A program made the position numbers and the translations under genes. Below, in pieces: positions 1 through 64,000 of a stretch of 64,000 nucleotides of DNA (positions within the stretch are counted from its first letter, which is position 1; each line of letters starts with the position of its first letter). The stretch is from the NCBI GenBank assembly GCA_964035545.1, contig OZ037773.1, positions 3,253,751 through 3,317,750 of the forward strand, read 5' to 3'. The DNA is from Bugula neritina. Taxonomy: Eukaryota; Animalia; Bryozoa. The notes under the pieces are model-generated. The model was not told the DNA's origin. It did no database searches and saw only the letters and a list, made by a program, of their open reading frames with translations.

Positions 1-388
1 ACAAGGCTTTGTTCTTTTCATCATTACTTGAAATCGTGATAGATTGGTGAAATGATGAGTGATTTTATTCTTGTATCCATGTTTCAACAAGTTTGCATTT
101 ACTTTTGATTAAATAAAGTCAGGAAAAACTGCAGCATAATAGTTATTTAAGTTTTCTATTGCATTATATTGTATGAAAAGCTGTTATAGCAGTTGATCAC
201 AGCGATTTAATAGTATTTTATGTGTGCATGTATTTGCTGACTACTCATGTAAAATTTGAGACAATACCATAATAACTCATTGCATAAAAAGTATAATAAA
301 TCCAATAAACTTGTTATAATTATATGCTGTTGAAGTAGAAATTGACTATAATTATAATAATATTCCATAATATCATTTACAACTTCAG

Positions 389-501
389 TAGCAGTGAGTG
401 GCTACAAAATTCCTAGAGCCTACCAGGAATGCAGAGAGAAATGTGCAAAGAAAGGGAAGACAAAATCTTATCTCTATAAAGGGGCTTGTATATGCATCTG
501 A
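389..501 (+). CDS. Mature-peptide exon of a secreted 4-Cys CS-alpha-beta/defensin-like peptide (5' signal exon presumably upstream of the window)
   Basis: Acceptor acttcag|TA (phase 1), then (V)AVSGYKIPRAYQECREKCAKKGKTKSYLYKGACICI*. CxxxC-x14-CxC spacing is identical to the complete gene at 5572-6071; net charge about +7; AATAAA near 626. Confidence 0.75.
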
Positions 502-1591
502 CTGCATATATTATAGGTATATTATAGTGCTTTCACTTTACCAAACTTGTTATTGAATAGAAATGCACTACTTTTGTCATTATTGGGATTCTAATAGTTG
601 TTTTATGAATTTACATGTTAGTATAAATAAATTTGTATGTATATATTTTTATTTTTTCCACAATACAACAAATGATGCATTTAAAACCATTTGTGTTTTG
701 TTTCAAATACAACTTTATTATTATTTCAAAAGATTAGAAGTCATTGATGCGTATTTAGATTTGAGTTGAATTATGATTTTTTTTCTCAATAACTTCAAAT
801 AATTGGTCAATTCAGTGCAGTGTGCAGTGTGCAGATGCACTGTGCAATTTATTTTAATAAATTTCCCTAAAAGAAAAATATATTTGATATAAAAATTTAA
901 ACTTCATTTATATATATAGCTGCAGCTGTATGCAATTTTTAATCAGCAATTAAAAGCAGTCTAAAATATCACAACTTAAAAAGACAAAACGACATTTTCT
1001 TTTATTTAGCAGTTTAATCAGCACTTAACAAGTAATTGCATATTTATGCAAATACTATAAAAAAGTAAATCATGATTTGATATAATATTACTCTTAAATA
1101 CTGCTGTAGCGTACAAGTCTCGAAATAAAATGACACTTGTTCCATACACAGATAATGATAATTCCACATATATAGGGACAAAAGAGAACATATAACTTGT
1201 TGTGTATATATATAAGCAAGAGTTAATAAATTGGCAAAACAAGTATTTCTCTAATAAAATCTGCTGTATCATTACTACAACCCACAGGAGCTGAAGAAAG
1301 GTTTATTTAGTTTTTAGCTAACTCCCTATTAAATATTGAATAAAACAATCTGTAGCAACAAAGCCTGTGACTTTTCTACTATCATAACTTACAAGAAAGT
1401 TTTCAAAAGTTGTTTATATTATTTCCATTTATAAAATTGTACATATATTCATTGAGTATATATAACAATAAGATTGAACATAATATAATAATATATAGCC
1501 TACTGCATAATTTAGTAAACACACTATAAACACTTAATAATGTTGCTCAAATATTCTGACTATATTCTAGAAGGCCTTTTTATAGACTTAG

Positions 1592-1710
1592 TAGCAATGA
1601 CTCATGGCTACTAAATTCCTAAAGCATATATCTCAAATGCAAAGAGAAATACACTATAATATAACAAAGGGTCCTTATATAAAGGTATCTCTGTATATAT
1701 TTATCACTAC
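1592..1710 (+). pseudogene. Decayed tandem duplicate of the 389-501 peptide exon
   Basis: ag|TA GCA ATG ACT CAT GGC TAC TAA ATT CCT AAA GCA TAT aligns to ag|TA GCA GTG AGT GGC TAC AAA ATT CCT AGA GCC TAC. Premature TAA at 1612-1614, a frameshift before TGC AAA GAG AAA, and similar 3' flank (about 1.2 kb duplication period). Confidence 0.75.
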
Positions 1711-2821
1711 ATATGTATATAACTCTTTGACTCTTTACCTAATTTTTTTATATTTTGTAGTTTTATCAGTTTAGTGTTTCTAAAAAAGACTATAAACTCA
1801 TAACTGCTAGTGAATAAATCTGTATGGTGTTTTGTATATGATCTACAATATGACAAGTGATTCTTTTAAAGCATGTTGATTGGTTGGTTTACAGACTTTT
1901 TTTAATGTTTCTAAAATTGCTTGTGTTAGTTAATTTTAGTTAAATTATATGATGACTTTTATTTAAAGAAATTCGCTGCTCATAATGCTAATACAATGAG
2001 AGTTTTCCCCAGCACTCTTTGATGTCTAGATTAGCTGACAGATGCAGTTCATGCATATACCTCTGCATGCTGCTCCACTGAGTAGGATTGCAATCTATGT
2101 AAACTCTTGACATTGAGAAGCAGGTGAGAGAGATGCTAAGCTTTGAGCTGAGAGATGCACTTAAGTATAGAGACTCCTATAGCTGGTACTTTGTATAGAA
2201 TGGCTGAGAGGAAGAAGTAAGATGGCGAGCTGCAAAATAAGAGAGAAATAGAAGAACAGCACGGTAAAGAGCTCATCTTACTTCCCAGGTAATATTCATT
2301 CTTGACCTGAACAGCTTATGATAAATTACATGTATTCAACATTTACTGACCTTAAGCCAACATGCAACTAAATATAAGCTACCATGAGAAATGCTGGAAC
2401 TTTCCTAAGTCTCACTGCATGTATAACACACTGCATGAGCCTGACAAACAGTATTATAGGCAGAGATTACCAATGCCAAAACAAACAGCTACAAACACCT
2501 ATAGCGGCTTCATTGCCAGAGTTAAGGGCATGTAACATGAAGGGCACAGCAAACAAAGGTATTTCAAAAAAGGTTTTTTCAACTACCAATTATATAGTTT
2601 GTTGAATATTGTAGTAGTTTTGTGGGTAGAATACAACTTAAGTGGGGAGCATAACTCCAGTATAGAAAGAACAAGATGAGGTAGTAAGCTTGAGTGTAGA
2701 AATCTTTATTGCTGTATAGGTAGCCAGTGAAAGTGGTCTTTATTCGGTGAGCTCCAGTGGTAGACTGATTCTACCCTGTGAGCTCACTTCCTTTTATACA
2801 GGGAAAAGTCTTTGTTCTCAT

Positions 2822-2932
2822 TCTGTCCGAAAGTTGGAGCCGAAATATCGGAACTCCTTCCGATGTCGGATTCCGACATTGGAATTTATTCCGACTTCCG
2901 GACCCCGACATCGGATTGCATAATCGCATTCT
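2822..2932. repeat. CpG-rich patch of direct and inverted TTCCGA(C)/TCGGA motifs, probably a DNA-transposon subterminal remnant
   Basis: About 10 CCGA/TCGG motifs in 110 bp (e.g. ttccgatgtcggattccgacattggaa) inside CpG-poor DNA. Confidence 0.4.
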
Positions 2933-4300
2933 ATAATTAACATGAAAAATGAATAAAAAATAGACTTACTCTTACATATTACATATTTTTGTTTTGGATT
3001 TCCACTACAATATAACACAAAATATTAATGTTTTGAAGTATGCAATTATTTGTCCATTATAGATAGTCTCAAAGTTAGCACATGAAACATTAATAGCAGA
3101 CTAAAACAGTTTATGTTAATACATTTTTTTAAATTTTCAATCTGATGGTACAACAGCAATCTTTCTGTATTTTTGATAAGAGACTTATAAGAAAGTTAAT
3201 TAAATATTTTTCATTTTTATGTTTTGATTCTTAATTAAAATATTTGCTTAGAAATAAGATATCATGATTGATGTTTCCAAATTTTACATGTAATTTTATA
3301 CATTGCTAATTGGAATTATCTTCTTATTAGATACATGTGTTGTCTTTTTATACTGAATCCAGAGTTATCTTCTCATATGTTGAAGAAGCATAAAACAGGA
3401 ACGTCATGTCACAAGAATATACCAACCAAACTTTTTCTAGTCCTGTTCATTGAGCTGCATATTACTAAGAGAGTAAATATACTCTGTATCATCACATTAT
3501 TTAAGAGATGCACATGGGTAATTGGTCCAATCAAAAAGTTCTTGCTATACTTTATCAGCGCAATATCTTGATCAAAGGAACCATGACTAGCTTTGATACA
3601 ATTCTCTTGAAGCTACTACTATATCTCATGTTTTACCCCGTCCTCTTTACAAATATATCCATTATTTTATATTTCAATTTATTCTTATTTACTGAGATCG
3701 ATATAGCAAGCTTTTATAGCTCTTTCATGTTTAAAATATTTTTATTATAATATCTTTTTTGATGATTTCTGTTGTTCCAGCAAAACCACCTCTGCACCAA
3801 GAAACATCTGAGAATATTTCCATCTCAGCTCTCTACCTCCTGCCTGCTCTATATTGTTCTATAAAAAAATCCCATTTAAAAGAATTTGTCATTTCATTTC
3901 ACATAACGGAAAGGAAAAGAACTTATAAACTGAGTTGCTATAAATGTTAACTATATACATGTTTGTTTGCAATAGATTATAGTTACAAATATATCATCGC
4001 ACAAAAATGTATTTTATATATTGGTATTTTTTTGTTCTTATGCTGTAGGAGAAAAGTATGTATAATATATTTTAAAACTTCTTTCAAAAGCAGAAATTTT
4101 TAAACCTTTGAGAATTATTACTATATAATTATATTTTTATTATTTACTGCAAAGATTAAAATAACAATTGTTAATATTATATGAGGTTAAACTTACAGGC
4201 CAGCTTATAATACCAGATTGATTGAAACTGGTTTTGCTACTTATAAATTTTATGATAAATATAAGCAAATCTTCAATAAGTCAGTTTACTATTGTAAAAT

Positions 4301-4390
4301 AATTTTGCTCCCCCCCCCCCCCACTGGGATTCGAACCCGAGACCTCTGGCTTGCAAGCAAGTGTGCTAAACATTACACCATAGAGATCAC
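4301..4390 (-). mobile_element. tRNA-derived element family A (SINE-like head)
   Basis: Minus strand reads TGGTGTAATGTTTAGCACACTTGCTTGCAAGCCAGAGGTCTCGGGTTCGAATCCCAGTGGGG: A-box, TGC in the anticodon position, B-box GGTTCGAATCC. No acceptor stem. Related copies at 4550-4634, 12545-12580 and 54025-54089. Confidence 0.7.
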
Positions 4391-4549
4391 AGGGTAAACT
4401 CATCATTACAACCATGAATCCTATCATGAATATTATAAGTAGCAAAACATTTTCTATCAAGCTGGTAATATAAGCTGCATGCAGTCTGTAACTTATTCTG
4501 ATGATGTAGTGTTTTGCTAAAGAGACTGTAGAGTGGAGTTTTCCCTGCA

Positions 4550-4634
4550 GTCTCTGTGGTTTATATACTTGTTTACATGCCTGCTTGCAAGCATGAGGTT
4601 TTGAGTTTCGAATCCTAGTGAGAGAAAAGTTTTG
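4550..4634 (+). mobile_element. Degenerate family A tRNA-derived element, inverted relative to 4301-4390
   Basis: tgtggt...ctgcttgcaagcatgaggttttgagtttcgaatcctagtg matches the family A consensus. Confidence 0.55.
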
Positions 4635-5071
4635 CAGTACTGCTGGTACATATTTATACACTGTTTAATGTTGTCAAATTACAACTTGAACTTTTTAGCA
4701 GAACCAATGTTTTCTAATCTTGTAAATGTATTCAACATTAAATTTACACGTGCATTTTTATAAAAAGGGTAGAAAACTTTATTATACATTCAGTTATGCA
4801 TTTATTACTAATATATTTTTACAAATTTAATTATCCATTGCCAGCTAAAAAGAGCACAACTCCTTAATGCTACCAACAAATGTGAACAAATTAATTTTGC
4901 TAAAATTATTGGTGGCAATACTAAGAGTTATGCTCTTTTTTGTTCTGTTAAATTATCTGTATAATACTATCATTGAGTATTGTCTTAGCAGTATTTAAAA
5001 GTGATGTTAGTATCAAAGTGGCAGTTAATTATGCTAGTTATATATGCTGCAAGCCTATCAGTGCTAAATGA

Positions 5072-5180
5072 GGGAGCAGCCGTGGTCTAGGGGTTAGAGC
5101 GTTTGCCTAGTAAACAAGAAGCCACAGGTGTCGAGCCGGATAAAGACCAGTGGTGATGTTAGGAAGAGCATCCAGTCATA
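5072..5180 (+). mobile_element. SINE family B, 3'-truncated copy
   Basis: GGGAGCAGCCGTGGTCTAGGGGTTAGAGCGTTTGCCTAGTAAAC tRNA-like head plus GGTGATGTTAGGAAGAGCATCCAGT body shared with 14076, 23382, 24522 and 33861-34459. Confidence 0.85.
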
Positions 5181-5571
5181 TTAACATTTTTATTCAAAGC
5201 TTCCCATTATTTTCCTATAAGAGAATTATAATTTGGATTCATATTTGCCTTATTTATCAAAACCACTCGAAAGTTGATATAACTTTCCTAAACTAACATG
5301 CTGAAAAATGTATAAAGTAAAGCTGATGTCTTTAACCACACGAATCACTTTTAATCATTTCATTATTAAACAAAGTAATTTTTGTATGAAAAAGCCAACA
5401 TTTTTAACTGCTTCACTGGTTTTATTGTGAAAAACATGACATTTGCATACACATATTATTTAATGGCATATCAATTTATATTAAATTGCTTTCAATTCCA
5501 CACAGTATTACAATATTGTGCAGCGTGCTATACCTAACAAGAGGTGAAGGTCACATTCATGCAGTAGGAAA

Positions 5572-6071
5572 CTATGACACCTTTAATTTCCCTAGACATG
5601 AACAGCGGTGGCCAGAAAGTTTATAACTAGCATATCCGTCTCTACGGCATCTGTTTCTGCAAAGGCTTCGTACACTAGGGCCTGTGGATGCTGTTAAAAA
5701 GTTCACAGAATATTCAAATTATGATTCAGCAACACTTTTGGCAAGTCTTGCATTGTATACAGACTATTTTGTACATTATATGTCCATCTTTGTTTCCTTA
5801 ACTCATAAACATGCAATGTCATCATTACATTTAGTATTGTTAACAGTTTGTGACAGGCTTTGTACAACATGCAATTGAAAACTTATAACATGACGATATA
5901 ATATACTGTCTATTTGATTTCTTAAACTAGTTATTAAATTTATATGATCTATTGAAAATATAAATCTGAATATAATAGACTCAGTCGCATTCATATAACA
6001 TGACATTATTTTAACTTACCCAGTGAACTCAAGGCCATCATGGTAATTAAAAGTAAAGTAAGAACTTTCAT
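5572..6071 (-). CDS. Secreted cationic 4-Cys CS-alpha-beta/defensin-like peptide precursor, 56 aa
   Basis: Exon 6071-6020 MKVLTLLLITMMALSSL, phase-1 intron (G|GTAAGT ... TTTTTAACAG|CA), exon 5690-5572. Product MKVLTLLLITMMALSSLASTGPSVRSLCRNRCRRDGYASYKLSGHRCSCLGKLKVS*. Signal peptide, CxxxC-x14-CxC, mature net charge about +8. Confidence 0.85.
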
Positions 6072-6268
6072 ATTTCATAGGTTCCTATAAAAATTACACC
6101 CAGTAAGTTCTCTTGCTTGCTGAAAACTTTGAATAATTATGTAGACAAAAAAGTACTCCTTTACATTTTTGTAGACCAAGTTGTTCTGTTAAATGAGTTT
6201 ACACTTATTTGTTCTACGTTTACAATATAGACAAGTACCATAGCTAGAAATATGCTAGCTAGACATTA

Positions 6269-6623
6269 ATAAAAGCTATTCAGCATTTATAAACTTATTT
6301 AACTATAACCCAATGTACGTACGTGTGCATGTACATATATGTGTATATATGTACAAATTGTACATACATGCATACGTACGTACATTGAGTTATAGTATAG
6401 ATATATACACACACACACACACCCACACACACACCCACACGCACACACACACATACACACACATACACACATACACACATACACACATACACACATACAC
6501 ACATACACACATACACACATACACACATACACACATACACACATACACACATACACATATATACACACACATATATACACACATATATTGGGTTATAGTT
6601 TAGCTATGCTGAATAGCTTTTAT
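6269..6623. repeat. Fold-back/MITE-like element enclosing a (CA)/(TACACACA) microsatellite, in the 5'-UTR intron of the peptide gene
   Basis: Inverted arms ataaaagctattcagcat (6269-6286 / 6606-6623) and aactataacccaat (6301-6314 / 6587-6600); extra internal hairpin 6301-6396. Confidence 0.7.
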
Positions 6624-6730
6624 ACTATACCATATCATATTTATATTATAAATTATATATATTTGTGTAACAAATATTATAAATGGAACTATTAATATAA
6701 GCCAATGAATGAAAAGGCATGTAAATCCTC

Positions 6731-6819
6731 ACCTTCTTTATAACTTGCCGCAGTTAATGCATGTACAGGGGCCTCTGTAGTGAATCAACGCCTCTGCAAA
6801 TATACGCTTCTTATATATA
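6731..6819 (-). promoter_or_regulatory. Putative TATA promoter and non-coding first exon of the 5572-6071 peptide gene
   Basis: Minus strand TATATAAG (6810-6817), Inr-like TTCACT about 30-35 nt downstream, donor AAG|GTGAGG near 6732, acceptor TTTTATAG just before the ATG exon (about 6085). Confidence 0.55.
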
Positions 6820-7528
6820 GTTTTTAAACTGCAGGGCATTGCACGGAGCTAACTAGCTTTATATTGCTATGGTATATGTTTAAACAGAATATTAATGTAA
6901 TGTCAAATAATTGTAAAAAAAATAGGTTTGTTGACTAATCTCTATAATATATGATGTAGTAAACTATAATGTGCACGATGCCTTTTATGGAGAATATTAG
7001 GATGTCATAGACAGTGATGCAGCTGTGTGGGGTGAAGCAGGGTCTCATTGCTATATTATAGTCAAGATGTCTAACTTCACCAGTCTGTAATAGACAACAT
7101 CCCAATATAATCTCAATGTATTACAAGATAATACTTAATTAAAGAGTGTTACTTAATAATGTGTGTTATATGGTGGCAAACACCTGAGTTGAAATGCTTC
7201 GACTGGTGCAGAAAAATCGGAAGTTTATTATAAATGATATTTTCATAAAATCAAAGTGAAGATACCCATATTCAAAGCTAACTCATCTGGGCTTGATTTT
7301 CCTGGCTGAAAAATTCTTCACCAAATGTTGCAAAAGTTTTTGCATTCTATCATGAATTAGGCTGTGCTTTTAATTTAAATTACTTTTAGTCAAAAATTTA
7401 ATTTGGTCAAGTTAAAAAGTCATTTGAGTTGCCTACATCATGAACACAACAGCACACAACTATATCGTCTGTGATGACTTTCTCTGCATAAAGTTAGAAT
7501 GCTGTCAAATGAAGCAATTCCTTTGTAG

Positions 7529-7630
7529 ATTTCATTAGTGCGGAGTAGTTTAGAGCATGCAGAGTGCAGAGTGGTGTGATGGAGAGGTTATCATATATGT
7601 GGCTTGGTGCAGATGTGGTAGTGTAACTTG
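7529..7630 (+). pseudogene. Possible decayed member of the 4-Cys peptide family
   Basis: Phase-1 acceptor ctttgtag|AT, then DFISAE*FRACRVQSGVMERLSYMWLG, frameshift, CRCGSV. Keeps the SY-x3-G and CxC motifs; second Cys position is AGT. Confidence 0.4.
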
Positions 7631-8009
7631 CATAAAAATATTCTGTAAAACAATTAAAATATCTACAGTTATAGTACACTGACAGTTATTTTACTTGCAT
7701 ATGCTTTCAACAAATACATATAGGACTTATATAACCAGATCATTTTAAAGCTATAATATGGGTTCAGAGTAGTTGTTTGTAGTGTGTAACTGGCGTTTGC
7801 AGAATATAACATAGTACTGTTGAGAATAGCTTGGGCTTTATTATTATATGAAAAGTTCGTTTAAAATAACACTAAATTCTAGCCTGCGTATGCAAATTTA
7901 AATATGATTGATAGAACCAAACATATCTCATTGTGCAGGGTTTGGGGTCATTATCTCTATGAGAACCCTCCTCTTCCCAAGGAGGTAATAACTTCTTCAA
8001 TATCATGGT

Positions 8010-8128
8010 GAATGAGCAATTGTGACTGCAGAATACCCTTTTTAATATCACCAGCGGCCTTTACTAGAAATTGAACCTTTTATATACTAAATCAGTGCTT
8101 AAACCACTAGACCAAACAGTTGCTCTCC
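8010..8128 (-). mobile_element. SINE family B, old degenerate copy
   Basis: Reverse complement ggagagcaactgtttggtctagtggtttaagc...aaaggccgctggtgat...cagtcacaattgctc matches family B. Confidence 0.6.
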
Positions 8129-9924
8129 ATAAAACTTAAATACCTTATATAAAAATGAACAAAAATAAACTATTACCATTTGTTGTAACAAACATGGAAG
8201 CTATTACCTAGAAAATAAATTTCATAGCATACAAATCATGCAATGAGCTCTTCATTAACCCAACTCGTATGTACATGCGACAACATGAAGTCTCCTGCCA
8301 TCCTTGAGCCGCTCTCTTGTGAAAGATGTCTGATGCTTCCATCTATCTAAAGAGTTATCTGATCATGAAACTTAAAAAAATTAGTTTCACAGTTCTGTTG
8401 ACAGAAGCTGAAAGTTGTATCACCGAAAATTAAGACAGTGGAACCGGAAATTAAATCATAAAGACTACGAGAGAATGAAAGTAACTTTAATTTTTGGCCG
8501 AATATAGCTTTTTTCTTTTTACAAAGCAGCAGTTATCATGAGTCATACCAAAGTATAGATATATTTTATATGTCTGTTGCTAGCTTTCAAGTAACTGACT
8601 TCTGAAATATGAATTCACTGGAGAACATGTGCATAGTCCAACTGTTGGTCGTCGATGTAAAAGAAATGCAAGAACACATATGCCACTGGGTGTGTTTTAT
8701 TATGGAGGGATCTAAATTTCAAACCAATTTAATACTCATAGATGTCCTCTCAATACAACAGTGGAAAATCCACAAGTTCCTCTAGAATGCAGCTAATGTC
8801 TGAACAAGCTCATGCATAACTGAAAATATAAAAGCAATAAAGTTAAGTGTCCAACTAATACAAACTTATTATAGAAAGTTTCCTGCACATACAATGACAA
8901 AAACTTGATGGATAAATAGAATACTTTGGTATCTCGATTATTACATGTAATATTTTGATATATTACCATCAGAATAAATAAATACAAACAATATTATGCA
9001 TCAACTGTAATTTAAATATACACTGTATATATACTAACTGGCTACAGCTCTATACTTACATCTATTTCCTTACTAACTTAAATTAATAATTGAGAGAATA
9101 TAGCTGATGGGAATTATTAGACTTACCTAATATTATGGTGAAAGGATATAGCATTGTATGAAAGAGCATGGCGCAGTGTGCTTCTGGATATGATTAGCAA
9201 GATTCAATTGTCGAAGAAAGTTATAGAAATATTATAATCAAAACACAAAGTATGATACTAAGATAAGCAGAGATACTCACTATAGAATTGATGCAGATTA
9301 AAACATAGAAGCATCCGGATTCTGAGGCAAAATGAATTAAACTATACACAAAGTCACCATGACATGATGTCATTCTTATAATTGTCTGATGAATGTCACA
9401 TGACTTACATATTCCCTACCTAAAACATCAGTAAGTTACAAGATAATACTATTATATAAATCAATTCATTGTTTTAATAAAAATTTTCACAGTACTATAT
9501 ATTATAGTTACAATCTAAACTGCATGTTTTTAATATGGTTATTATTAACTCAATTTTGTTGCCCTGAATTATTGAAAATATTTATAGTTTAAACTGCTAA
9601 TTAAAAATACTCATTGGAAATGCTGTCTTAGCTTTTTGGAAATATTGCCTTTCTACTTGATGATTCTATCTCTGCTTGCAGAATGCAAGCAGTCAACTAG
9701 AAGCACCCACAGGCTTCAGGGGGTAGATCATGGGCTGTTTTCATGATGTATACAGAATAAAATTGTAGGTGATTCTGCTATACTTTATAGACTTATATTA
9801 TACTAACTTTGCGAACTATATTGCACTTGTATGTATAATGAAAACTTGGGTTTTCACATAAATAAATCAGCATTAATTTTGATCAGAATGTTTCAAAACA
9901 TAAAGTAATGATAACTCCCAAAAT

Positions 9925-10100
9925 CTACTACAATACGAGCTACGAAAGTCGCAAAGTGGCGGACAACACCCTAAAGTCGCCACTCTAATAGATTACGCCG
10001 AGCATTCCCCGGATCACCAACCGCTTCCTCGTTTCATTTCATTTTCCTAACAATCCCCTCGTGCGCATCATTCAAGTGTGCAAAAACCACGTCAAGTAAT
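9925..10100 (+). promoter_or_regulatory. CpG-rich promoter-like island and possible non-coding first exon of the CUB-LDLa gene
   Basis: Local CpG enrichment against a CpG-poor background, ending at a possible donor CAA|GTAATT (about 10095); coding exon acceptor at 13240. Confidence 0.4.
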
Positions 10101-10149
10101 TTTACTGAAAGTAATACTGGACTCTTGCTGAACTGACGGCCAATCTGAT

Positions 10150-11110
10150 TGCCAATGTGACTATAACTATAAGATCAGTTTAAGTTTTACTTTCACCTTT
10201 CAGTCTTACTTCAAGTTTTGTATTTTAAACTTCTAGTTATGGTAGATTAATATTTTACCTGTAACACGTCTGTCTAACAGTATCAGTATGAGTGATACTC
10301 ATAGTCATCCTGAGTATGAGTATGGCTATCGATAGTCATACTCATAGTCATAGTGACTATGAGTGTATCAGTACGAGTATCACTATCATTATGATTGATA
10401 TGACTATCAGTATGAGATTGAGTAGCACCAACAGTAACACTACGAGTACGAGTAACACTAACTCAGTAACTGTAAGTCTTAGTCTAACAGCAACAGTAAC
10501 TGAGTAACAGTTACACAAGTGTAAGCGTTACCGGTTACTGTTTGTGTAAGACTATCACTAACTCTAGTTTAAGTGAAACTAACATTAACTTTACGTTTGA
10601 AATATAAAATAAGTGTAACTTAATCATTATAACACTAACAGTTTGAGTTATACTATAGTAATAGTCTATAAGTATAACGATAAGTATTACTATTAGTATC
10701 ACTATTACTATTACTATTAGTATAAGGCAGTATAAGGTCTATAACCATATTATAACTATTACTATTAGTATTACTATTAGTATTACTGTTAATATTACTA
10801 ATAGTAGTACTAATAATATTATTACTAATTAATGTCTTATACTAATACTAATAGTTATAGTAATAGTAAGATTATTAATATTATTACTATGACATTACAG
10901 TTACTGTTACGATTAGTATTACTATTACTATTAGTGTTACTAACTCTAAGTAGTACTAATATTATTAGTAACAGTGTAATACTAATACTAATAGTAATAC
11001 TGATAGTATTAGTAATCGTATTAGTAATAGTAATACTACTAATGCACCTACGTACAGTTACCAACCTATGTCTCCAGTACTACTAATAGTAATAGTAATA
11101 CTAATACTAA
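10150..11110. repeat. Degenerate 3/6-nt-period low-complexity tract (AGTATT/AGTCAT/ACTATT)
   Basis: Continuous imperfect hexamer repeats; source of spurious ORFs 10292, 10832 and 10855. Confidence 0.85.
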
Positions 11111-11478
11111 TAGTTTTGTTTATGCAGTAAAACTAAAACTAAATGTTAAACCTAATCACCCACTCTGAATCTGTGAGACTTGGTAATTAAGTTTAACATT
11201 TAGTTTTACTGCATAAACAAAACTATTAGCATTAGTATTAGTAGTACTGGAGACGTAGTACTAGTAACTGTAGTACTAGTAACTGTACGTAGGTCCATTA
11301 TCAGTATTATTATTACCTACTAATATTATTACTGCACCTACCTCTAATACTAATAGTAATACTAATTAGTACGAGTAGTACTAATTAGCAATGCTAATAC
11401 TAATAGTAATAGTAATAATAGTTTTGTTTATTTAGTAAAACTAAATCAAAATGTTAAACTTAATCACCCAGTCTCACA
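11041..11478. repeat. Inverted triplication (+/-/+) of a 70-130 bp unit
   Basis: tagttttgtttatgcagtaaaactaaa...tgttaaacctaatcaccc at about 11111-11166, its reverse complement at 11175-11300 (arms extend to tacgtacagtta/taactgtacgta), and a third direct copy at 11418-11478. Confidence 0.75.
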
Positions 11479-11487
11479 TAGGAGGTA

Positions 11488-11555
11488 GATACAGTAGTGG
11501 AGAAATTGAGAAAAGCCTGTGTTCTAGATTAAAAATGTAGCAAAAGAAGTTATGC
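11488..11555 (+). mobile_element. MITE family C, 5' fragment
   Basis: gatacagtagtggagaaattgagaaaagcctgtgttctagattaaaaatg matches the 17612 and 24325 copies. Confidence 0.7.
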
Positions 11556-13278
11556 CTCACAGTTGATGCTTAAATTAAAAGTTGAATTAACTAAATGTAA
11601 ACATAATGATATTTATATCTGCTCAATTTGATTTAATGAAATATAAGTCACTGCTGAAGTTTAATAAGTTTGATATTGAATTTTAAATCAATGCTTGGCT
11701 TGATAGTAGCGTCCATAATCGTAATGATAATCAAAACAAATAGTAATATTTTTGAGTAGTGCTGGTACCAATACACCACTGAGAGTGATTTGAACCCTCA
11801 AGTACTCAACTTCATTGCTCTAGGTTAATATATTCTAAATTATAAATTTTTATTATAGAAAACCTATCTGATATTATCTTTATGCGAAATGTTAAATGCT
11901 TAAATTCACTCACTGACTTTTATTATACCAGTGTGACTGTATAAATGTCTTAGAGTTTGTAGGCATAATCACGGACTTTTTATTAATAGAAACAAGTATC
12001 AAATCCAAGCATGACTGGACTTAATTTTCATTTCATGACATGAAGTGGCTGGGTCAGCCAATGAATTGAGTTTACTGGCTTACAGTAACCGCATTCTAAT
12101 TCCTAGATTAACATGGCAGCTAGTTCGCTGAATTAGATATGTTCGTTTAGCATCTAGTTTAAACATTGGTAAATTGTTATCACAACAACCAATTTCAAGA
12201 TGAGCTGGAAGTAAACACTCAACATCTGTTGGTGAAAGCTATAAACTTGTGCAAGCTTGTATGTGTATAATGAGAGCTATATAGTTAAACAGCTCTTTTC
12301 CTTAGTGACAAAGTTTTTGTTCAATATCAAATCTCATTTTAGTTATTCACTCCCTGCATTATACTTTCATGAATCACAATTTATTTTTCATTTTTTTCTT
12401 CTACTAATTGCAAACAAAAAAGCAACAAATCCAGTTTTGGCTGGCTAAAGTGAGGTGCTTGGCAAGGAGTTCGGGCTCTCAACTCCCTAGGAGTACTACT
12501 ACTATTCTACTTCACTAAAGGCCGGAATAACATGTTAAATACATAATTGTCCCACTGGGATTCCAAACCGAGACCTCTTGTAGGCGACACTACAATCCAG
12601 TTTAATTGTCAAAGCAGCTTGTGGTGACCGCAATCTAAAGCAAGTGTTTCATAATTTATAATTGTTTTATTGTAAAGAAGAAATAAATAGGTTGATTTTA
12701 AGTTGAGTATCATAGCATTTAAATGGTAAAACTATATGATAAAATCATTAAATTTTACATAGAAATCGGTTATAAATCCTATTCACTGTGCGTAGACAAG
12801 CCATTGCATTGAACTTTTAGTCATTTGAGCTTGTACTTAAGTTTCAAGTTCTGCCGGCAAGTCTGAGGATGATATCACCGTTGATAGCAAAAATCCCCTT
12901 TGTTCGAGGGGAATTCCCTTCTTAGCTCTTTGCGATGGCAAGCCTGTATTATATTGCAGTGATAGATTGGTTAACCGCTTTAACCACTGAGTATTCCCAT
13001 CAAGTTGTCACATTATAACCATTATAATAATCAGACCGAGTGAAACTTCTCTTACCTGCCGGGAGTGTAAGAGGGGCTCATTATTCCTGTTCAACATTTT
13101 AATCATAGAACTTGATTATCTGTTGAAGTTGTCTTACTTTTATTGCAATATTCAGCTTAATTTGGGATTGCCATTCCTGGTTTAAATTACATCAGCTTTA
13201 AATTCATTTTGCTCATTGTTTCATTGATTTTTCAAATTAGACTCAAGTATATTTTGCCTTCACTATAATTTGAATAGC

Positions 13279-16200
13279 ATGGCTCCCACGAGTACTAACG
13301 CTGTCCTCACTGTGTTGACGTTGACATCCATCCTATCTTCTACGGTCCTAGCAGAGGGTGCAACAGGTTGGTACCTCTAATGATTATTGTCTATCATTTA
13401 GCCATTCATTACCTACAGCCTGTAAGTGAACTTCGTTTGACTACTGTTGTTTTTTGCTTGCTAGACTGTGTTTCAAAGTCTCTCTCGGGCAGTGAAGGCA
13501 ACATCACCCTGAATTACGATAAAGCAGACGAAAATGCAACATGCTACTTATTTCAGTGAGTTTCCTACTCTTTCTTCTAACTCAACAAAATTTATAATCT
13601 AGTTTTTATATTTATAGTAAACTGTATCAGCATTTATTGATTCGTTTTCAAGGTTATATGTTTTGTTGTTTTAGCATTGATAATAATCAATACAGGTACT
13701 TGTCTAGCTGGTACAGGTGCTTGTCTAGCTGGTACAGGTGCTTGTCTAGCTAGTACAAGTACTTGTCTAGCTGGAACAGGTGCTTGTCTAGCTGGTACAG
13801 GTGCTTGTCTAGCTGGAACAGGTACTTGTTTAGCTGGTACAGGTACTTGTTTAGCTGGTACAAGTGCCTGGCTAGTAGAACTTACATTGTGGCAAGCTGC
13901 TGGCTCATGCAGACAAAAAGTTTTCAAAATATTTTCATCAGATTTTCTATAGGTTAACAAACATAAACAATAAGGTAATAATTTGTAAAAAAACTACAGA
14001 TCTTCATTCAACTGAGATCAAGAAATTTCCTTAATATAATTAAGTTTATTTGGATTACTTTCTGGTTTATTCAAGGGGAGCAGTCATGGTCTAGGGGTAA
14101 AAGCAGTTGCTTAGTAAAAACATGTCATGGGTTTGAGCCCTGACAAAGGCTTTTGGTGATGTTAAAAAGAGCATATAGTCATAATTGCTCCTGTGCCTCA
14201 TCTGAATGAGTCCTTGGCCCAATTTACCAAAAATCCTTTTCACCAGGGGTTTCTCACGGGGATGGTAGCTATAAACTTGCGTGAGTGATTTTTTTATTCA
14301 AGTGTCTAGCAGAAGTTGTGTTGTAGTATGTCCTCAGTGAATTCCTTGCTATTTCTCTCCGTCCTGCCTGATCTTAGCAGCAGCAAAGTCTCTAGCATCA
14401 CAGTATACAACGTCAACTCTACTGGCGGTATCGCTGTCGTGTCTAATCGCACTTTCGAAGCTAGTACAGGTAGGTGGTTTCAAGTGTGTTCTTGTTACAT
14501 AATAACTTGTGACTCAGTTGGTTACAAACTTGCTTGTTCCTTTACGTACAGCATCGTTTGCTCTAATTAAATTTTAAAATGTTGACTGGAAGCACCTACT
14601 GTGTTGTAACTTGTGCCAAAAATTATGAATGGATTGCATACAAATTTGTATTTTTTCTTAGGTTTTGACTATATTAAATGCAGATTTTGAAAAAAATTAC
14701 TCATTTTGCAAACCTCGGCTAAGGCTGTTTCCCTGCCATAGCTTTTAGCAGTGTGTCTGCTGCTCTTTATGCAGAAAGTTATTGTGAAAGGTATTGAGGT
14801 TGGTTATAGTGGTGTAGGTGTTGTAATAGTTGTACACTTTAATTTCTTTCTCTCTCTCCCTCTCTCTCTCTCTCTCCGTTTCGAGTGACAGTAAAGACAA
14901 TGTTCTTTGTTCCAGTCGACCCGTACATGGTTGTTGGATTTGGCCGAGATGCAAACGAAACTGAGGAGGTCATCAGGGTTGAGGTGAGACTCAGTGAAAG
15001 CCTGGCTGACAATGCTACCGTTTTCATAGCAACCTATAATAACGAGAGTGAGTAACTTCTCTGTTTCTATGATATTAAAACTGAATACTGGTACTCCTAT
15101 ATTTATGGCATATTTTGATATTTGCATAGTTTATATCATACTGTAATAAAACATGTTATGATCTACATAGCAACATACATACTGACTATAGCAACCTGCA
15201 CTGTTTCCATAGCAACACATATACTGACTATAGCAACCTGCACTGTTTCCATAGCAGTACATAAACTGTTTATAGCAACCTGCACTGTTTCCATAGCAAC
15301 ATTTATCAACAGACATTTTGACACCTGCATTTAGTTAATGAATAAACAAGTCCGAAAAATAAATGCATTCTCTATTATATATTTTTCTCAGTGAAGGTAG
15401 TAATTTACTGCAAAAAGTAGCCAACTTTATAGTGAATGAATGAAGAAGCAATCCATATCGTAAAATAAATACATTAGCTGCTATGCAGACCTAAATAACT
15501 TTATTAAATGCTAAATATTGCACCTATAAGTCTAAAGTGTGAATTCTGGTACATATTTCAAGTCACCTGAGAATTGTTACCTCCGCGAAATCTTCTTTGA
15601 GACTTGTGTTACCTTCTTCTGAGTCCGATTGATAAGGTTGAAGTTGCTGTTAATGTCCAACAGATAAATTGATCTTGCAGCTACTAACTGCGATATTTTG
15701 TAAAGCTAGTCGAGTTCTATTGCCGTATTCACAGCCTGTAAGTTGGACTACCCAAGCGTGCCGTCCATGATTAAGAACCCTGACTACGAGATGGGAAGCA
15801 ACGCTAACATGACCTTCGTGTGTGAGCTTGCTGTCACCAAGATTAAGGATGCCTCGTCTGTCACCTCTTTTGTCTTCACTCAGTTCATGTTCAGTGAGCC
15901 GTCTTTTCTGAGAGTCAACACCACTCGATCTGGTATATAATACATTACACCCTGTATATAATATACTACACTCTGTATATAATACATTACACCCTGTATA
16001 TAATATACTACACTCTGTATATAATACATTACACCCTGTATATAATATACTACACTCTGTATATAATATATTACACTCTGTATATAATATATTACACTCT
16101 GTATATAATATACTACACTCTGTATATAATATATTACACTCTGTATATAATACATTACACCCTGTATATAATATATTACACTGTATATAATATATTACAC

Positions 16201-19200
16201 TCTGTATATAATACATTACACTCTGTATATAATATATTACACTCTGTATATAATATATTACACTCTGTATATAATATAATACGCTCTATATATAATATAT
16301 TACACTCTGTATATAATATATTACGCTCTATATATAATATATTACACTCTGTATATAATATATTACACTCTGTATATAATACATATGATTCTGAAAACCA
16401 TATAATCTGTTTGACAGACCAATACACTGGCTCTGAGCTGCCACCAGATGTCATTGCAAGACACGAACTTTTTCTGGAGATGCAGATCAGTTTACAGAGT
16501 TCTGACCAGTTCACTTTGTCCATGACGTCATCAACTAAAGGTGTGCTGCTTAATCTGTTGACAATGTATATAAATAGCAACGAAAAGTGTATATAAATAG
16601 AAATGATGGCGAGGTTTATAAAGGGAAAAGCTGAGTTTCAAGTCGAATTCTTATGCGTCTATTATCCTAGCTATCTGAAAATTTGGTACGAAATAAGATC
16701 AAATATATTATTTGTTTTTGTCAATAGTGATAATTCAGCTGTAGTGGTGGACTGAAGGATGTAGGGTTCCATTTGTGTGCAATTATGGTTGAACATAGTT
16801 TAACAATAAACGATCATATTGAATTGAAGAGTGTGGCTATAACTGATGATAGTTCCTTCCTAATCGTGAAGTTTTATTTTATGGATGGAGCACAAAAGTT
16901 TTATTTCAGTGAGTAGGTAGATGTTGCAACACCCAATTGCAATGTTCTATGAAGTTTGGTTTGAGTAAGTTGAAAAGACTCAGCTTTACAAATGTCCGCC
17001 CATTTCCCGTTTTCTTGTTGAGATGGGAACTCTGAAATAACTTTTTGGAGTAAAGAAAATGGAGCATGGTTTAAATAGAACGTAACTTAGAAAATAGTTC
17101 AAGTCTTTACAGCTTTAAGTTCAACTCCTTCTAATCTACCTTGTAGCACAATCATATTTCTAGTACTACAGTCTGTGTGCCTTTTGTATACCCCACAATA
17201 TTGGCTACCAATATGTTATATTTTATCATAGCTATAATTTGAAACCTGTTACCTCTTTTTCAGCTTGGAATTGTTTTAATGGATCCCATGTTCTATTAGT
17301 GTTCTGAAGAAACTGCTGTCAACTTTGCTTGCTATTTCACAACTTTCATCAACTCTCTCATTTTAGCCTAACATCTTATTTACCACATTAATATTGATTT
17401 TTCTCAGACAGAACACAGTGCTGCCTGCTCATGTTATTTTTGTTTGTTGATTTAGTACTAATTAGAATATAATGCTGCTGCCGTTCTTTATATAAGTGTG
17501 TTTATTCATGCCGTCAGCAGTCTACTTCTTTCATTGTGGGGTACACAATAGACACTTCTGTGTGTTATACTAAATACATACACATATTATACTCATGATC
17601 TGAGCAAGGTAAGTGCAGTAGTGGAGAAATTGGGAAAAGCCTCTGTTCTAGATCAGAAATATAGCATGAGAAGTTATGTTCTCGCGAGAATTTCAACCAA
17701 CGCCCCAAAGCAAAATTTAATAGTAAAATTAATGACCTTAGGTTATCTCAATTTCTCCAATGCTGCTCCTAAACTGGTTTAACTGGGTTCAGCATTGCAT
17801 GGTAACTGGTTGATATAATTATTTCTGCAGATTGCACCAAGTATGTGAGTGTGACGTCAGACGGGACAAATGTCACCAGCCCCAGTTATCCGTCTGCTTA
17901 CGACAACAACCTCTTCTGTAAACTCATGCTCATGTCTGCTGATAACAAGTATGTATTTTATAGCTGGTCTTCTTTAAATTGTAGTAGCCTAAGCACTCCA
18001 TATTTTCTTGAAAAATTGTGGTTTGCTTTGAAACTCCCTGCTAAATAACTTTTCCTCAACTTCTAATCTAAAACACAGACTATTTTGAATTTCTCTGTTA
18101 CTGTACTGGCTTCCCTCTGGATTGCTCTATAAGCAGCTCCTAGTTGGGGGTGATTTGGGTTCCAAATTCTAATTTATACCCCATACTCAACTCCAAACTT
18201 GAGAACTCAACTACTGCACCCAATCACCCCCCCCCCAACTCGTAGCTGCTCATGGAACAATTCTTCTCACTTCTCAGTCTTGTGTGTTGCCGAGTTAATG
18301 GTTCTTTCTGTAAATCTAATTACTGTGTTTTGATTATCTCGACATGTTTTTACAATTGTACTTTGCCTTATTTTTACTCTTTCTACTCTCTGCTGTCATC
18401 TAGCTCTTTGTGTGCCTTCCAGGCAGTAGTCAAAGTAGTAATGTCTACACTGTCAAGCTACGCTCACCAATATACTTGCAAATGTATAGTTTTGCATATT
18501 GCATTCATACAGTACTCAGTGTGCTCTTAGATAATAGATTTAATTTTGCTGATGCACGTGTCATTTTGTTGGGTATTCAGTAAATTTCAGACCTTGACAA
18601 TTAATTTAGAATTTTTAGTTCCTATAATATTGAAAAGAGCATCATATATATAAATTAATAAAATATAGTATGAAGAAATCAATGGATTATTCTATAAGCA
18701 GCCCTGAGTTAGGGGTGGCTGAGTGCAATAGTTAGGGGTTCTCCAGTTTAAAGTAGGGGTTTATTGAAAATCCCCACTCCAGCCTTTGTTACATTTATTT
18801 TACATTATGTTGTTTTGCACAGACCTCTTCAACTGACAGTCACCAAAATTGATTTGGCTAAAGATAATGACAAAGTAGAGGTTGTTGATGGGGGAGCTAG
18901 TAGAGCAAGTGGTAGAATCATAGCAACCCTGTCTGCTTTGGATAATTATAAAGACAAAGGTTTGTTTCCTCACATCTGAGACAGAGCTATTTGGTTAATA
19001 AATTAGTTACCATTCAAATCGCTTGGTTAAGAAATACTGACCAATCAACAAATCGGGTTGCAAGCATACAATCATGAATTTCTCTGATATATCCTTTATG
19101 AAACAACTTTATCAGACTGGAATTCTTTTTTGGATTTGTCAGGCTCCATGTTTAGTATTTCTGTTGTAAAGTTATACAGCCACATGATAATGCATGAATT

Positions 19201-22200
19201 TGTTATTTGTTAACCCTTCACAGTTCCAGACAACAAAGTTCGAAAATTTTACAATTTACATTTTACAATATTTTAAATAAATATAGCAGCTGCTTTTAAA
19301 AAAGTTTATGAATCGTATTCAACTCAGTCGTATATGTATTCTGACTTTGAGCTTTTGTTGCCAACCCTGTGTTGCCTCTTGTACCATCTCAACAGAGACG
19401 TGTTTATCTTCTGGTAGATGCTGTGCTGGTGAGCAGTGGGCCGGTGGTAATGGTAAGGTTCACCACAGACGATTTGGGTACGGCTAGTGGGTTCATCTTG
19501 GTGGCTTCAGAAATAGGTGAGGTTTTCGCCCCATTGTCATGGCTTAGAAATATGCAAATGGATGTTTCTATGGATGAGTTTGTGGTTGAGGTTTGCTGAA
19601 CTTATGGTTGTGATTTCACTAACTGCTACTGTTGACTGACATCAAATGATAAATTCATTAGCATAATGTTTTCTGTGCTGTTTACTTTGTTCACACTATC
19701 TCTAGTATAACGTTGTTGACTTGCTGAGTTATTTATATACCAAACATTAATATGCTATTAATACATGATATGATTTGTGATTCATCCCTATGTTATGTAT
19801 AAATGCTTTATAGTTATAATTAGAGTCATTCTTTCTATGCTGTACACTTTATACCTTGCAATAATAAACCTTACCATACATTATTCTAATGGTCTCATCT
19901 AAATAATTATTAATGCAAACATAAAAAAAAACATTATACCATCTAGTCATGATGATTCTTTGATTATATATATTATAATATTTATTCTTTTGACTATAGA
20001 GCTTGCAATGCTTCTTTCATTTTCAAAGCAATGTTCTCTTTTTTAGATGAGGGCGGTCGTTTCTACGTTCCCTCTAAAATCCAGTTCCCGGCTGCAAATA
20101 CCACTGTTGCCGGGCCCGTGAACCTAGTGCTGCAAGCTCCTGATGAGCAGATGGTGTGTAGAATATTACGTGTATCTATTTGTTGTCATAGCAACCGCGT
20201 CATGTGATCACTTAATCATAGACTTCAAACCTGTTCTATTTTCCAACCATCTTGTTTCACCAGTAAACCCATGTGGGTATATATTTCTTTCTTTGAACTC
20301 ATCCTGTTTGTTATCAAGTAATGTCTTTGTATGTTTAAGTACTGACTTGTTGCATCAAGTACTAACTCATACACATTCAAGTACTTACTGCAGGTGAAGC
20401 TCTCGCTGGAAAAAGCTATTACTAAAGATGATGCCACAATGAAGTGTTATGATGGAGACAGCACCAGCTCACCTGTCATTGCTCAGTACAGGTACATTAT
20501 ATACGTTATAGTATGGGTGTCTTGTGTCAAAACAACTGTTCTGCTTTATACTTGATAACATGTATGCTGTGCGGTGCTGTACTGTGTGTGCTGTGCGGTG
20601 CTGTACTGTGTGTCTGTGCAGTGCTGTACTGTGAAGTGCTGTACTGTGTGTCTGTGCTGCAGGTGCGTGTGGGGTGTCTGTGTGTAGAATATAATGCATG
20701 GACACCTAATATAAAGTATAGCATTGATCTATATAGTTTGAAATATAATATGGTCCATTTATTGAATGATTTGACTTGTAAATGGCATGTAAAGCTCAAC
20801 AAATTTCAAGATATTGCTTCAAGTACTAAATTTGAGTTGTTGAGAATATAACTCCAAATTTAGAACCGCATTTGCAGTTATACTATTATTTGTTACAGTA
20901 AGCAGTTTGATTTGTATCCCGTCTTCTCGTCTAAGGACAAGATGTTGTGCGTGGCCAGTGGCGTAGGCAACTCCACACTATTCATTGCTGCTGACAGCGT
21001 CACCGACGGTGAGTACGTCTGTTCACTTGCCAGCTCATTTCCTGTAACTACTGCAGATGATATTTTGAAGTTCCTATATAGCAAAGTATCTCTTCTAAGG
21101 AAAATTTAATGCTGAAATACAATTATGTTGCTGGACGGCGTAGAATTCATTGCATTGTAACACTAATGGATTGTAACTGTAGAGCTCATTGCATTGTAAC
21201 AGTAGTGTCATATCGTAGGTCAAGGCAAATTCTCCAGCTCCGCTATTGACAGTCTCAGTCTGAATCTGCCGGTGAAAGAAGCAGGGGAAGCCGACTACCA
21301 GTTCAATTGGATTGTTCAGCCCGAAGTGAATACCTCGGTCTATGACGGTAATGTGGATAATGTTACTATACTCACCTTATTATTATTGTACTTACTATAG
21401 TATTAATACACTTACCTTAATATTAATATACTTACCTTGATATTACTATACTTGCTTTAAAATTACATTTATATCTGTAGCAACACATTTATATCTATAG
21501 TAACACGTGTATATATCTGTAGCTACACATGTATATCTGTAGTAATACGTGTGTGTCTGTAGCGACACATGTAGACATGTTATTGTGTGTTCACAGTAAT
21601 CCAGCTGGTCATCACGGAAGTAGATTTCCCCGACACCGACTCTGAGATCTCCATGAAAGTGCAGACTATGAACTCAGTTAATCTCGTCAACATCACCAGA
21701 GACTCTGTGTTTCCCCTGAAACTTCGTTCTGTTGTCACTGCAGGACTCAGGTGTGTTCTAGAAATCCAGTTCTGTGATGTGTGGAAGTTGTCCCTTTTTC
21801 TGTCAATAGAAACTGTAAAATTTATTGAATAACTTTGGAATGTGAAGACTGGTAAAGGCTTGTCCAGAATTATTAGTTGCAATTCTCAAATAAGCAGTTG
21901 GTTACATCACTACAGCAACTAGCACCTTTGATAACTCCTCAGTCTTTTTTGTAGGTAAAATGTATCCAATACTTGTTTTACACAATCTATATTACTGCTC
22001 TTTGTTTCAGATTGCTGATAGACATAAAACCATCAAATACTTTTGTGACTGCCGGTGGTCAGAAACCCAGCCTATTAGTCACTGCGGATTACTCTGTAGA
22101 GAAGAGTAAAGTGGATATTGCCGGCCCTACCTCGTCCTCTGGTTCCGTTATGTCCCCTTTCTACCCTGAAGGTGAGGGACAGCTACCACATTCTCTATTT

Positions 22201-25200
22201 CTTTACAAGGTTTTGCTGTGAAATACGAATCTTGGTTAATTCTTTTTCAGTCTGTGATAATTTTTTTGTTATTGGTTTATGAGAAATCAGATTTCTATTC
22301 ACTTTTGCTATAGTTAATAAACATTGTCGGAGATAGATAGGCTGCTTAAATTAAATTTTTCAACTGGAAATAAAACAGATTTTGTACACCAAGTGGCTTA
22401 TCCATGCTTATAGAGGCTTATGGAAAGCTATTGAGGCTCTATTGCTATTCTACGTAGGTATGTTTATAGACAAATTTGATTTCCTGTAGTCATTCTAGAA
22501 TTTTCTCTGTCCAAGACTTTAGTGGTATGTTACATCATTCTACTCTCTATTCCTATGAGCTGTTCTAGCATCTGTGATTAGTAGTTAGTTTTTGGAGTTG
22601 TCGGCTTATATATCGGCAATGGCTAAACAATTTATTAAAATAGTCATGGGTTCAAAACTGATTTTTCTACTTGATTCAGCAACAACAACTTACATGAATT
22701 AGAAAGAACCATGAATCCGAAGCTATGTCTTTAAAAATTAAACTATTTTTAATGTATAAGAGTTGCCTTCTCTCACTAATTGAGACCATATATATCAATA
22801 GCATTGTACTTGTAAAAATATTTATTAAAATGATGTCATCAACAGTGTTAAAATTTCAAGACTATTGCATTATGCAAAATTATATTAATTAGTTTCAGGA
22901 ATCATTCTATAAGCAGCTCTGGGTTAGCGGTGACTGAGTGAAATAGTTTAGGATCTTTAAGTTTGGAGTTTAGGGTTCCAACTTAACCCCTAAACTCGAG
23001 AATTCTAAATTACTGCATGTAGTCACTTGGAGCTGCTTTTAGAATGGTTCTATTTTCAACATTAATTGCCTGAATCTATATCATTATAGTGACTAAAATA
23101 TAACCTAAGGCTAGCTTACAGCATTCCTTTGTGTCAACTGCTAGGTTCTCCACTGTACACGGACAGCACCTGGATGTTCACTGTGGAGGCCAACAACTCC
23201 TTACAGCTCTCCTTCTCCTCCATCTTCAGCCTTCCTCTCTCGTCACAACTCAACATAACACAGCAGGGGGGTGGCAGCAGTGACGTCTCGTACACCGGTT
23301 TGTTTTCACAAGGCATTGGCTAAAGAGTTTCTCATCAGAGAGATTAGTGTTTTGTATAAGTTATATGTGTGTGTGTGTGTAAGAGCGGCAGTGGTCTAGA
23401 GGTTAGAGCGTTTGCTTAGTAAACACCAAGTGGTGGGTTTAAACCCCAGACAAAGGCCATTGGTGATGTTAGAAAGAGCATCTAGTTATAATTGCGCCTG
23501 TATCCCATCTGAATATGTCCTTAGCCCAATTTAATAAAAACCCTTTCCACCAGGGGCTTGGTGGCAGCGATGGCAACTATATACTTGCATGAGTTTATGT
23601 GTGTGCGCGTGTGTGTATTGCGGTAGTATATTTATGGAGGTACTACATTGGTTGTCTCATTCTTCTATTTTTATAAAATTATGTTTTTTATGCTAATACT
23701 TTCTCATAAAGCTTTGACGTTCAATGGTAGCTTCTTCATTGCTACAGTAAAGAACTTCTGGTGAATTGTATAGCTAGTTATACCTCCTGCAGGTCCAATG
23801 CCTGCTGCACCATCTGATCTGGTTATCAACAACACCAAGGGAAATGAGTCCATCACAGTCACTGTTCATCTCATCACTGGTTCCAGAGATTCTTCCAAGG
23901 TGGAGATAACTTACACTTTCCTAGGTCAGTTTTCCAGTAGCTGTACAGATTTACCTGTTAAGAAAGTTGGTCCTGTGCTCTGGTGAATTAATCAGCTGAG
24001 TTATGGGTTCACTTGTTGATTTTTAGTCTCGGGAGGTAGAGAACGATAGTTACTACTCTTAGGACTCTGTGTGATTGAATGAGTTAATACTGTACCTTCA
24101 CATATGGTACTCATGCTCAGTATTATTATATATATTCAGTGTGCACATCAGCAAACTGTAGTTTCAAATATGTGATGCCTCACATAATTGTCGCTTTTGC
24201 CACTCGGCTTTGGGGCCACAGGCTTGGTGTAAAAGCGAGTGTTGCCATTTTTGCTCAATGTCTTTCTTCCATGGGAAAAATTATCCCGATATTTTCTGTA
24301 TCTCAGAAATACTTTGTGGGGGTAGGTACAGTAATAGAAACATTGAGAAAAGCCTGTGTTTTTGATTAAAAATGCAACAACAAAAGTCATGTTCTAGAGA
24401 GAATTTCAACCCTTGCCCCAAACTCGCATTTACTAAGGAAATTCGTCAACGTAGACTATCTCAATTTTTCACTACTGCACCTAAACACCTTGTGCTCCCC
24501 TCTTTGTGTGCGGCTATAACTAGGGATCGGCCATGGTGTAAGGGTTAGAGCGTTTGACTAGCAAACAAGAAGTCATGGCTTTGAGCCCAGACGAAGGCCA
24601 TTGGTGATGTTAGGAAGAGCATCCAGTTATAATTGCTCCTGTGCCTCATCTTAATAAGTCCTTAGCCGATTTAACACAAAAAAACCCTCCCATCAGGGGT
24701 TTTCTCACAAGGATAGTGACTATAAACTTGCGTGAGTGAATTTTTTGTGCGCGGCTATAACTTATCATTAATTGACATGGCTCCATGTTTAGATGCTGGA
24801 TACAGCGGACTGCTGGGTAAGGTACCCCAAGAACTTATTGTGACGCAGCAGGTGGAGGACAGCTATGCTGCCACCTGGATACTCACCACACCTAAAACCA
24901 ACAGCGTTGGTCAGCTGCAGAGAATCAACCTGGCTGTCACTTTTGATAAATCCAACACTACAGTGTAAGTGTGCTCTCTTTTATTATTTATTCTTGGCAC
25001 ATGTCACCACCTGTTGGCACATGCCACCACCTGTTCTTAAAGTCACCCACTCATTGCTGTACTAACTGATGTTTTATGAATTCACAGGCTAGAGCTGAGA
25101 GATGGAGCCAATGCATTCTCACCTTTTATACCTTCTCCTAAAACTCCTTACGAGAAATATTCTGTGACCACCAACTCCAACCAACTGTTTGTCAGTTACC

Positions 25201-26726
25201 GGTTTGCTGGAGGGAGTAACACTACCACCTCTTCATCATTAGCTCTCACAGCCATGGTCGACGGTTAGTTTGCTTGTTGATAATTCATTCGTCTGCTTAT
25301 GTGACTTGATATCTAGGTGAAGATAATTTCTAAATGTTATTGTAATATAGTGTAATAACTAATTTATAACTCTGGTAATGATATTGCAATCATCAGCTGG
25401 GTGTCATATTTTTCTCTGTTGACTTTTTATAGCAATATGTAGGTCTACTGTAATAATAATATGCAGCTGTGTTACTACCATTATAATTATGTGTAGTTCT
25501 GTAACTCTTTAATATTGCTAGGTTCTCCCACTATTGGTATATTGTAAATGGTAATTATTGCTGTTTAAATATATTAGGATATTGTGTTGTATTCCAACTG
25601 TTCTGCCATGACATAGCGTTACATACCAGTGTAAAGCAATCCTTTGCTGCACCACCTCCTTTAGTATGCAAATGGGATAGTATTATGCTGTATATTTTAT
25701 TACAAGAGTTATATTACCTTGCTTAGTACAAGAGTTGTATTACCCTGTATATTATATTACGGGAGTTATATTACCCTGTATATTGTATTGCCCTGTATAT
25801 TACAAGAGTTATACTACCCTGTGTATTATATTACCCTGTATGTTATAGTATGCAAGGGCTCATCCCAATGCAAGGACCAGTCTAATCAGGAAATCTGCTT
25901 TCCCTCCGTCTGGAGATGCGACGGTATTTATCATTGTCAAGATGGCAAAGATGAAAAGGGTTAGTATTGGGGTTACACATTGTGAGCCAATCAGCTCTAA
26001 GATAACTGTTGTAGCCAATCCGTGCTCAGCTTACTGTGTAGTCAAGTATTTCTCATACAAAGATATAACCAATGAAATTGGTGCTTACTCAATCAGCCAA
26101 TCAGCTACTTGTACCGGGTTTACTCTTCAAGTGTTTTGTTTATGACTAACTCTTACGGAAATGTGAGTTTTTACTAAAGAAATTTGACGTCGGAAACACC
26201 AAAACACATTCAGTAATGTTTTTGGTTGCCAAAGTTGTGTGTTCACTAGAAATACAGAAACATGGCATCAGCCTTATAAAGAAGTGTGCTTAGTCATTCA
26301 GGGTGCGCCAGTCTTATAAGCATCCGATTTTGCAGAAATTTCTAAATGTAGAAAAGTGCACAAAGTTTAAATTATCACTAATTTCATAAAAATGGAGGCA
26401 GTTTCCAAAAATAGATGTATTTTTATAGAACCAACAGACTCTACATTGATTTTATATTAGTAGTGCTTGTATCAGTAGCCTTGGCTCCAACTGGACACAT
26501 ATAGCAGCCCTTTTATCTTACAGGTTGCGACGCTACCAAACCTCCCCCAACCAAGGAGCCAGATACTGGCAAGGAAGGCGCTCCGGCGTGGGTAGTGGTT
26601 GTCAGCATACTGGGTGGTATCGTTATTGGTGTCATCCTAACTGCCATCATCATCACGGTGGTTATGCGAAGGAGGGGCAGAGGCTATGACAGACTCAATG
26701 AGCTCATGACTCCTGTGCCCACATAG
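13279..26726 (+). CDS. Type-I membrane protein, about 952 aa: signal peptide, about 7 divergent CUB-like domains, one LDL-receptor class A module, TM helix, short tail with GYDRL
   Basis: 21 phase-consistent GT-AG exons: 13279-13366, 13465-13555, 14327-14469, 14892-15047, 15735-15932, 16418-16540, 17831-17948, 18823-18959, 19418-19516, 20047-20153, 20394-20491, 20899-21008, 21219-21347, 21597-21750, 22011-22171, 23145-23297, 23793-23924, 24793-24964, 25088-25263, 25849-25959, 26524-26726. Signal MAPTSTNAVLTVLTLTSILSSTVLA; CUB motifs VTSPSYPSAYDNNLFC, VEVVDG, SSGPVVMVRFTTDD...GF; LDLa [52 protein letters not shown] followed by RRR; AATAAA near 27035. Confidence 0.88.
13691..13872. repeat. 21-bp intronic minisatellite (tacaggtgcttgtctagctgg) x about 9
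   Basis: Direct tandem copies; explains ORFs 13634, 13677 and 13763. Confidence 0.95.
14076..14292 (+). mobile_element. SINE family B, full length (about 215 bp) with 10-bp TSD
   Basis: tRNA-like head, shared body, tail ataaacttgcgtgagtga; TSD tttattcaag at 14066-14075 and 14293-14302. Confidence 0.9.
15166..15302. repeat. About 21/42-bp intronic minisatellite (tagcaacctgcactgtttcca / tagcaacacatatactgacta)
   Basis: Alternating tandem units. Confidence 0.85.
15933..16382. repeat. 21-bp minisatellite (gtatataatatattacactct) x about 21, filling an intron from its donor GT
   Basis: First unit starts at the splice donor at 15933; explains ORFs 15650, 15880 and 16176. Confidence 0.95.
17612..17769. 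mobile_element. MITE family C (about 158 bp, about 25-bp TIRs, flanking TA)
   Basis: TA|agtgcagtagtggagaaattgggaaa ... tatctcaatttctccaatgctgctcc|TA. Confidence 0.8.
18119..18263. mobile_element. MITE family D (TIR ggatt..tctataagcagctc)
   Basis: Imperfect terminal inverted repeats; related copies at 18684-18785 and 22898-23050. Confidence 0.65.
18684..18785. mobile_element. MITE family D, partial
   Basis: ggattattctataagcagccctgagttaggggtggctgagtgcaatagtt matches the 22898 copy. Confidence 0.65.
21362..21580. repeat. Two abutting about 20-bp minisatellites filling a short intron
   Basis: tatacttaccttaatattac units next to the donor; atatctgtagcaacacat units next to the acceptor. Confidence 0.75.
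22898..23050. mobile_element. MITE family D, complete
   Basis: gaatcattctataagcagctc ... gagctgcttttagaatggttc inverted termini. Confidence 0.75.
23382..23593 (+). mobile_element. SINE family B, full length, inserted in a (GT)n tract
   Basis: Matches family B over the whole length; flanked on both sides by tatgtgtgtg. Confidence 0.88.
24325..24481. mobile_element. MITE family C, complete
   Basis: TA|ggtacagtaatagaaacattgagaaaagcct ... agactatctcaatttttcactactgcacc|TA. Confidence 0.8.
24522..24743 (+). mobile_element. SINE family B, full length with 19-bp TSD
   Basis: TSD tttgtg(t/c)gcggctataact at 24503-24521 and 24744-24762. Confidence 0.92.
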
Positions 26727-27698
26727 AAGCACCTGCTAGCATGTGACATCCTTGACAGCTTTTAGTAACTAAGGTTACTTGGAAACTTCAAATATCCACA
26801 AAATTAATGTTACTTTTTGTGTTAAGATTTGAGTGAAAGTAACTGCTACTTCTCAAGTTGTCAATTCCAAACATTTTTTGTTGTTCTATATTTCCTTTAC
26901 TAATCTCACCATTTGTTTTCTATGACAGGGTGTTTTAACAGAATTATTTTATTGCTTTCAATAGTTTTGACTCACTTTTGTACTAGTATTCTGTTTTTCA
27001 CTCGTTCTTTATTTCAATAGATATTGCCGTTTATAATAAATTGCCACAGCACAAACTGATGACATATTAACCCCCCCCCCTCATTCGTCACAAATTCTGG
27101 TGCCACAGATGGTGCAGGTGTCACAAACACATGTGTCACAGTTACGCATGTTGCAATACAAGTATGTGTTTCACAACTGGCTGGCGAATAGTCATTGTTT
27201 ATTCGGCCATTTTTAGCAGTTTCATATTAGTTGTGAACATATCAGAGTATCAATTTTCAGCTATATAGTATAAAGATAGTTGTATGAACAAGAGAAAAGA
27301 TATTTTCTGTTGACCAGTGGCAACAAGTTGCGAAACCATTTACACAGTTCATATCCTGACCTATGCCCTGCTAATTGTGTCGGTAAAACTGTAAACTAAG
27401 GTAGTTGTCTGCTCAATCTTCATTTTGCATAATCCATGACAGATCCAAATTTTAGTAGAACAGCATTATTTTAATTGAAGAAAAAATTCAAAAATTGTAT
27501 GAAGAAAATACTTTGAATAATTGAGAATTTTAGTGGGTTTAATAATTGTCGAATCACTAGTTATAGTTTTATGCTCGCTTGGAAAGAAAATGTATCAAAT
27601 CAGACAATTTGAGTGTATGTTATAAAATATATTATAAACTACAATACATCTAGAGCGATCTGCTATTCACACCAAGGTCTACATGCAAACCCTTTGCA

Positions 27699-27955
27699 AT
27701 GTATGTAACTAGCATGCAGTTCTGTGTAGGCTACTATAGAAAGAAGTTACCCATCACACTGAGTCTAAGAAGGGACGAGTACGGTGACCCCCTCACATTC
27801 AAACATTTGTCTACAGAAATGGCGAGGCTGACTGGCGTTCCTGCAGCAAATCAAACTTTTGTAGTTGATGGTACTTTTCCAAAAATCAGTATTTAATGTG
27901 TTGTGATTATTGTTTTTTTATATATGTGTGCGTGTGTGTGTGTATGTTGTATTAT

Positions 27956-28033
<78 letters not shown>

Positions 28034-30449
28034 ATATATCTATATATATATATATCTATATATCTATATATATATATATATATATATACTAATCTAGATG
28101 TATATACTCGTATATATACACCAGTATTTTATGTATTATGTTGTTATGTATATATGATGTATAGTATGTTATGCCGCATGTGTCACCGGCTACCTAGTAG
28201 TGTGTACCGCATGAAATAATAAAGAATTAATAATCATATTGAAAATATTGCCAAAGCAATACATATTTCCTTTATGAAACCATTAGCCATCAATTGAATT
28301 TGATAATATATAATATAATAATTAAACAGGTTTAAAATAATTGAGTCTTTATCATCAAGATAAAACAGAAATGAGCCGGTTTTGCATTTCTTACACCTAG
28401 CTCTACATTCAAAGGCAAAAATATATATTTATTTACATGTTGTATGTAGTACACCCCATATTAAGGTAATATATTCTATAGTAGCGAATACTTTATTTTT
28501 GACATCCAAACACAAATGCCTTGCCATTGTGTTCAAACAGTAAAACGTTGTGTATACATTTGCTTCAAAGGCATTTGTAATATCTGATGAATTTATAAGC
28601 AAAGCTGATACTCAAGTTTGAATAAATTAACAGTAGTTGCTTGTTTTTATTAGCAAATGCTGTGAATGTGTTTACTTGCAGCAAACTGGTCCAGTGATTT
28701 CAAGTAAAAGAACCTTTGTTTGCTAATTTACCTTGTTATATAAACTCATGTGCCTACTTTTATATGTAAGGTTATATATTGTACTTGAAATCATCAACAC
28801 CACACATTGTGTTGAATGTATCATATGTGTGCGCAGGTAAGATCTTTAAAAAGTTATATATCGGTAAACTGTTGCGCAGGTAAAGTAACTGGGTGGGTTT
28901 CTCATTTATTTTGGGTAACAAGGCTGATCAGTATAGCCAACTCAAACAACGATTTTCATTTAATTCGACTACTTGTGTTTTTGCTATCCAACCTGATCCA
29001 AACTGTCATACCCAGTTTCTTAGTATTCATCCACCTTCATGTTTAGCTGATTATATATAGAGAAATATGTTAATAAGTATGCAAGTCTATCTAACTACTT
29101 AATAGTTTTATGGTATTATTACAGCTGGCTGAATTATTATAGAAGCAATATCTATATGTTATTAAGCACAGATAATAGAAAACTCAATAGATATAATTGA
29201 TCTTTTCCAGGTAAATCCAAACACGAGATGGTAAAGGCAGGTAAGTTGGACACACCGCTTACACTCGTTGGCATCACAAACAATGTCAAGGTCAACATGT
29301 ACGGAGATACTCCAGGGTTCTGGAACGACAAAGAATTCAGCAGACTTGAAACCTTACAGCAAAACTACGAAGAGGTATATCACAGCATTGAGCCTGCACA
29401 TAATGATATAGCTACATGTAAATATTTTTATTTACCGCAATAAGTGCACTGAAAATAACTTAGCATATGCTAGAGAGAAATGTTAGTGTGCATGAACACA
29501 TCCTGCACATGGATTAGTGAGTATATAATATATTACAATGAGGTAAATTAGCAAACATTTCACAAATATCATGTTTATATATATGATATATAGTATCAAA
29601 ACCTATAGGCATTTTGATAATATATAACTGTTCGACATCATTTCACCAGACTCTCTTTATGTTTAGAGATGTTGTAATACTAAAATCAAGATACATAAGT
29701 TCATGATAATTTGCTTTTTTCTTTTTTCATTTGGCGTATGTATACAAGTATATTTATACTATATTATACTATGCACGCACGCAAGCACGCACGCAAGCAC
29801 ACACACATATATATACTTGTATGTATGTATAATACTGTAGCTAATAGTTTTATGCTGCAACTAATGTATGCTACATAAAAAAGTTGTTTGCATTTTCAAA
29901 GCTGAAGAAAAGAATGGACTCGACAATGCATAAAATAAACACAGTAAGAAACAACAAGAATTCAAAATCTGCCAAAGACTGCCACTACGCTGATCTAGGG
30001 GAAGCCCTGATTGAACATGAAAGAGCAATTCAAAAATTATCAGCAGAGATTTCTACAGTAAGTACCCATAGTTAACTCATGCGAACTGACTTGATTATTA
30101 AAGTATTTAAGTCTTATTCCTACTATAGCATTGCTGGTATGTAATAATTTGGAGTTAGGACCTCCATTACCGATATTTTTTTGCTCATTGAATAAGGATA
30201 ATACTAGTGGAGGTGAACCACAAGATGCCAAAGTATGTATTAACAGCCTAATGAGATTCACCATAACATGCCATAATTATATAGTCTCATACCATGGTTT
30301 CGGATGACTTGCAGGTAAAAGTGATGGCAGATAACAAACAATGTGCCGCAACTATTGTCCAGAAGATGACCAGAAACATGGCAGCACGACGTGAAGAAAT
30401 AAACACGATATTAGATGCCATCAGACAGCATGCAGCTCACAGAGTCTGA
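27699..30449 (+). CDS. Divergent BAG1-like protein (ubiquitin-like domain plus three-helix BAG-like domain), about 208 aa
   Basis: Exons 27699-27870, 29211-29374, 29902-30057, 30315-30449 (start codon uncertain). Ubl: [29 protein letters not shown]...[20 protein letters not shown], then helical C-terminus ending [18 protein letters not shown]; AATAAA near 30501. Confidence 0.7.
27960..28088. repeat. (TA)n microsatellite
   Basis: Long TA run with TC interruptions. Confidence 0.97.
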
Positions 30450-31636
30450 GACGAGTTGATTTGTCGGCCATCTTTGCTCATTTTGTATTTGTATACCAAT
30501 AATAAAACACAACATATTTTATATACATAATATCCGCTGTAATTATACTGGGTGACAAATTAATAAACGTATTATTATTTATCAGTTACGAAGTATTGAT
30601 TTGTTGCAGTATCGGCTTTGCTGTTTGTGTATGTGGAGACAGTGGAGTGTCTGTGTGCAGTGTGCAGCCTAATATGAAACAAGCTTATCATCTGGTATAA
30701 TATAATTTATTATGTACAGCTAGGAATGCTTCTACAGCATGTAGAGTAGCTCTACACAGAACTAAGGGGTTAGGGCTTTGATATACAGGATAATAAACAC
30801 AGTGATCTGAGTAAATGTAAACATGAACCATATGAAGGCGAATTCAAAATGTGTCATGAATGCAACAATGTTGATGCTAGTATTATTTATTGAGTAACAA
30901 TAACACTACTGACAATTCATATTGAAAAATTAATAAATAAGCAATAAATATATTCAGTAGACAAAAAGACAGAGCTGGTTAAGCCCGAAAAAAACATTTC
31001 CCACACAAAGTTACCACAGATTAATGATTATCAAGATAAATTTTACAAACTAGCATTAATAGCATGCAGTTGACTATAGCAATAATCCTCAGTGAGATTA
31101 CCTATCTGTATTGAAGTATTTTAGGATTTTTAAAAAAAAACTTGCAAAACTACACAATACCAAATATGCTTGTTATACAAAACTCCATCCATAGATTAAA
31201 TACTGGAGAAATGGCTAGCAGTAACAAGCATTGAAGAGTTAGAACTTATACACAGTGAACCAAAATACTAGTAGAAAATACGAAAAGGTGAGATATAAAT
31301 TATATAGTAGCCACAAAGATCAAGATGCATGTCCCAAGTGCGCTATATCAATGTATCAAGTGCATTTCGAGTGTTGACACAATATCCAGGATAGAATGTG
31401 CTCTCAAGACTACTTTAATTATTATGGAGCACACAAGCTTTTAGTACAGAAGAACCTAGGCTATTGTGAGCATAAAACATAGCAATAATATAATAGCAGG
31501 TGGTCATTACATATGAACTGCATGAGGGGGGGGGGTTACTTCTTCTATGTCACTCAAATATTGAATATATATAATTTTTTGAGACTCATGAAAAGTGAAA
31601 CTGCATGTACATACAATACTATTACACATAATTACA

Positions 31637-34600
31637 TCATGACTTGTTTTGTAGTTTGTAGAAAACATACTCGAGTTGATTAGAGAAATATCTATACTGA
31701 ACTCGGGACCAATGGCAAGTCCAAGATGTCGGCGTGAGTTTACAGTACACAATGCTGAAAAGGAATGCTGCTGCAATGCCGGAGAATATTAGAACTGTCC
31801 ACAGGAAAGCAGTATAGCAGCACGACCTCTCAACTGCCTCATCTATGAATCAGAATGCATGGTATGCTAGAGTTTGTTTTGTTTAGAATAAAATGCCAAC
31901 TTTTGCTATAAGGCACATTAACATCTATTCAGGAGTAGACAACTTGTCATTCAGCAGTTGCTTAAAAATGAACAGTTTAGAGTTAATTCAAAACTATTCT
32001 AGCACAATCTTCATGTAATGGTTTTAAACGAATGCCAAGCAGATGGTAAAGGGATTCTTATTATGTCATTATGAACATTTATTCTATAAATTGAGAATAC
32101 ATATTTCTTACTGCACAAGTCTTCAAAATATTGGAATTAAACTTATGTAAGACTGCAAAGCACAAACTTATATAGTCCTAGTTTCCGTGATATTTTGAAA
32201 ATTAATGCTTTCAAGTAAGGGGCATTGGATACTTTGCCCTAAGTGATTCTTTAAACTTAGCTGTAGGCTACTAAATATATAGCGCAGAAGTCATTATGAT
32301 TAGCCAGCTAAGCTGGGCGGATCTTCATCCTACCACCACCTGATGAGTCATGTTTCACCAGTCACTTACAGCTACAGTTTAACTGCTTCTTACAAAACAG
32401 AAATCTTAGCTACTACACAATTTGCTCAACAACAATGAAGTCCAATACACCAACCTTCAACAAAAGAGGAAGGGGAAGACTGAGTGGCTGTATGAGTTAC
32501 TTCCCCTTTCTTAAAACTCACTCTCCTATTTCTCAACTCGCTCTTAGGTTCTGAAACAGGTAAATTTACAATATTTCAAAAAAGTGACCCACAAATCACA
32601 GCTACCTTAATAACATAACCCCATACATAGCATTCATAAAAACTTGTTTGAGCTCTTAAATCTTCTGTGCACAAATTCTAAATCACATTATGCTCATATT
32701 TTACCTGAAGTCGGGACGTCTTCTGACTCGGTAGACCCCACCCTGTATTCTGAGAGCTTAGAAGTGTATTCCTCTCGACCAACTTCAGCATAGACTGAGG
32801 TAAACAGGTCTAGACATCTCTGTGTAGCCTCGTGATCATCGCCATAGTGATGCTGATACAGTTTAGTAGCTTTTCCACTGAACTCTAAGGCTAACTGAGT
32901 CCTACAATTATTCACAACAACTTTTTAAGTAAAATGTGATTTATTTATTCTGAAAATCACTCACTGCTTAAGTTATTAATTATAGCTAAAGATCACCAAA
33001 TGCTATTAAAAATTTTACTAAATACAATTAGGAATTTAGGTTTTTTAACTTTTATTAAACATTGTATAATTTTAGATTGACAGTTAAATTGTGAAAGCAG
33101 TAGTTAGAAAACTATATCAGTTAATACATACTGATGTTTCTCCAAACATAACTTTGCCAAGTTTTCATATTCTACAGCTCGCAAGATCTCGGATTCTAAT
33201 TCTTCTGACACTTTCTCTTCATCACTTCCAACTATCTCCTCTACAGAGACCAGCATATTGAACATAGTAATGTAAACTGTGCATTCGTGCAATATTTTAT
33301 TGTATAATGTTATATAATAGTACAGAATGTAATTTAGTAGATAATATGTTAATATAATAGAATGTAATATAATATCCATAATGCAATACAGTGTGTAGTG
33401 TAATAAGATAAATAATAATACAATATAGTATAACACACCTCAACATGATATAATGTAATATAGTTCAGTACAGTATAATACAACTTCATAAACATAATGT
33501 AACTTGTAGGATAGTATATTATGCATTGTAACGTAGTATAATGTAGATTTTAAATCACGTATCATAATTTAATAAAAAAGTTGGTTATATTGTGAATTCC
33601 AACAACATGAGCTGTGTTTGTTGCTGAATTTGAAGAATAACTGAAAAGTTACCAATTTTTTCTTGCATTTTCTGAGTGTCAATCAAAGCTGTCTCATAGT
33701 AAATCTTTTCAGCTTTCAGAAACTGTATTGCTTTCTCATCTTCATCCTTGAGGTGGTAACATTCGGCTATCTGGTGCAGACATTGCGGTAAATAGAGAAA
33801 CCCTGAACCTGCAGTATAAATGTTGTAGCTACGTGCCGACATGTTATCAATCTCATCAACTCCAGCTCACACAAGTTTATATAGTTACCATCTTTGTATG
33901 AAAACCCCTGATGGAAGAGTCTTTTGTTAAATCGGGCTAAAGAATTAAGGCCTGGCCTCACACTCACAGAAATCACACGAAACGCGTGTGACGATTTTCG
34001 TGAGTTATCCTCTCGTTATGACCAGCCACACACTCGTCATAAACACATAATAAATAGTCGGTGAATGAGTCTTGCATGAGATACAACCAGCAGAAAATTG
34101 CCAAACAGAGAAAGGTGGTAGAAATAAAATAATTACTGTTGCTAAAATTCTATTGACCAATCAAATGGTGTTAATCGTTACTTGCGATTTTTCGTCCATC
34201 GCCTTTGTTGGGTGCACCCAACGAAGACAATTTTGTTTGAATTCCCTCATATTTGTTCGTACATTTGTGTTTCCGTGTCAAATAGACGATTTTGTGTGAT
34301 TCTCACAAGCGTGAGGCCAGGCCTTTATTCAGACAAGACACAGGAGCAATTTTGACTGGATGCTCTTCCTCACATCAACAATGGCCTTTGTCGAGGCTGG
34401 AACCCATGACTTTGTGTTTACTAGGCAAATGTTCTAACCCCTAGACCACAGCTGCTCCTTTATCAATCTCATCAACATGTGTTTAACATTTATAGCTGAT
34501 TGAGTATGTGATTGTAAGAACGAGAATGACTGACTATGTTAATATAATTTTCAACAGCATTATGCATAATGTTACTTCTTTATACGCTCTAAATAAATAC

Positions 34601-35300
34601 AAATTGAAACAAATTAACTAATTTGTGAAATATAAAACTAAAAGTAGACCAATCATATTAAATCATATAATTCTGTAAGTATATTATTACTCTTCAATAC
34701 ACTAACCTCTTTCTATTCCCTTGACGCATTGCAAATAATACTGCAACGCTAAGTCAAGTTTACTTTTACCAAAATATGATTCAGCTTTTTGAAAAGTTTC
34801 ATTTCGATCTTTTCCTGTCATTTCTGAAACATCAATTTCAGTAGATTTAATACAACTGAAGTTCTACAACTTATATGCGAGTTTATCAACATTTCTTAAA
34901 AAATAAATACATTTCTTTAGAGGGAGTTCTATAAGTAGCACAAAACAAACATGTTATCTATAGCTTATATCCAATATCACAGCCTATTACATACTATATA
35001 TTGACTAATATGTCTGATCCAATTTAAATTAATGCCAAATTCATCCAATCACTTACCTTCTGGAATTTGAGTTTCATCAATTTCCTTTTCTATTTCCAAG
35101 TCACCATCAACATTCTCTATAACTTTATCAGAGAGTTCACTAGGCTCTGATTGTTGAACTGCTGGAGTCATGTCTCCACACTCTTCACTATTTTTCTTTG
35201 TGTCACGTTTTTCTGCTATGGCAGAGTCAATAGAATCATCTTTTAGTTCAGAAACAGCCTGACTTTCTGCTGAATTAGTAGATTCATCAAAAGGCTCCAT
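31637..35300 (-). CDS. CNST: Consortin-like protein, about 374 aa
   Basis: Exons 35300-35057, 34823-34707, 33808-33653, 33240-33132, 32901-32705, 32550-32455, 31842-31637, all phase-consistent. Hallmark LPQCLHQIAECYHLKDEDEKAIQFLKAEKIYYE, RRVSF (PP1 RVxF) motif, C-terminal TM AFLWTVLIFSGIAAAFLFSIVYC followed by a second Cys and a short tail. Confidence 0.88.
33861..34459 (-). mobile_element. SINE family B with 17-bp TSD, split by a MITE
   Basis: TSD ttatcaatctcatcaac at 33844-33860 and 34460-34476; SINE tail 33861-33947, head and body 34325-34459. Confidence 0.9.
33948..34324. mobile_element. PIF/Harbinger-type MITE (377 bp) nested in the SINE
   Basis: 14-bp perfect TIR aggcctggcctcac / gtgaggccaggcct, extending imperfectly; TTA duplicated at 33945-33947 and 34325-34327. 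Confidence 0.88.
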
Positions 35301-35777
35301 TTATTCGTTGCGGAAATCAGATAATAAACTGAAATAGCAATAATTTATTTAATCAAAACAGGCAGATAGAAAAGGGTACCTGCTTTTAACCAACACAGTA
35401 AAACATGGCAGAAATGTCACATGTCACTCATGAATGGCAAGCTACCAAAAATGTCATATCTATATTGCTTGCAACTGAAACAGAACTGAGCAAATATGCA
35501 GACAAATGATTTACAAAAGTAACATCTACAAAATGTGTTTTATGACGTAATGCTTATATTATTTACTGTGACTATGTAGAAGAACTTTTTAGTTTTTAAT
35601 AAGCATTTTGTAATTTAAATCAAACTTGTTAATTTATTGTCATAGAATTGAGTTTTTGGATTATATTGGTTGCCATAAACAGGGCTTGATTTGTGCTCTA
35701 AAATATATGCTGAACTATGTCTTGGAAATTAAAAAGATTTTAGGCTAGGGTTCATAATGCTTTTCCAACGTTTCTAG

Positions 35778-36138
35778 TGTTGAATGAGTGTTCATGATTG
35801 GTACAATAGAGAAGTGTGAATACAGAGAAATAAATCAGTGTGTTCATTTTGGAAGATGGAAGATGCTGTGCACAAAGATTGAGTGTAGCGAGTGTATGCA
35901 CTGGAAGAGAGGTTGTGAACAAATGAACAAATTTAGAGTGTGTTAGAGTGTGCTAGTGAGCTCGCTAACTCACAGCTCCAGACACTGCAAGCGAATACCC
36001 TAACCAGGAGGTCTAAGTCCTGCAGCTTAAGACAGGAGCTGGAGTAAATACATTTAATACACCAACCAATAAGCCAAAGGCTATGATAGACTATTACTTG
36101 GCGGGTTTATAGATAAATAAATAATTCTGACGCCAACA
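35778..36138 (+). mobile_element. Possible solo LTR (TGTTG...CAACA)
   Basis: 361 bp bounded by TGTTG/CAACA with AATAAA about 20 nt from the end; no target-site duplication found. Confidence 0.3.
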
Positions 36139-36499
36139 TAACAAGAGTCGGCTGCTACGTGTGTGTTACCATGCTCACAGTTATCATGATCCTTTTGATC
36201 ATTGACACCACTGCCATTATTTTAATATTTTAATAGCTACATTCATGCTTAATTATCATTTCAATGATTAGTGTCATTGTGATCACTATGACTATGATGA
36301 TAATGTTTCAGGCATCGTCATAAAAATGTATCATCATAATTTTCAATTGTCATTCATGTTTATGTTATTATCATAATTATGGTTTTAGTTCTAATTATAT
36401 TTATTATAATTTAATGATAATGATATTATTAATAATAATATTAATAATATTAATATTATTTAGAACTGCTAACCACTACTTCTACTAGAAAACTTAATT

Positions 36500-37170
36500 A
36501 CTTACCATTTAATTTTATTCTAATCTGAGATTTGGCAGTATGACAGAGTACAGATTATTGCAAACAGCAAAACAGTACACATTAACTAAGAAGAAACTAA
36601 TTCAATTCTAAATATGTTCAAAATATTTTACAAAACATGCAACTTTCACACTGTGTTTTACTGTTTACAAATTTCCAAGCCAACTGTAAAGTTGGGGGGC
36701 TTGTTAAAAATGTCACGAACGAACTCATGAGCCAATCAGCGGAGAATACGAATCAAAACGGATGCAAACCAGGGCGAACGTTAACCCTTTATGCGAACCA
36801 CCAATAGGGTGCAAAGTTCAATATTAGTAGGACGTTGCGCTTTCCAAGAATAGGAAATATTATATCTTTTAATGGTTTCGGTAGACGACAGCTCGTAACT
36901 AGAATAGAACATTCAAGAAAAATTTCGCAAACTTTTGGAAAATCCCAAGCCTGTGGTCCAAAACGACTTTCTTTTTATAATTATATATTTCCATCAAACT
37001 GAATAAAAATGAAAGAAATATACACGCGCACTGGCTATAGAATTCCCTAAATTTTGCATTGTCAGCTTGCGTGTGATTGCATCAGTCATTCGCAATAAAA
37101 CCCTCCGTATCGTAAATTGATTATCACATCACGTTTATAAAAACATTGTATCGCAATCTGAATTTACCAT
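36500..37170. promoter_or_regulatory. Bidirectional CpG-rich promoter between consortin (-) and the bZIP gene (+)
   Basis: CpG enrichment, CCAAT boxes (agccaatcag near 36730, accaatag near 36800), Inr-like TCAGTC near 37082, minus-strand donor (cttacc near 36501). Confidence 0.6.
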
Positions 37171-37189
37171 TAGCTTGCTAAGTCAAACT

Positions 37190-38010
37190 CACTAAATATA
37201 ATACAACTATTAACTTAACAGTAACACTAAAAGTAAAACTACAAGTACAGGCACAGGTTGAGGTTAGTAAAATTAAAGTTTTACTGTTAAACTTAAAGTA
37301 AAAGTCATAAAATTGAAGTGAAAGTGAAACTAAAAGTAAAACTAAAAGTGTTCAACTTACATAAAATTATATAAAAATTTGAAAATAGATGACAAAAATA
37401 AAAATTATCATTATTGACATTACGAATGTATTATTTTGATTTAAAGTGAATCAGTCAAATTATCATTATATTTATTAACAATCATTATCAATATCATACT
37501 CATAGTGATTCAGTCATTCAGTGATTCACTGATGAGTGATGCTTATACTTTAAGTTTATAGTTATACTTATAGTTATATTTGCTAGTCAATTTACTTATT
37601 GCTCATTAGTGATACTGATTAGATTTAGTCATTGCTGTTATTGCATTTACTGACTAAGAGTTGGATTAAGTCATTACTCATTACTGATGGTGATACTGAT
37701 GGTGATTCTGATAGTTATTACTCATACTCATAGTCATACAATCATAGTCATACTTATGTCTCATAGTCAATAACTAAAAGTCATTGGTGATTAGTCATTA
37801 CAGATTGAGAATACTGATTCACGGATTAGACTTGGTCATTAGACTTAAAGTTAGATTTAGTCATTACTCATTAGACTTAGTCATTGCTCATTGTGCTAAA
37901 CTTTAAAGCTAAAAGTAATACTAATACTCTAATAGTAACTGTATTACTAATACTAATAGTAATGCTATTAGTATTAGCGATAGTCATAGTGGTACTGGTA
38001 TGATAATTAA
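37190..38010. repeat. Degenerate hexamer-period low-complexity tract (AAAGTA/AGTCAT/AGTAAT)
   Basis: Same character as 10150-11110 and 52320-52630. Confidence 0.8.
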
Positions 38011-38458
38011 ATGTGGCATTAACTTTAATACTTGTTTCTGTTTAAATTAGATTTTGAATTATTAGTTAAGTAATATGCTAAAAATAAAAATTCTAAAATG
38101 CTTAATAAGTTATCTTTCTTTAATTGCATTGGCATGACGATGACAATCAGTATCGTTACATTGGAATATGAGTCATTAAAAACTTTGTGGTTCCCAACAG
38201 CTTTAGAAAGCAGAATGGCATCAAATTGTTTAGCTAAATTGGTAGTTATTTTATTAATACTCAGTCTAAGATTGAAATTTCTCTATGGAAGCTAAAAGGG
38301 CTGGTAGTATTAGTAACAATATGTAATTATAATCATAACCAGAAAATTAATGAAGTGACAATACTCAAACTCATCATTAAAATGCAATCCTAAGTCACTA
38401 TTTTATTTCAATGTTTGATTAATTATAATATATTATCATTGGATGTTTTACAGTAAAA

Positions 38459-40580
38459 ATGATGACTATGATGCCAGAATCGTTTTATGACATGGGCGTG
38501 GAGTTAACTAAGAAACTTACACAGGCCAAAGCTCAGGCCGAAAGCAGTCAAACCGACTGCCTAGTGCCTGTCACAGTTGCTGAGCAAGACTATGGCTATT
38601 GCAGTGATGAGTTCTATTTCACCGATAGCAAATCTGACCAATCAGCTGACACTTCCGGTAAGTTCTAAGCATCTTAGCATTGTTAGAATGGTTTTTTAAT
38701 TTAGATGAAATATAAATTGACAATACAGAAAATTTACTAATGCAATACATCTATATAGGTGTCACTTAGTTGCTTCTTACAAAATATAATTTGTTGTATA
38801 ATATTGTAATGTATTGAGTCATGCTAATGCAATGCTTCCAGCACCCAGGGGCTCAATTATTGCATCACCCTTGCATCAGTGTCTACTGTGAGTAAGGAAC
38901 TACTAGTGAGGCTAGAATAAACATTATGCAGTCACATGTTATCAAGCCACGTAGTTACATGCCACACTAGTGAGTCTAACTTTCGCTTTCAACAATTTTT
39001 GTGATGTCACTTCCAGGAACTGCCACGCCCCTCACATTAGAAGATGTGGACATGCTTGCTGCTGTTGAGTCCTGGCAGAATAATCTTGCGGACACCGCTA
39101 GTCTCTCAGGCCCCACTTCTAATATGACTACTGCTGCCGCTGCCGAACTGGAGCGAGCTTGCAGCGCATACACAGATCTCTCTGACGCTTCATCCGACGA
39201 AGGTGCCAGCGACTTGCCTGAAATCCTGCGCCGCTCTGTGGTACGTTCTTTTCTGTCTGTCGGGTGACGTGTTGTCAGTCATTTTTCTTTATTTAGACTT
39301 GGGTCATTTTACTTAATTTAATGCACTATATACGTGAAAAAACATCACGCGCACGCACACCAAATTTACTAAAAATTTAGGACAAAACATAGGAAATCGA
39401 GTAAAATTTGAAAAAAAAACCTTGCTTATTCAGCTGTATTTGTTAATATTTTATCAGTTTGATGCAAGAAACTATATATATTAGTTGTTAAACAGTGAAA
39501 AATAGTTAAACACTAGAGGTGTGTAGTGTGTACTAATTTAAGTAAAATGACCCACTTGCATTTTTATATTCCTCAAGGTAGTAGGGATAGTAGTATAGTA
39601 ACTACAGCTCCACCTCTCTTACAGAAGGGAATAGCTAGTCTAATATATGAGTATAGTAATTACATCTCCCTCTCTCTTACAGAAGGGAATAGCTAGCTAG
39701 TCTGATATAGTAGTGTAGTGATTACATCTCCCTCTCTCTTACAGAAGGGGATGACTCCTGAAGAGAAACGCATGAGAAGAAGGGAGTTGAACAGAAGAGC
39801 TGCATTGAGATCCAGACAAAAGAAGAAGTTGTCTTCTTCCGAACAGCTGCAGGTTGGTATTTCAGCCTCATAATTCAGTGTTTACAGTTCCACTCACTGC
39901 CATTCTTATATAGTACCATGTATATTTTATATACTGTAGGAACATGCCTCCCTCTCCTAGTAATATAAAGTTAATGGTAGAGGAATATATACATGTTCAG
40001 GTTGTAGAAATTCTATGCGCGTTGTTTTAGCTTTACACGTGAAATACGCAGTATTTACTGTCAATATATTCCTTCAATAAGGTGACACCAACTGCTTCAA
40101 GTATTTTTCAACTAATGCTTTTCAGCTTGTCTTGTATCATTTAGGGCAGCATATTTTCCGTTTGTTTCCATATTTGAGTCACTGGGTGATTGAGAAAGCA
40201 GAATGGAGTTGCAAATTATAGAGATTGTTTGTCACTCTGTCGATTACATGAACTGGTTTATATTCTTGTGCTTCTACTCCTAGTAATATGTGATTCGTGT
40301 TTGACAGGAAGAAGTAAGGCTGGTCAAGCGAAATGCAGAGTTGCGAGTTGAGTTGAAGAAACTGGAAGAAGCTAAGTGGGAGTTGTATGCTCTTATAAAG
40401 AACCACTTCAAGGGCTGCCCATCAAATAATAATAATAATAATATTATTGTTAACAAGAAGCCGACTGTGCCTGTCCATCAGCAAGTGCCTGCTGTGCATC
40501 ATCAAGCTGTGACTCAACAAGCACCTGCTCACCCACGTCATGGTGGCAGCTTTCAGGGCCAGTTTCTAGCGTTTGATTGA
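38459..40580 (+). CDS. bZIP transcription factor of the ATF3/JDP2/BATF (Fos-related) group, about 267 aa
   Basis: Exons 38459-38657, 39017-39240, 39745-39852, 40308-40580. Basic region EEKRMRRRELNRRAALRSRQKKK, zipper LVKRNAELRVELKKLEEAKWELYALIKNH followed by FKGC (H-x3-C as in ATF3/Fos). Confidence 0.88.
39593..39750 (+). repeat. About 60-bp tandem repeat x3 containing the bZIP-exon splice acceptor
   Basis: ctctcttacag|aaggg with AG ending at 39624, 39682 and 39744. Confidence 0.9.
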
Positions 40581-42465
40581 AGAGATGGGCGATAAAAGTT
40601 GACTAATATAGGATCGATATCGTTAATGCATATCGAGAAGGATTGCTGCACCCCACACTAATCATAGGAACAATATTTGTTGAATAACTGCAGCGTGCAT
40701 TCACAATATTAAAGGGGAGAGTGTCGGGGCTCTCATATATAGATCAGAATTTTTTGGTATGGCACCCAGTCTAGGCTATGGAGCTGTATTGGGCTGAACA
40801 GGAGTTATATGAGTGGCATGTGCCGTTTTATTATTACTAATTATAACATTTAGTAATTTTCTTTCATAATATTACAGTTTGGTGTGTATCACAATTGGTT
40901 TAATATATATTATACAATATGTATGCTGCACACCTGTTATGTCATAATGTTATGGGAATAAGGTTGGAATAGGTCAGGGTTGGGTGATAAGGCCTGTTTT
41001 AAAGAAATATGAAACAAAAATTATTATAGTATGTTTTATAACAATTTTATGTTATAAGCCATTTTTATTATTCTGTTACTCTATATAGTCTGATATACTT
41101 TTTTAATATGGGTTTCTATAGAAAATTGTGTCCAGTTTTATATGATTATCGATCCTACATGTTTGTTTTGAGACTAACACCTTATATTATCCATCAAGTC
41201 TGGACTTGTTTATGATCTGATACCACTTAATGTATCAAATATACTGCATTTGTTTTATGAACCTTGTCTTCTTGTGTTATTAAATAAACACAGGGTGTAA
41301 CTGTAGTACTATAGTCAACTGGTGACAGTTTTAGAAAACTAAGGTATTTCAGTGAGCTACTAACTTGGGCCACTGCTATTGAATAAACATGACGGCTATA
41401 AATCACTCTTCAAAGAGTTTAGGTTTTACCAACTTGTTAAAAAGAAACTTTATCAGCATATACTAGAAAAGGTATAGTGCATAGACTTCCTGCATATTAT
41501 AATACACAACTATTAGCACAGAAAGCAAAACTAAGCTGGTATGTCTGGGGTTTATAGTTCACACCTGTATTCTGCTGTATGTATTGCATATGCTATATTT
41601 ACAATTCCACTTCGAATTAGAATCTTAATAAATAATAATAAACTAATTATTGTACACAACTTGCTTGTAATTTCGCTAATTACCAATGATAGTGGGTGAA
41701 ATGAGAACACATAGATATGCATAAATGTAATCTAGGAGCAGCTGTGATCTGCAGCACAGATTTCGAGGAAATAAATGAAATCCGCTCAACAAACTTTTCA
41801 TCATTTTTTGCATCAATAGAATTTAATGTTTATATATAAATAACATCAAGTGATGACTATATTTCTTAAGAATTAGTGTTGATTGATTTTGATCGAGGGG
41901 GCTACTCTTTACATAACGAATGATTTAAGCAACTGTTCCAACTTACCACTGTCAGTACATTGTAATGATGAATGGTGGCATATACCCGGCAAGGTTTTGA
42001 TAATATGGACATCAAAAAGTTGCTAAGACATTAACATTAGGCCAAAGCACCTTATTGGTCAATTATTAGGTAGGACCACCCATCAATAATTACAAATAAT
42101 CAACAATACACTTCTATACAAAAGGTATTTTTGGGCTGCGTTACACAACACATAGTTATTATAGTAGAGAACTATAAGTCTCATAATATGGCTGCGCTCA
42201 AACACACCAGCCAATAAATTGTTATCATGTTTTGTGTAGGAATTGAGGCTACATGACTTTATGTACAGATGAATGATATTTAGCAGGGAATTAGTTGGGA
42301 AATGAATATGAAATACCTTGAGCTGAGGTAATCAGAGGCTTAATAGCTGCGTTCTGTAGCAGTCGGCAGGGAGCCACTGCTTGCTCGGAGATGTAATTCA
42401 ATAAGGTTTTCCATTATTGCAAATGTATTACAAGGTTACATGCAATGTAATACTATGATATAATA

Positions 42466-50793
<8,328 letters not shown>

Positions 50794-52064
50794 GGTTACG
50801 ACACATTTGGTGCCACTTTCAGTGAAGATACAAATGCCAAGTATTATATAGATAATATAATATACCTGCTGTATAGTGGGAACCTTTTATGACTTTCCTC
50901 TCAACATATCGTTGTCAAATTTATTTATTTCATATTAATGTGTTATTATATTATTAAACTATATTATTTATATATTTTAATAATCATTCAAATAATACAA
51001 ATAAGTAGAAAAACTATTTGCCAGGCATATCAAAGGCTCTGCTTATATGAATCTTTTTTCATATTATTCAGTCAGTTCTATGCTAATTATTAATTTGTGC
51101 TATTTTCCTTATTTATTACAAGAGAAAAGACACTATCTGCTTTTAAATAATTTATTTATCATTGTTTACTTATATGTGGTAAAATGTTTATATCTGTCAG
51201 GTATATTTAAAATTCATTATATTTGTTTATTGCATCCTAATCTGTTGAAAAAGCTACAAATATTTCTTTCAAATGAATTATATAGAATTTTTTTGCTATT
51301 TATGAAGTAATTTTACACATATCGCATGTTTTGCAACTTTTATTTTGGTTTTTATTCTGATGAATGCAGAAAATGTCGAGTCATATCAAACATATCACAG
51401 TTTTTGAACAATTTTCATCGTCAATCAGCATACATATCACTATATGCCCTTTTTGGGGCTATAGCTAAATTATGCCAGGTGCATAATTTAATTGCGTCTT
51501 TGAAACTATTTTGTTAATTTGTTTGTTTTTAATATAATTATATTGTTAAAAGTAATGATAATATATTTCAGAATTTTATATTTTTACTTGCATATCAATT
51601 TTTTGCATACATAAAGCAGCAACTTATTTATGTATTTATTATTGTATATGATATACTTGAGCTAATTGACATAAAACATAATATTAAAACATAATTCATG
51701 TATATTATGTTAATGAAGCTTCATTAAATTATTAATTTTGAACCTATGTCTGTTTTATGAAAACTTAATTATACAGCTTCACGTCAGAATATCTAGTAAC
51801 ATTTTATATTATGTAATAATGCGTATGCTTAACTTCAGTTACTCAGCTAAATTATTAATAAAATATGTTACTCTACTTGTTGAAACAGTTTTACCGGAGT
51901 TGCTTACCCATAAATAAAAACTTGCCCTCAGCTTAAAGAGATAAAGAATATACAGTGAAAAGCACATCTTTTCTAGATTATAAGTTGTAAAAAATTATAA
52001 TATTTTTAAACCCCAGTTTGTTTCTAAAATTCTGCATCATCTAAAACACTTCAGTTCACAATGC

Positions 52065-52255
52065 AGCTAGAACCGGAAGTTTTCTTGTTATTATGGTGAC
52101 GAAGATTGAACCTCTCGGTGGAGCGCACATGCTTCGTTCTTCGTTTTTGACACTCCAGCTGTGAATCAACATGAACGTTAATAATAATATTATACATTAG
52201 TTTTCGACTGCACGAGTGCCCAACACTTGCAAAACAACAAGTTCAAAACAAGGTA
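52065..52255 (+). promoter_or_regulatory. Putative promoter and non-coding first exon of the calpain gene
   Basis: ETS-type ACCGGAAGT at 52072, CpG enrichment, donor AAG|GTACGC near 52252, acceptor ttctttgcag at 53359. Confidence 0.55.
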
Positions 52256-52319
52256 CGCATAATATTATCAATGCTGCAAATTAACTTTAAGGTTTTCGTT
52301 GCTGGTTAAGTGCTGGCGG

Positions 52320-52630
52320 GATACTCATAACTGATAGTGATAGTGATACTCATACTGATAGTGATAAGGATTATCAAATAATCATTATCTAAAAGTAAAA
52401 GTAAAATTAAAGGAAAAAAATAGGCATGACTCAGACTAATGGCATTGTAGTTGTCATTGTGATTGTGGTTGAGTTTAACGGTTGACTTTGAGCTTGACAA
52501 ATCAAAACGAAAACCAGCATTTGTGATACTAGTACTTAGCTTCAGGCTCAGCTTTTAGTTTTACAAATGTTTCTTTTACTTGAACTTAAAATTAGTTACT
52601 ATCAGTATTAGTATTACTATTAGTATTAGT
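52320..52630. repeat. Degenerate hexamer-period low-complexity tract
   Basis: gatagt/aaagta/agtatt units just downstream of the first donor. Confidence 0.7.
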
Positions 52631-53374
52631 CAATAGGCATGCACGCATTGTGATAATATTGTAATTATTATCCTCGATAATTTTCCTAATATTTATATGA
52701 GACAAAGTCTCAGTATCTATTTCTTTACAATAATCATACTTGTCGTTTTACTCTGTTTACAAAATTACGATTTATTTAAGCTCAAAATTAATGCTCTAAA
52801 ATTAACTTAATAATTAGCTATGAGATTGAGAATAACTGTAAGTAGATGTTTATTTTTCTGAGTAAGCTGAAGCCAAAAATTAAAGAAGTATTTTTATTTT
52901 ATTATTAGCATTTATATTGTTTAAACTTTAAATGGAAGATATAAACTCAAGACTCAGGGCAATGATTGTTGTGCATACGAAATTCACTACTTCTAAGGTA
53001 AGAGGCTTAGTTAACAATTGCTAGGTGTCTGTGTTTTAAGTAGAAGCATTCTGAGTTTGAGATTTTTGAGTTTAAATATTAAAGTCAACTATCACCACAT
53101 TATTTTCAACAAAACTGTTGTCAGCAAAATGACTGCAATGTACTAGTAGGTGCAATGCAATATGTTATCAAGGTAAAAAAAAGCATTTTTATCAGTAACA
53201 TGCAATGAAAGCACTACACTGGATAAGGATCTCTGAGTTTCAGCATAAAAGTTTGTAAATGTTAGACCAGCAATGTGATTTAAGCACATTACATTCGTTG
53301 AGTTTAATGTTATTGATTTTTTGAATGTTTAGTGTTGAAAATATCTTGTTTCTTTGCAGCTGTTACTATAAAGA

Positions 53375-56300
53375 ATGGGCGTAGATTACTATAAAGGTCA
53401 GAAGTATGAAAAGCTGAAGAAAGAGTTATTAAAATCTGGTCAATTATTTACAGACCCAGAATTTTTACCCAATCAAAAGTCACTATTCTATAGCAGAACA
53501 GAAACAGAAGTTATATGGAAAAGACCAACGGTACGTTCTTATGCATGTTTAAGATACTCTAACAGAGGGATGCTTTATGATTATGTTGTCGTAGAGGAAC
53601 AGTTCACATTTGGTAGGGTTGGAAAACTCCAACGTGTTTAGCCTGCTGTAGGTAAATGTAATTTATGTATGCACTGTAGGAGTTATGCAATGTGCCCAAA
53701 CTAGTAGTGGGCGGAGCCTCGTGTGAAGACCTGATAGAGGGGGAGTACGGAAATCGATGGTTTATAACAGCATGCTCTAATCTAGCCAATCACAAAGCTC
53801 TATTCAATAAGGTGCTGTCAGCTTCGCTTTTAATGTTATGTTGGAAAGTGTTGACTAATAGTATGGAACTGTAAGAGCCTAAACCTGGTGGCAGAACATT
53901 TCAATATCCTTTGACTTTAATGTATTTGAATTTTTAATAGTTTGTAGTTTTAACAAAATTATTCAGTGGTTTTTTTTTTCAAAGTAACATGGTGTAGTTT
54001 GACAAAACAGTTACTTATATAAAATAATTTTGCCCCCACTGGGATTCAAGCCCGAGGTCTCGGCTTGAATCCCAGTGGGGGCAAAATTACACCGCTGGGT
54101 AAGCTCAGCACTGCAATCTAAACTGTCAATAGCAGTAATATTTGAAGTTTTGCTGTGATGTCCAGCTCACCCGTTGCAGTTCTAATTTACATACTCTATG
54201 CAAGTTATTTTAGAGTAAGTAAGAGTTTTGTTGCTATGGTTACTTCAGGTTATTCCCAGCAGCTTAGCGCAAGAATACAATAACACCGGCGCTCACGCTG
54301 GGATATTCAAGTTCCAGTTCTGGTTGTTTGGAACGTGGACAGAGGTGGTGGTGGATGACCTTCTTCCCACTAAGCACGGCAAACTCGTTTACTGTCACTC
54401 TAAGTCTAAGAATGAGTTTTGGAGTGCCCTGCTTGAAAAGGCTTATGCCAAGTTAGTCTAATAAATGCTAGCTTTGAAAAGGATTGTTTTTTTAACTCAA
54501 TATATTTGCTATGGTATATGTTAGTCTAATCTGTTACAGCTCACACCAGTGTCTGTACCTGTGCTGAGGGTCTAAAATGATAACTTTATATTCAAATGTT
54601 TTATTGAATATAAACCAATGTTTGTGGATTATTTGGTGTTGGATTTATATTTAGATTGTCCACTGTTTTATACAAGAAAGAAAATCTGTTCGAATATTAT
54701 CAATATTACTATATTATTACTTTATCTGTTGAATTGTCTTCACTTGATTTTTGTAAAAGTGATTTCTGAAAAATTAGTTGTGTTCAAAACTTGTATTAGT
54801 TGTTTTAGTTTTAACTTATTTTTTTTAGTAAAAATCTTTAATATTGTGTTGCGGTTGACATTGTTTTGTTGTTTGCAGACTATTTGGAGATTATGAGTCA
54901 CTGAAAGAAGGGCTGGCTGTCAACGCACTTGTTGACTTTACGGGAGGGGTGCCAGAAAGATTCGACGTTGCAACAATAGACCAGGAAAATGAGACTACGT
55001 GCAAGTTGGTATTCAGCCAATTAGAAGAAGCTCTGGCCAATAGTGCTTTGATAGTTGCTGAGGTCAAGGTGAGGCTAAGGTCACAATATCTTATTGATGA
55101 TTGGCTGATTTATTTTGGAAAATTTGTCAAACAAAACCCTAATCTATCGGTGTAAAACTTCGGATATAATTTGTTTTATCTGCGTTTCCTTCAACAATAC
55201 TGAAATACGAAAATTGTCTTATAGAAGGTCATTAACAAATATAGCAGTTATTAAGCATGCACATAAATCATATAAATAATAATATCCAATGTTTTCCTTT
55301 AGAATGCTAATGCCTCAGAACTAGCATCGGAAGAAGAAGCTATATCGAGTGGTGCCATTGATGTCCCTGAAGGAACTGATGTATTAGTGTTAAACTCGTC
55401 TCCCCCAGCCACCCAATCAGGTACACTGAGTTATTAACATTTATGTGACAAATGCTCCGTTCATATCTCACGGCTCCATTTCTCGCGAAATTCCATAGGT
55501 CACGAGATGAAATTGGACCTCTGTTTTGTGGCTTATGTATGTGTGTATGGGGACGAAATGGTCGAAATTTGTTTAATTCAGGAGTTAAATCTGGTATTCC
55601 ACTATGTCGTTGATTGAGGTTTCAGGACCCGCAGCTGAGTGAGATACAAAAGGAGCATTGTATTACGTTATCTATTCTTTGTGTAGACTTTGCTTGCAGC
55701 ATGACAAGTTATATAATAAAGCAACAAAGTTTTAAACAGTCAGCTAAGAAACTAGGCTATCCAACTTGTATATCTGTTGCTATGTAGCAGTGTGTGTATT
55801 ATTATTTACTTCAATCAAAACCTGCTAAATATTAGCTATCATTTTACAATTGATTATTTTAGTGGATGTTTGCATATAAAATGCAATCAATTCAATCACT
55901 TTTCATATACAACAATACTTGGCAAACTAAATCAATATGGTCTCACTTCAACTTGTTCATATCCATATATTTTGTGTAGCATGTTCTGTAAATAATGATG
56001 ATTTACTGCTGTATTTACTTTAAAAGATTACTTTAATTTTGTGACTCTAATTACTTGCTCTTTGAAATGTTGGTTTCTAAGTTTACCTGACTGAAAATAT
56101 TGTTAATATGATGATTTAGTAACTTCGCCAGCAAATGTTGGCAGGTAACTCCTTTCCATAATTTCGATTATGTTTTTTAATTTTGAATCGACAGAAAATG
56201 TTCATAGTTATGATTAGTTCAACTTTTCAATAAATATTTTGCAATAAAAAAATTTGTGAATTTTTTCAATATTTAGGAGGTTCAGATGCTATTCGAGCTC

Positions 56301-59300
56301 CAAAAACAGGCTACTTCAGGGACAACTCCATAGTGAGAGACAGCTTTATGACTGATGGTGGTTTACTCGTGGACCATGGCTATAACCTTCGAGAGGTCAA
56401 GAACATTCAAATCAGGAAAGGCGAGTCGTACCGAATGGTGAGACTTCAAACACCGTGGCAGACGGGACAGTGGATGGGTCGCTGGTCGAATGTGTAGGTT
56501 TGCTAGTTTCAGTTTGTTAGTTTCAAGTTGGGAGGAGTTTGCTAATTTTAGTTTAGAACCCGTTTGCTAGTTTCAGTTTAGAACTCGTTTGCTAGTTTCA
56601 GTTTAGAGCTGGTTTGCTAGTTTCAGTTTAGAACTCGTTTGCTAGTTTCAGTTTAGAGCTGGTTTGCTAGTTTCAGTTTAGAACTCGTTTGCTAGTTTCA
56701 GTTTAGAGCTGGTTTGCTAGTTTCAGTTTAGAACTCGTTTGCTAGTTTCAGTTTAGAGCTGGTTTGCTAGTTTCAGTTTAGAACTCGTTTGCTAGTTTCA
56801 GTTTAGAACTCGTTTGTTAGTTTTAGTTTGGGAGGAGTTTGCTAATTTTAGTTTAAAACTGGCTTGCTAGTTTCAGTTTAGAACTCGTTTGCTAGTTTCA
56901 GTTTAGAGCGTATTTCTCTTGCCTAAGGGATAGAATCACATCACGTACATATAAGTATTGAAAATACAATAATTTCATATTGTCAAATTTAAAACTCACC
57001 TAAGCTACATAGCATAAAGCTGTGAGCATTAGAAAAAAGTTTACTTTTAGTAAAGAGCCAGTAATATCTTTTTGCAATGTTCAAAAGTTTTCAGATGTTT
57101 GAAATTGTCGTTGAATTACTTTCAATGGCATAAGAAGATATTTCTTACGTTCAGTTTGTTTTTTGGAGTCCTGTAAGCATAGTTATTATGCAGTAGTGGG
57201 CCAACTACTGTACAGTAATTATGTACAATATATTTTAACGTTGGAAAAATACATTGTGTGCGTATTTTTATGATAATATTTCAGTTTTATTATGTTGACC
57301 ATTTCAAATGATGCATACTCAGCTAGGTACGTCCGTTGTTGTTTACCGCGGCCATTGTTTCTGTTGTACAGGTCACAGGAAATGAAAAGTATGACGGTTC
57401 AAGAAAGAAATAAACTGGGACTGAAGTTTGAGAATGAGTCTGATTTCTGGATGTTGCTCAGTGATTTCTTAGCTAATTTTACACACATGGATGTTTGTCA
57501 CTTTTTCAAGACATCAATGTTTACCTTGAAGAGATCGTGGACTGAGTCAGCTCTTACAGGTACATGAGTAATCAAAAGCAGACGACATCTTTACGACATT
57601 ATTTCACCTCACCCTAGATTATTTAACATATCGCATAAAAAGACACATTGAAATTTTAATTCACATTCCAATTCATGCTGTATTAGCTTTTCAAATCTGA
57701 AAATATTGAAATTATTTAATGAATGTTCAACAGGATTATTGTGTTAGTTTATGCATCTTATTACAAACTCGTCTCGCTCGCCAACAGAATCTTCTGGGTG
57801 TCACTTTAAAACCCCTTAAAGTACTGCTGAAAAGGTTTTGGGGCAGACTTGTGTGTAGCATCAGAAGTTGTCTGCCCTTATAATCAAACAAACTTCTCCC
57901 ATACACAAACTAGAAGCCATGAACTGGAACTATGAAAACTGATTCATTACAGCCAATACATTGAATTCTGAAAACAAATAGTTTGAGATCTCAAAAGTTA
58001 TCTCTCAAAACGTTTAAACTTTCCCTCAATGTTACATAATACTGTCATGGTTATGTTTAGGTGAATGGATAAACTCTCTCCATGATAACAGGTCCGGAGG
58101 AAACCTCAGCCACCCGACATTTTTTAATAATCCTCAGGTATGAGCTTTGCTACGTTTTGTGATCGTATTTGACTATATATTTGAATGAATTTTTATTTCG
58201 CAAGGCTTCATGTTTAAAAACACAGGAAGCTATTATCTATATTAAGATATACTTATGTTAGACTATATTCCAGACTGGGTTCTAGATCATGCAAAGGTGT
58301 AGAAGGCTGTTATTTTTTTTAATTATAGACAAATTATTTTGTTAAGTTTTTTTTACAAAAGATTAAAGAATTGTGGGAATATTTATGCTTGTCCTAAAAT
58401 ATTGTATATTTACTAGCTGCATGCAAGCCTGCATTGCTTAGCAGTGCATCAACATTTTTATAGCCTCAAATTATGATAAAAGTTCAAAACTCTGTTCAGT
58501 GTGGTATAATCAACAGCGAGTTATAGTATATTATAGTACAGTAGTCAAGATAAGGTCAAGCTAAGGTCACACTGTAACTAATAGCATTAAGTACATGATT
58601 TGTTGCAGTACATGTTTGACATGACAGTATCTTCCAACTCTGTGAACTATCCACTAATGGTTAGTCTGGAGCAGAATGACAGAACACTGGTCAGAAGGGG
58701 TGAACGAGGATCCAAAAACAGCTCAATTGGATTCACTATTATGAAGGTAGCTTAAGGGTCCACACTTAGGCAGCTCCATGAAAGATTGAAGTTTTAAAAA
58801 AACTAATGGTTTCTGAACACAGCACAGTCTTTTCTCGGAGACTATGACCCTATTGTTTTTTTAAACCGATTGGCTGTGCAGTGTAGAACATGCTTCTTTT
58901 AATGCCCAATTGTAAATGGGTTTTCAGTAGTGCATATTTTAGTAGGCATTCAAAAATTTACTTAGGTACTGTGAATATGTTATAGGTATGGGTTACTATA
59001 GGTGTGCTTTATATATAGGATGTAGGCTTAAATGAAGTAAAATGATAAAAGTGTGTCATACAATCTAGTAAATTAATTAGATAATAAAGAAAATCAAACC
59101 GAACGATGCTATTTATATACACTTGCGTCTTGCATGCTTTACACATGCCTTATAGTTTTTTCTTGGGAAATCTATTTTTGTATGAATCATACTGTCAATT
59201 TTAATTTTAATGTATATTTCTTTAAACTACTCATTAAAAAGCTTTTAATCTAAGATTATATAAATATAAAAATTTTATTATGTAATGATAGAAATAAAGT

Positions 59301-61690
59301 AGATGTAAATGAAACTTGTTACTAAACTTAATAGGAAACAAAAAAAGAAAGTTTGTATCATCGGCACTTTTTTGTGCAGAAATTATGTTATAGAAAAGCG
59401 GTACAGTGTACAGTTTTGTATTTTTTCAGTCATCTAACGTGTAGTTGTCTTCTCTCAACCATTTAACGTTTTCCAATGTCTAGGTGGAAGAAAACAGAGA
59501 GTATCGACTGCATCGAGTAGCAGACGTCATAACTTCTAGCGACTATTCCACAGACCGCGGTGTCTTTCTCAAGACTCCTTTGAATGCAGGTCGGTATGTC
59601 ATCGTCCCAACGATTGAGAAACCAGGCCCTGCTGGACAGTTCTTCCTTCGAGTTTACAACAGCTGTGGAACTGTGGCTAAGTAAGCTGCAATTATAACAG
59701 TGTGCTGCCATAATGTTGGTTGCATGACGATTAGGCGTCAGCTTAAGTACTGATCAACAATTTATAAGAGATCATTATGTCAAGTGCTCACTTGGTTGAA
59801 GTTGAATTCAACTGTAGCTGCTGCACTTTTACCAAATCGTTAGAGCATACAACCCTCAAACACTCCGCAAATGATAGCCAAGATATATATATATCAATAT
59901 TTTAATAGCGCATAAATTTTAAGTGTGTCAGAGATTCTTGAACTGTAGCTAATGTACCTGTACTCGTCTGATCACCGAACATAAATGTGTACTAAACTTT
60001 ATTCAACATAATAGTATTCTATCACTTTTAGCCATATATAATAATTATGTTATAATCGTGGACTGCATGTAGACTGTTTGTTGCAGTTTCTAGCCTTTCT
60101 CGCTCAGGTAACACTTTATCATTTTAATGAGAAATTTGCTGCATGCTTCTAGCTATGTTCTGTTACAATATGATGCTGATTGTGTCTTTATCTTTGTATT
60201 TTGTGTTATATTTTGGTGCATATAATGCATGTGTGGGCATCTCTGCACCTTCTATCAATTGCTAGTCTATCATTACAAAATTTAAAATTCCCTGATTTTA
60301 CCCAAGATGGAGATATGCTCTGTGGCAGGAGAAAGCTGACAATTATGTGCATATATAGAGTGATTCTGCATGAAACTCAATAACATGTTTTTTGAGTATT
60401 TCAATCTTTGTTACAGAATATATTTCCGCAGTACACTAAATGGTATGTGGGGAAAAAATTTATCTCAATGATTTTAATGATACAATAAAATGACATCAGA
60501 CATGTGACTAGTAGTCTCGGTTATAGTCTAAACTAGATGCATTTTCCTGTTGTGTTCACATTGAATATTCGTACTCAGAGTATTTTTTTATTTACAGGAA
60601 ACATCACCATAGCGACCATTTTGTTTACATTACCTGGTAGGAATTAAGACAATACATTGTGTATGTTATTTTGTGCAGGGAGCTGATGAGAGACGAGCCA
60701 AACTCTTCCAAACCATGCTGTGGTTCTGCAGTATTCCTGGCAGTGCAACTCACAGTCACGCGAGCTGAAGATCTGACCAATGAGAAGCGAGGTAACGTAT
60801 TTCACTGTTCTGCTAACCAATCAGAACCTATTACAAGAGTTTGGGACTTAGTAATAATCAGGCAGTAATCAGTTGAGAGAAGACAATTGCCGAGTTGAAA
60901 CATTTTGTTTCTGTTATAGATTGAGATAAATTAAAATTGTGTAATTTATCCTAAATTACATCATTTTTACTTCTAAATCTCTTCTATTTTATATATATGG
61001 CTTTTTAGATTCTTACATAATACTTAAATATTTTATAAGATGTTTTTATGGTGTTAGGTAAACAAATACTATATCATAAATAATTAATTGCATTACTGGG
61101 TATCTTTAATTATATAGTTGTACTGCATATATGACTAGTAATATTATGTGACACTGTCTAGACGTACTAAACCCATTCTGTGTTGTCAAATGTGAGGGAG
61201 ATACTGTCAAGACTAAAGTAATCAAAGACTCTAGCAGCCCGCAGTGGAATGATAAGTTTATATTCTATAAGAAAGCTAATGGGGAGAGAAAACCAATCAC
61301 CCTCCAGGTATCTTGTTGTTGGTCAATAGAAAAATGCAATACAAACGCAAACTCATTTAAAATTTAATCAGTTTTAATTATGTAGGATTTATACCCACAA
61401 ATATTACAAGAGAATTGATATTTTTGCATTTAGAATTATTTGTAATTGTTAAGTTAGTCTAGCATTTAATAATAGCGTTAGTTGCTTTCTCATTTCAGGT
61501 GTTTAGCTCACAGACCTTGTCAAACACACCTCTGGGTGAAGCAGAAGTTAGTGATTTCTCTGACTCTGGAGGTCAAAATCTGACCCTAACTCTTCTTCAA
61601 AAGAGTAAGAAAAAAGATGTAGCAGACATTGAGTTACCAGGCAGACTGCATGTTCACGTCTGCAGCAGTGAAAATCTCTCGGAGTTCTAA
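53375..61690 (+). CDS. Calpain-5/6/TRA-3-type protein (CysPc, CBSW, C-terminal C2), about 688 aa, predicted catalytically inactive
   Basis: 13 exons: 53375-53530, 53680-53811, 54249-54451, 54879-55068, 55303-55420, 56277-56493, 57372-57559, 58061-58137, 58609-58746, 59484-59680, 60679-60791, 61162-61307, 61499-61690. Motifs [67 protein letters not shown]...PQWN; AATAAA near 61813. Confidence 0.93.
54025..54089. repeat. Perfect 28-bp inverted repeat made from the B-box half of family A
   Basis: taattttgcccccactgggattcaagcc (54025-54052), 9-nt spacer, ggcttgaatcccagtgggggcaaaatta (54062-54089). Confidence 0.92.
55451..55659. mobile_element. Possible MITE
   Basis: Imperfect inverted ends aatgctccgttcatatctcac / gtgagatacaaaaggagcatt; CpG-rich interior. 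Confidence 0.45.
56494..56910. repeat. 24-bp minisatellite with 48-bp higher-order dimers, starting at a splice donor
   Basis: gtttgctagtttcagtttaga followed alternately by actc or gctg; about 17 units. Confidence 0.93.
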
Positions 61691-62685
61691 ACTTCAGATG
61701 CAATTCATGGGTGTCCAAGATTTCCCAGTCTATAAAATTATTTTCGCTTTAAAGTGGGTCATCAAAAATTTATTGTTTTCTATACTTGTTCATTGATTCA
61801 GCTATTGTCTATAATAAAACATAAAATGATGGTATTTTAAGCTAGGACAATAAACTTTTGATGACTTTTTTACTGGATGTAATAATATTCATGTTTATAA
61901 TCACACTTCTTTTATGCTTGTCCAAACAAGAGTTCTGCTCAACTAATAAATATTACAAAATCTCGCATAAAAATAATTGTACTATAAAAATATTTTGTCA
62001 ACTTTTAAATCATTGTTTTCAATTTTGTACTGCGAGAGTAAAATTTTAAGGGGAGATTTTAGCCAAATATATTTCTTTTACTGGTTTATTATATATAACA
62101 ATATGTTTTTATGCTTTGTGTGATATTTTATTTTTTGCTGATATTTATTGGAATATAATGATTTATACTTGATAATTTAAGAATTATGCTATAAACCAGT
62201 CTAATATCGACATGCCACTGGCTCACTGCGTATGCTGCAGCATCGTAATAATTTAATATAATCTGCGTCTAAACTCTAACTCATAGCGACACCTCAAATA
62301 CGTGCATATAGGAAGGATTTGGCTGCACGGGTTGAGCTTTTCTCCGAGTCCACTCGGTGCCATGCTAGGTCTTTTTTTCAAGTAGGCTATAGTAATATTT
62401 TATTTTAAAAATTTTTTAACGTTAGTAGATGTATTTAAACTTGATTAAAATTATAACTCTGATTGAAAAATTCTATGTTTGTTACTTTGATTGAATGTAC
62501 TTTTTGGTGCATCACTTTTGGTTTCTTGTAATTGGGCGGGGAAACGTGTTTCAGCCATTTTAGTTGCTTACAAATTTTGCCGATTATCGATCGGACGATG
62601 AAATTGAATAGAGCTGCACTAACTCCAGCCCTATACCTATATTAATAATTGTATTTCACTCAGATTGGTCAAGTAGCCTAAGAAT

Positions 62686-63741
62686 ATGAGTGATGTAGAT
62701 TATTCCAAACTTAAAGTAACAGAGTTGAGGGAGGAATTGAAGAAAAATGGTCTGGATACAAAAGGGAAGAAAGAGCAGCTAGTTAAACGCCTGGAAAACT
62801 TTTTCGCTAGCGGCGGCGCTGGTAAATATTAGTTAATTTATAGTGTGATTCTATTTGTATGATATTCATTATTCGTATTTTAATAATAATTAATATTCAT
62901 AATAATGGAATTAAAACTCCCGTAGTCGTTCATCTTTTCCTTTGGGTTTTAGATGCTAGTTTAGGAGAAAATGATGCTGACTTGTCACAAAGTCAAAGTG
63001 ATGCTCCAAGTGATTTGGAAACATCAATGGCAGAAGAGAGCCAGCCACCAGCAGAGGCAGTTAAGCCTGCGAGTGAGGTATGCATTCAATATGAATATGG
63101 CAGTATTTGTTTAGAGGAAAACAGTTGATATGAAGCTGTTCTCTTTGCATGTTACTAAACCTTGACTGATGTACAAGTATCCTGTTAACTGTTAAGCCTG
63201 GCCAGCCACTCATTCAATTATGGGAGTTGTGTTGAATCTTCTAATTCAATTTCAACTATTTTCAGACTTTGACTGAGGAGCCAAGCGATACTGCGCCTGC
63301 TGTAGATGAAACACCAGCCGATGTTGGTGAAGCCCCAGCAGAAGTTACTGAAGCCCCAACAGAAGTTACTGAAGCCCCAACAGAAGTTACTGAAGCACCA
63401 GCAGCAGAAGTGACTGAAGCCCCAACAGAAGTGACTGAAGCACCAGCAGCAGTTATTGAAGCACCAGCAGCAGTTACTGAAGCCCCAGCGGAAAATCTTG
63501 AGCAAACATCTGAAGGGGTGAATGGAGTAACTGAGCCTGAGCCCATGGGTGAGTCTGTCTATCAGTATATCCGTGACATATGTTTTGTAGTGCAGGAACT
63601 TCAATCTGTTTTGATAGAGCTACTTTGTATTATCATCTCGTCTTGTTTTAGAGTCTGAAGAAACGGTAAAAGAGGCAGAACCTGCTGTAAAAGAGGAAGA
63701 GAATACTAGTACTGCAGCTGCAGGCGAACAAACCAAATCTG
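62686..63741 (+). CDS. SAP-domain protein, 5' part (hnRNP U-like or SARNP-like; truncated by window end)
   Basis: Exons 62686-62821, 62953-63077, 63266-63548, 63652-63741. MSDVDYSKLKVTELREELKKNGLDTKGKKEQLVKRL is a canonical N-terminal SAP motif, followed by an acidic linker with EVTEAP(T/A) repeats; GC box GGGCGGGG at 62534. Confidence 0.85.
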
Positions 63742-64000
63742 GTATGTTAGTTCTTATGATGATTTTGAATCTGCTCTCTGATCTTTTAACCGTTGGCTGC
63801 TAGCAACATATTGCTTCACCTTTACAGTTTTTTCAATTTAACTTATGTTGAGTGGCAACTAATAGGCTGCTGTTGGGACTTGGGACACATTTTTGCAGCA
63901 GTGGGCAACCAGTTCTAGTACAGAACTTTGAGCTAGTATTGGGCTGATAGTTGGGAATTCAAATTGGTGCCGTAGTGTCCCATTTTGTTAATTGAGGGGA

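Follow-up and report, generated by a model that had tools for sequence, protein, structure and literature searches.

The first 6 kb of the window, which is the whole 64-kb stretch of Bugula neritina DNA analyzed here, are best explained as two intact genes for small cationic four-cysteine peptides, arranged tail-to-tail, together with a dead copy of one of them (Table 1). Gene A is represented in the window by its terminal exon, and gene B is complete with two exons. Purifying selection on A, the conserved exons of B, and a 3' block common to both support the reading that both genes truly code for protein and belong to a small, young family restricted to one lineage. Taken as a whole, we lean toward a cluster of secreted CS-alpha-beta-like peptides with a host-defense-type effector role, the function being suggested by charge, size, and predicted fold.

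Table 1. Features of the four-cysteine peptide gene cluster in the first 6 kb of the window
Feature	Position	Strand	Remarks
Gene A, terminal coding exon	389..501	+	Split codon, 36 codons, and stop; cationic four-cysteine peptide; acceptor AG 387-388
Conserved 3' block of gene A, putative 3' UTR	546..719	+	AATAAA 626-631; aligns to the block behind gene B
Decayed tandem duplicate (pseudogene) of gene A terminal exon and 3' block	1553..1870	+	
Conserved 3' block of gene B, putative 3' UTR	5369..5541	-	Candidate poly(A) signals ATTAAA 5464-5459 and AATAAA 5426-5421
Gene B, exon 2	5572..5690	-	Split codon, 38 codons, and stop; cationic four-cysteine mature peptide
Gene B intron	5691..6019	-	329 nt, phase 1, GTAAGT to TTTTAACAG
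Gene B, exon 1 coding part	6020..6071	-	Start codon, 17 codons, and first base of split codon

Two short frames share a cysteine pattern and a 3' block

The two short frames that an earlier note on this DNA had reported, A at 389-501 (+) and B at 5690-5572 (-), were found where it had placed them, each with an AG acceptor and a stop codon. Frame A encodes a peptide of 36 aa (391-498, +) followed by the stop, and frame B encodes one of 38 aa (5575-5688, -) behind an acceptor AG at 5692-5691. The mature peptides, 36 to 38 residues long with four cysteines each, are 28% identical to one another, and their translations bear out the claimed net charges of about +7 and +8. When all six frames of the 64 kb were searched for the cysteine spacing said to be common to the pair, CxxxC-x14-CxC, peptides A and B were the only two matches. 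A first-order Markov model predicts 0.08 such matches, and two or more arose in 0.5% of simulations. The reading frames A and B are not due to chance. A second proposed similarity, a shared G...SY-x3-G motif, is not conserved by column, as SY-x3-G is offset by one residue between A and B after alignment on the four cysteines.

Gene A, gene B, and a decayed copy near 1592 have a 3' block in common, with candidate poly(A) signals inside it. Between A and B, 118 of the 167 aligned bases of this block are identical (71%; score of 40 versus 12.5 +/- 1.9 for shuffles), compared to 44% identity for the coding parts. Decayed copies had been listed at 1592, 7529, and possibly 8346. The first of these stands, with similarity between window positions 351-685 and 1553-1870 at an E-value of 1e-14 and between exon A and the copy at z 11.6 over shuffles; the other two do not rise above shuffled sequence on either strand (z of 1.3 or below). 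The copy near 1592 is interrupted by a number of frameshifting indels and by one or more premature stops, has lost some of its cysteine codons, and is without a signal exon. One member of the family is dead, which fits the birth-and-death turnover that had been suggested.

Predicted fold and relation to known peptides

AlphaFold models were made from single sequences without an alignment, a setting in which the cysteine motif itself may steer the prediction to this fold. The model of peptide B (pLDDT 86.2) has a helix at residues 4-17, carrying Cys10 and Cys14, and strands at 19-25 and 28-34, the last with Cys29 and Cys31. That of peptide A (pLDDT 83.8) has a helix at 9-21 with Cys14 and Cys18, followed by strands at 26-29 and 32-35 with Cys33 and Cys35 on the second. 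Both peptides are thereby predicted to fold as a helix bearing CxxxC and a beta-hairpin bearing CxC on its last strand, in line with the CS-alpha-beta assignment put forward earlier. In the Foldseek lists for the two models, scorpion K+ toxins and insect defensins predominate among the neighbors, without a significant match. Cobatoxin, BmBKTx1, tamapin, scyllatoxin, insect defensins, nasonin-1, and drosomycin align at an rmsd of 0.7-1.4 A over approximately 25 residues, with best E-values of 0.49 and 1.4 in the two lists and none of 0.001 or better. With two disulfides, the helix would be fastened to the last strand, giving the CS-alpha-beta core without the third bridge (Cys1-Cys4).

The framework of cis-defensins is Cys1...Cys2-X3-Cys3...Cys4...Cys5-X1-Cys6, with the third bridge between Cys1 and Cys4 (PMC5234102). 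The defensin pairing Cys2-Cys5 and Cys3-Cys6 would correspond to 1-3 and 2-4 in A and B. Peptides A and B share its CxxxC on the helix and its CxC on the C-terminal hairpin strand in the predicted models, but they depart from the six-cysteine framework in having exactly four cysteines, with the equivalents of Cys1 and Cys4 absent. Neither peptide matches a curated family or a solved member of the CS-alpha-beta defensins in sequence: Pfam gave no family for A or B at E-values up to 10, and neither the single peptides nor a profile found anything significant among the sequences of solved structures (plant defensin PDF1.1 surfaced at an E-value of 2.4). Relatives beyond Bugula were not found in the databases searched.

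The best structural neighbors of both models are short-chain K+ toxins of scorpions, namely, cobatoxin (1pjv), BmBKTx1 (1r1g/3e8y), tamapin, and scyllatoxin/leiurotoxin (1scy), at an rmsd of 0.7-1.4 A over 25-28 residues and E-values of 0.49 or worse. A and B resemble these toxins in length and charge but not in cysteine count, since alpha-KTx toxins have three or four disulfides. No venom apparatus is known in Bugula neritina. A leiurotoxin engineered to have two disulfides reportedly retained its fold and activity (Zhu et al. 2002, cited in PMC3509699). Nasonin-1 (2koz, 2kp0) is among the closest solved folds to peptide A, with an rmsd of 0.8-0.9 A over 25 residues; like canonical defensins, it has three or four disulfides, in contrast to the four cysteines of A and B, and no sequence similarity to A or B is detectable.

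A and B would most likely be effectors outside the cell whose targets are the membranes or surface proteins of other cells. Their most likely role would be host defense against microbes, with ion-channel block or symbiont control as alternatives. The high positive charge and the rapid divergence of the mature part beside a conserved flank, which are more typical of defense peptides and toxins than of hormones, argue against a different account, in which A and B are real and secreted yet serve as hormone- or neuropeptide-like signals or adopt another two-disulfide fold or pairing. We regard this account as unlikely, though it deserves some weight. It agrees with the lack of a sequence tie to defensins or toxins, with the nonsignificant Foldseek matches of models made without an alignment, and with the end of peptide B, where Gly-Lys, followed by four residues absent from A, could be a processing or amidation site like those of regulatory peptides. 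It is harder to reconcile with two 28%-identical sequences independently giving the same helix and hairpin (pLDDT 84-86) and with a CxxxC ... CxC spacing that fits the core framework (PMC5234102).

Gene structure and precursors

The window was compared with one other lineage, represented by contigs L001 to L003 from B. neritina holobiont reads. The orthologous contigs originate from Logan run SRR4020083 and JGI samples with the scaffold prefix AY690838, the accession number under which the mitochondrial genome of B. neritina is recorded. A 2016 deposit of Illumina reads covers the holobiont of this species (SRP081292; PMC7576161).

Gene B is built like the gene of a secreted peptide, in which an exon for the signal sequence is followed by a phase-1 intron and then by an exon for the mature peptide. 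The product of exon 1 has a basic N terminus, a hydrophobic core, and small residues at -3 and -1. The proposed phase-1 junction 6020/5690 was recovered at the sequence level as a signal-like exon (6071-6020, -) and an extra base, G, followed directly by the donor GTAAGT. The gene would produce a 56-residue precursor, of which exon 1 supplies the signal peptide and exon 2 the mature peptide of 38 residues. Its start, donor, acceptor, and stop are all kept in the orthologue. An ATG upstream of the start, out of frame, is not conserved in the orthologous contigs.

No signal-like exon for gene A was found in window positions 1-388, nor in L001. As a result, the earlier proposal of a phase-1 acceptor at the end of the signal region holds for B; for A, the acceptor is visible but no signal exon lies within 1-388. 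Peptide A may be secreted as well, by analogy with B. The layout of gene B is reminiscent of the nasonins of Nasonia vitripennis, small cationic secreted peptides that lack a propeptide and whose genes have a phase-1 intron directly behind the signal-peptide sequence (PMC2853521); gene A shares with them the phase-1 acceptor. Nasonins and invertebrate defensins also resemble A and B in having clustered, duplicated genes.

Among 5.8 billion protein clusters, no spliced precursor was found. The sole database protein containing peptide B is a 166-aa ORF (P0001), which was rejected as a genuine protein because it reads through unspliced exon 1, intron, and exon 2 on short Logan and JGI contigs. 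This artifact exists because the intron of gene B happens to stay open in L001. The frame of its middle part is not conserved in the window, where the intron read in frame meets a stop after four codons. We therefore consider it very improbable that A and/or B is the last exon of a larger protein, with the short peptide being an artifact of a single exon. The upstream exon of gene A, unseen in the window, and the 166 residues of that entry would point this way, but the entry is a read-through, gene B is equipped with a start of its own, a signal-like exon, a consensus donor, and a stop, and no other carrier of peptide B was present in 1.84 billion representatives searched without a length filter.

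Orthologues and selection

Contig L001 carries orthologues of all three copies (A, the decayed copy, and B). Exon A differs from its orthologue (L001 3634-3746, -) at 10 of 111 nt, with 8 of the 10 differences at third codon positions (P = 0.0034). Two conservative residue changes result; the cysteines, the stop, and the acceptor are kept, and the other two frames contain stops. Against this orthologue, dN is 0.024, dS is 0.50, and omega is about 0.05, which supports purifying selection on exon A. The corresponding rates for gene B, 0.024 (dN) and 0.052 (dS), derive from five changes alone and are uninformative. The counterpart of the decayed copy (L001 2465-2624) is likewise decayed.

Gene B was assessed by contrasting its exons with their surroundings. 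Its exons differ from L001 at 5 of 171 bases without indels, versus 36 of 326 nt and 7 gap columns for the intron (Fisher p = 0.0017) and 86 of 806 for all flanking noncoding sequence (p = 0.0007). By exon, relative to L001-L003, 2 of 52 nt differ in exon 1 and 3 of 119 in exon 2, again without indels. The 3' block of gene B shows 7.9% divergence from L001, against 11% for the intron. That A and B are chance frames or recently dead relics in AT-rich intergenic DNA, encoding nothing, is hardly credible: a dead copy shows that the family decays, and genes are otherwise scarce and insertions abundant in the region, but A combines third-position bias with its low omega, conservation of the exons of B exceeds that of its intron about fourfold, the splice sites are conserved, and the cysteine pattern is commoner than expected.

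Evolutionary mode and significance

The earlier note had named a previous description of the family as a finding that would count against it; none was met in the literature searched, and the protein collections searched contain neither peptide as a genuine gene product. That literature contains no bryozoan family of gene-encoded defense, defensin-like, or toxin-like peptides, which sets the host phylum of A and B apart from those of the known invertebrate defensins and marks a gap in what has been recorded. Invertebrate genomes often contain cysteine-rich secreted peptides specific to one lineage, and the find is therefore not startling.

Should the fold prediction be true, A and B would provide a natural example of a helix-on-hairpin scaffold kept by two core disulfides alone, for which the precedent in the literature searched is an engineered toxin. 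A broader proposal, that Bryozoa possess a natural minimal CS-alpha-beta family with the two core disulfides only, arisen or stripped down in the Bugula lineage, and used for managing microbes, possibly including the vertically transmitted bryostatin-producing symbiont, strikes us as doubtful. Legumes and aphids use cysteine-rich peptides on their symbionts. Bugula neritina depends on a defensive bacterial symbiont, which makes host-secreted cationic peptides candidates for studying how the partnership is policed.

Hypervariable secreted cysteine-rich peptides with conserved nonmature regions include MgCRP-I of Mytilus (PMC4558851) and the nodule-specific cysteine-rich peptides of legumes (PMC7230169). 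They recall A and B in that a conserved flank (71% identity for the 3' block of A and B) accompanies a strongly diverged mature peptide (44% for the coding parts of A and B) keeping only its cysteines, and in lineage restriction and birth-and-death turnover; legumes, too, keep a bacterial symbiont. Their cysteine frameworks are different and sequence similarity is absent, so that the resemblance is one of evolutionary mode and not of family membership. The cluster would be a compact case of birth-and-death evolution, in which a conserved gene, a gene that changes faster, and a dead copy lie together in 6 kb.

Two short reading frames with a common cysteine pattern

Both short reading frames proposed in the earlier note, A on the forward strand and B on the reverse strand, were found where it had placed them (see the table). 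In each case, an AG acceptor and then two bases of a split codon precede the peptide frame, and the stop lies one codon after the CxC motif in A and seven codons after it in B. The cysteine pattern ascribed to them, CxxxC-x14-CxC, is present in both peptides, and no third match occurs across the six frames of the 64 kb. In simulated sequences built from the dinucleotide transitions of the window, the expectation for this pattern is a mean of 0.08 matches, with at least two matches in 0.5% of the runs.

The phase-1 junction 6020/5690 claimed for B is likewise borne out at the sequence level, as a signal-like exon 1 with a GTAAGT donor was found. Its product begins with a basic N-terminus and continues with 12 hydrophobic core residues, and the residues at -3 and -1 are small. 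These classic sequence features are the sole basis of the signal-peptide call. The joined precursor contains 56 residues and the mature peptide 38. With its 329-nt intron, which ends in TTTTAACAG, B reads as a complete two-exon gene model; the unspliced reading in the window runs into a stop four codons into the intron. A scan of positions 1-388 for a signal exon of A found none. All searches and folds were made exon by exon.

Coordinates of the peptide exons, of the protein entry P0001 on three orthologous contigs (L001 to L003), and of other features in the window
Feature	Position	Strand	Details
Exon A	389-501	+	peptide window:391-498:+
Exon B (exon 2 of gene B)	5690-5572	-	peptide window:5575-5688:-
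Gene B exon 1, coding part	6071-6020	-	start codon and 17 codons, one extra base, then GTAAGT
P0001 loci	L001 285-785; L002 376-876; L003 378-878		
tRNA-like sequence	4316-4387	-	Rfam tRNA threshold reached, 29.8 bits; no ARAGORN gene call
Second tRNA-like sequence	about 5075-5170	+	
Long multi-exon gene	about 13000-27000	+	ORF fragments CUB / LDL-receptor class A-like, by eye
Weak rhodopsin-family receptor exon	42466-42792	+	7tm_1, E 0.0045, under Pfam's cut-off
Calpain catalytic-domain exon	57292-57567	+	Pfam PF00648, E 1.9e-6

Relatives in sequence collections

When a profile of A and B was run against 1.84 billion representative proteins of all lengths, one true match was obtained, the 166-residue entry P0001 (E = 1.1e-14). 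Taken at face value, this entry would place the B exons in a larger protein. Its sequence consists of both exons of a B orthologue with the translated intron between them, and this reading was rejected: P0001 is an ORF-caller read-through on short genomic contigs of the holobiont. As an annotation artefact in public protein collections, it masks the real 56-residue B precursor. Two other entries from the profile search, P0002 and P0003, were dismissed as repeat proteins and chance matches.

P0001 was called on the Logan contig SRR4020083_2183 (L001, 4054 nt) as well as on a pair of JGI metagenome scaffolds. The prefix of these scaffolds, AY690838, is the accession under which the mitochondrial genome of Bugula neritina is recorded. 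According to the B. neritina genome paper, symbiont-project Illumina reads were deposited in 2016 as SRP081292 (PMC7576161). L001 covers the whole cluster, comprising A, a decayed copy of A described below, and B. Its non-coding divergence from the window is approximately 8 to 12%. The B. neritina complex is made up of the cryptic species S, D, and N (PMC11480708), and we infer that the window stems from this complex and L001 from another of its members or from a divergent haplotype.

A word-indexed protein search with the 44-codon open frame of B and the 46-codon open frame of A found nothing. Two metagenome scans with the A and B alignment, each peptide placed first once, gave 402 pattern matches each, none of which was confirmed. 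Exact look-ups of three ORFs near the window start, aimed at sequence beyond its position 1, returned no record, and the ORF at 563-766, used as a query, retrieved no contig beyond the one already known.

Conservation of the coding exons

Between the window and L001, B has 2 changes in the 52 bases of exon 1 and 3 in the 119 of exon 2, and neither exon contains an indel. In the intron, 36 of 326 bases are changed and there are 7 additional gap columns, and the 208 bases upstream of B contain 26 differences and 26 gap columns. The divergence of the exons is lower than that of the intron (Fisher P = 0.0017) and than that of all non-coding flanks (P = 0.0007). Both splice sites and the start and stop codons are conserved, but an out-of-frame upstream ATG is not. 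B has conserved exons and splice sites. A codon count over the joined exons gives a dN/dS of 0.024/0.052, which, with five changes only, is uninformative.

The orthologue of exon A lies at L001 3634-3746 (-), with 10 changes in 111 bases. Of these ten changes, eight fall at third codon positions (P = 0.0034), two conservative residue changes result, and the cysteines, stop, and acceptor are all intact. The corresponding dN is 0.024 and dS 0.50 (omega of about 0.05). Read in either of the other two frames, the exon contains stops, and the majority of the changes would be non-synonymous. This comparison is the strongest single evidence that the frame of A is translated and constrained. A carries a constrained coding frame, and both A and B are very probably real coding genes.

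The dS in exon A (0.50, from 8 changes) is several times the surrounding non-coding divergence (about 0.10), while that of gene B is just 0.05. Small-number noise, a third-position transition bias, or different histories of A and B may account for this pattern.

Paralogy and a decayed copy

The two peptides have 8 of 29 residues in common, including all four cysteines. Over this 29-residue block, their coding DNA is 44% identical, with a dN of 0.95 and a saturated dS of 1.57. Behind the stops, positions 546-719 and 5541-5369 of the window match at 118 of 167 bases, with an alignment score of 40 against 12.5 +/- 1.9 in shuffles. This 3' block is much better conserved between A and B than the coding part. 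As it contains candidate poly(A) signals, the A and B exons are read as terminal exons with a common putative 3' UTR.

A decayed copy had been noted near 1592, and the unit of exon and 3' block indeed recurs at 1553-1870 (+; E = 1e-14), where the comparison with exon A reaches a z of 11.6 over shuffles. Relative to A, this copy is disrupted by several frameshifting indels and by one or more premature stops, and some of its cysteine codons are gone. No signal-like exon was found upstream of it. A, B, and this dead copy are paralogues, one of which is a pseudogene. A and its dead duplicate are arranged in tandem, and B is opposed to them, tail to tail. Since the copy is broken in both the window and L001, its decay predates the split of the two lineages.

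The two further copies suggested in the earlier note, a decayed one at 7529 and a possible one at 8346, did not hold up, as neither region, on either strand, outscores shuffles in comparison with exon A or exon B. Elsewhere, a short frame at 28410-28363 (-) resembles the first half of A, with 10 of 17 residues identical and a CxxxC (E = 0.019 in the window). It lacks both a CxC and an acceptor and finds no support at the DNA level, and it may be an old family fragment or a chance match. The ORF at 6839-6738 (-) has a CxC-like tail (DNA z of 2.9; P of about 0.03) and lacks the common 3' block. Both are weak look-alikes and, at most, candidate members of the family.

Predicted fold and likely role

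AlphaFold, run without an alignment on both peptides, models B with a helix at 4-17 and strands at 19-25 and 28-34 (mean pLDDT of 86.2), and A with a helix at 9-21 and strands at 26-29 and 32-35 (mean pLDDT of 83.8). In both models, CxxxC is on the helix and CxC on the final strand. Foldseek searches of the two models against the PDB gave no match at E <= 0.001. The lack of a significant Foldseek E value is usual at 36 to 38 residues. At the top of both lists are cysteine-stabilised alpha-beta peptides, with an rmsd of 0.7 to 1.4 Å over approximately 25 residues; these neighbours include cobatoxin, BmBKTx1, tamapin, scyllatoxin, insect defensins, nasonin-1, drosomycin, and a plant defensin. 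A Pfam search of A and B found nothing at E values up to 10, and sequence searches of solved structures were empty or gave chance matches. Matches to LapB were discarded as chance, involving a metal-binding CxxC region.

With fold lists led by cysteine-stabilised alpha-beta peptides and sequence searches empty, the likeness to this class put forward in the earlier note is reasonably supported as a prediction, and descent from defensins is not. Judged from the models, the peptides probably do adopt a helix-hairpin with two disulfides. The defensin framework has six cysteines, with two helix-to-strand bridges as its core and Cys1-Cys4 as the third bridge (PMC5234102; PMC10040121), whereas A and B are predicted to retain the two core bridges alone. 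They resemble the nasonins in having a signal peptide and a phase-1 intron without a propeptide, but nasonins have three disulfides (PMC2853521), and nasonin-1 was therefore dropped as a two-disulfide precedent. Two disulfides can suffice in an engineered leiurotoxin, going by a title cited in PMC3509699. In the literature searched, the coverage of which is incomplete, neither a natural two-disulfide member nor a bryozoan defence-peptide family surfaced, an absence of evidence.

Following predicted signal cleavage, each peptide would fold into the helix-hairpin, held by its two predicted disulfides. It could then act outside the cell, with microbial membranes or the surface proteins of other cells as targets, and defence is its most likely role. 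We lean slightly towards the statement as a whole, namely a lineage-restricted family of secreted four-cysteine peptides with this fold that are probable defence effectors. Any particular activity is put forward with much less confidence.

Genomic surroundings

By composition, the window is AT-rich eukaryotic DNA (G+C content of approximately 32%), and it contains short exons, microsatellites, and tRNA-like repeats. The calpain and receptor exons mark it as animal, and apparently not human, DNA, and nothing virus-like was noted in it. These two exons represent neighbouring genes with no relation to the peptide cluster. The long multi-exon gene is broken up by 21-nt minisatellites at 13691-13890 and 15933-16381, and three ORFs within it, other than the CUB/LDLa-like fragments, had no match in Pfam.

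Three stretches of the window, 1882-2996, 3869-4810, and about 4935-5028, are missing from L001 and hence represent lineage-specific insertions or deletions. The first contains a 17-nt inverted repeat at 2859-2915, and the second contains the reverse-strand tRNA-like element. Both tRNA-like sequences are probably the heads of tRNA-derived SINEs. Approximately 330 nt upstream of the start of gene B, at 6405-6585, the window carries a (ATACACAC)n microsatellite, and in the upstream ends of L001 to L003 the microsatellite in the same place is a longer (CA)n run.

Follow-up and report, generated by a model that had tools for sequence, protein, structure and literature searches.

The window (the whole 64,000-nucleotide stretch of Bugula neritina DNA that was analyzed) probably contains, on the minus strand at 5572-6084 and possibly out to about 6781, a functional gene whose coding sequence is split over at least two exons and whose product is a secreted peptide of about 4 kDa. 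We read this peptide as a lineage-restricted, defensin-like effector with two disulfides. We refer to the gene as gene B and to its paralog in the same window as paralog A.

A sequence-only reading of this DNA had proposed a three-exon gene for a peptide with four cysteines, and every sequence string that it listed for this gene is where it was placed, on the minus strand. Its signal-peptide exon, its mature-peptide exon, and the phase-1 GT-AG intron that separates them are all borne out by conservation in a relative. The remaining exon, which is noncoding, is less secure and is discussed below.

Exon 2 (6020-6084, minus strand) begins with 13 nt of 5' UTR, continues with the 17 codons of a signal peptide, and closes on base one of a codon that the next intron splits. 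The start codon (ATG, 6071-6069) opens a 17-residue hydrophobic leader, MKVLTLLLITMMALSSL, with hydrophobic residues at 12 of its 17 positions; the signal peptide would probably be removed after ...SSLA. (An out-of-frame upstream ATG at 6076-6078, also on the minus strand, is not conserved, as the relative's contigs have ATC instead.) The donor site of exon 2 is TGG/GTAAGT, in phase 1, with its GT at 6019-6018. Intron 2 (5691-6019, minus strand, 329 nt) runs in phase 1 from GTAAGT to TTTTTAACAG, and the acceptor of exon 3, TTTTTAACAG/C, has its AG at 5692-5691. The coding part of exon 3 (5572-5690, minus strand) encodes the mature peptide, with the cysteine pattern C-x3-C-x14-C-x-C and a GKLKVS tail, and ends with the stop codon TAG at 5574-5572. 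Our searches and structure models took the two exons of the 56-residue precursor (exons 2 and 3) one at a time. The 39-residue query for exon 3 (5575-5691, minus strand) starts with the last base of the intron, which gives the same alanine codon (GCA) as the spliced junction does.

The relative is known from three contigs of a closely related organism (L001-L003), which we reached via a predicted protein (P0001). Their source is probably a Bugula-type bryozoan; metagenomes of B. neritina are rich in short host contigs (PMC5041132). The contigs are syntenic with the window from 6340 to 138, at 82-87% identity (the relative as a whole is about 87% identical), and they conserve the ATG at 6071, both splice sites of intron 2, the reading frame, the stop codon, and the AATAAA of gene B. 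Between the window and the relative, there are differences at 2 of 52 positions in exon 2 (two Thr-to-Ala changes in the relative), at 3 of 119 positions in exon 3, and at 36 of 326 positions (11%) in intron 2, which also has 4 gap columns (in the coordinates of the relative). Taken with paralog A, gene B shows the pattern of a spliced coding gene: its splice sites are conserved, its exons change more slowly than its intron, and synonymous changes are in excess.

Downstream of the stop codon, the 3' UTR of gene B (5405-5571, minus strand, with an approximate end) includes AATAAA at 5426-5421. L001-L003 conserve this signal together with the sequence around it, and the same block shows 70-75% identity to the 3' region of paralog A. 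In the two genes, this shared poly(A)-signal block lies about equally far from the stop codon, as would be expected if the 3' UTR were contiguous and about 150-170 nt long, and this counts against two extra donor sites that had been suggested from the sequence. One of these, TAG/GTATAG in the 3' UTR of gene B, is present (5528-5536, minus strand) but is not conserved: L001 and L003 have TAA/GTATAA, and in L002 the site lies within a 50-nt deletion. The other, TAG/GTAT after the stop codon of paralog A, is present at 514-520 but is deleted in the ortholog of paralog A.

At the other end of gene B, a TATA box, an initiator, and a 49-nt noncoding exon 1 form a putative 5' end that is plausible but unproven. 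The putative core promoter is a TATA-like octamer, TATATAAG (6810-6817, minus strand), whose first T precedes the candidate +1 A by 36 nt. Motifs of this class occur at background frequency: the 64-kb window has 20 instances of TATAWAAG, versus 17.3 expected by chance, and a second copy of the octamer lies inside intron 1 (6617-6624). The initiator-like TTCACT is at 6784-6779, and TCACTAC matches the initiator consensus YYANWYY at 6 of 7 positions. Putative exon 1 (6733-6781, minus strand) extends from the initiator-like TCA (with the A at 6781) to the candidate donor AAG/GTGAGG (GT at 6732-6731), and it holds a two-codon upstream ORF (ATG CAT TAA). Putative intron 1 (6085-6732, minus strand) is of the GT..AG type and includes a palindromic (TG)n microsatellite that has inverted repeats on its flanks. 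Its acceptor, TTTTTATAG/G (AG at 6086-6085), is kept in L001-L003, as is the 3' part of the intron (6085-6340). The sequence-only reading had proposed that gene B is TATA-driven and inducible or tissue-specific, in contrast to neighbors with CpG-type promoters. The nearest CpG-rich patches are more than 30 kb from gene B (39051-39400 and 42451-42750).

We found no contig from the relative that covers exon 1, and a 61-residue translation of the upstream region gave no relative either. (One contig, L020, was considered as the relative's exon 1 locus and rejected: it was the best of 50 chance matches to an 18-nt pattern for the exon 1 donor, and alignment showed that it is not homologous.) A search of Rfam at gathering thresholds gave a weak tRNA-like match alone. 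The sub-threshold "miRNA" matches that appeared with E-value thresholds are due to the palindromic microsatellite in intron 1.

Alternatively, gene B might have just two exons, with its start shortly upstream of exon 2, within what we call intron 1. The motifs at 6817-6731 would then be chance occurrences in AT-rich DNA. This is a genuine possibility, if a rather doubtful one. It would account for the background frequency of TATAWAAG and the imperfect initiator, and the ATG-CAT-TAA mini-ORF would no longer sit in the 5' UTR. Also, conservation is about 92% over the 130 nt that precede exon 2, versus about 89% for intron 2, which would suit a proximal promoter. But we have several pieces of evidence against a start at this position. 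First, an acceptor that is perfect, rich in pyrimidines, and conserved, TAATTTTTATAG/G, lies 13 nt 5' of the ATG. Second, the consensus donor AGGTRAG is rare (21 per 128 kb, counting both strands of the window), yet one such donor lies on the correct strand, 77 nt past the TATA octamer and less than 750 nt from the ATG. Third, exon 2 has no TATA-like element upstream of it at a distance that could work.

We turn to the peptide that gene B would release. The cysteine spacing 3/14/1 (C-x3-C-x14-C-x-C) is found in both paralogs and in both species, and in both paralogs the signal peptide is followed by a phase-1 intron. Both peptides are basic, with a net charge of +8 for B and +7 for A. The mature-peptide exon encodes four cysteines in all, which is too few for the three or more disulfides that essentially all described animal CSαβ peptides have. 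AlphaFold predicts a helix and a β-hairpin for B (H7-17, E20-26, and E29-35, with a pLDDT of 82.1), and for A it predicts H9-21, E26-29, and E32-35 (pLDDT of 80.8). Both models were built from a four-row alignment, and they may largely reflect the cysteine pattern. When the predicted structures were compared to the PDB with Foldseek, the top matches were almost all CSαβ proteins (TM of 0.5-0.66), of which none was significant (best E of 0.27). These matches include BmBKTx1 (rmsd of 0.7 Å over 25 columns and TM of 0.65/0.74), insect defensin A (TM of 0.66/0.61), cobatoxin-1, micasin, a variant of an Anopheles defensin, drosomycin, and plant defensins. At the sequence level, neither Pfam (with E up to 10) nor NCBIfam gave a family match for the peptide, and searches of PDB sequences, whether by single sequence or by profile, gave chance matches to LapB alone.

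If the models are correct, then the α-helix with C-x3-C would pack on the β-hairpin, and C-x-C would be on the last strand. This fold would be the cysteine-stabilized α/β core of cis-defensins and short scorpion toxins, held by the two core disulfides alone. By analogy to cationic defensins, the released peptide may be a host-defense effector, most likely one that acts on microbial envelopes. The term "effector" was already used in the sequence-only reading, and it seems reasonable for a cationic peptide with a predicted CSαβ fold. As for antimicrobial activity, this is something we purely infer, and a basic CSαβ peptide could just as well bind ion channels.

Indeed, the peptide might not be antimicrobial at all. 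It could be an ion-channel ligand, a deterrent toxin, or a signaling peptide, possibly amidated as ...CSCL via the G-K. Its size and basicity would fit such a role, and many short K+-channel toxins (cobatoxin, tamapin, BmBKTx1, scyllatoxin, and kaliotoxin) are among the closest matches to the predicted fold. But defensins have the same fold and charge, no channel-binding dyad has been demonstrated, and overall we view such a role as unlikely. Amidation had been suggested on the grounds that the peptide has a C-terminal G-K. This is mistaken: the peptide ends with ...CSCL-GKLKVS, so the G-K is internal, four residues before the C-terminus. Also, amidation calls for a glycine followed by a dibasic site or by a terminal basic residue, and here the glycine is followed by a single lysine and then by leucine; G-K-L is not a canonical site for a convertase, either. 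AlphaFold places the G-K within the last β-strand of B. On the other side, the relative keeps every residue of the GKLKVS tail, with one synonymous change in its codons, and paralog A ends exactly where this tail starts. The end of paralog A is the one point in favor of amidation, for which the case is weak.

A quite different view of the locus arises from intron 2 of the relative. In L001-L003, this intron (330 nt) is fully open and in frame with the exons; none of 20000 shuffled sequences was open, and the other five frames hold 8-27 stops. The gene was called on the relative's contigs as a single unspliced protein of 166 residues (P0001) that reads through the intron. The open frame and the many stops in the other five frames are in keeping with this call, but we consider it very improbable, for several reasons. 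In the window, reading on from the ATG leads to a stop after just four intron codons, and three indels shift the frame relative to that of the relative. Substitutions within the intron are spread evenly over the codon positions (14/10/12), and its pN/pS is 0.74, versus 0.16 in exon 3. The consensus splice sites are conserved. The 110 residues that the intron would encode have no homolog in our searches, and the intron of paralog A, which is at the same site as intron 2 of gene B, is not open. (An LGKLK repeat, with one copy where exon 2 meets intron 2 and the other closing exon 3, is due to chance: its local alignment score is 17, versus 16.8 ± 2.4 for shuffled sequences.)

The spliced gene is also consistent with what we see in paralog A. 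The sequence-only reading had placed a paralog of the four-cysteine gene at 389-501, and its cysteine spacing and intron phase support this. The mature-peptide exon of paralog A (389-501, plus strand) agrees with gene B in both of these features, and its signal exon is outside the window. The two genes are arranged tail to tail, and their products are 30% identical, in a gapless alignment that runs through the identical cysteine spacing. The ortholog of paralog A is at 3744-3634 (minus strand) of L001. It differs from paralog A by 8 synonymous and 2 non-synonymous changes, both conservative (pN/pS of 0.063, Fisher p of 3e-5). For exon 3 of gene B, the pN/pS of 0.16 is based on three substitutions alone (p of 0.14), and for exon 3 of A and B combined, pN/pS is 0.085 (p of 2e-5). 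These codon substitution patterns indicate that the paralogs are under purifying selection. The window also holds a pseudogene fragment, a decayed A-type copy of exon 3 (1586-1650, plus strand), which shares 75.8% identity with 382-442 across 66 nt (E of 9e-5). This copy has an in-frame TAA, and its second cysteine codon has been replaced. It was not recovered by the family profile and was identified by DNA comparison instead.

Neither a profile search of a library of 1.84 billion proteins nor a word-index search found a transcript, an annotated protein, or the spliced 56-residue precursor of gene B. (The same protein sources call ORFs as short as 53 residues.) A word-index search with exon 3 (40 residues, 5575-5694, minus strand) gave no match, and of ten ORFs from the window that were looked up by exact sequence, the collection contained none. 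Two profile matches, P0002 and P0003, were rejected as spurious: they are long tandem-repeat proteins without the cysteine motif, and their scores are summed over 5-6 weak stretches. The lack of any transcript or annotation in these collections might suggest that the locus is a chance pair of ORFs or a dead pseudogene, but this is hardly credible, given that both paralogs appear to be under purifying selection, that the start codon, splice sites, stop codon, and poly(A) signal are all conserved, and that a truly dead member of the family, the copy at 1586-1650, is there for contrast.

Several known systems resemble the peptide of gene B in part. [quoted passage not shown] The bryozoan peptide shares C-x3-C and C-x-C with cis-defensins and other CSαβ peptides (such as insect defensin A, PDB:1ICA; an Anopheles defensin; micasin, PDB:2LR5; plectasin; and mussel mytilin, PDB:2EEM). 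It is likewise small, cationic, and secreted, and it has a predicted helix and β-hairpin. Unlike them, it lacks the cysteines at the N-terminus and in the first β-strand that a third disulfide would need. Also, its sequence similarity to them is undetectable and the structural matches are not significant. The short scorpion α-KTx toxins (cobatoxin-1, PDB:1PJV; BmBKTx1, PDB:1R1G; and tamapin) are basic, are of similar length (30-38 residues), and give the best rmsd and TM values. Their precursors are also organized as in gene B, with the signal peptide followed directly by the mature peptide and an intron at the junction. But these toxins are products of a venom gland, are held by three disulfides, and block channels through a dyad that has been proven. 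Bryozoans are not known to have a venom apparatus.

The nasonins of Nasonia vitripennis form a multigene family with a phase-1 intron straight after the signal peptide, no propeptide, and a short N-terminal loop (PMC2853521). All of these features are shared by the bryozoan peptide, and nasonin-1 (PDB:2KOZ) is among its structural matches. In contrast to the bryozoan peptide, nasonins have three disulfides and belong to an insect lineage, and there is no sequence similarity between the two. AdDLP, from the myxobacterium Anaeromyxobacter dehalogenans, has the cysteine-stabilized-helix motif alone, with four cysteines in the pattern C-x3-C...C-x-C (PMC5116183). It is the only defensin-like peptide with just these four cysteines that we found described, and we liken the two by description. 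Judging by the number and spacing of its cysteines, the bryozoan peptide would, like AdDLP, have exactly two core disulfides. AdDLP differs in being bacterial and in lacking an intron, and its activity has been reported against Plasmodium only. Our profile search of 1.84 billion proteins, which included bacterial proteins, found no relative of the bryozoan peptide. Finally, the sole defensin-type peptide that we found for bryozoans is a big defensin reported in Flustra foliacea, from a transcriptome (PMC7203481). It is likewise a cationic host-defense peptide, but it belongs to the trans-defensins, folds differently, and has six cysteines as well as a hydrophobic domain at its N-terminus, and it is unrelated to the peptide of gene B.

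A bolder reading, which we offer as speculation and think is probably wrong in at least some part, is that bugulids have lineage-restricted "minimal" cis-defensins with two disulfides, and that gene B yields both a short peptide and a long pro-form that retains the intron. The phase-1 intron of gene B would then be translatable in frame, now in the relative and until recently in the window. Under this reading, the peptides might serve in the policing of symbionts and not only in the killing of pathogens. The Bugula neritina complex has been studied for its vertically transmitted defensive symbiont, which produces bryostatins, and cationic secreted peptides are candidates for the control of this symbiosis.

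Bryozoan immune effectors are almost unknown, and the absence of gene B from large protein collections as an annotated protein shows how short, fast-evolving effector genes escape annotation. Elsewhere, we found the two-disulfide state described only for the myxobacterial peptide, which was proposed to be the ancestor of the superfamily. If our reading of gene B is correct, then it would add a cis-defensin-like family to the Bryozoa, and it would provide an animal case of a core with two disulfides, a state that some have argued is ancestral or minimal for the fold. This would bear on the evolution of defensins and on the number of disulfides that the scaffold requires.

The four-cysteine peptide genes B (minus strand) and A (plus strand) are a real, previously unannotated gene pair, and the coding model of gene B is confirmed. 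All the strings that the sequence-only reading had named for gene B are in place on the minus strand. Exon 2 follows a pyrimidine-rich acceptor (AG at 6086-6085) that sits 13 nt before the start ATG at 6071, which opens a 17-residue hydrophobic leader upon translation. (An out-of-frame ATG lies 7 nt 5' of this start codon.) Intron 2 runs from the donor TGG/GTAAGT (GT at 6019-6018) to the acceptor TTTTTAACAG (AG at 5692-5691), and exon 3, in phase 1, translates to the stop TAG at 5574-5572. In the window, the unspliced frame stops after four intron codons, so exon 3 can be reached from the signal peptide only by splicing. Paralogue A has the same intron phase and C-x3-C-x14-C-x-C spacing in its mature-peptide exon (389-501, plus strand), and the two peptides align without gaps across the cysteine region at about 30% identity. 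In a six-frame scan of the window, A and B were the only genuine loci with this motif.

We then searched for relatives, in every case with single exons of the peptide genes. Searches of Pfam, NCBIfam, and PDB sequences and a word-index protein search with the peptide gave no match. When 1.84 billion representative proteins were scored with a profile built from the two exon-3 peptides, one true match emerged: P0001, an open reading frame of 166 residues (E = 5.7e-16). The two other matches were rejected as repeat proteins that lack the cysteine motif. P0001, a gene called in prokaryote style, runs through exon 2, intron 2 without splicing, and exon 3. Three short contigs carry it: L001 (Logan SRR4020083), and L002 and L003 from JGI metagenomes. 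The names of the JGI scaffolds begin with AY690838, the accession in GenBank of the mitochondrial genome of Bugula neritina. Short host contigs dominate B. neritina metagenomes (PMC5041132), and B. neritina comprises several cryptic species (PMC11480708). L001 is collinear with 6340-138 of the window at 82-87% identity, except for two indels of about 1 kb. We infer that these contigs come from a sibling of the window's bugulid bryozoan.

The comparison with this relative supports both genes. The relative keeps the ATG at 6071 (the upstream ATG reads ATC there), the exon-2 acceptor, the donor and acceptor of intron 2, the stop codon, and an AATAAA at 5426-5421. In exon 2, 2 of 52 bases differ, and they change two Thr residues of the signal peptide to Ala. 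In exon 3, 3 of 119 bases differ, which amount to one Asp-to-Tyr codon (two bases) and one synonymous change (pN/pS 0.16). In intron 2, 36 of 326 bases differ, in addition to indels. Paralogue A gives a much stronger signal: eight of its ten substitutions in 108 nt are synonymous and the other two are conservative (Ala-to-Val and Ile-to-Leu), for a pN/pS of 0.063 (Fisher p = 3e-5). These patterns indicate that both are real coding genes under purifying selection. The pS of the paralogue A exon (389-501, plus strand, versus L001 3744-3634) is 0.37, roughly fourfold the 7-10% divergence of the intron and 3' UTR that flank it; this would reflect either constraint on the flanks or unusually fast synonymous turnover.

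In the relative, intron 2 (330 nt; L001 337-666, corresponding to 5691-6019 on the minus strand) stays fully open in the frame of both exons. Of 20,000 shuffles, not one was open, and the other five frames of the intron hold 8-27 stops. In the window, three frameshifting indels break the same path, although its 104 aligned codons are free of stops. Substitutions are even across codon positions and look neutral (pN/pS 0.74), and a search with the 110 intron-encoded residues found no homologue. Paralogue A has an intron at the same site, which implies that the intron position is old, and that intron is not open. The content of gene B's intron 2 resembles coding sequence that is optional or has recently decayed.

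Of the proposed three-exon gene, the coding exons stand on conservation and purifying selection, and the 5' end is putative. The putative promoter and exon 1 comprise a TATA-like octamer TATATAAG (6817-6810), an Inr-like TTCACT (6784-6779), and a candidate donor AAG/GTGAGG (GT at 6732-6731), all on the minus strand. The consensus donor AGGTRAG is rare (21 in the window on both strands), and one lies 77 nt 3' of the TATA octamer, on the right strand and upstream of the conserved acceptor, which favors exon 1. The Inr candidate fits YYANWYY at 6 of 7 positions. TATAWAAG occurs 20 times in the window versus 17.3 expected, with a second copy within intron 1, and the proposed leader holds a two-codon upstream ORF. 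The main rival is a two-exon gene with a proximal transcription start, and we consider the chances of the three-exon model to be roughly even. In the relative, L001, L002, and L003 all break off within the intron-1 microsatellite and so do not cover exon 1; two further searches did not recover the orthologous region. This microsatellite, a lengthy (TG)n/(TATG)n palindrome (6269-6623), has inverted repeats on its flanks (6623-6555 versus 6269-6352) and a further palindrome at its center (6302-6396), and sub-threshold Rfam "miRNA" matches arise from it.

The 3' end appears simple. The suggested extra donor (5536-5528) reads TAA/GTATAA in two of the relative's contigs and falls within a 50-nt deletion in the third, and in the orthologue of paralogue A a deletion removes the similar TAG/GTAT-like string 3' of the stop codon. 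Neither extra donor is supported. A and B share a poly(A)-signal block at similar distances from their stop codons, which indicates an uninterrupted 3' UTR of about 150-170 nt. This block of about 120 nt (624-745, plus strand; 5462-5343, minus strand) is 70-75% identical between the otherwise very diverged paralogues, and its conservation across the two species is about 93-95%. The block is a candidate for a conserved regulatory element in the 3' UTR.

The window is eukaryotic DNA, AT-rich (33.5% G+C) and CpG-depleted (observed/expected 0.47), with abundant microsatellites, and the CpG-rich patches nearest to gene B are over 30 kb away. Neighbors on the plus strand include a multi-exon rhodopsin-type receptor (42466-42792, 49844-50146), a calpain (53375-61700; one exon matches Pfam Peptidase_C2 and the last exons are C2-like by eye), and a gene at 62686-63658 with an N-terminus that is SAP-like by eye only and, after it, an exon made of TEAP-type repeats. 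Two minisatellites (13634-13960 and 15650-16580, with 24-nt and 21-nt units) give spurious long ORFs on both strands. The segments missing from L001 are 3869-4810 and 1882-2996. The former contains a tRNA-like element (4316-4387, minus strand; Rfam tRNA, 29.8 bits; no ARAGORN call) and is probably a SINE-type insertion.

What might the peptides do? Each exon-3 product has a mass of about 4 kDa and contains four cysteines, and the net charges are +8 (B) and +7 (A). AlphaFold models, which rest on a four-row alignment, give both one topology: a C-x3-C helix and then a β-hairpin, with C-x-C on the last strand (pLDDT 82 for B and 81 for A). The top Foldseek matches in the PDB are almost only cysteine-stabilized α/β (CSαβ) peptides (TM-scores of 0.5-0.66, best rmsd 0.7 Å over 25 columns), none statistically significant at this length. 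They include scorpion K+-channel toxins, mytilin, nasonin-1, and defensins from insects, fungi, and plants. Cis-defensins are defined by two disulfides (PMC7203481), exactly the pair that the model implies. Similarly, nasonins are reported to have a phase-1 intron directly after the signal peptide (PMC2853521), as in the bryozoan gene. However, described cis-defensins have at least six cysteines and the bryozoan peptide has four, and the likeness is one of predicted fold without a sequence match. The only four-cysteine case in the literature searched is the myxobacterial AdDLP (PMC5116183). The peptide probably works like a cis-defensin, as a stripped-down variant.

A role as an ion-channel ligand or signaling peptide is possible. 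The idea of C-terminal amidation at G-K has one point in its favor (paralogue A ends where the conserved GKLKVS tail of B starts), but the peptide ends in ...CSCL-GKLKVS, so that G-K is internal rather than terminal, G-K-L is a non-canonical site, and the AlphaFold model places G-K within the last strand.

A decayed A-type mature-peptide exon lies at 1586-1650 (plus strand) and matches 382-442 at 75.8% identity across 66 nt. It carries a TAA in frame, and its codon for the second cysteine is replaced, which shows birth-and-death turnover in this family. The gene pair most likely encodes a two-disulfide, defensin-like effector of the bryozoan. A host-defense effector is the predicted role that best suits a secreted, strongly cationic, disulfide-stabilized mini-protein whose tandem gene family is small, diverges rapidly, and has a decayed member nearby.

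Follow-up and report, generated by a model that had tools for sequence, protein, structure and literature searches.

The window analysed here, a 64,000-nucleotide stretch of the Bugula neritina genome, contains a calpain gene of the CAPN5/TRA-3 type in which the catalytic site has been altered at several positions. This raises the question of whether the gene is an intact one whose product no longer acts as a protease, and of whether such a change arose in this animal or was inherited from an older lineage. Taken together, our results indicate that the window gene is probably a dead TRA-3/CAPN5-type calpain, which represents an old clade of lophotrochozoan paralogues, is retained by selection, and possesses a cleft for which we propose a role in binding.

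We rebuilt the gene as 13 exons on the forward strand (53375-61690) and analysed it exon by exon with respect to Pfam matches, sequence searches, profile scores and trees. The original prediction of 13 open exons was borne out, as all of them were recovered with open frames, canonical splice sites and matching phases, but the span it gave, 53680-56493, holds exons 2-6 only. All introns follow the GT...AG rule with mutually consistent phases, the exons sum to 2067 nt including the stop (688 codons), and GC content is 0.33-0.52 in exons vs 0.26-0.38 in introns. No part of the window resembled human sequence. In the list below, profile A stands for active CAPN5 and profile B for clade B, a group of lophotrochozoan proteins defined in this analysis.

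Exon 1, 53375..53530 (+): ATG at 53375, donor GTACGT, phase 0; N-terminal protease core (…EVIWKRPT); Pfam Peptidase_C2 positions 1-32.
Exon 2, 53680..53811 (+): active-site helix with the GAG Glu and CGA Arg codons; Pfam Peptidase_C2 positions 33-76.
Exon 3, 54249..54451 (+): most strongly conserved stretch of PC1 (GIFKFQFW…[13 protein letters not shown]); 84.9 bits with Pfam, 116.5 bits with the clade-B profile.
Exon 4, 54879..55068 (+): end of PC1 (LFGDYESL…DFTGGV…); 61.4 bits with profile B vs 37.5 with profile A.
Exon 5, 55303..55420 (+): predicted; acidic, Ser-rich, lineage-specific insert of 39 codons and 1 base; AG/GT flanks, GC 0.47.
Exon 6, 56277..56493 (+): PC2 strand region with the CAT His and ACA Thr codons; its first ~25 codons prolong the insert.
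Exon 7, 57372..57559 (+): last part of the protease core, then the linker that leads to domain III; 81.2 bits with profile B vs 58.8 with profile A.
Exon 8, 58061..58137 (+): start of domain III (C2L/CBSW), from splice sites, phase and a match to Dimorphilus P0017.
Exon 9, 58609..58746 (+): domain III; Pfam Calpain_III.
Exon 10, 59484..59680 (+): domain III; Pfam Calpain_III, E 3.8e-10.
Exon 11, 60679..60791 (+): linker, followed by the beginning of the C-terminal C2 domain, from splice sites and phase.
Exon 12, 61162..61307 (+): C2 domain; Pfam C2, E 2.3e-7.
Exon 13, 61499..61690 (+): end of the C2 domain, TAA stop at 61688-61690; 21.4 bits with profile B vs 2.6 with profile A.

Exon 3 ends in phase 2, with base 54879 completing the codon. 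Exon 5, which has no Pfam match and no homologue, is called solely from its splice phase, its open frame and its GC content. It is required for the reading frame, since exon 4 ends in phase 0 and exon 6 starts in phase 1, and a direct splice between these two exons was excluded because exon 6 offers no phase-0 acceptor. Exon 6 itself shows little conservation, scoring 28 bits with profile B and sitting on a long branch in its per-exon tree. The divergence around its His and Asn sites far exceeds that seen in the remaining clade-B members, and part of PC2 in the window gene may thus be under relaxed constraint.

In terms of domain composition, the predicted protein belongs to the calpain superfamily (MEROPS C2, Pfam PF00648, CysPc fold) over both PC1 and PC2, with Peptidase_C2 matches in exons 1-4 and 6-7. 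Exon-wise hmmscan scores for this domain were 28.5, 84.9, 27.0, 34.3 and 26.7 bits for exons 2, 3, 4, 6 and 7, respectively, covering profile positions 33-297 at a cut-off of 23.8 bits, while exon 1 falls below the cut-off at 18.1 bits. Calpain_III is matched in exons 9 and 10 and C2 in exon 12, and a profile scan of the animal's own genome returned the same matches for the window gene, on contig C9. A C-terminal C2 domain is the hallmark of TRA-3/CAPN5-type calpains. The window gene has this arrangement, with domain III followed by a C-terminal C2 domain, no PEF domain and a stop directly after the C2 region, and its exons are colinear with CAPN5-like proteins in the alignment.

Active CAPN5-type proteins carry Gln, Cys, His and Asn at the four catalytic sites in all 16 sequences aligned, whereas the corresponding residues in the window gene are Glu, Arg, His and Thr. 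The active-site stretch in exon 2 reads GAC CTG ATA GAG GGG GAG TAC GGA AAT CGA TGG TTT, or [12 protein letters not shown] in frame, so that the oxyanion Gln is replaced by Glu (GAG) and the nucleophile Cys by Arg (CGA, 53755-53757, forward strand). The catalytic His is retained (CAT, 56375-56377, in GAC CAT GGC TAT, DHGY), and the catalytic Asn is replaced by Thr (ACA, 56450-56452, in AGA CTT CAA ACA CCG TGG CAG, RLQTPWQ). In-frame translation thus upholds the broken active site with a surviving His that had been read from this DNA earlier. With Arg at the nucleophile site and Thr in place of Asn, the residues that a cysteine protease requires are missing, and judging from its sequence the product is a CAPN5/TRA-3-type calpain predicted to be unable to act as one. 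Including the Ala-to-Gly change directly after the His, the gene shows four deviations.

Profile searches placed the gene among proteins that are currently labelled only as calpain-5-like. Approximately 40 such lophotrochozoan proteins outscored all vertebrate CAPN5/6 sequences, and the 42 proteins of clade B, from a brachiopod, annelids, nemerteans, a chiton, bivalves and gastropods, come out as a single clade with SH-aLRT 100, whose branching agrees with the species tree. Clade B is sister to active lophotrochozoan CAPN5 (clade support 100), the sister relation itself receiving an SH-aLRT of 87 from a quick tree search. Against profile B the window exons reach a total of 570 bits vs 407 against profile A and 448 against profile A plus deuterostomes, with profile B scoring higher in 10 of the 12 scoring exons. 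In the per-exon trees, the window exon nests among B-only rows in eight of ten cases, and all nearest neighbours belong to clade B. The Gly after the His (HGY, not HAY) is diagnostic for clade B and is the sole diagnostic column covered by a window exon. On this exon-by-exon scope, the window gene is a member of clade B. The HGY-type motif, GIF(K/R)F(N/Q)FW, LFGDYE and a degenerate active site are common to it and other proteins of the clade, for example Dimorphilus DgyrCDS7909, Lamellibrachia 'Calpain-5' and those of Nucella, Elysia, Lottia, Mytilus and Lingula. AplTra2 of Aplysia (PMC5650170) is probably a clade-B protein as well.

Within clade B the Cys site is occupied by Thr in 14, Ser in 10, Cys in six, Gly in four, Ala in three, Val in two, and Pro and Arg in one protein each (n=41), so that Cys is absent from 35 of the 41, and the tree implies at least 21 residue changes at this site. 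The His is retained in 20 of 42 members and the Asn in 37 of 38. The flanking cleft residues (G, N, W, F, GL, G-GY, RL, PW) are kept in at least 90%, and five members (Lineus, Liolophura, Owenia, Mactra, Sinanodonta) have the full Cys/His/Asn set. The window gene differs from the clade in its Asn-to-Thr change and in the distance from DFTGG to the His, 112 residues vs a near-constant 57, which reflects an insert of ~55 residues before the His strand that is particular to this gene. The Glu…Arg pair is shared with Lamellibrachia P0215, which carries the only Arg among the 41 other members. The resemblance to the basic residue of CAPN6, which the original prediction had emphasised, is therefore incidental, as Thr and Ser predominate at this position in clade B, and a basic residue was rejected as a rule for the clade.

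These observations bear on the possibility that an ordinary active CAPN5 copy lost its triad recently and only in this animal, as had been proposed for this locus. The rarity or uniqueness in clade B of Arg at the Cys site and of Thr at the Asn site, which marks these substitutions as lineage-specific, and the lineage-specific insert are consistent with such an origin, but the far better fit of the exons to profile B, their nesting among B sequences and the loss of Cys as the rule for the clade argue against it. Moreover, the role of active CAPN5 orthologue falls to another gene. In line with the original prediction, the same genome contains an active-type paralogue, located on contig C7 at ~2.149-2.157 Mb, with QGQLGNCWF, GHAY and RNPWG motifs, an intact triad, domain III and C2; it scores 665 against the A+D profile vs 526 against profile B, and by these sequence features it appears to be the true active CAPN5 orthologue of Bugula neritina. 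We consider a separate recent origin unlikely, and the window gene is better described as a member of an old lophotrochozoan clade, most members of which also lack the Cys.

The second alternative is that the gene is a decaying or unitary pseudogene, in which neutral decay would be beginning to show in the altered active site, the unusual exon 5 and the divergence of exon 6. We used contigs from a related taxon (L044 and L045, from SRR4020081 and SRR4020082), which are 86.6% identical to the window over 53657-55196 and differ from it by 3.8-9.5% in exons vs 10.7-16.5% in introns. In exons 2-4, the best-conserved part of the gene and the only part covered, 174 codons analysed by the Nei-Gojobori method contain 20 synonymous differences at 116 sites and 11 nonsynonymous differences at 406 sites (dN/dS 0.14, Fisher p 2e-7). 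A more distant orthologue of exon 3 alone was found in an ENA contig (L043; 78% nucleotide and 82-84% amino acid identity) and, as it spans no other exon, was left out of the comparison, whereas a word search for relatives of exon 6 returned no match. Neither an identical nor a same-species full-length protein was found by the exon 3 representative search and the profile search, and the protein collections searched held no transcript-derived protein of the gene. Decay could account for an exon 5 without homologue, in whose absence exons 4 and 6 are out of frame, for the low score of exon 6, and for the loss of an Asn that nearly all clade-B members keep. Against it stand the 13 open exons with their canonical splice sites and matching phases, a dN/dS well below 1 in exons 2-4 relative to a taxon whose introns are 11-16% different, and exons 7, 10, 12 and 13, which lie past the supposed break and are still open and conserved. 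The claim of an intact gene under purifying selection thus stands, and we regard decay as very improbable.

A third alternative, that the protein is still an enzyme using another nucleophile or a different hydrolytic chemistry, is harder still to sustain. Ser or Thr occupies the nucleophile site in 24 of 41 clade-B members, approximately half of the clade keeps His and Asn, and the five members with the full set may, from their sequences, be active. The window gene, however, has Arg rather than Ser or Thr at this site and lacks both the Asn and the oxyanion Gln, other members carry Gly, Ala, Val or Pro there, and Cys-to-Ser calpains are reported to be inactive in work cited by PMC11387712. Finally, the idea that the protease is otherwise active and that its catalytic codons were misassembled or misread has hardly any probability. 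We reject it for the codons of the Cys and Gln sites, as identical GAG and CGA codons recur in the two contigs from two other runs of the related taxon, a comparison that spans exons 2-4, and as the deviations are four separate ones of a kind typical of clade B. The shared codons together with the dN/dS of 0.14 indicate that the window gene is neither an assembly error nor a product of neutral decay.

Having weighed these alternatives, we return to the reading of the window gene as a selected, dead member of clade B. Clade B and the lineage of active CAPN5 would already have been separate in the common ancestor of bryozoans, brachiopods, annelids, nemerteans and molluscs. In clade B, active-site chemistry would have been released from selection while the cleft-building residues and the three-domain architecture were kept. 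By analogy, the product may act by binding and not by cutting, with the preserved cleft serving as a putative peptide-binding surface, while membrane or cytoskeletal localisation might be conferred by domain III and C2, and it might work alongside the active CAPN5 paralogue on C7. The scaffold or dominant-negative role named in the original prediction is likewise putative. In its wider form, which we consider slightly more likely than not, this suggests a Lophotrochozoa-wide and so far undescribed counterpart of CAPN6, in which clade B became independent of catalysis soon after the duplication and then underwent seven or more separate losses of the Cys (absent from 35 of 41 members), with cleft, domain III and C2 under selection. 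If true, calpains of the TRA-3/CAPN5 type would have turned into non-proteolytic proteins on a second occasion, in clade B, one that is much older and spans phyla, and the triad-retaining members of this clade would allow a direct comparison of active and dead forms.

Dead calpains are established, with CAPN6, Drosophila CalpC, and insect, nematode, schistosome and protozoan examples, and one more is therefore unsurprising by itself. The main value of the window gene lies in its context, a phylum-spanning CAPN5-like clade whose database label is merely 'calpain-5-like' and in which the catalytic residues vary freely while the remaining protein is conserved. Clade-B proteins should not be annotated as proteases. 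The triad-retaining and triad-lost orthologues, together with an active paralogue within the same genomes, form a natural series that can be used to probe the non-proteolytic job of the TRA-3/CAPN5-type scaffold and to ask if this job resembles what CAPN6 does at the cytoskeleton.

Compared with known systems, the window gene resembles the family of CAPN5 and C. elegans TRA-3 in domain order and in exon-by-exon homology over its whole length, and differs from it in the broken triad (Cys to Arg, Asn to Thr). CAPN6 has Lys at the Cys position. Like eutherian CAPN6, the window gene is a CAPN5 paralogue of the same architecture that lacks the catalytic Cys, has a basic residue in its place and is retained by selection; unlike CAPN6, it stems from a lophotrochozoan duplication, has also lost the Asn and Gln, and carries the ~55-residue insert. 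Its independence from eutherian CAPN6, as originally predicted, is evident from the phylogeny, in which vertebrate CAPN5/6 are grouped in a clade apart (SH-aLRT 98) inside the deuterostomes (97) and clade B groups with lophotrochozoan CAPN5. The lower score of the window exons against profile A plus deuterostomes (448 vs 570 bits) likewise speaks against orthology to CAPN6, and the non-eutherian CAPN6 sequences in our set retain Gln, Cys, His and Asn. CAPN6 binds and stabilises microtubules non-proteolytically via its domain III (PMC7521557). In insects, catalytic residues have been lost repeatedly and independently, and the resulting dead calpains have biological roles (PMC11387712). Drosophila Calpain C and the 'dead' calpains A/B of Rhodnius are similar to the window gene in being conserved calpain homologues with a substituted triad and biological roles, but they are arthropod calpains of the classical type (PEF-lineage) and are not orthologous to it.

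Re-reading of the raw sequence and frame analysis showed that the interval 53680-56493, for which a calpain-5-type pseudo-protease had been proposed, corresponds to exons 2-6 of a larger gene on the + strand, which we rebuilt as 13 exons.

Exons of the calpain-5-type gene (window positions)
53375-53530, + strand, exon 1
53680-53811, + strand, exon 2
54249-54451, + strand, exon 3
54879-55068, + strand, exon 4
55303-55420, + strand, exon 5 (predicted)
56277-56493, + strand, exon 6
57372-57559, + strand, exon 7
58061-58137, + strand, exon 8
58609-58746, + strand, exon 9
59484-59680, + strand, exon 10
60679-60791, + strand, exon 11
61162-61307, + strand, exon 12
61499-61690, + strand, exon 13 (TAA at 61688)

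All introns (12/12) have GT...AG boundaries and phases agree throughout; the exons sum to 2067 nt (688 codons), with a GC content of 0.33-0.52 versus 0.26-0.38 in the introns. Searches, profile scores and trees for this gene used single exons each, not one joined spliced protein. The Pfam domains identified per exon are Peptidase_C2 (exons 1-4 and 6-7), Calpain_III (exons 9-10) and C2 (exon 12), an order that is the TRA-3/CAPN5 architecture without the PEF domain. The catalytic-site codons reported in the original prediction match the window exactly: GAG (Glu) at the oxyanion Gln site, CGA (Arg, 53755-53757) at the nucleophile Cys site, a retained catalytic His (CAT, 56375-56377) and ACA (Thr, 56450-56452) at the Asn site. 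Cys nucleophile, oxyanion Gln and catalytic Asn are all missing from the predicted protein, which therefore lacks residues that a cysteine protease requires.

A word search with exon 2 matched a single protein, P0295, called on Logan contigs L044 (1618 nt) and L045 from runs SRR4020081 and SRR4020082. L044 aligns with window 53657-55196 at 86.6% identity, introns counted, and is genomic DNA from a related taxon spanning exons 2-4. Its divergence from the window is 10.7-16.5% in introns and 3.8-9.5% in exons. The GAG...CGA codons at the Gln and Cys sites are identical in L044, which speaks against an assembly error, and dN/dS is 0.14 over exons 2-4, about a quarter of the gene (Nei-Gojobori, 174 codons; Nd 11/406 sites, Sd 20/116 sites; Fisher p 2e-7), indicating purifying rather than neutral evolution, at least of the PC1 half. 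Taken together, the shared codons and the low dN/dS show that the Arg at the nucleophile position is real and conserved. An exon 6 word search for relatives yielded no match, so the comparison with the related taxon ends before the Thr codon and exons 5-13.

Several other features were observed within and around the gene. Intron 2 carries a perfect inverted repeat of 28 nt with a 9-nt loop (54025-54089; TAATTTTGCCCCCACTGGGATTCAAGCC…), which has a related copy at 4316-4359 and also occurs in the related taxon's intron (L044:484-527); it resembles a small hairpin or MITE-like element. A minisatellite in intron 6 (56537-56907; 25-nt unit GTTTGCTAGTTTCAGTTTAGAACTC, 14.8 copies, 88% matches) begins 44 nt past the exon 6 donor. 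The downstream gene (62677-63655) starts ~1 kb past the calpain stop; its first exon is SAP-domain-like (MSDVDYSKLKVTELREELKKNGL…) and the next is repetitive and rich in Glu, Ala, Pro and Thr. Upstream of the calpain gene, an open frame (49844-50143) resembles the end of a 7TM receptor, with its final transmembrane helices.

When exon 3 was searched against the full library, no protein from the same species was found, and no bryozoan proteins were among the matches of the protein searches. The exon 3 search returned CAPN5-like proteins with odd active sites from Dimorphilus (E...G), Nucella (S...S) and Elysia (His replaced by Gln), from which we built a search profile. With this profile, ~40 lophotrochozoan 'calpain-5-like' proteins outscore all vertebrate CAPN5/6. 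In a maximum likelihood tree (63 rows, quick search) they form one clade, here called clade B (SH-aLRT 100), whose internal order matches the species tree (brachiopod, annelids, nemerteans, chiton, bivalves, gastropods) and which is sister (SH-aLRT 87) to the active lophotrochozoan CAPN5 clade (SH-aLRT 100); deuterostome CAPN5/6 are placed elsewhere. The Cys site of clade B is occupied by T14, S10, C6, G4, A3, V2, P1 and R1, with at least 7 presence/absence changes and at least 21 residue changes by parsimony; Gln is found in 17/38 proteins, His is retained in 20/42 and Asn in 37/38. At the positions flanking the catalytic residues (G, N, W, F; G-L, G, G-Y; R-L, P-W), conservation is 90% or higher, a pattern that points to a conserved cleft whose chemistry is no longer of consequence. 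Since five members (Mactra, Liolophura, Owenia, Lineus and Sinanodonta) retain Cys, His and Asn together, the ancestor of clade B was probably active.

Summed per exon, the window gene scores 570 bits with the clade-B profile, versus 407 with the profile of active lophotrochozoan CAPN5 and 448 when that profile also includes deuterostomes, and the clade-B profile outscores the others in 10/12 scoring exons. In per-exon trees, 8/10 exons fall among B-only rows and every nearest neighbour belongs to clade B. In this gene the His position is followed by Gly, as is typical of clade B (HGY vs HAY), and the motifs GIFKFQFW and LFGDYE are also of the B type. The proposed independence from CAPN6 therefore holds, as deuterostome CAPN5/6 lie apart from clade B, but an independent invertebrate origin in this lineage has to be abandoned, because the exons fit clade B. 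The parallel with CAPN6 in having a basic residue at the nucleophile position is incidental, as clade B mostly has Thr or Ser there and Arg only once; that Arg belongs to a Lamellibrachia protein with the same Glu...Arg pair. One feature particular to the window gene is the Asn to Thr change, which is nearly unique within the clade.

A PF00648 scan of the 216-Mb own assembly located six further chromosomal calpain loci. The closest, on contig C7 (~2.149-2.157 Mb; L031/L032), shares 52-56% identity in exons 1-3, retains QGQLGNCWF, GLVKGHAY and RCRNPWG, and includes both domain III and an exon encoding C2. It scores 665 and 568 bits with active-CAPN5 profiles versus 526 with the clade-B profile, indicating that an active CAPN5 paralogue is encoded in the same genome. 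The assembly also has near-continuous calpain-domain matches on small contigs (C103, C111, C244, C297, C121, C157, C272, C227 and C286; L001-L007, L022), which are apparently intron-poor with a GC content of 0.25-0.36. Since in-frame TAA/TAG are many and TGA is absent, they look like DNA of an organism using TAA/TAG as sense (ciliate-like) rather than of the animal, seemingly assembled from an epibiont or a contaminant.

A second particular feature of the window gene is its DFTGG-to-His spacing of 112 residues, in contrast to 57 in clade B. The excess arises from exon 5 and from the extended 5' end of exon 6; this stretch is acidic, Ser- and Pro-rich, and no homologue of it was found. In the C7 paralogue, both sides of the ancestral intron are in phase 0, whereas exon 6 of the window gene starts in phase 1 without a phase-0 acceptor; exon 5 is therefore a predicted exon required by the frame. 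P0177, a clade-B protein from Elysia crispata, has ~48 extra residues in the same place (105 vs 57), which may reflect either a genuine parallel insertion or an artefact of the annotation.

The window gene is maintained by selection inside an old, conserved clade. By analogy with CAPN6, its protein would work through binding: the conserved cleft would bind peptides, and domain III together with C2 would localise the protein; its partners may be the same as those of the active paralogue. CAPN6 stabilises microtubules through domain III without proteolysis and binds GEF-H1 (PMC7521557), and in insects, dead calpains take part in development (PMC11387712). Two Tra-type calpains, AplTra1 and AplTra2, have been described in Aplysia, with catalytic residues unmentioned (Hastings et al. 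2017, PMC5650170), and our literature search found no paper describing lophotrochozoan clade B. The clade-level pattern may be unreported, though it is not categorically new. Dead calpains are already a recognised kind, with CAPN6, CalpC, nematode, schistosome, protozoan and insect examples (PMC11387712), and the window gene is therefore a further one.
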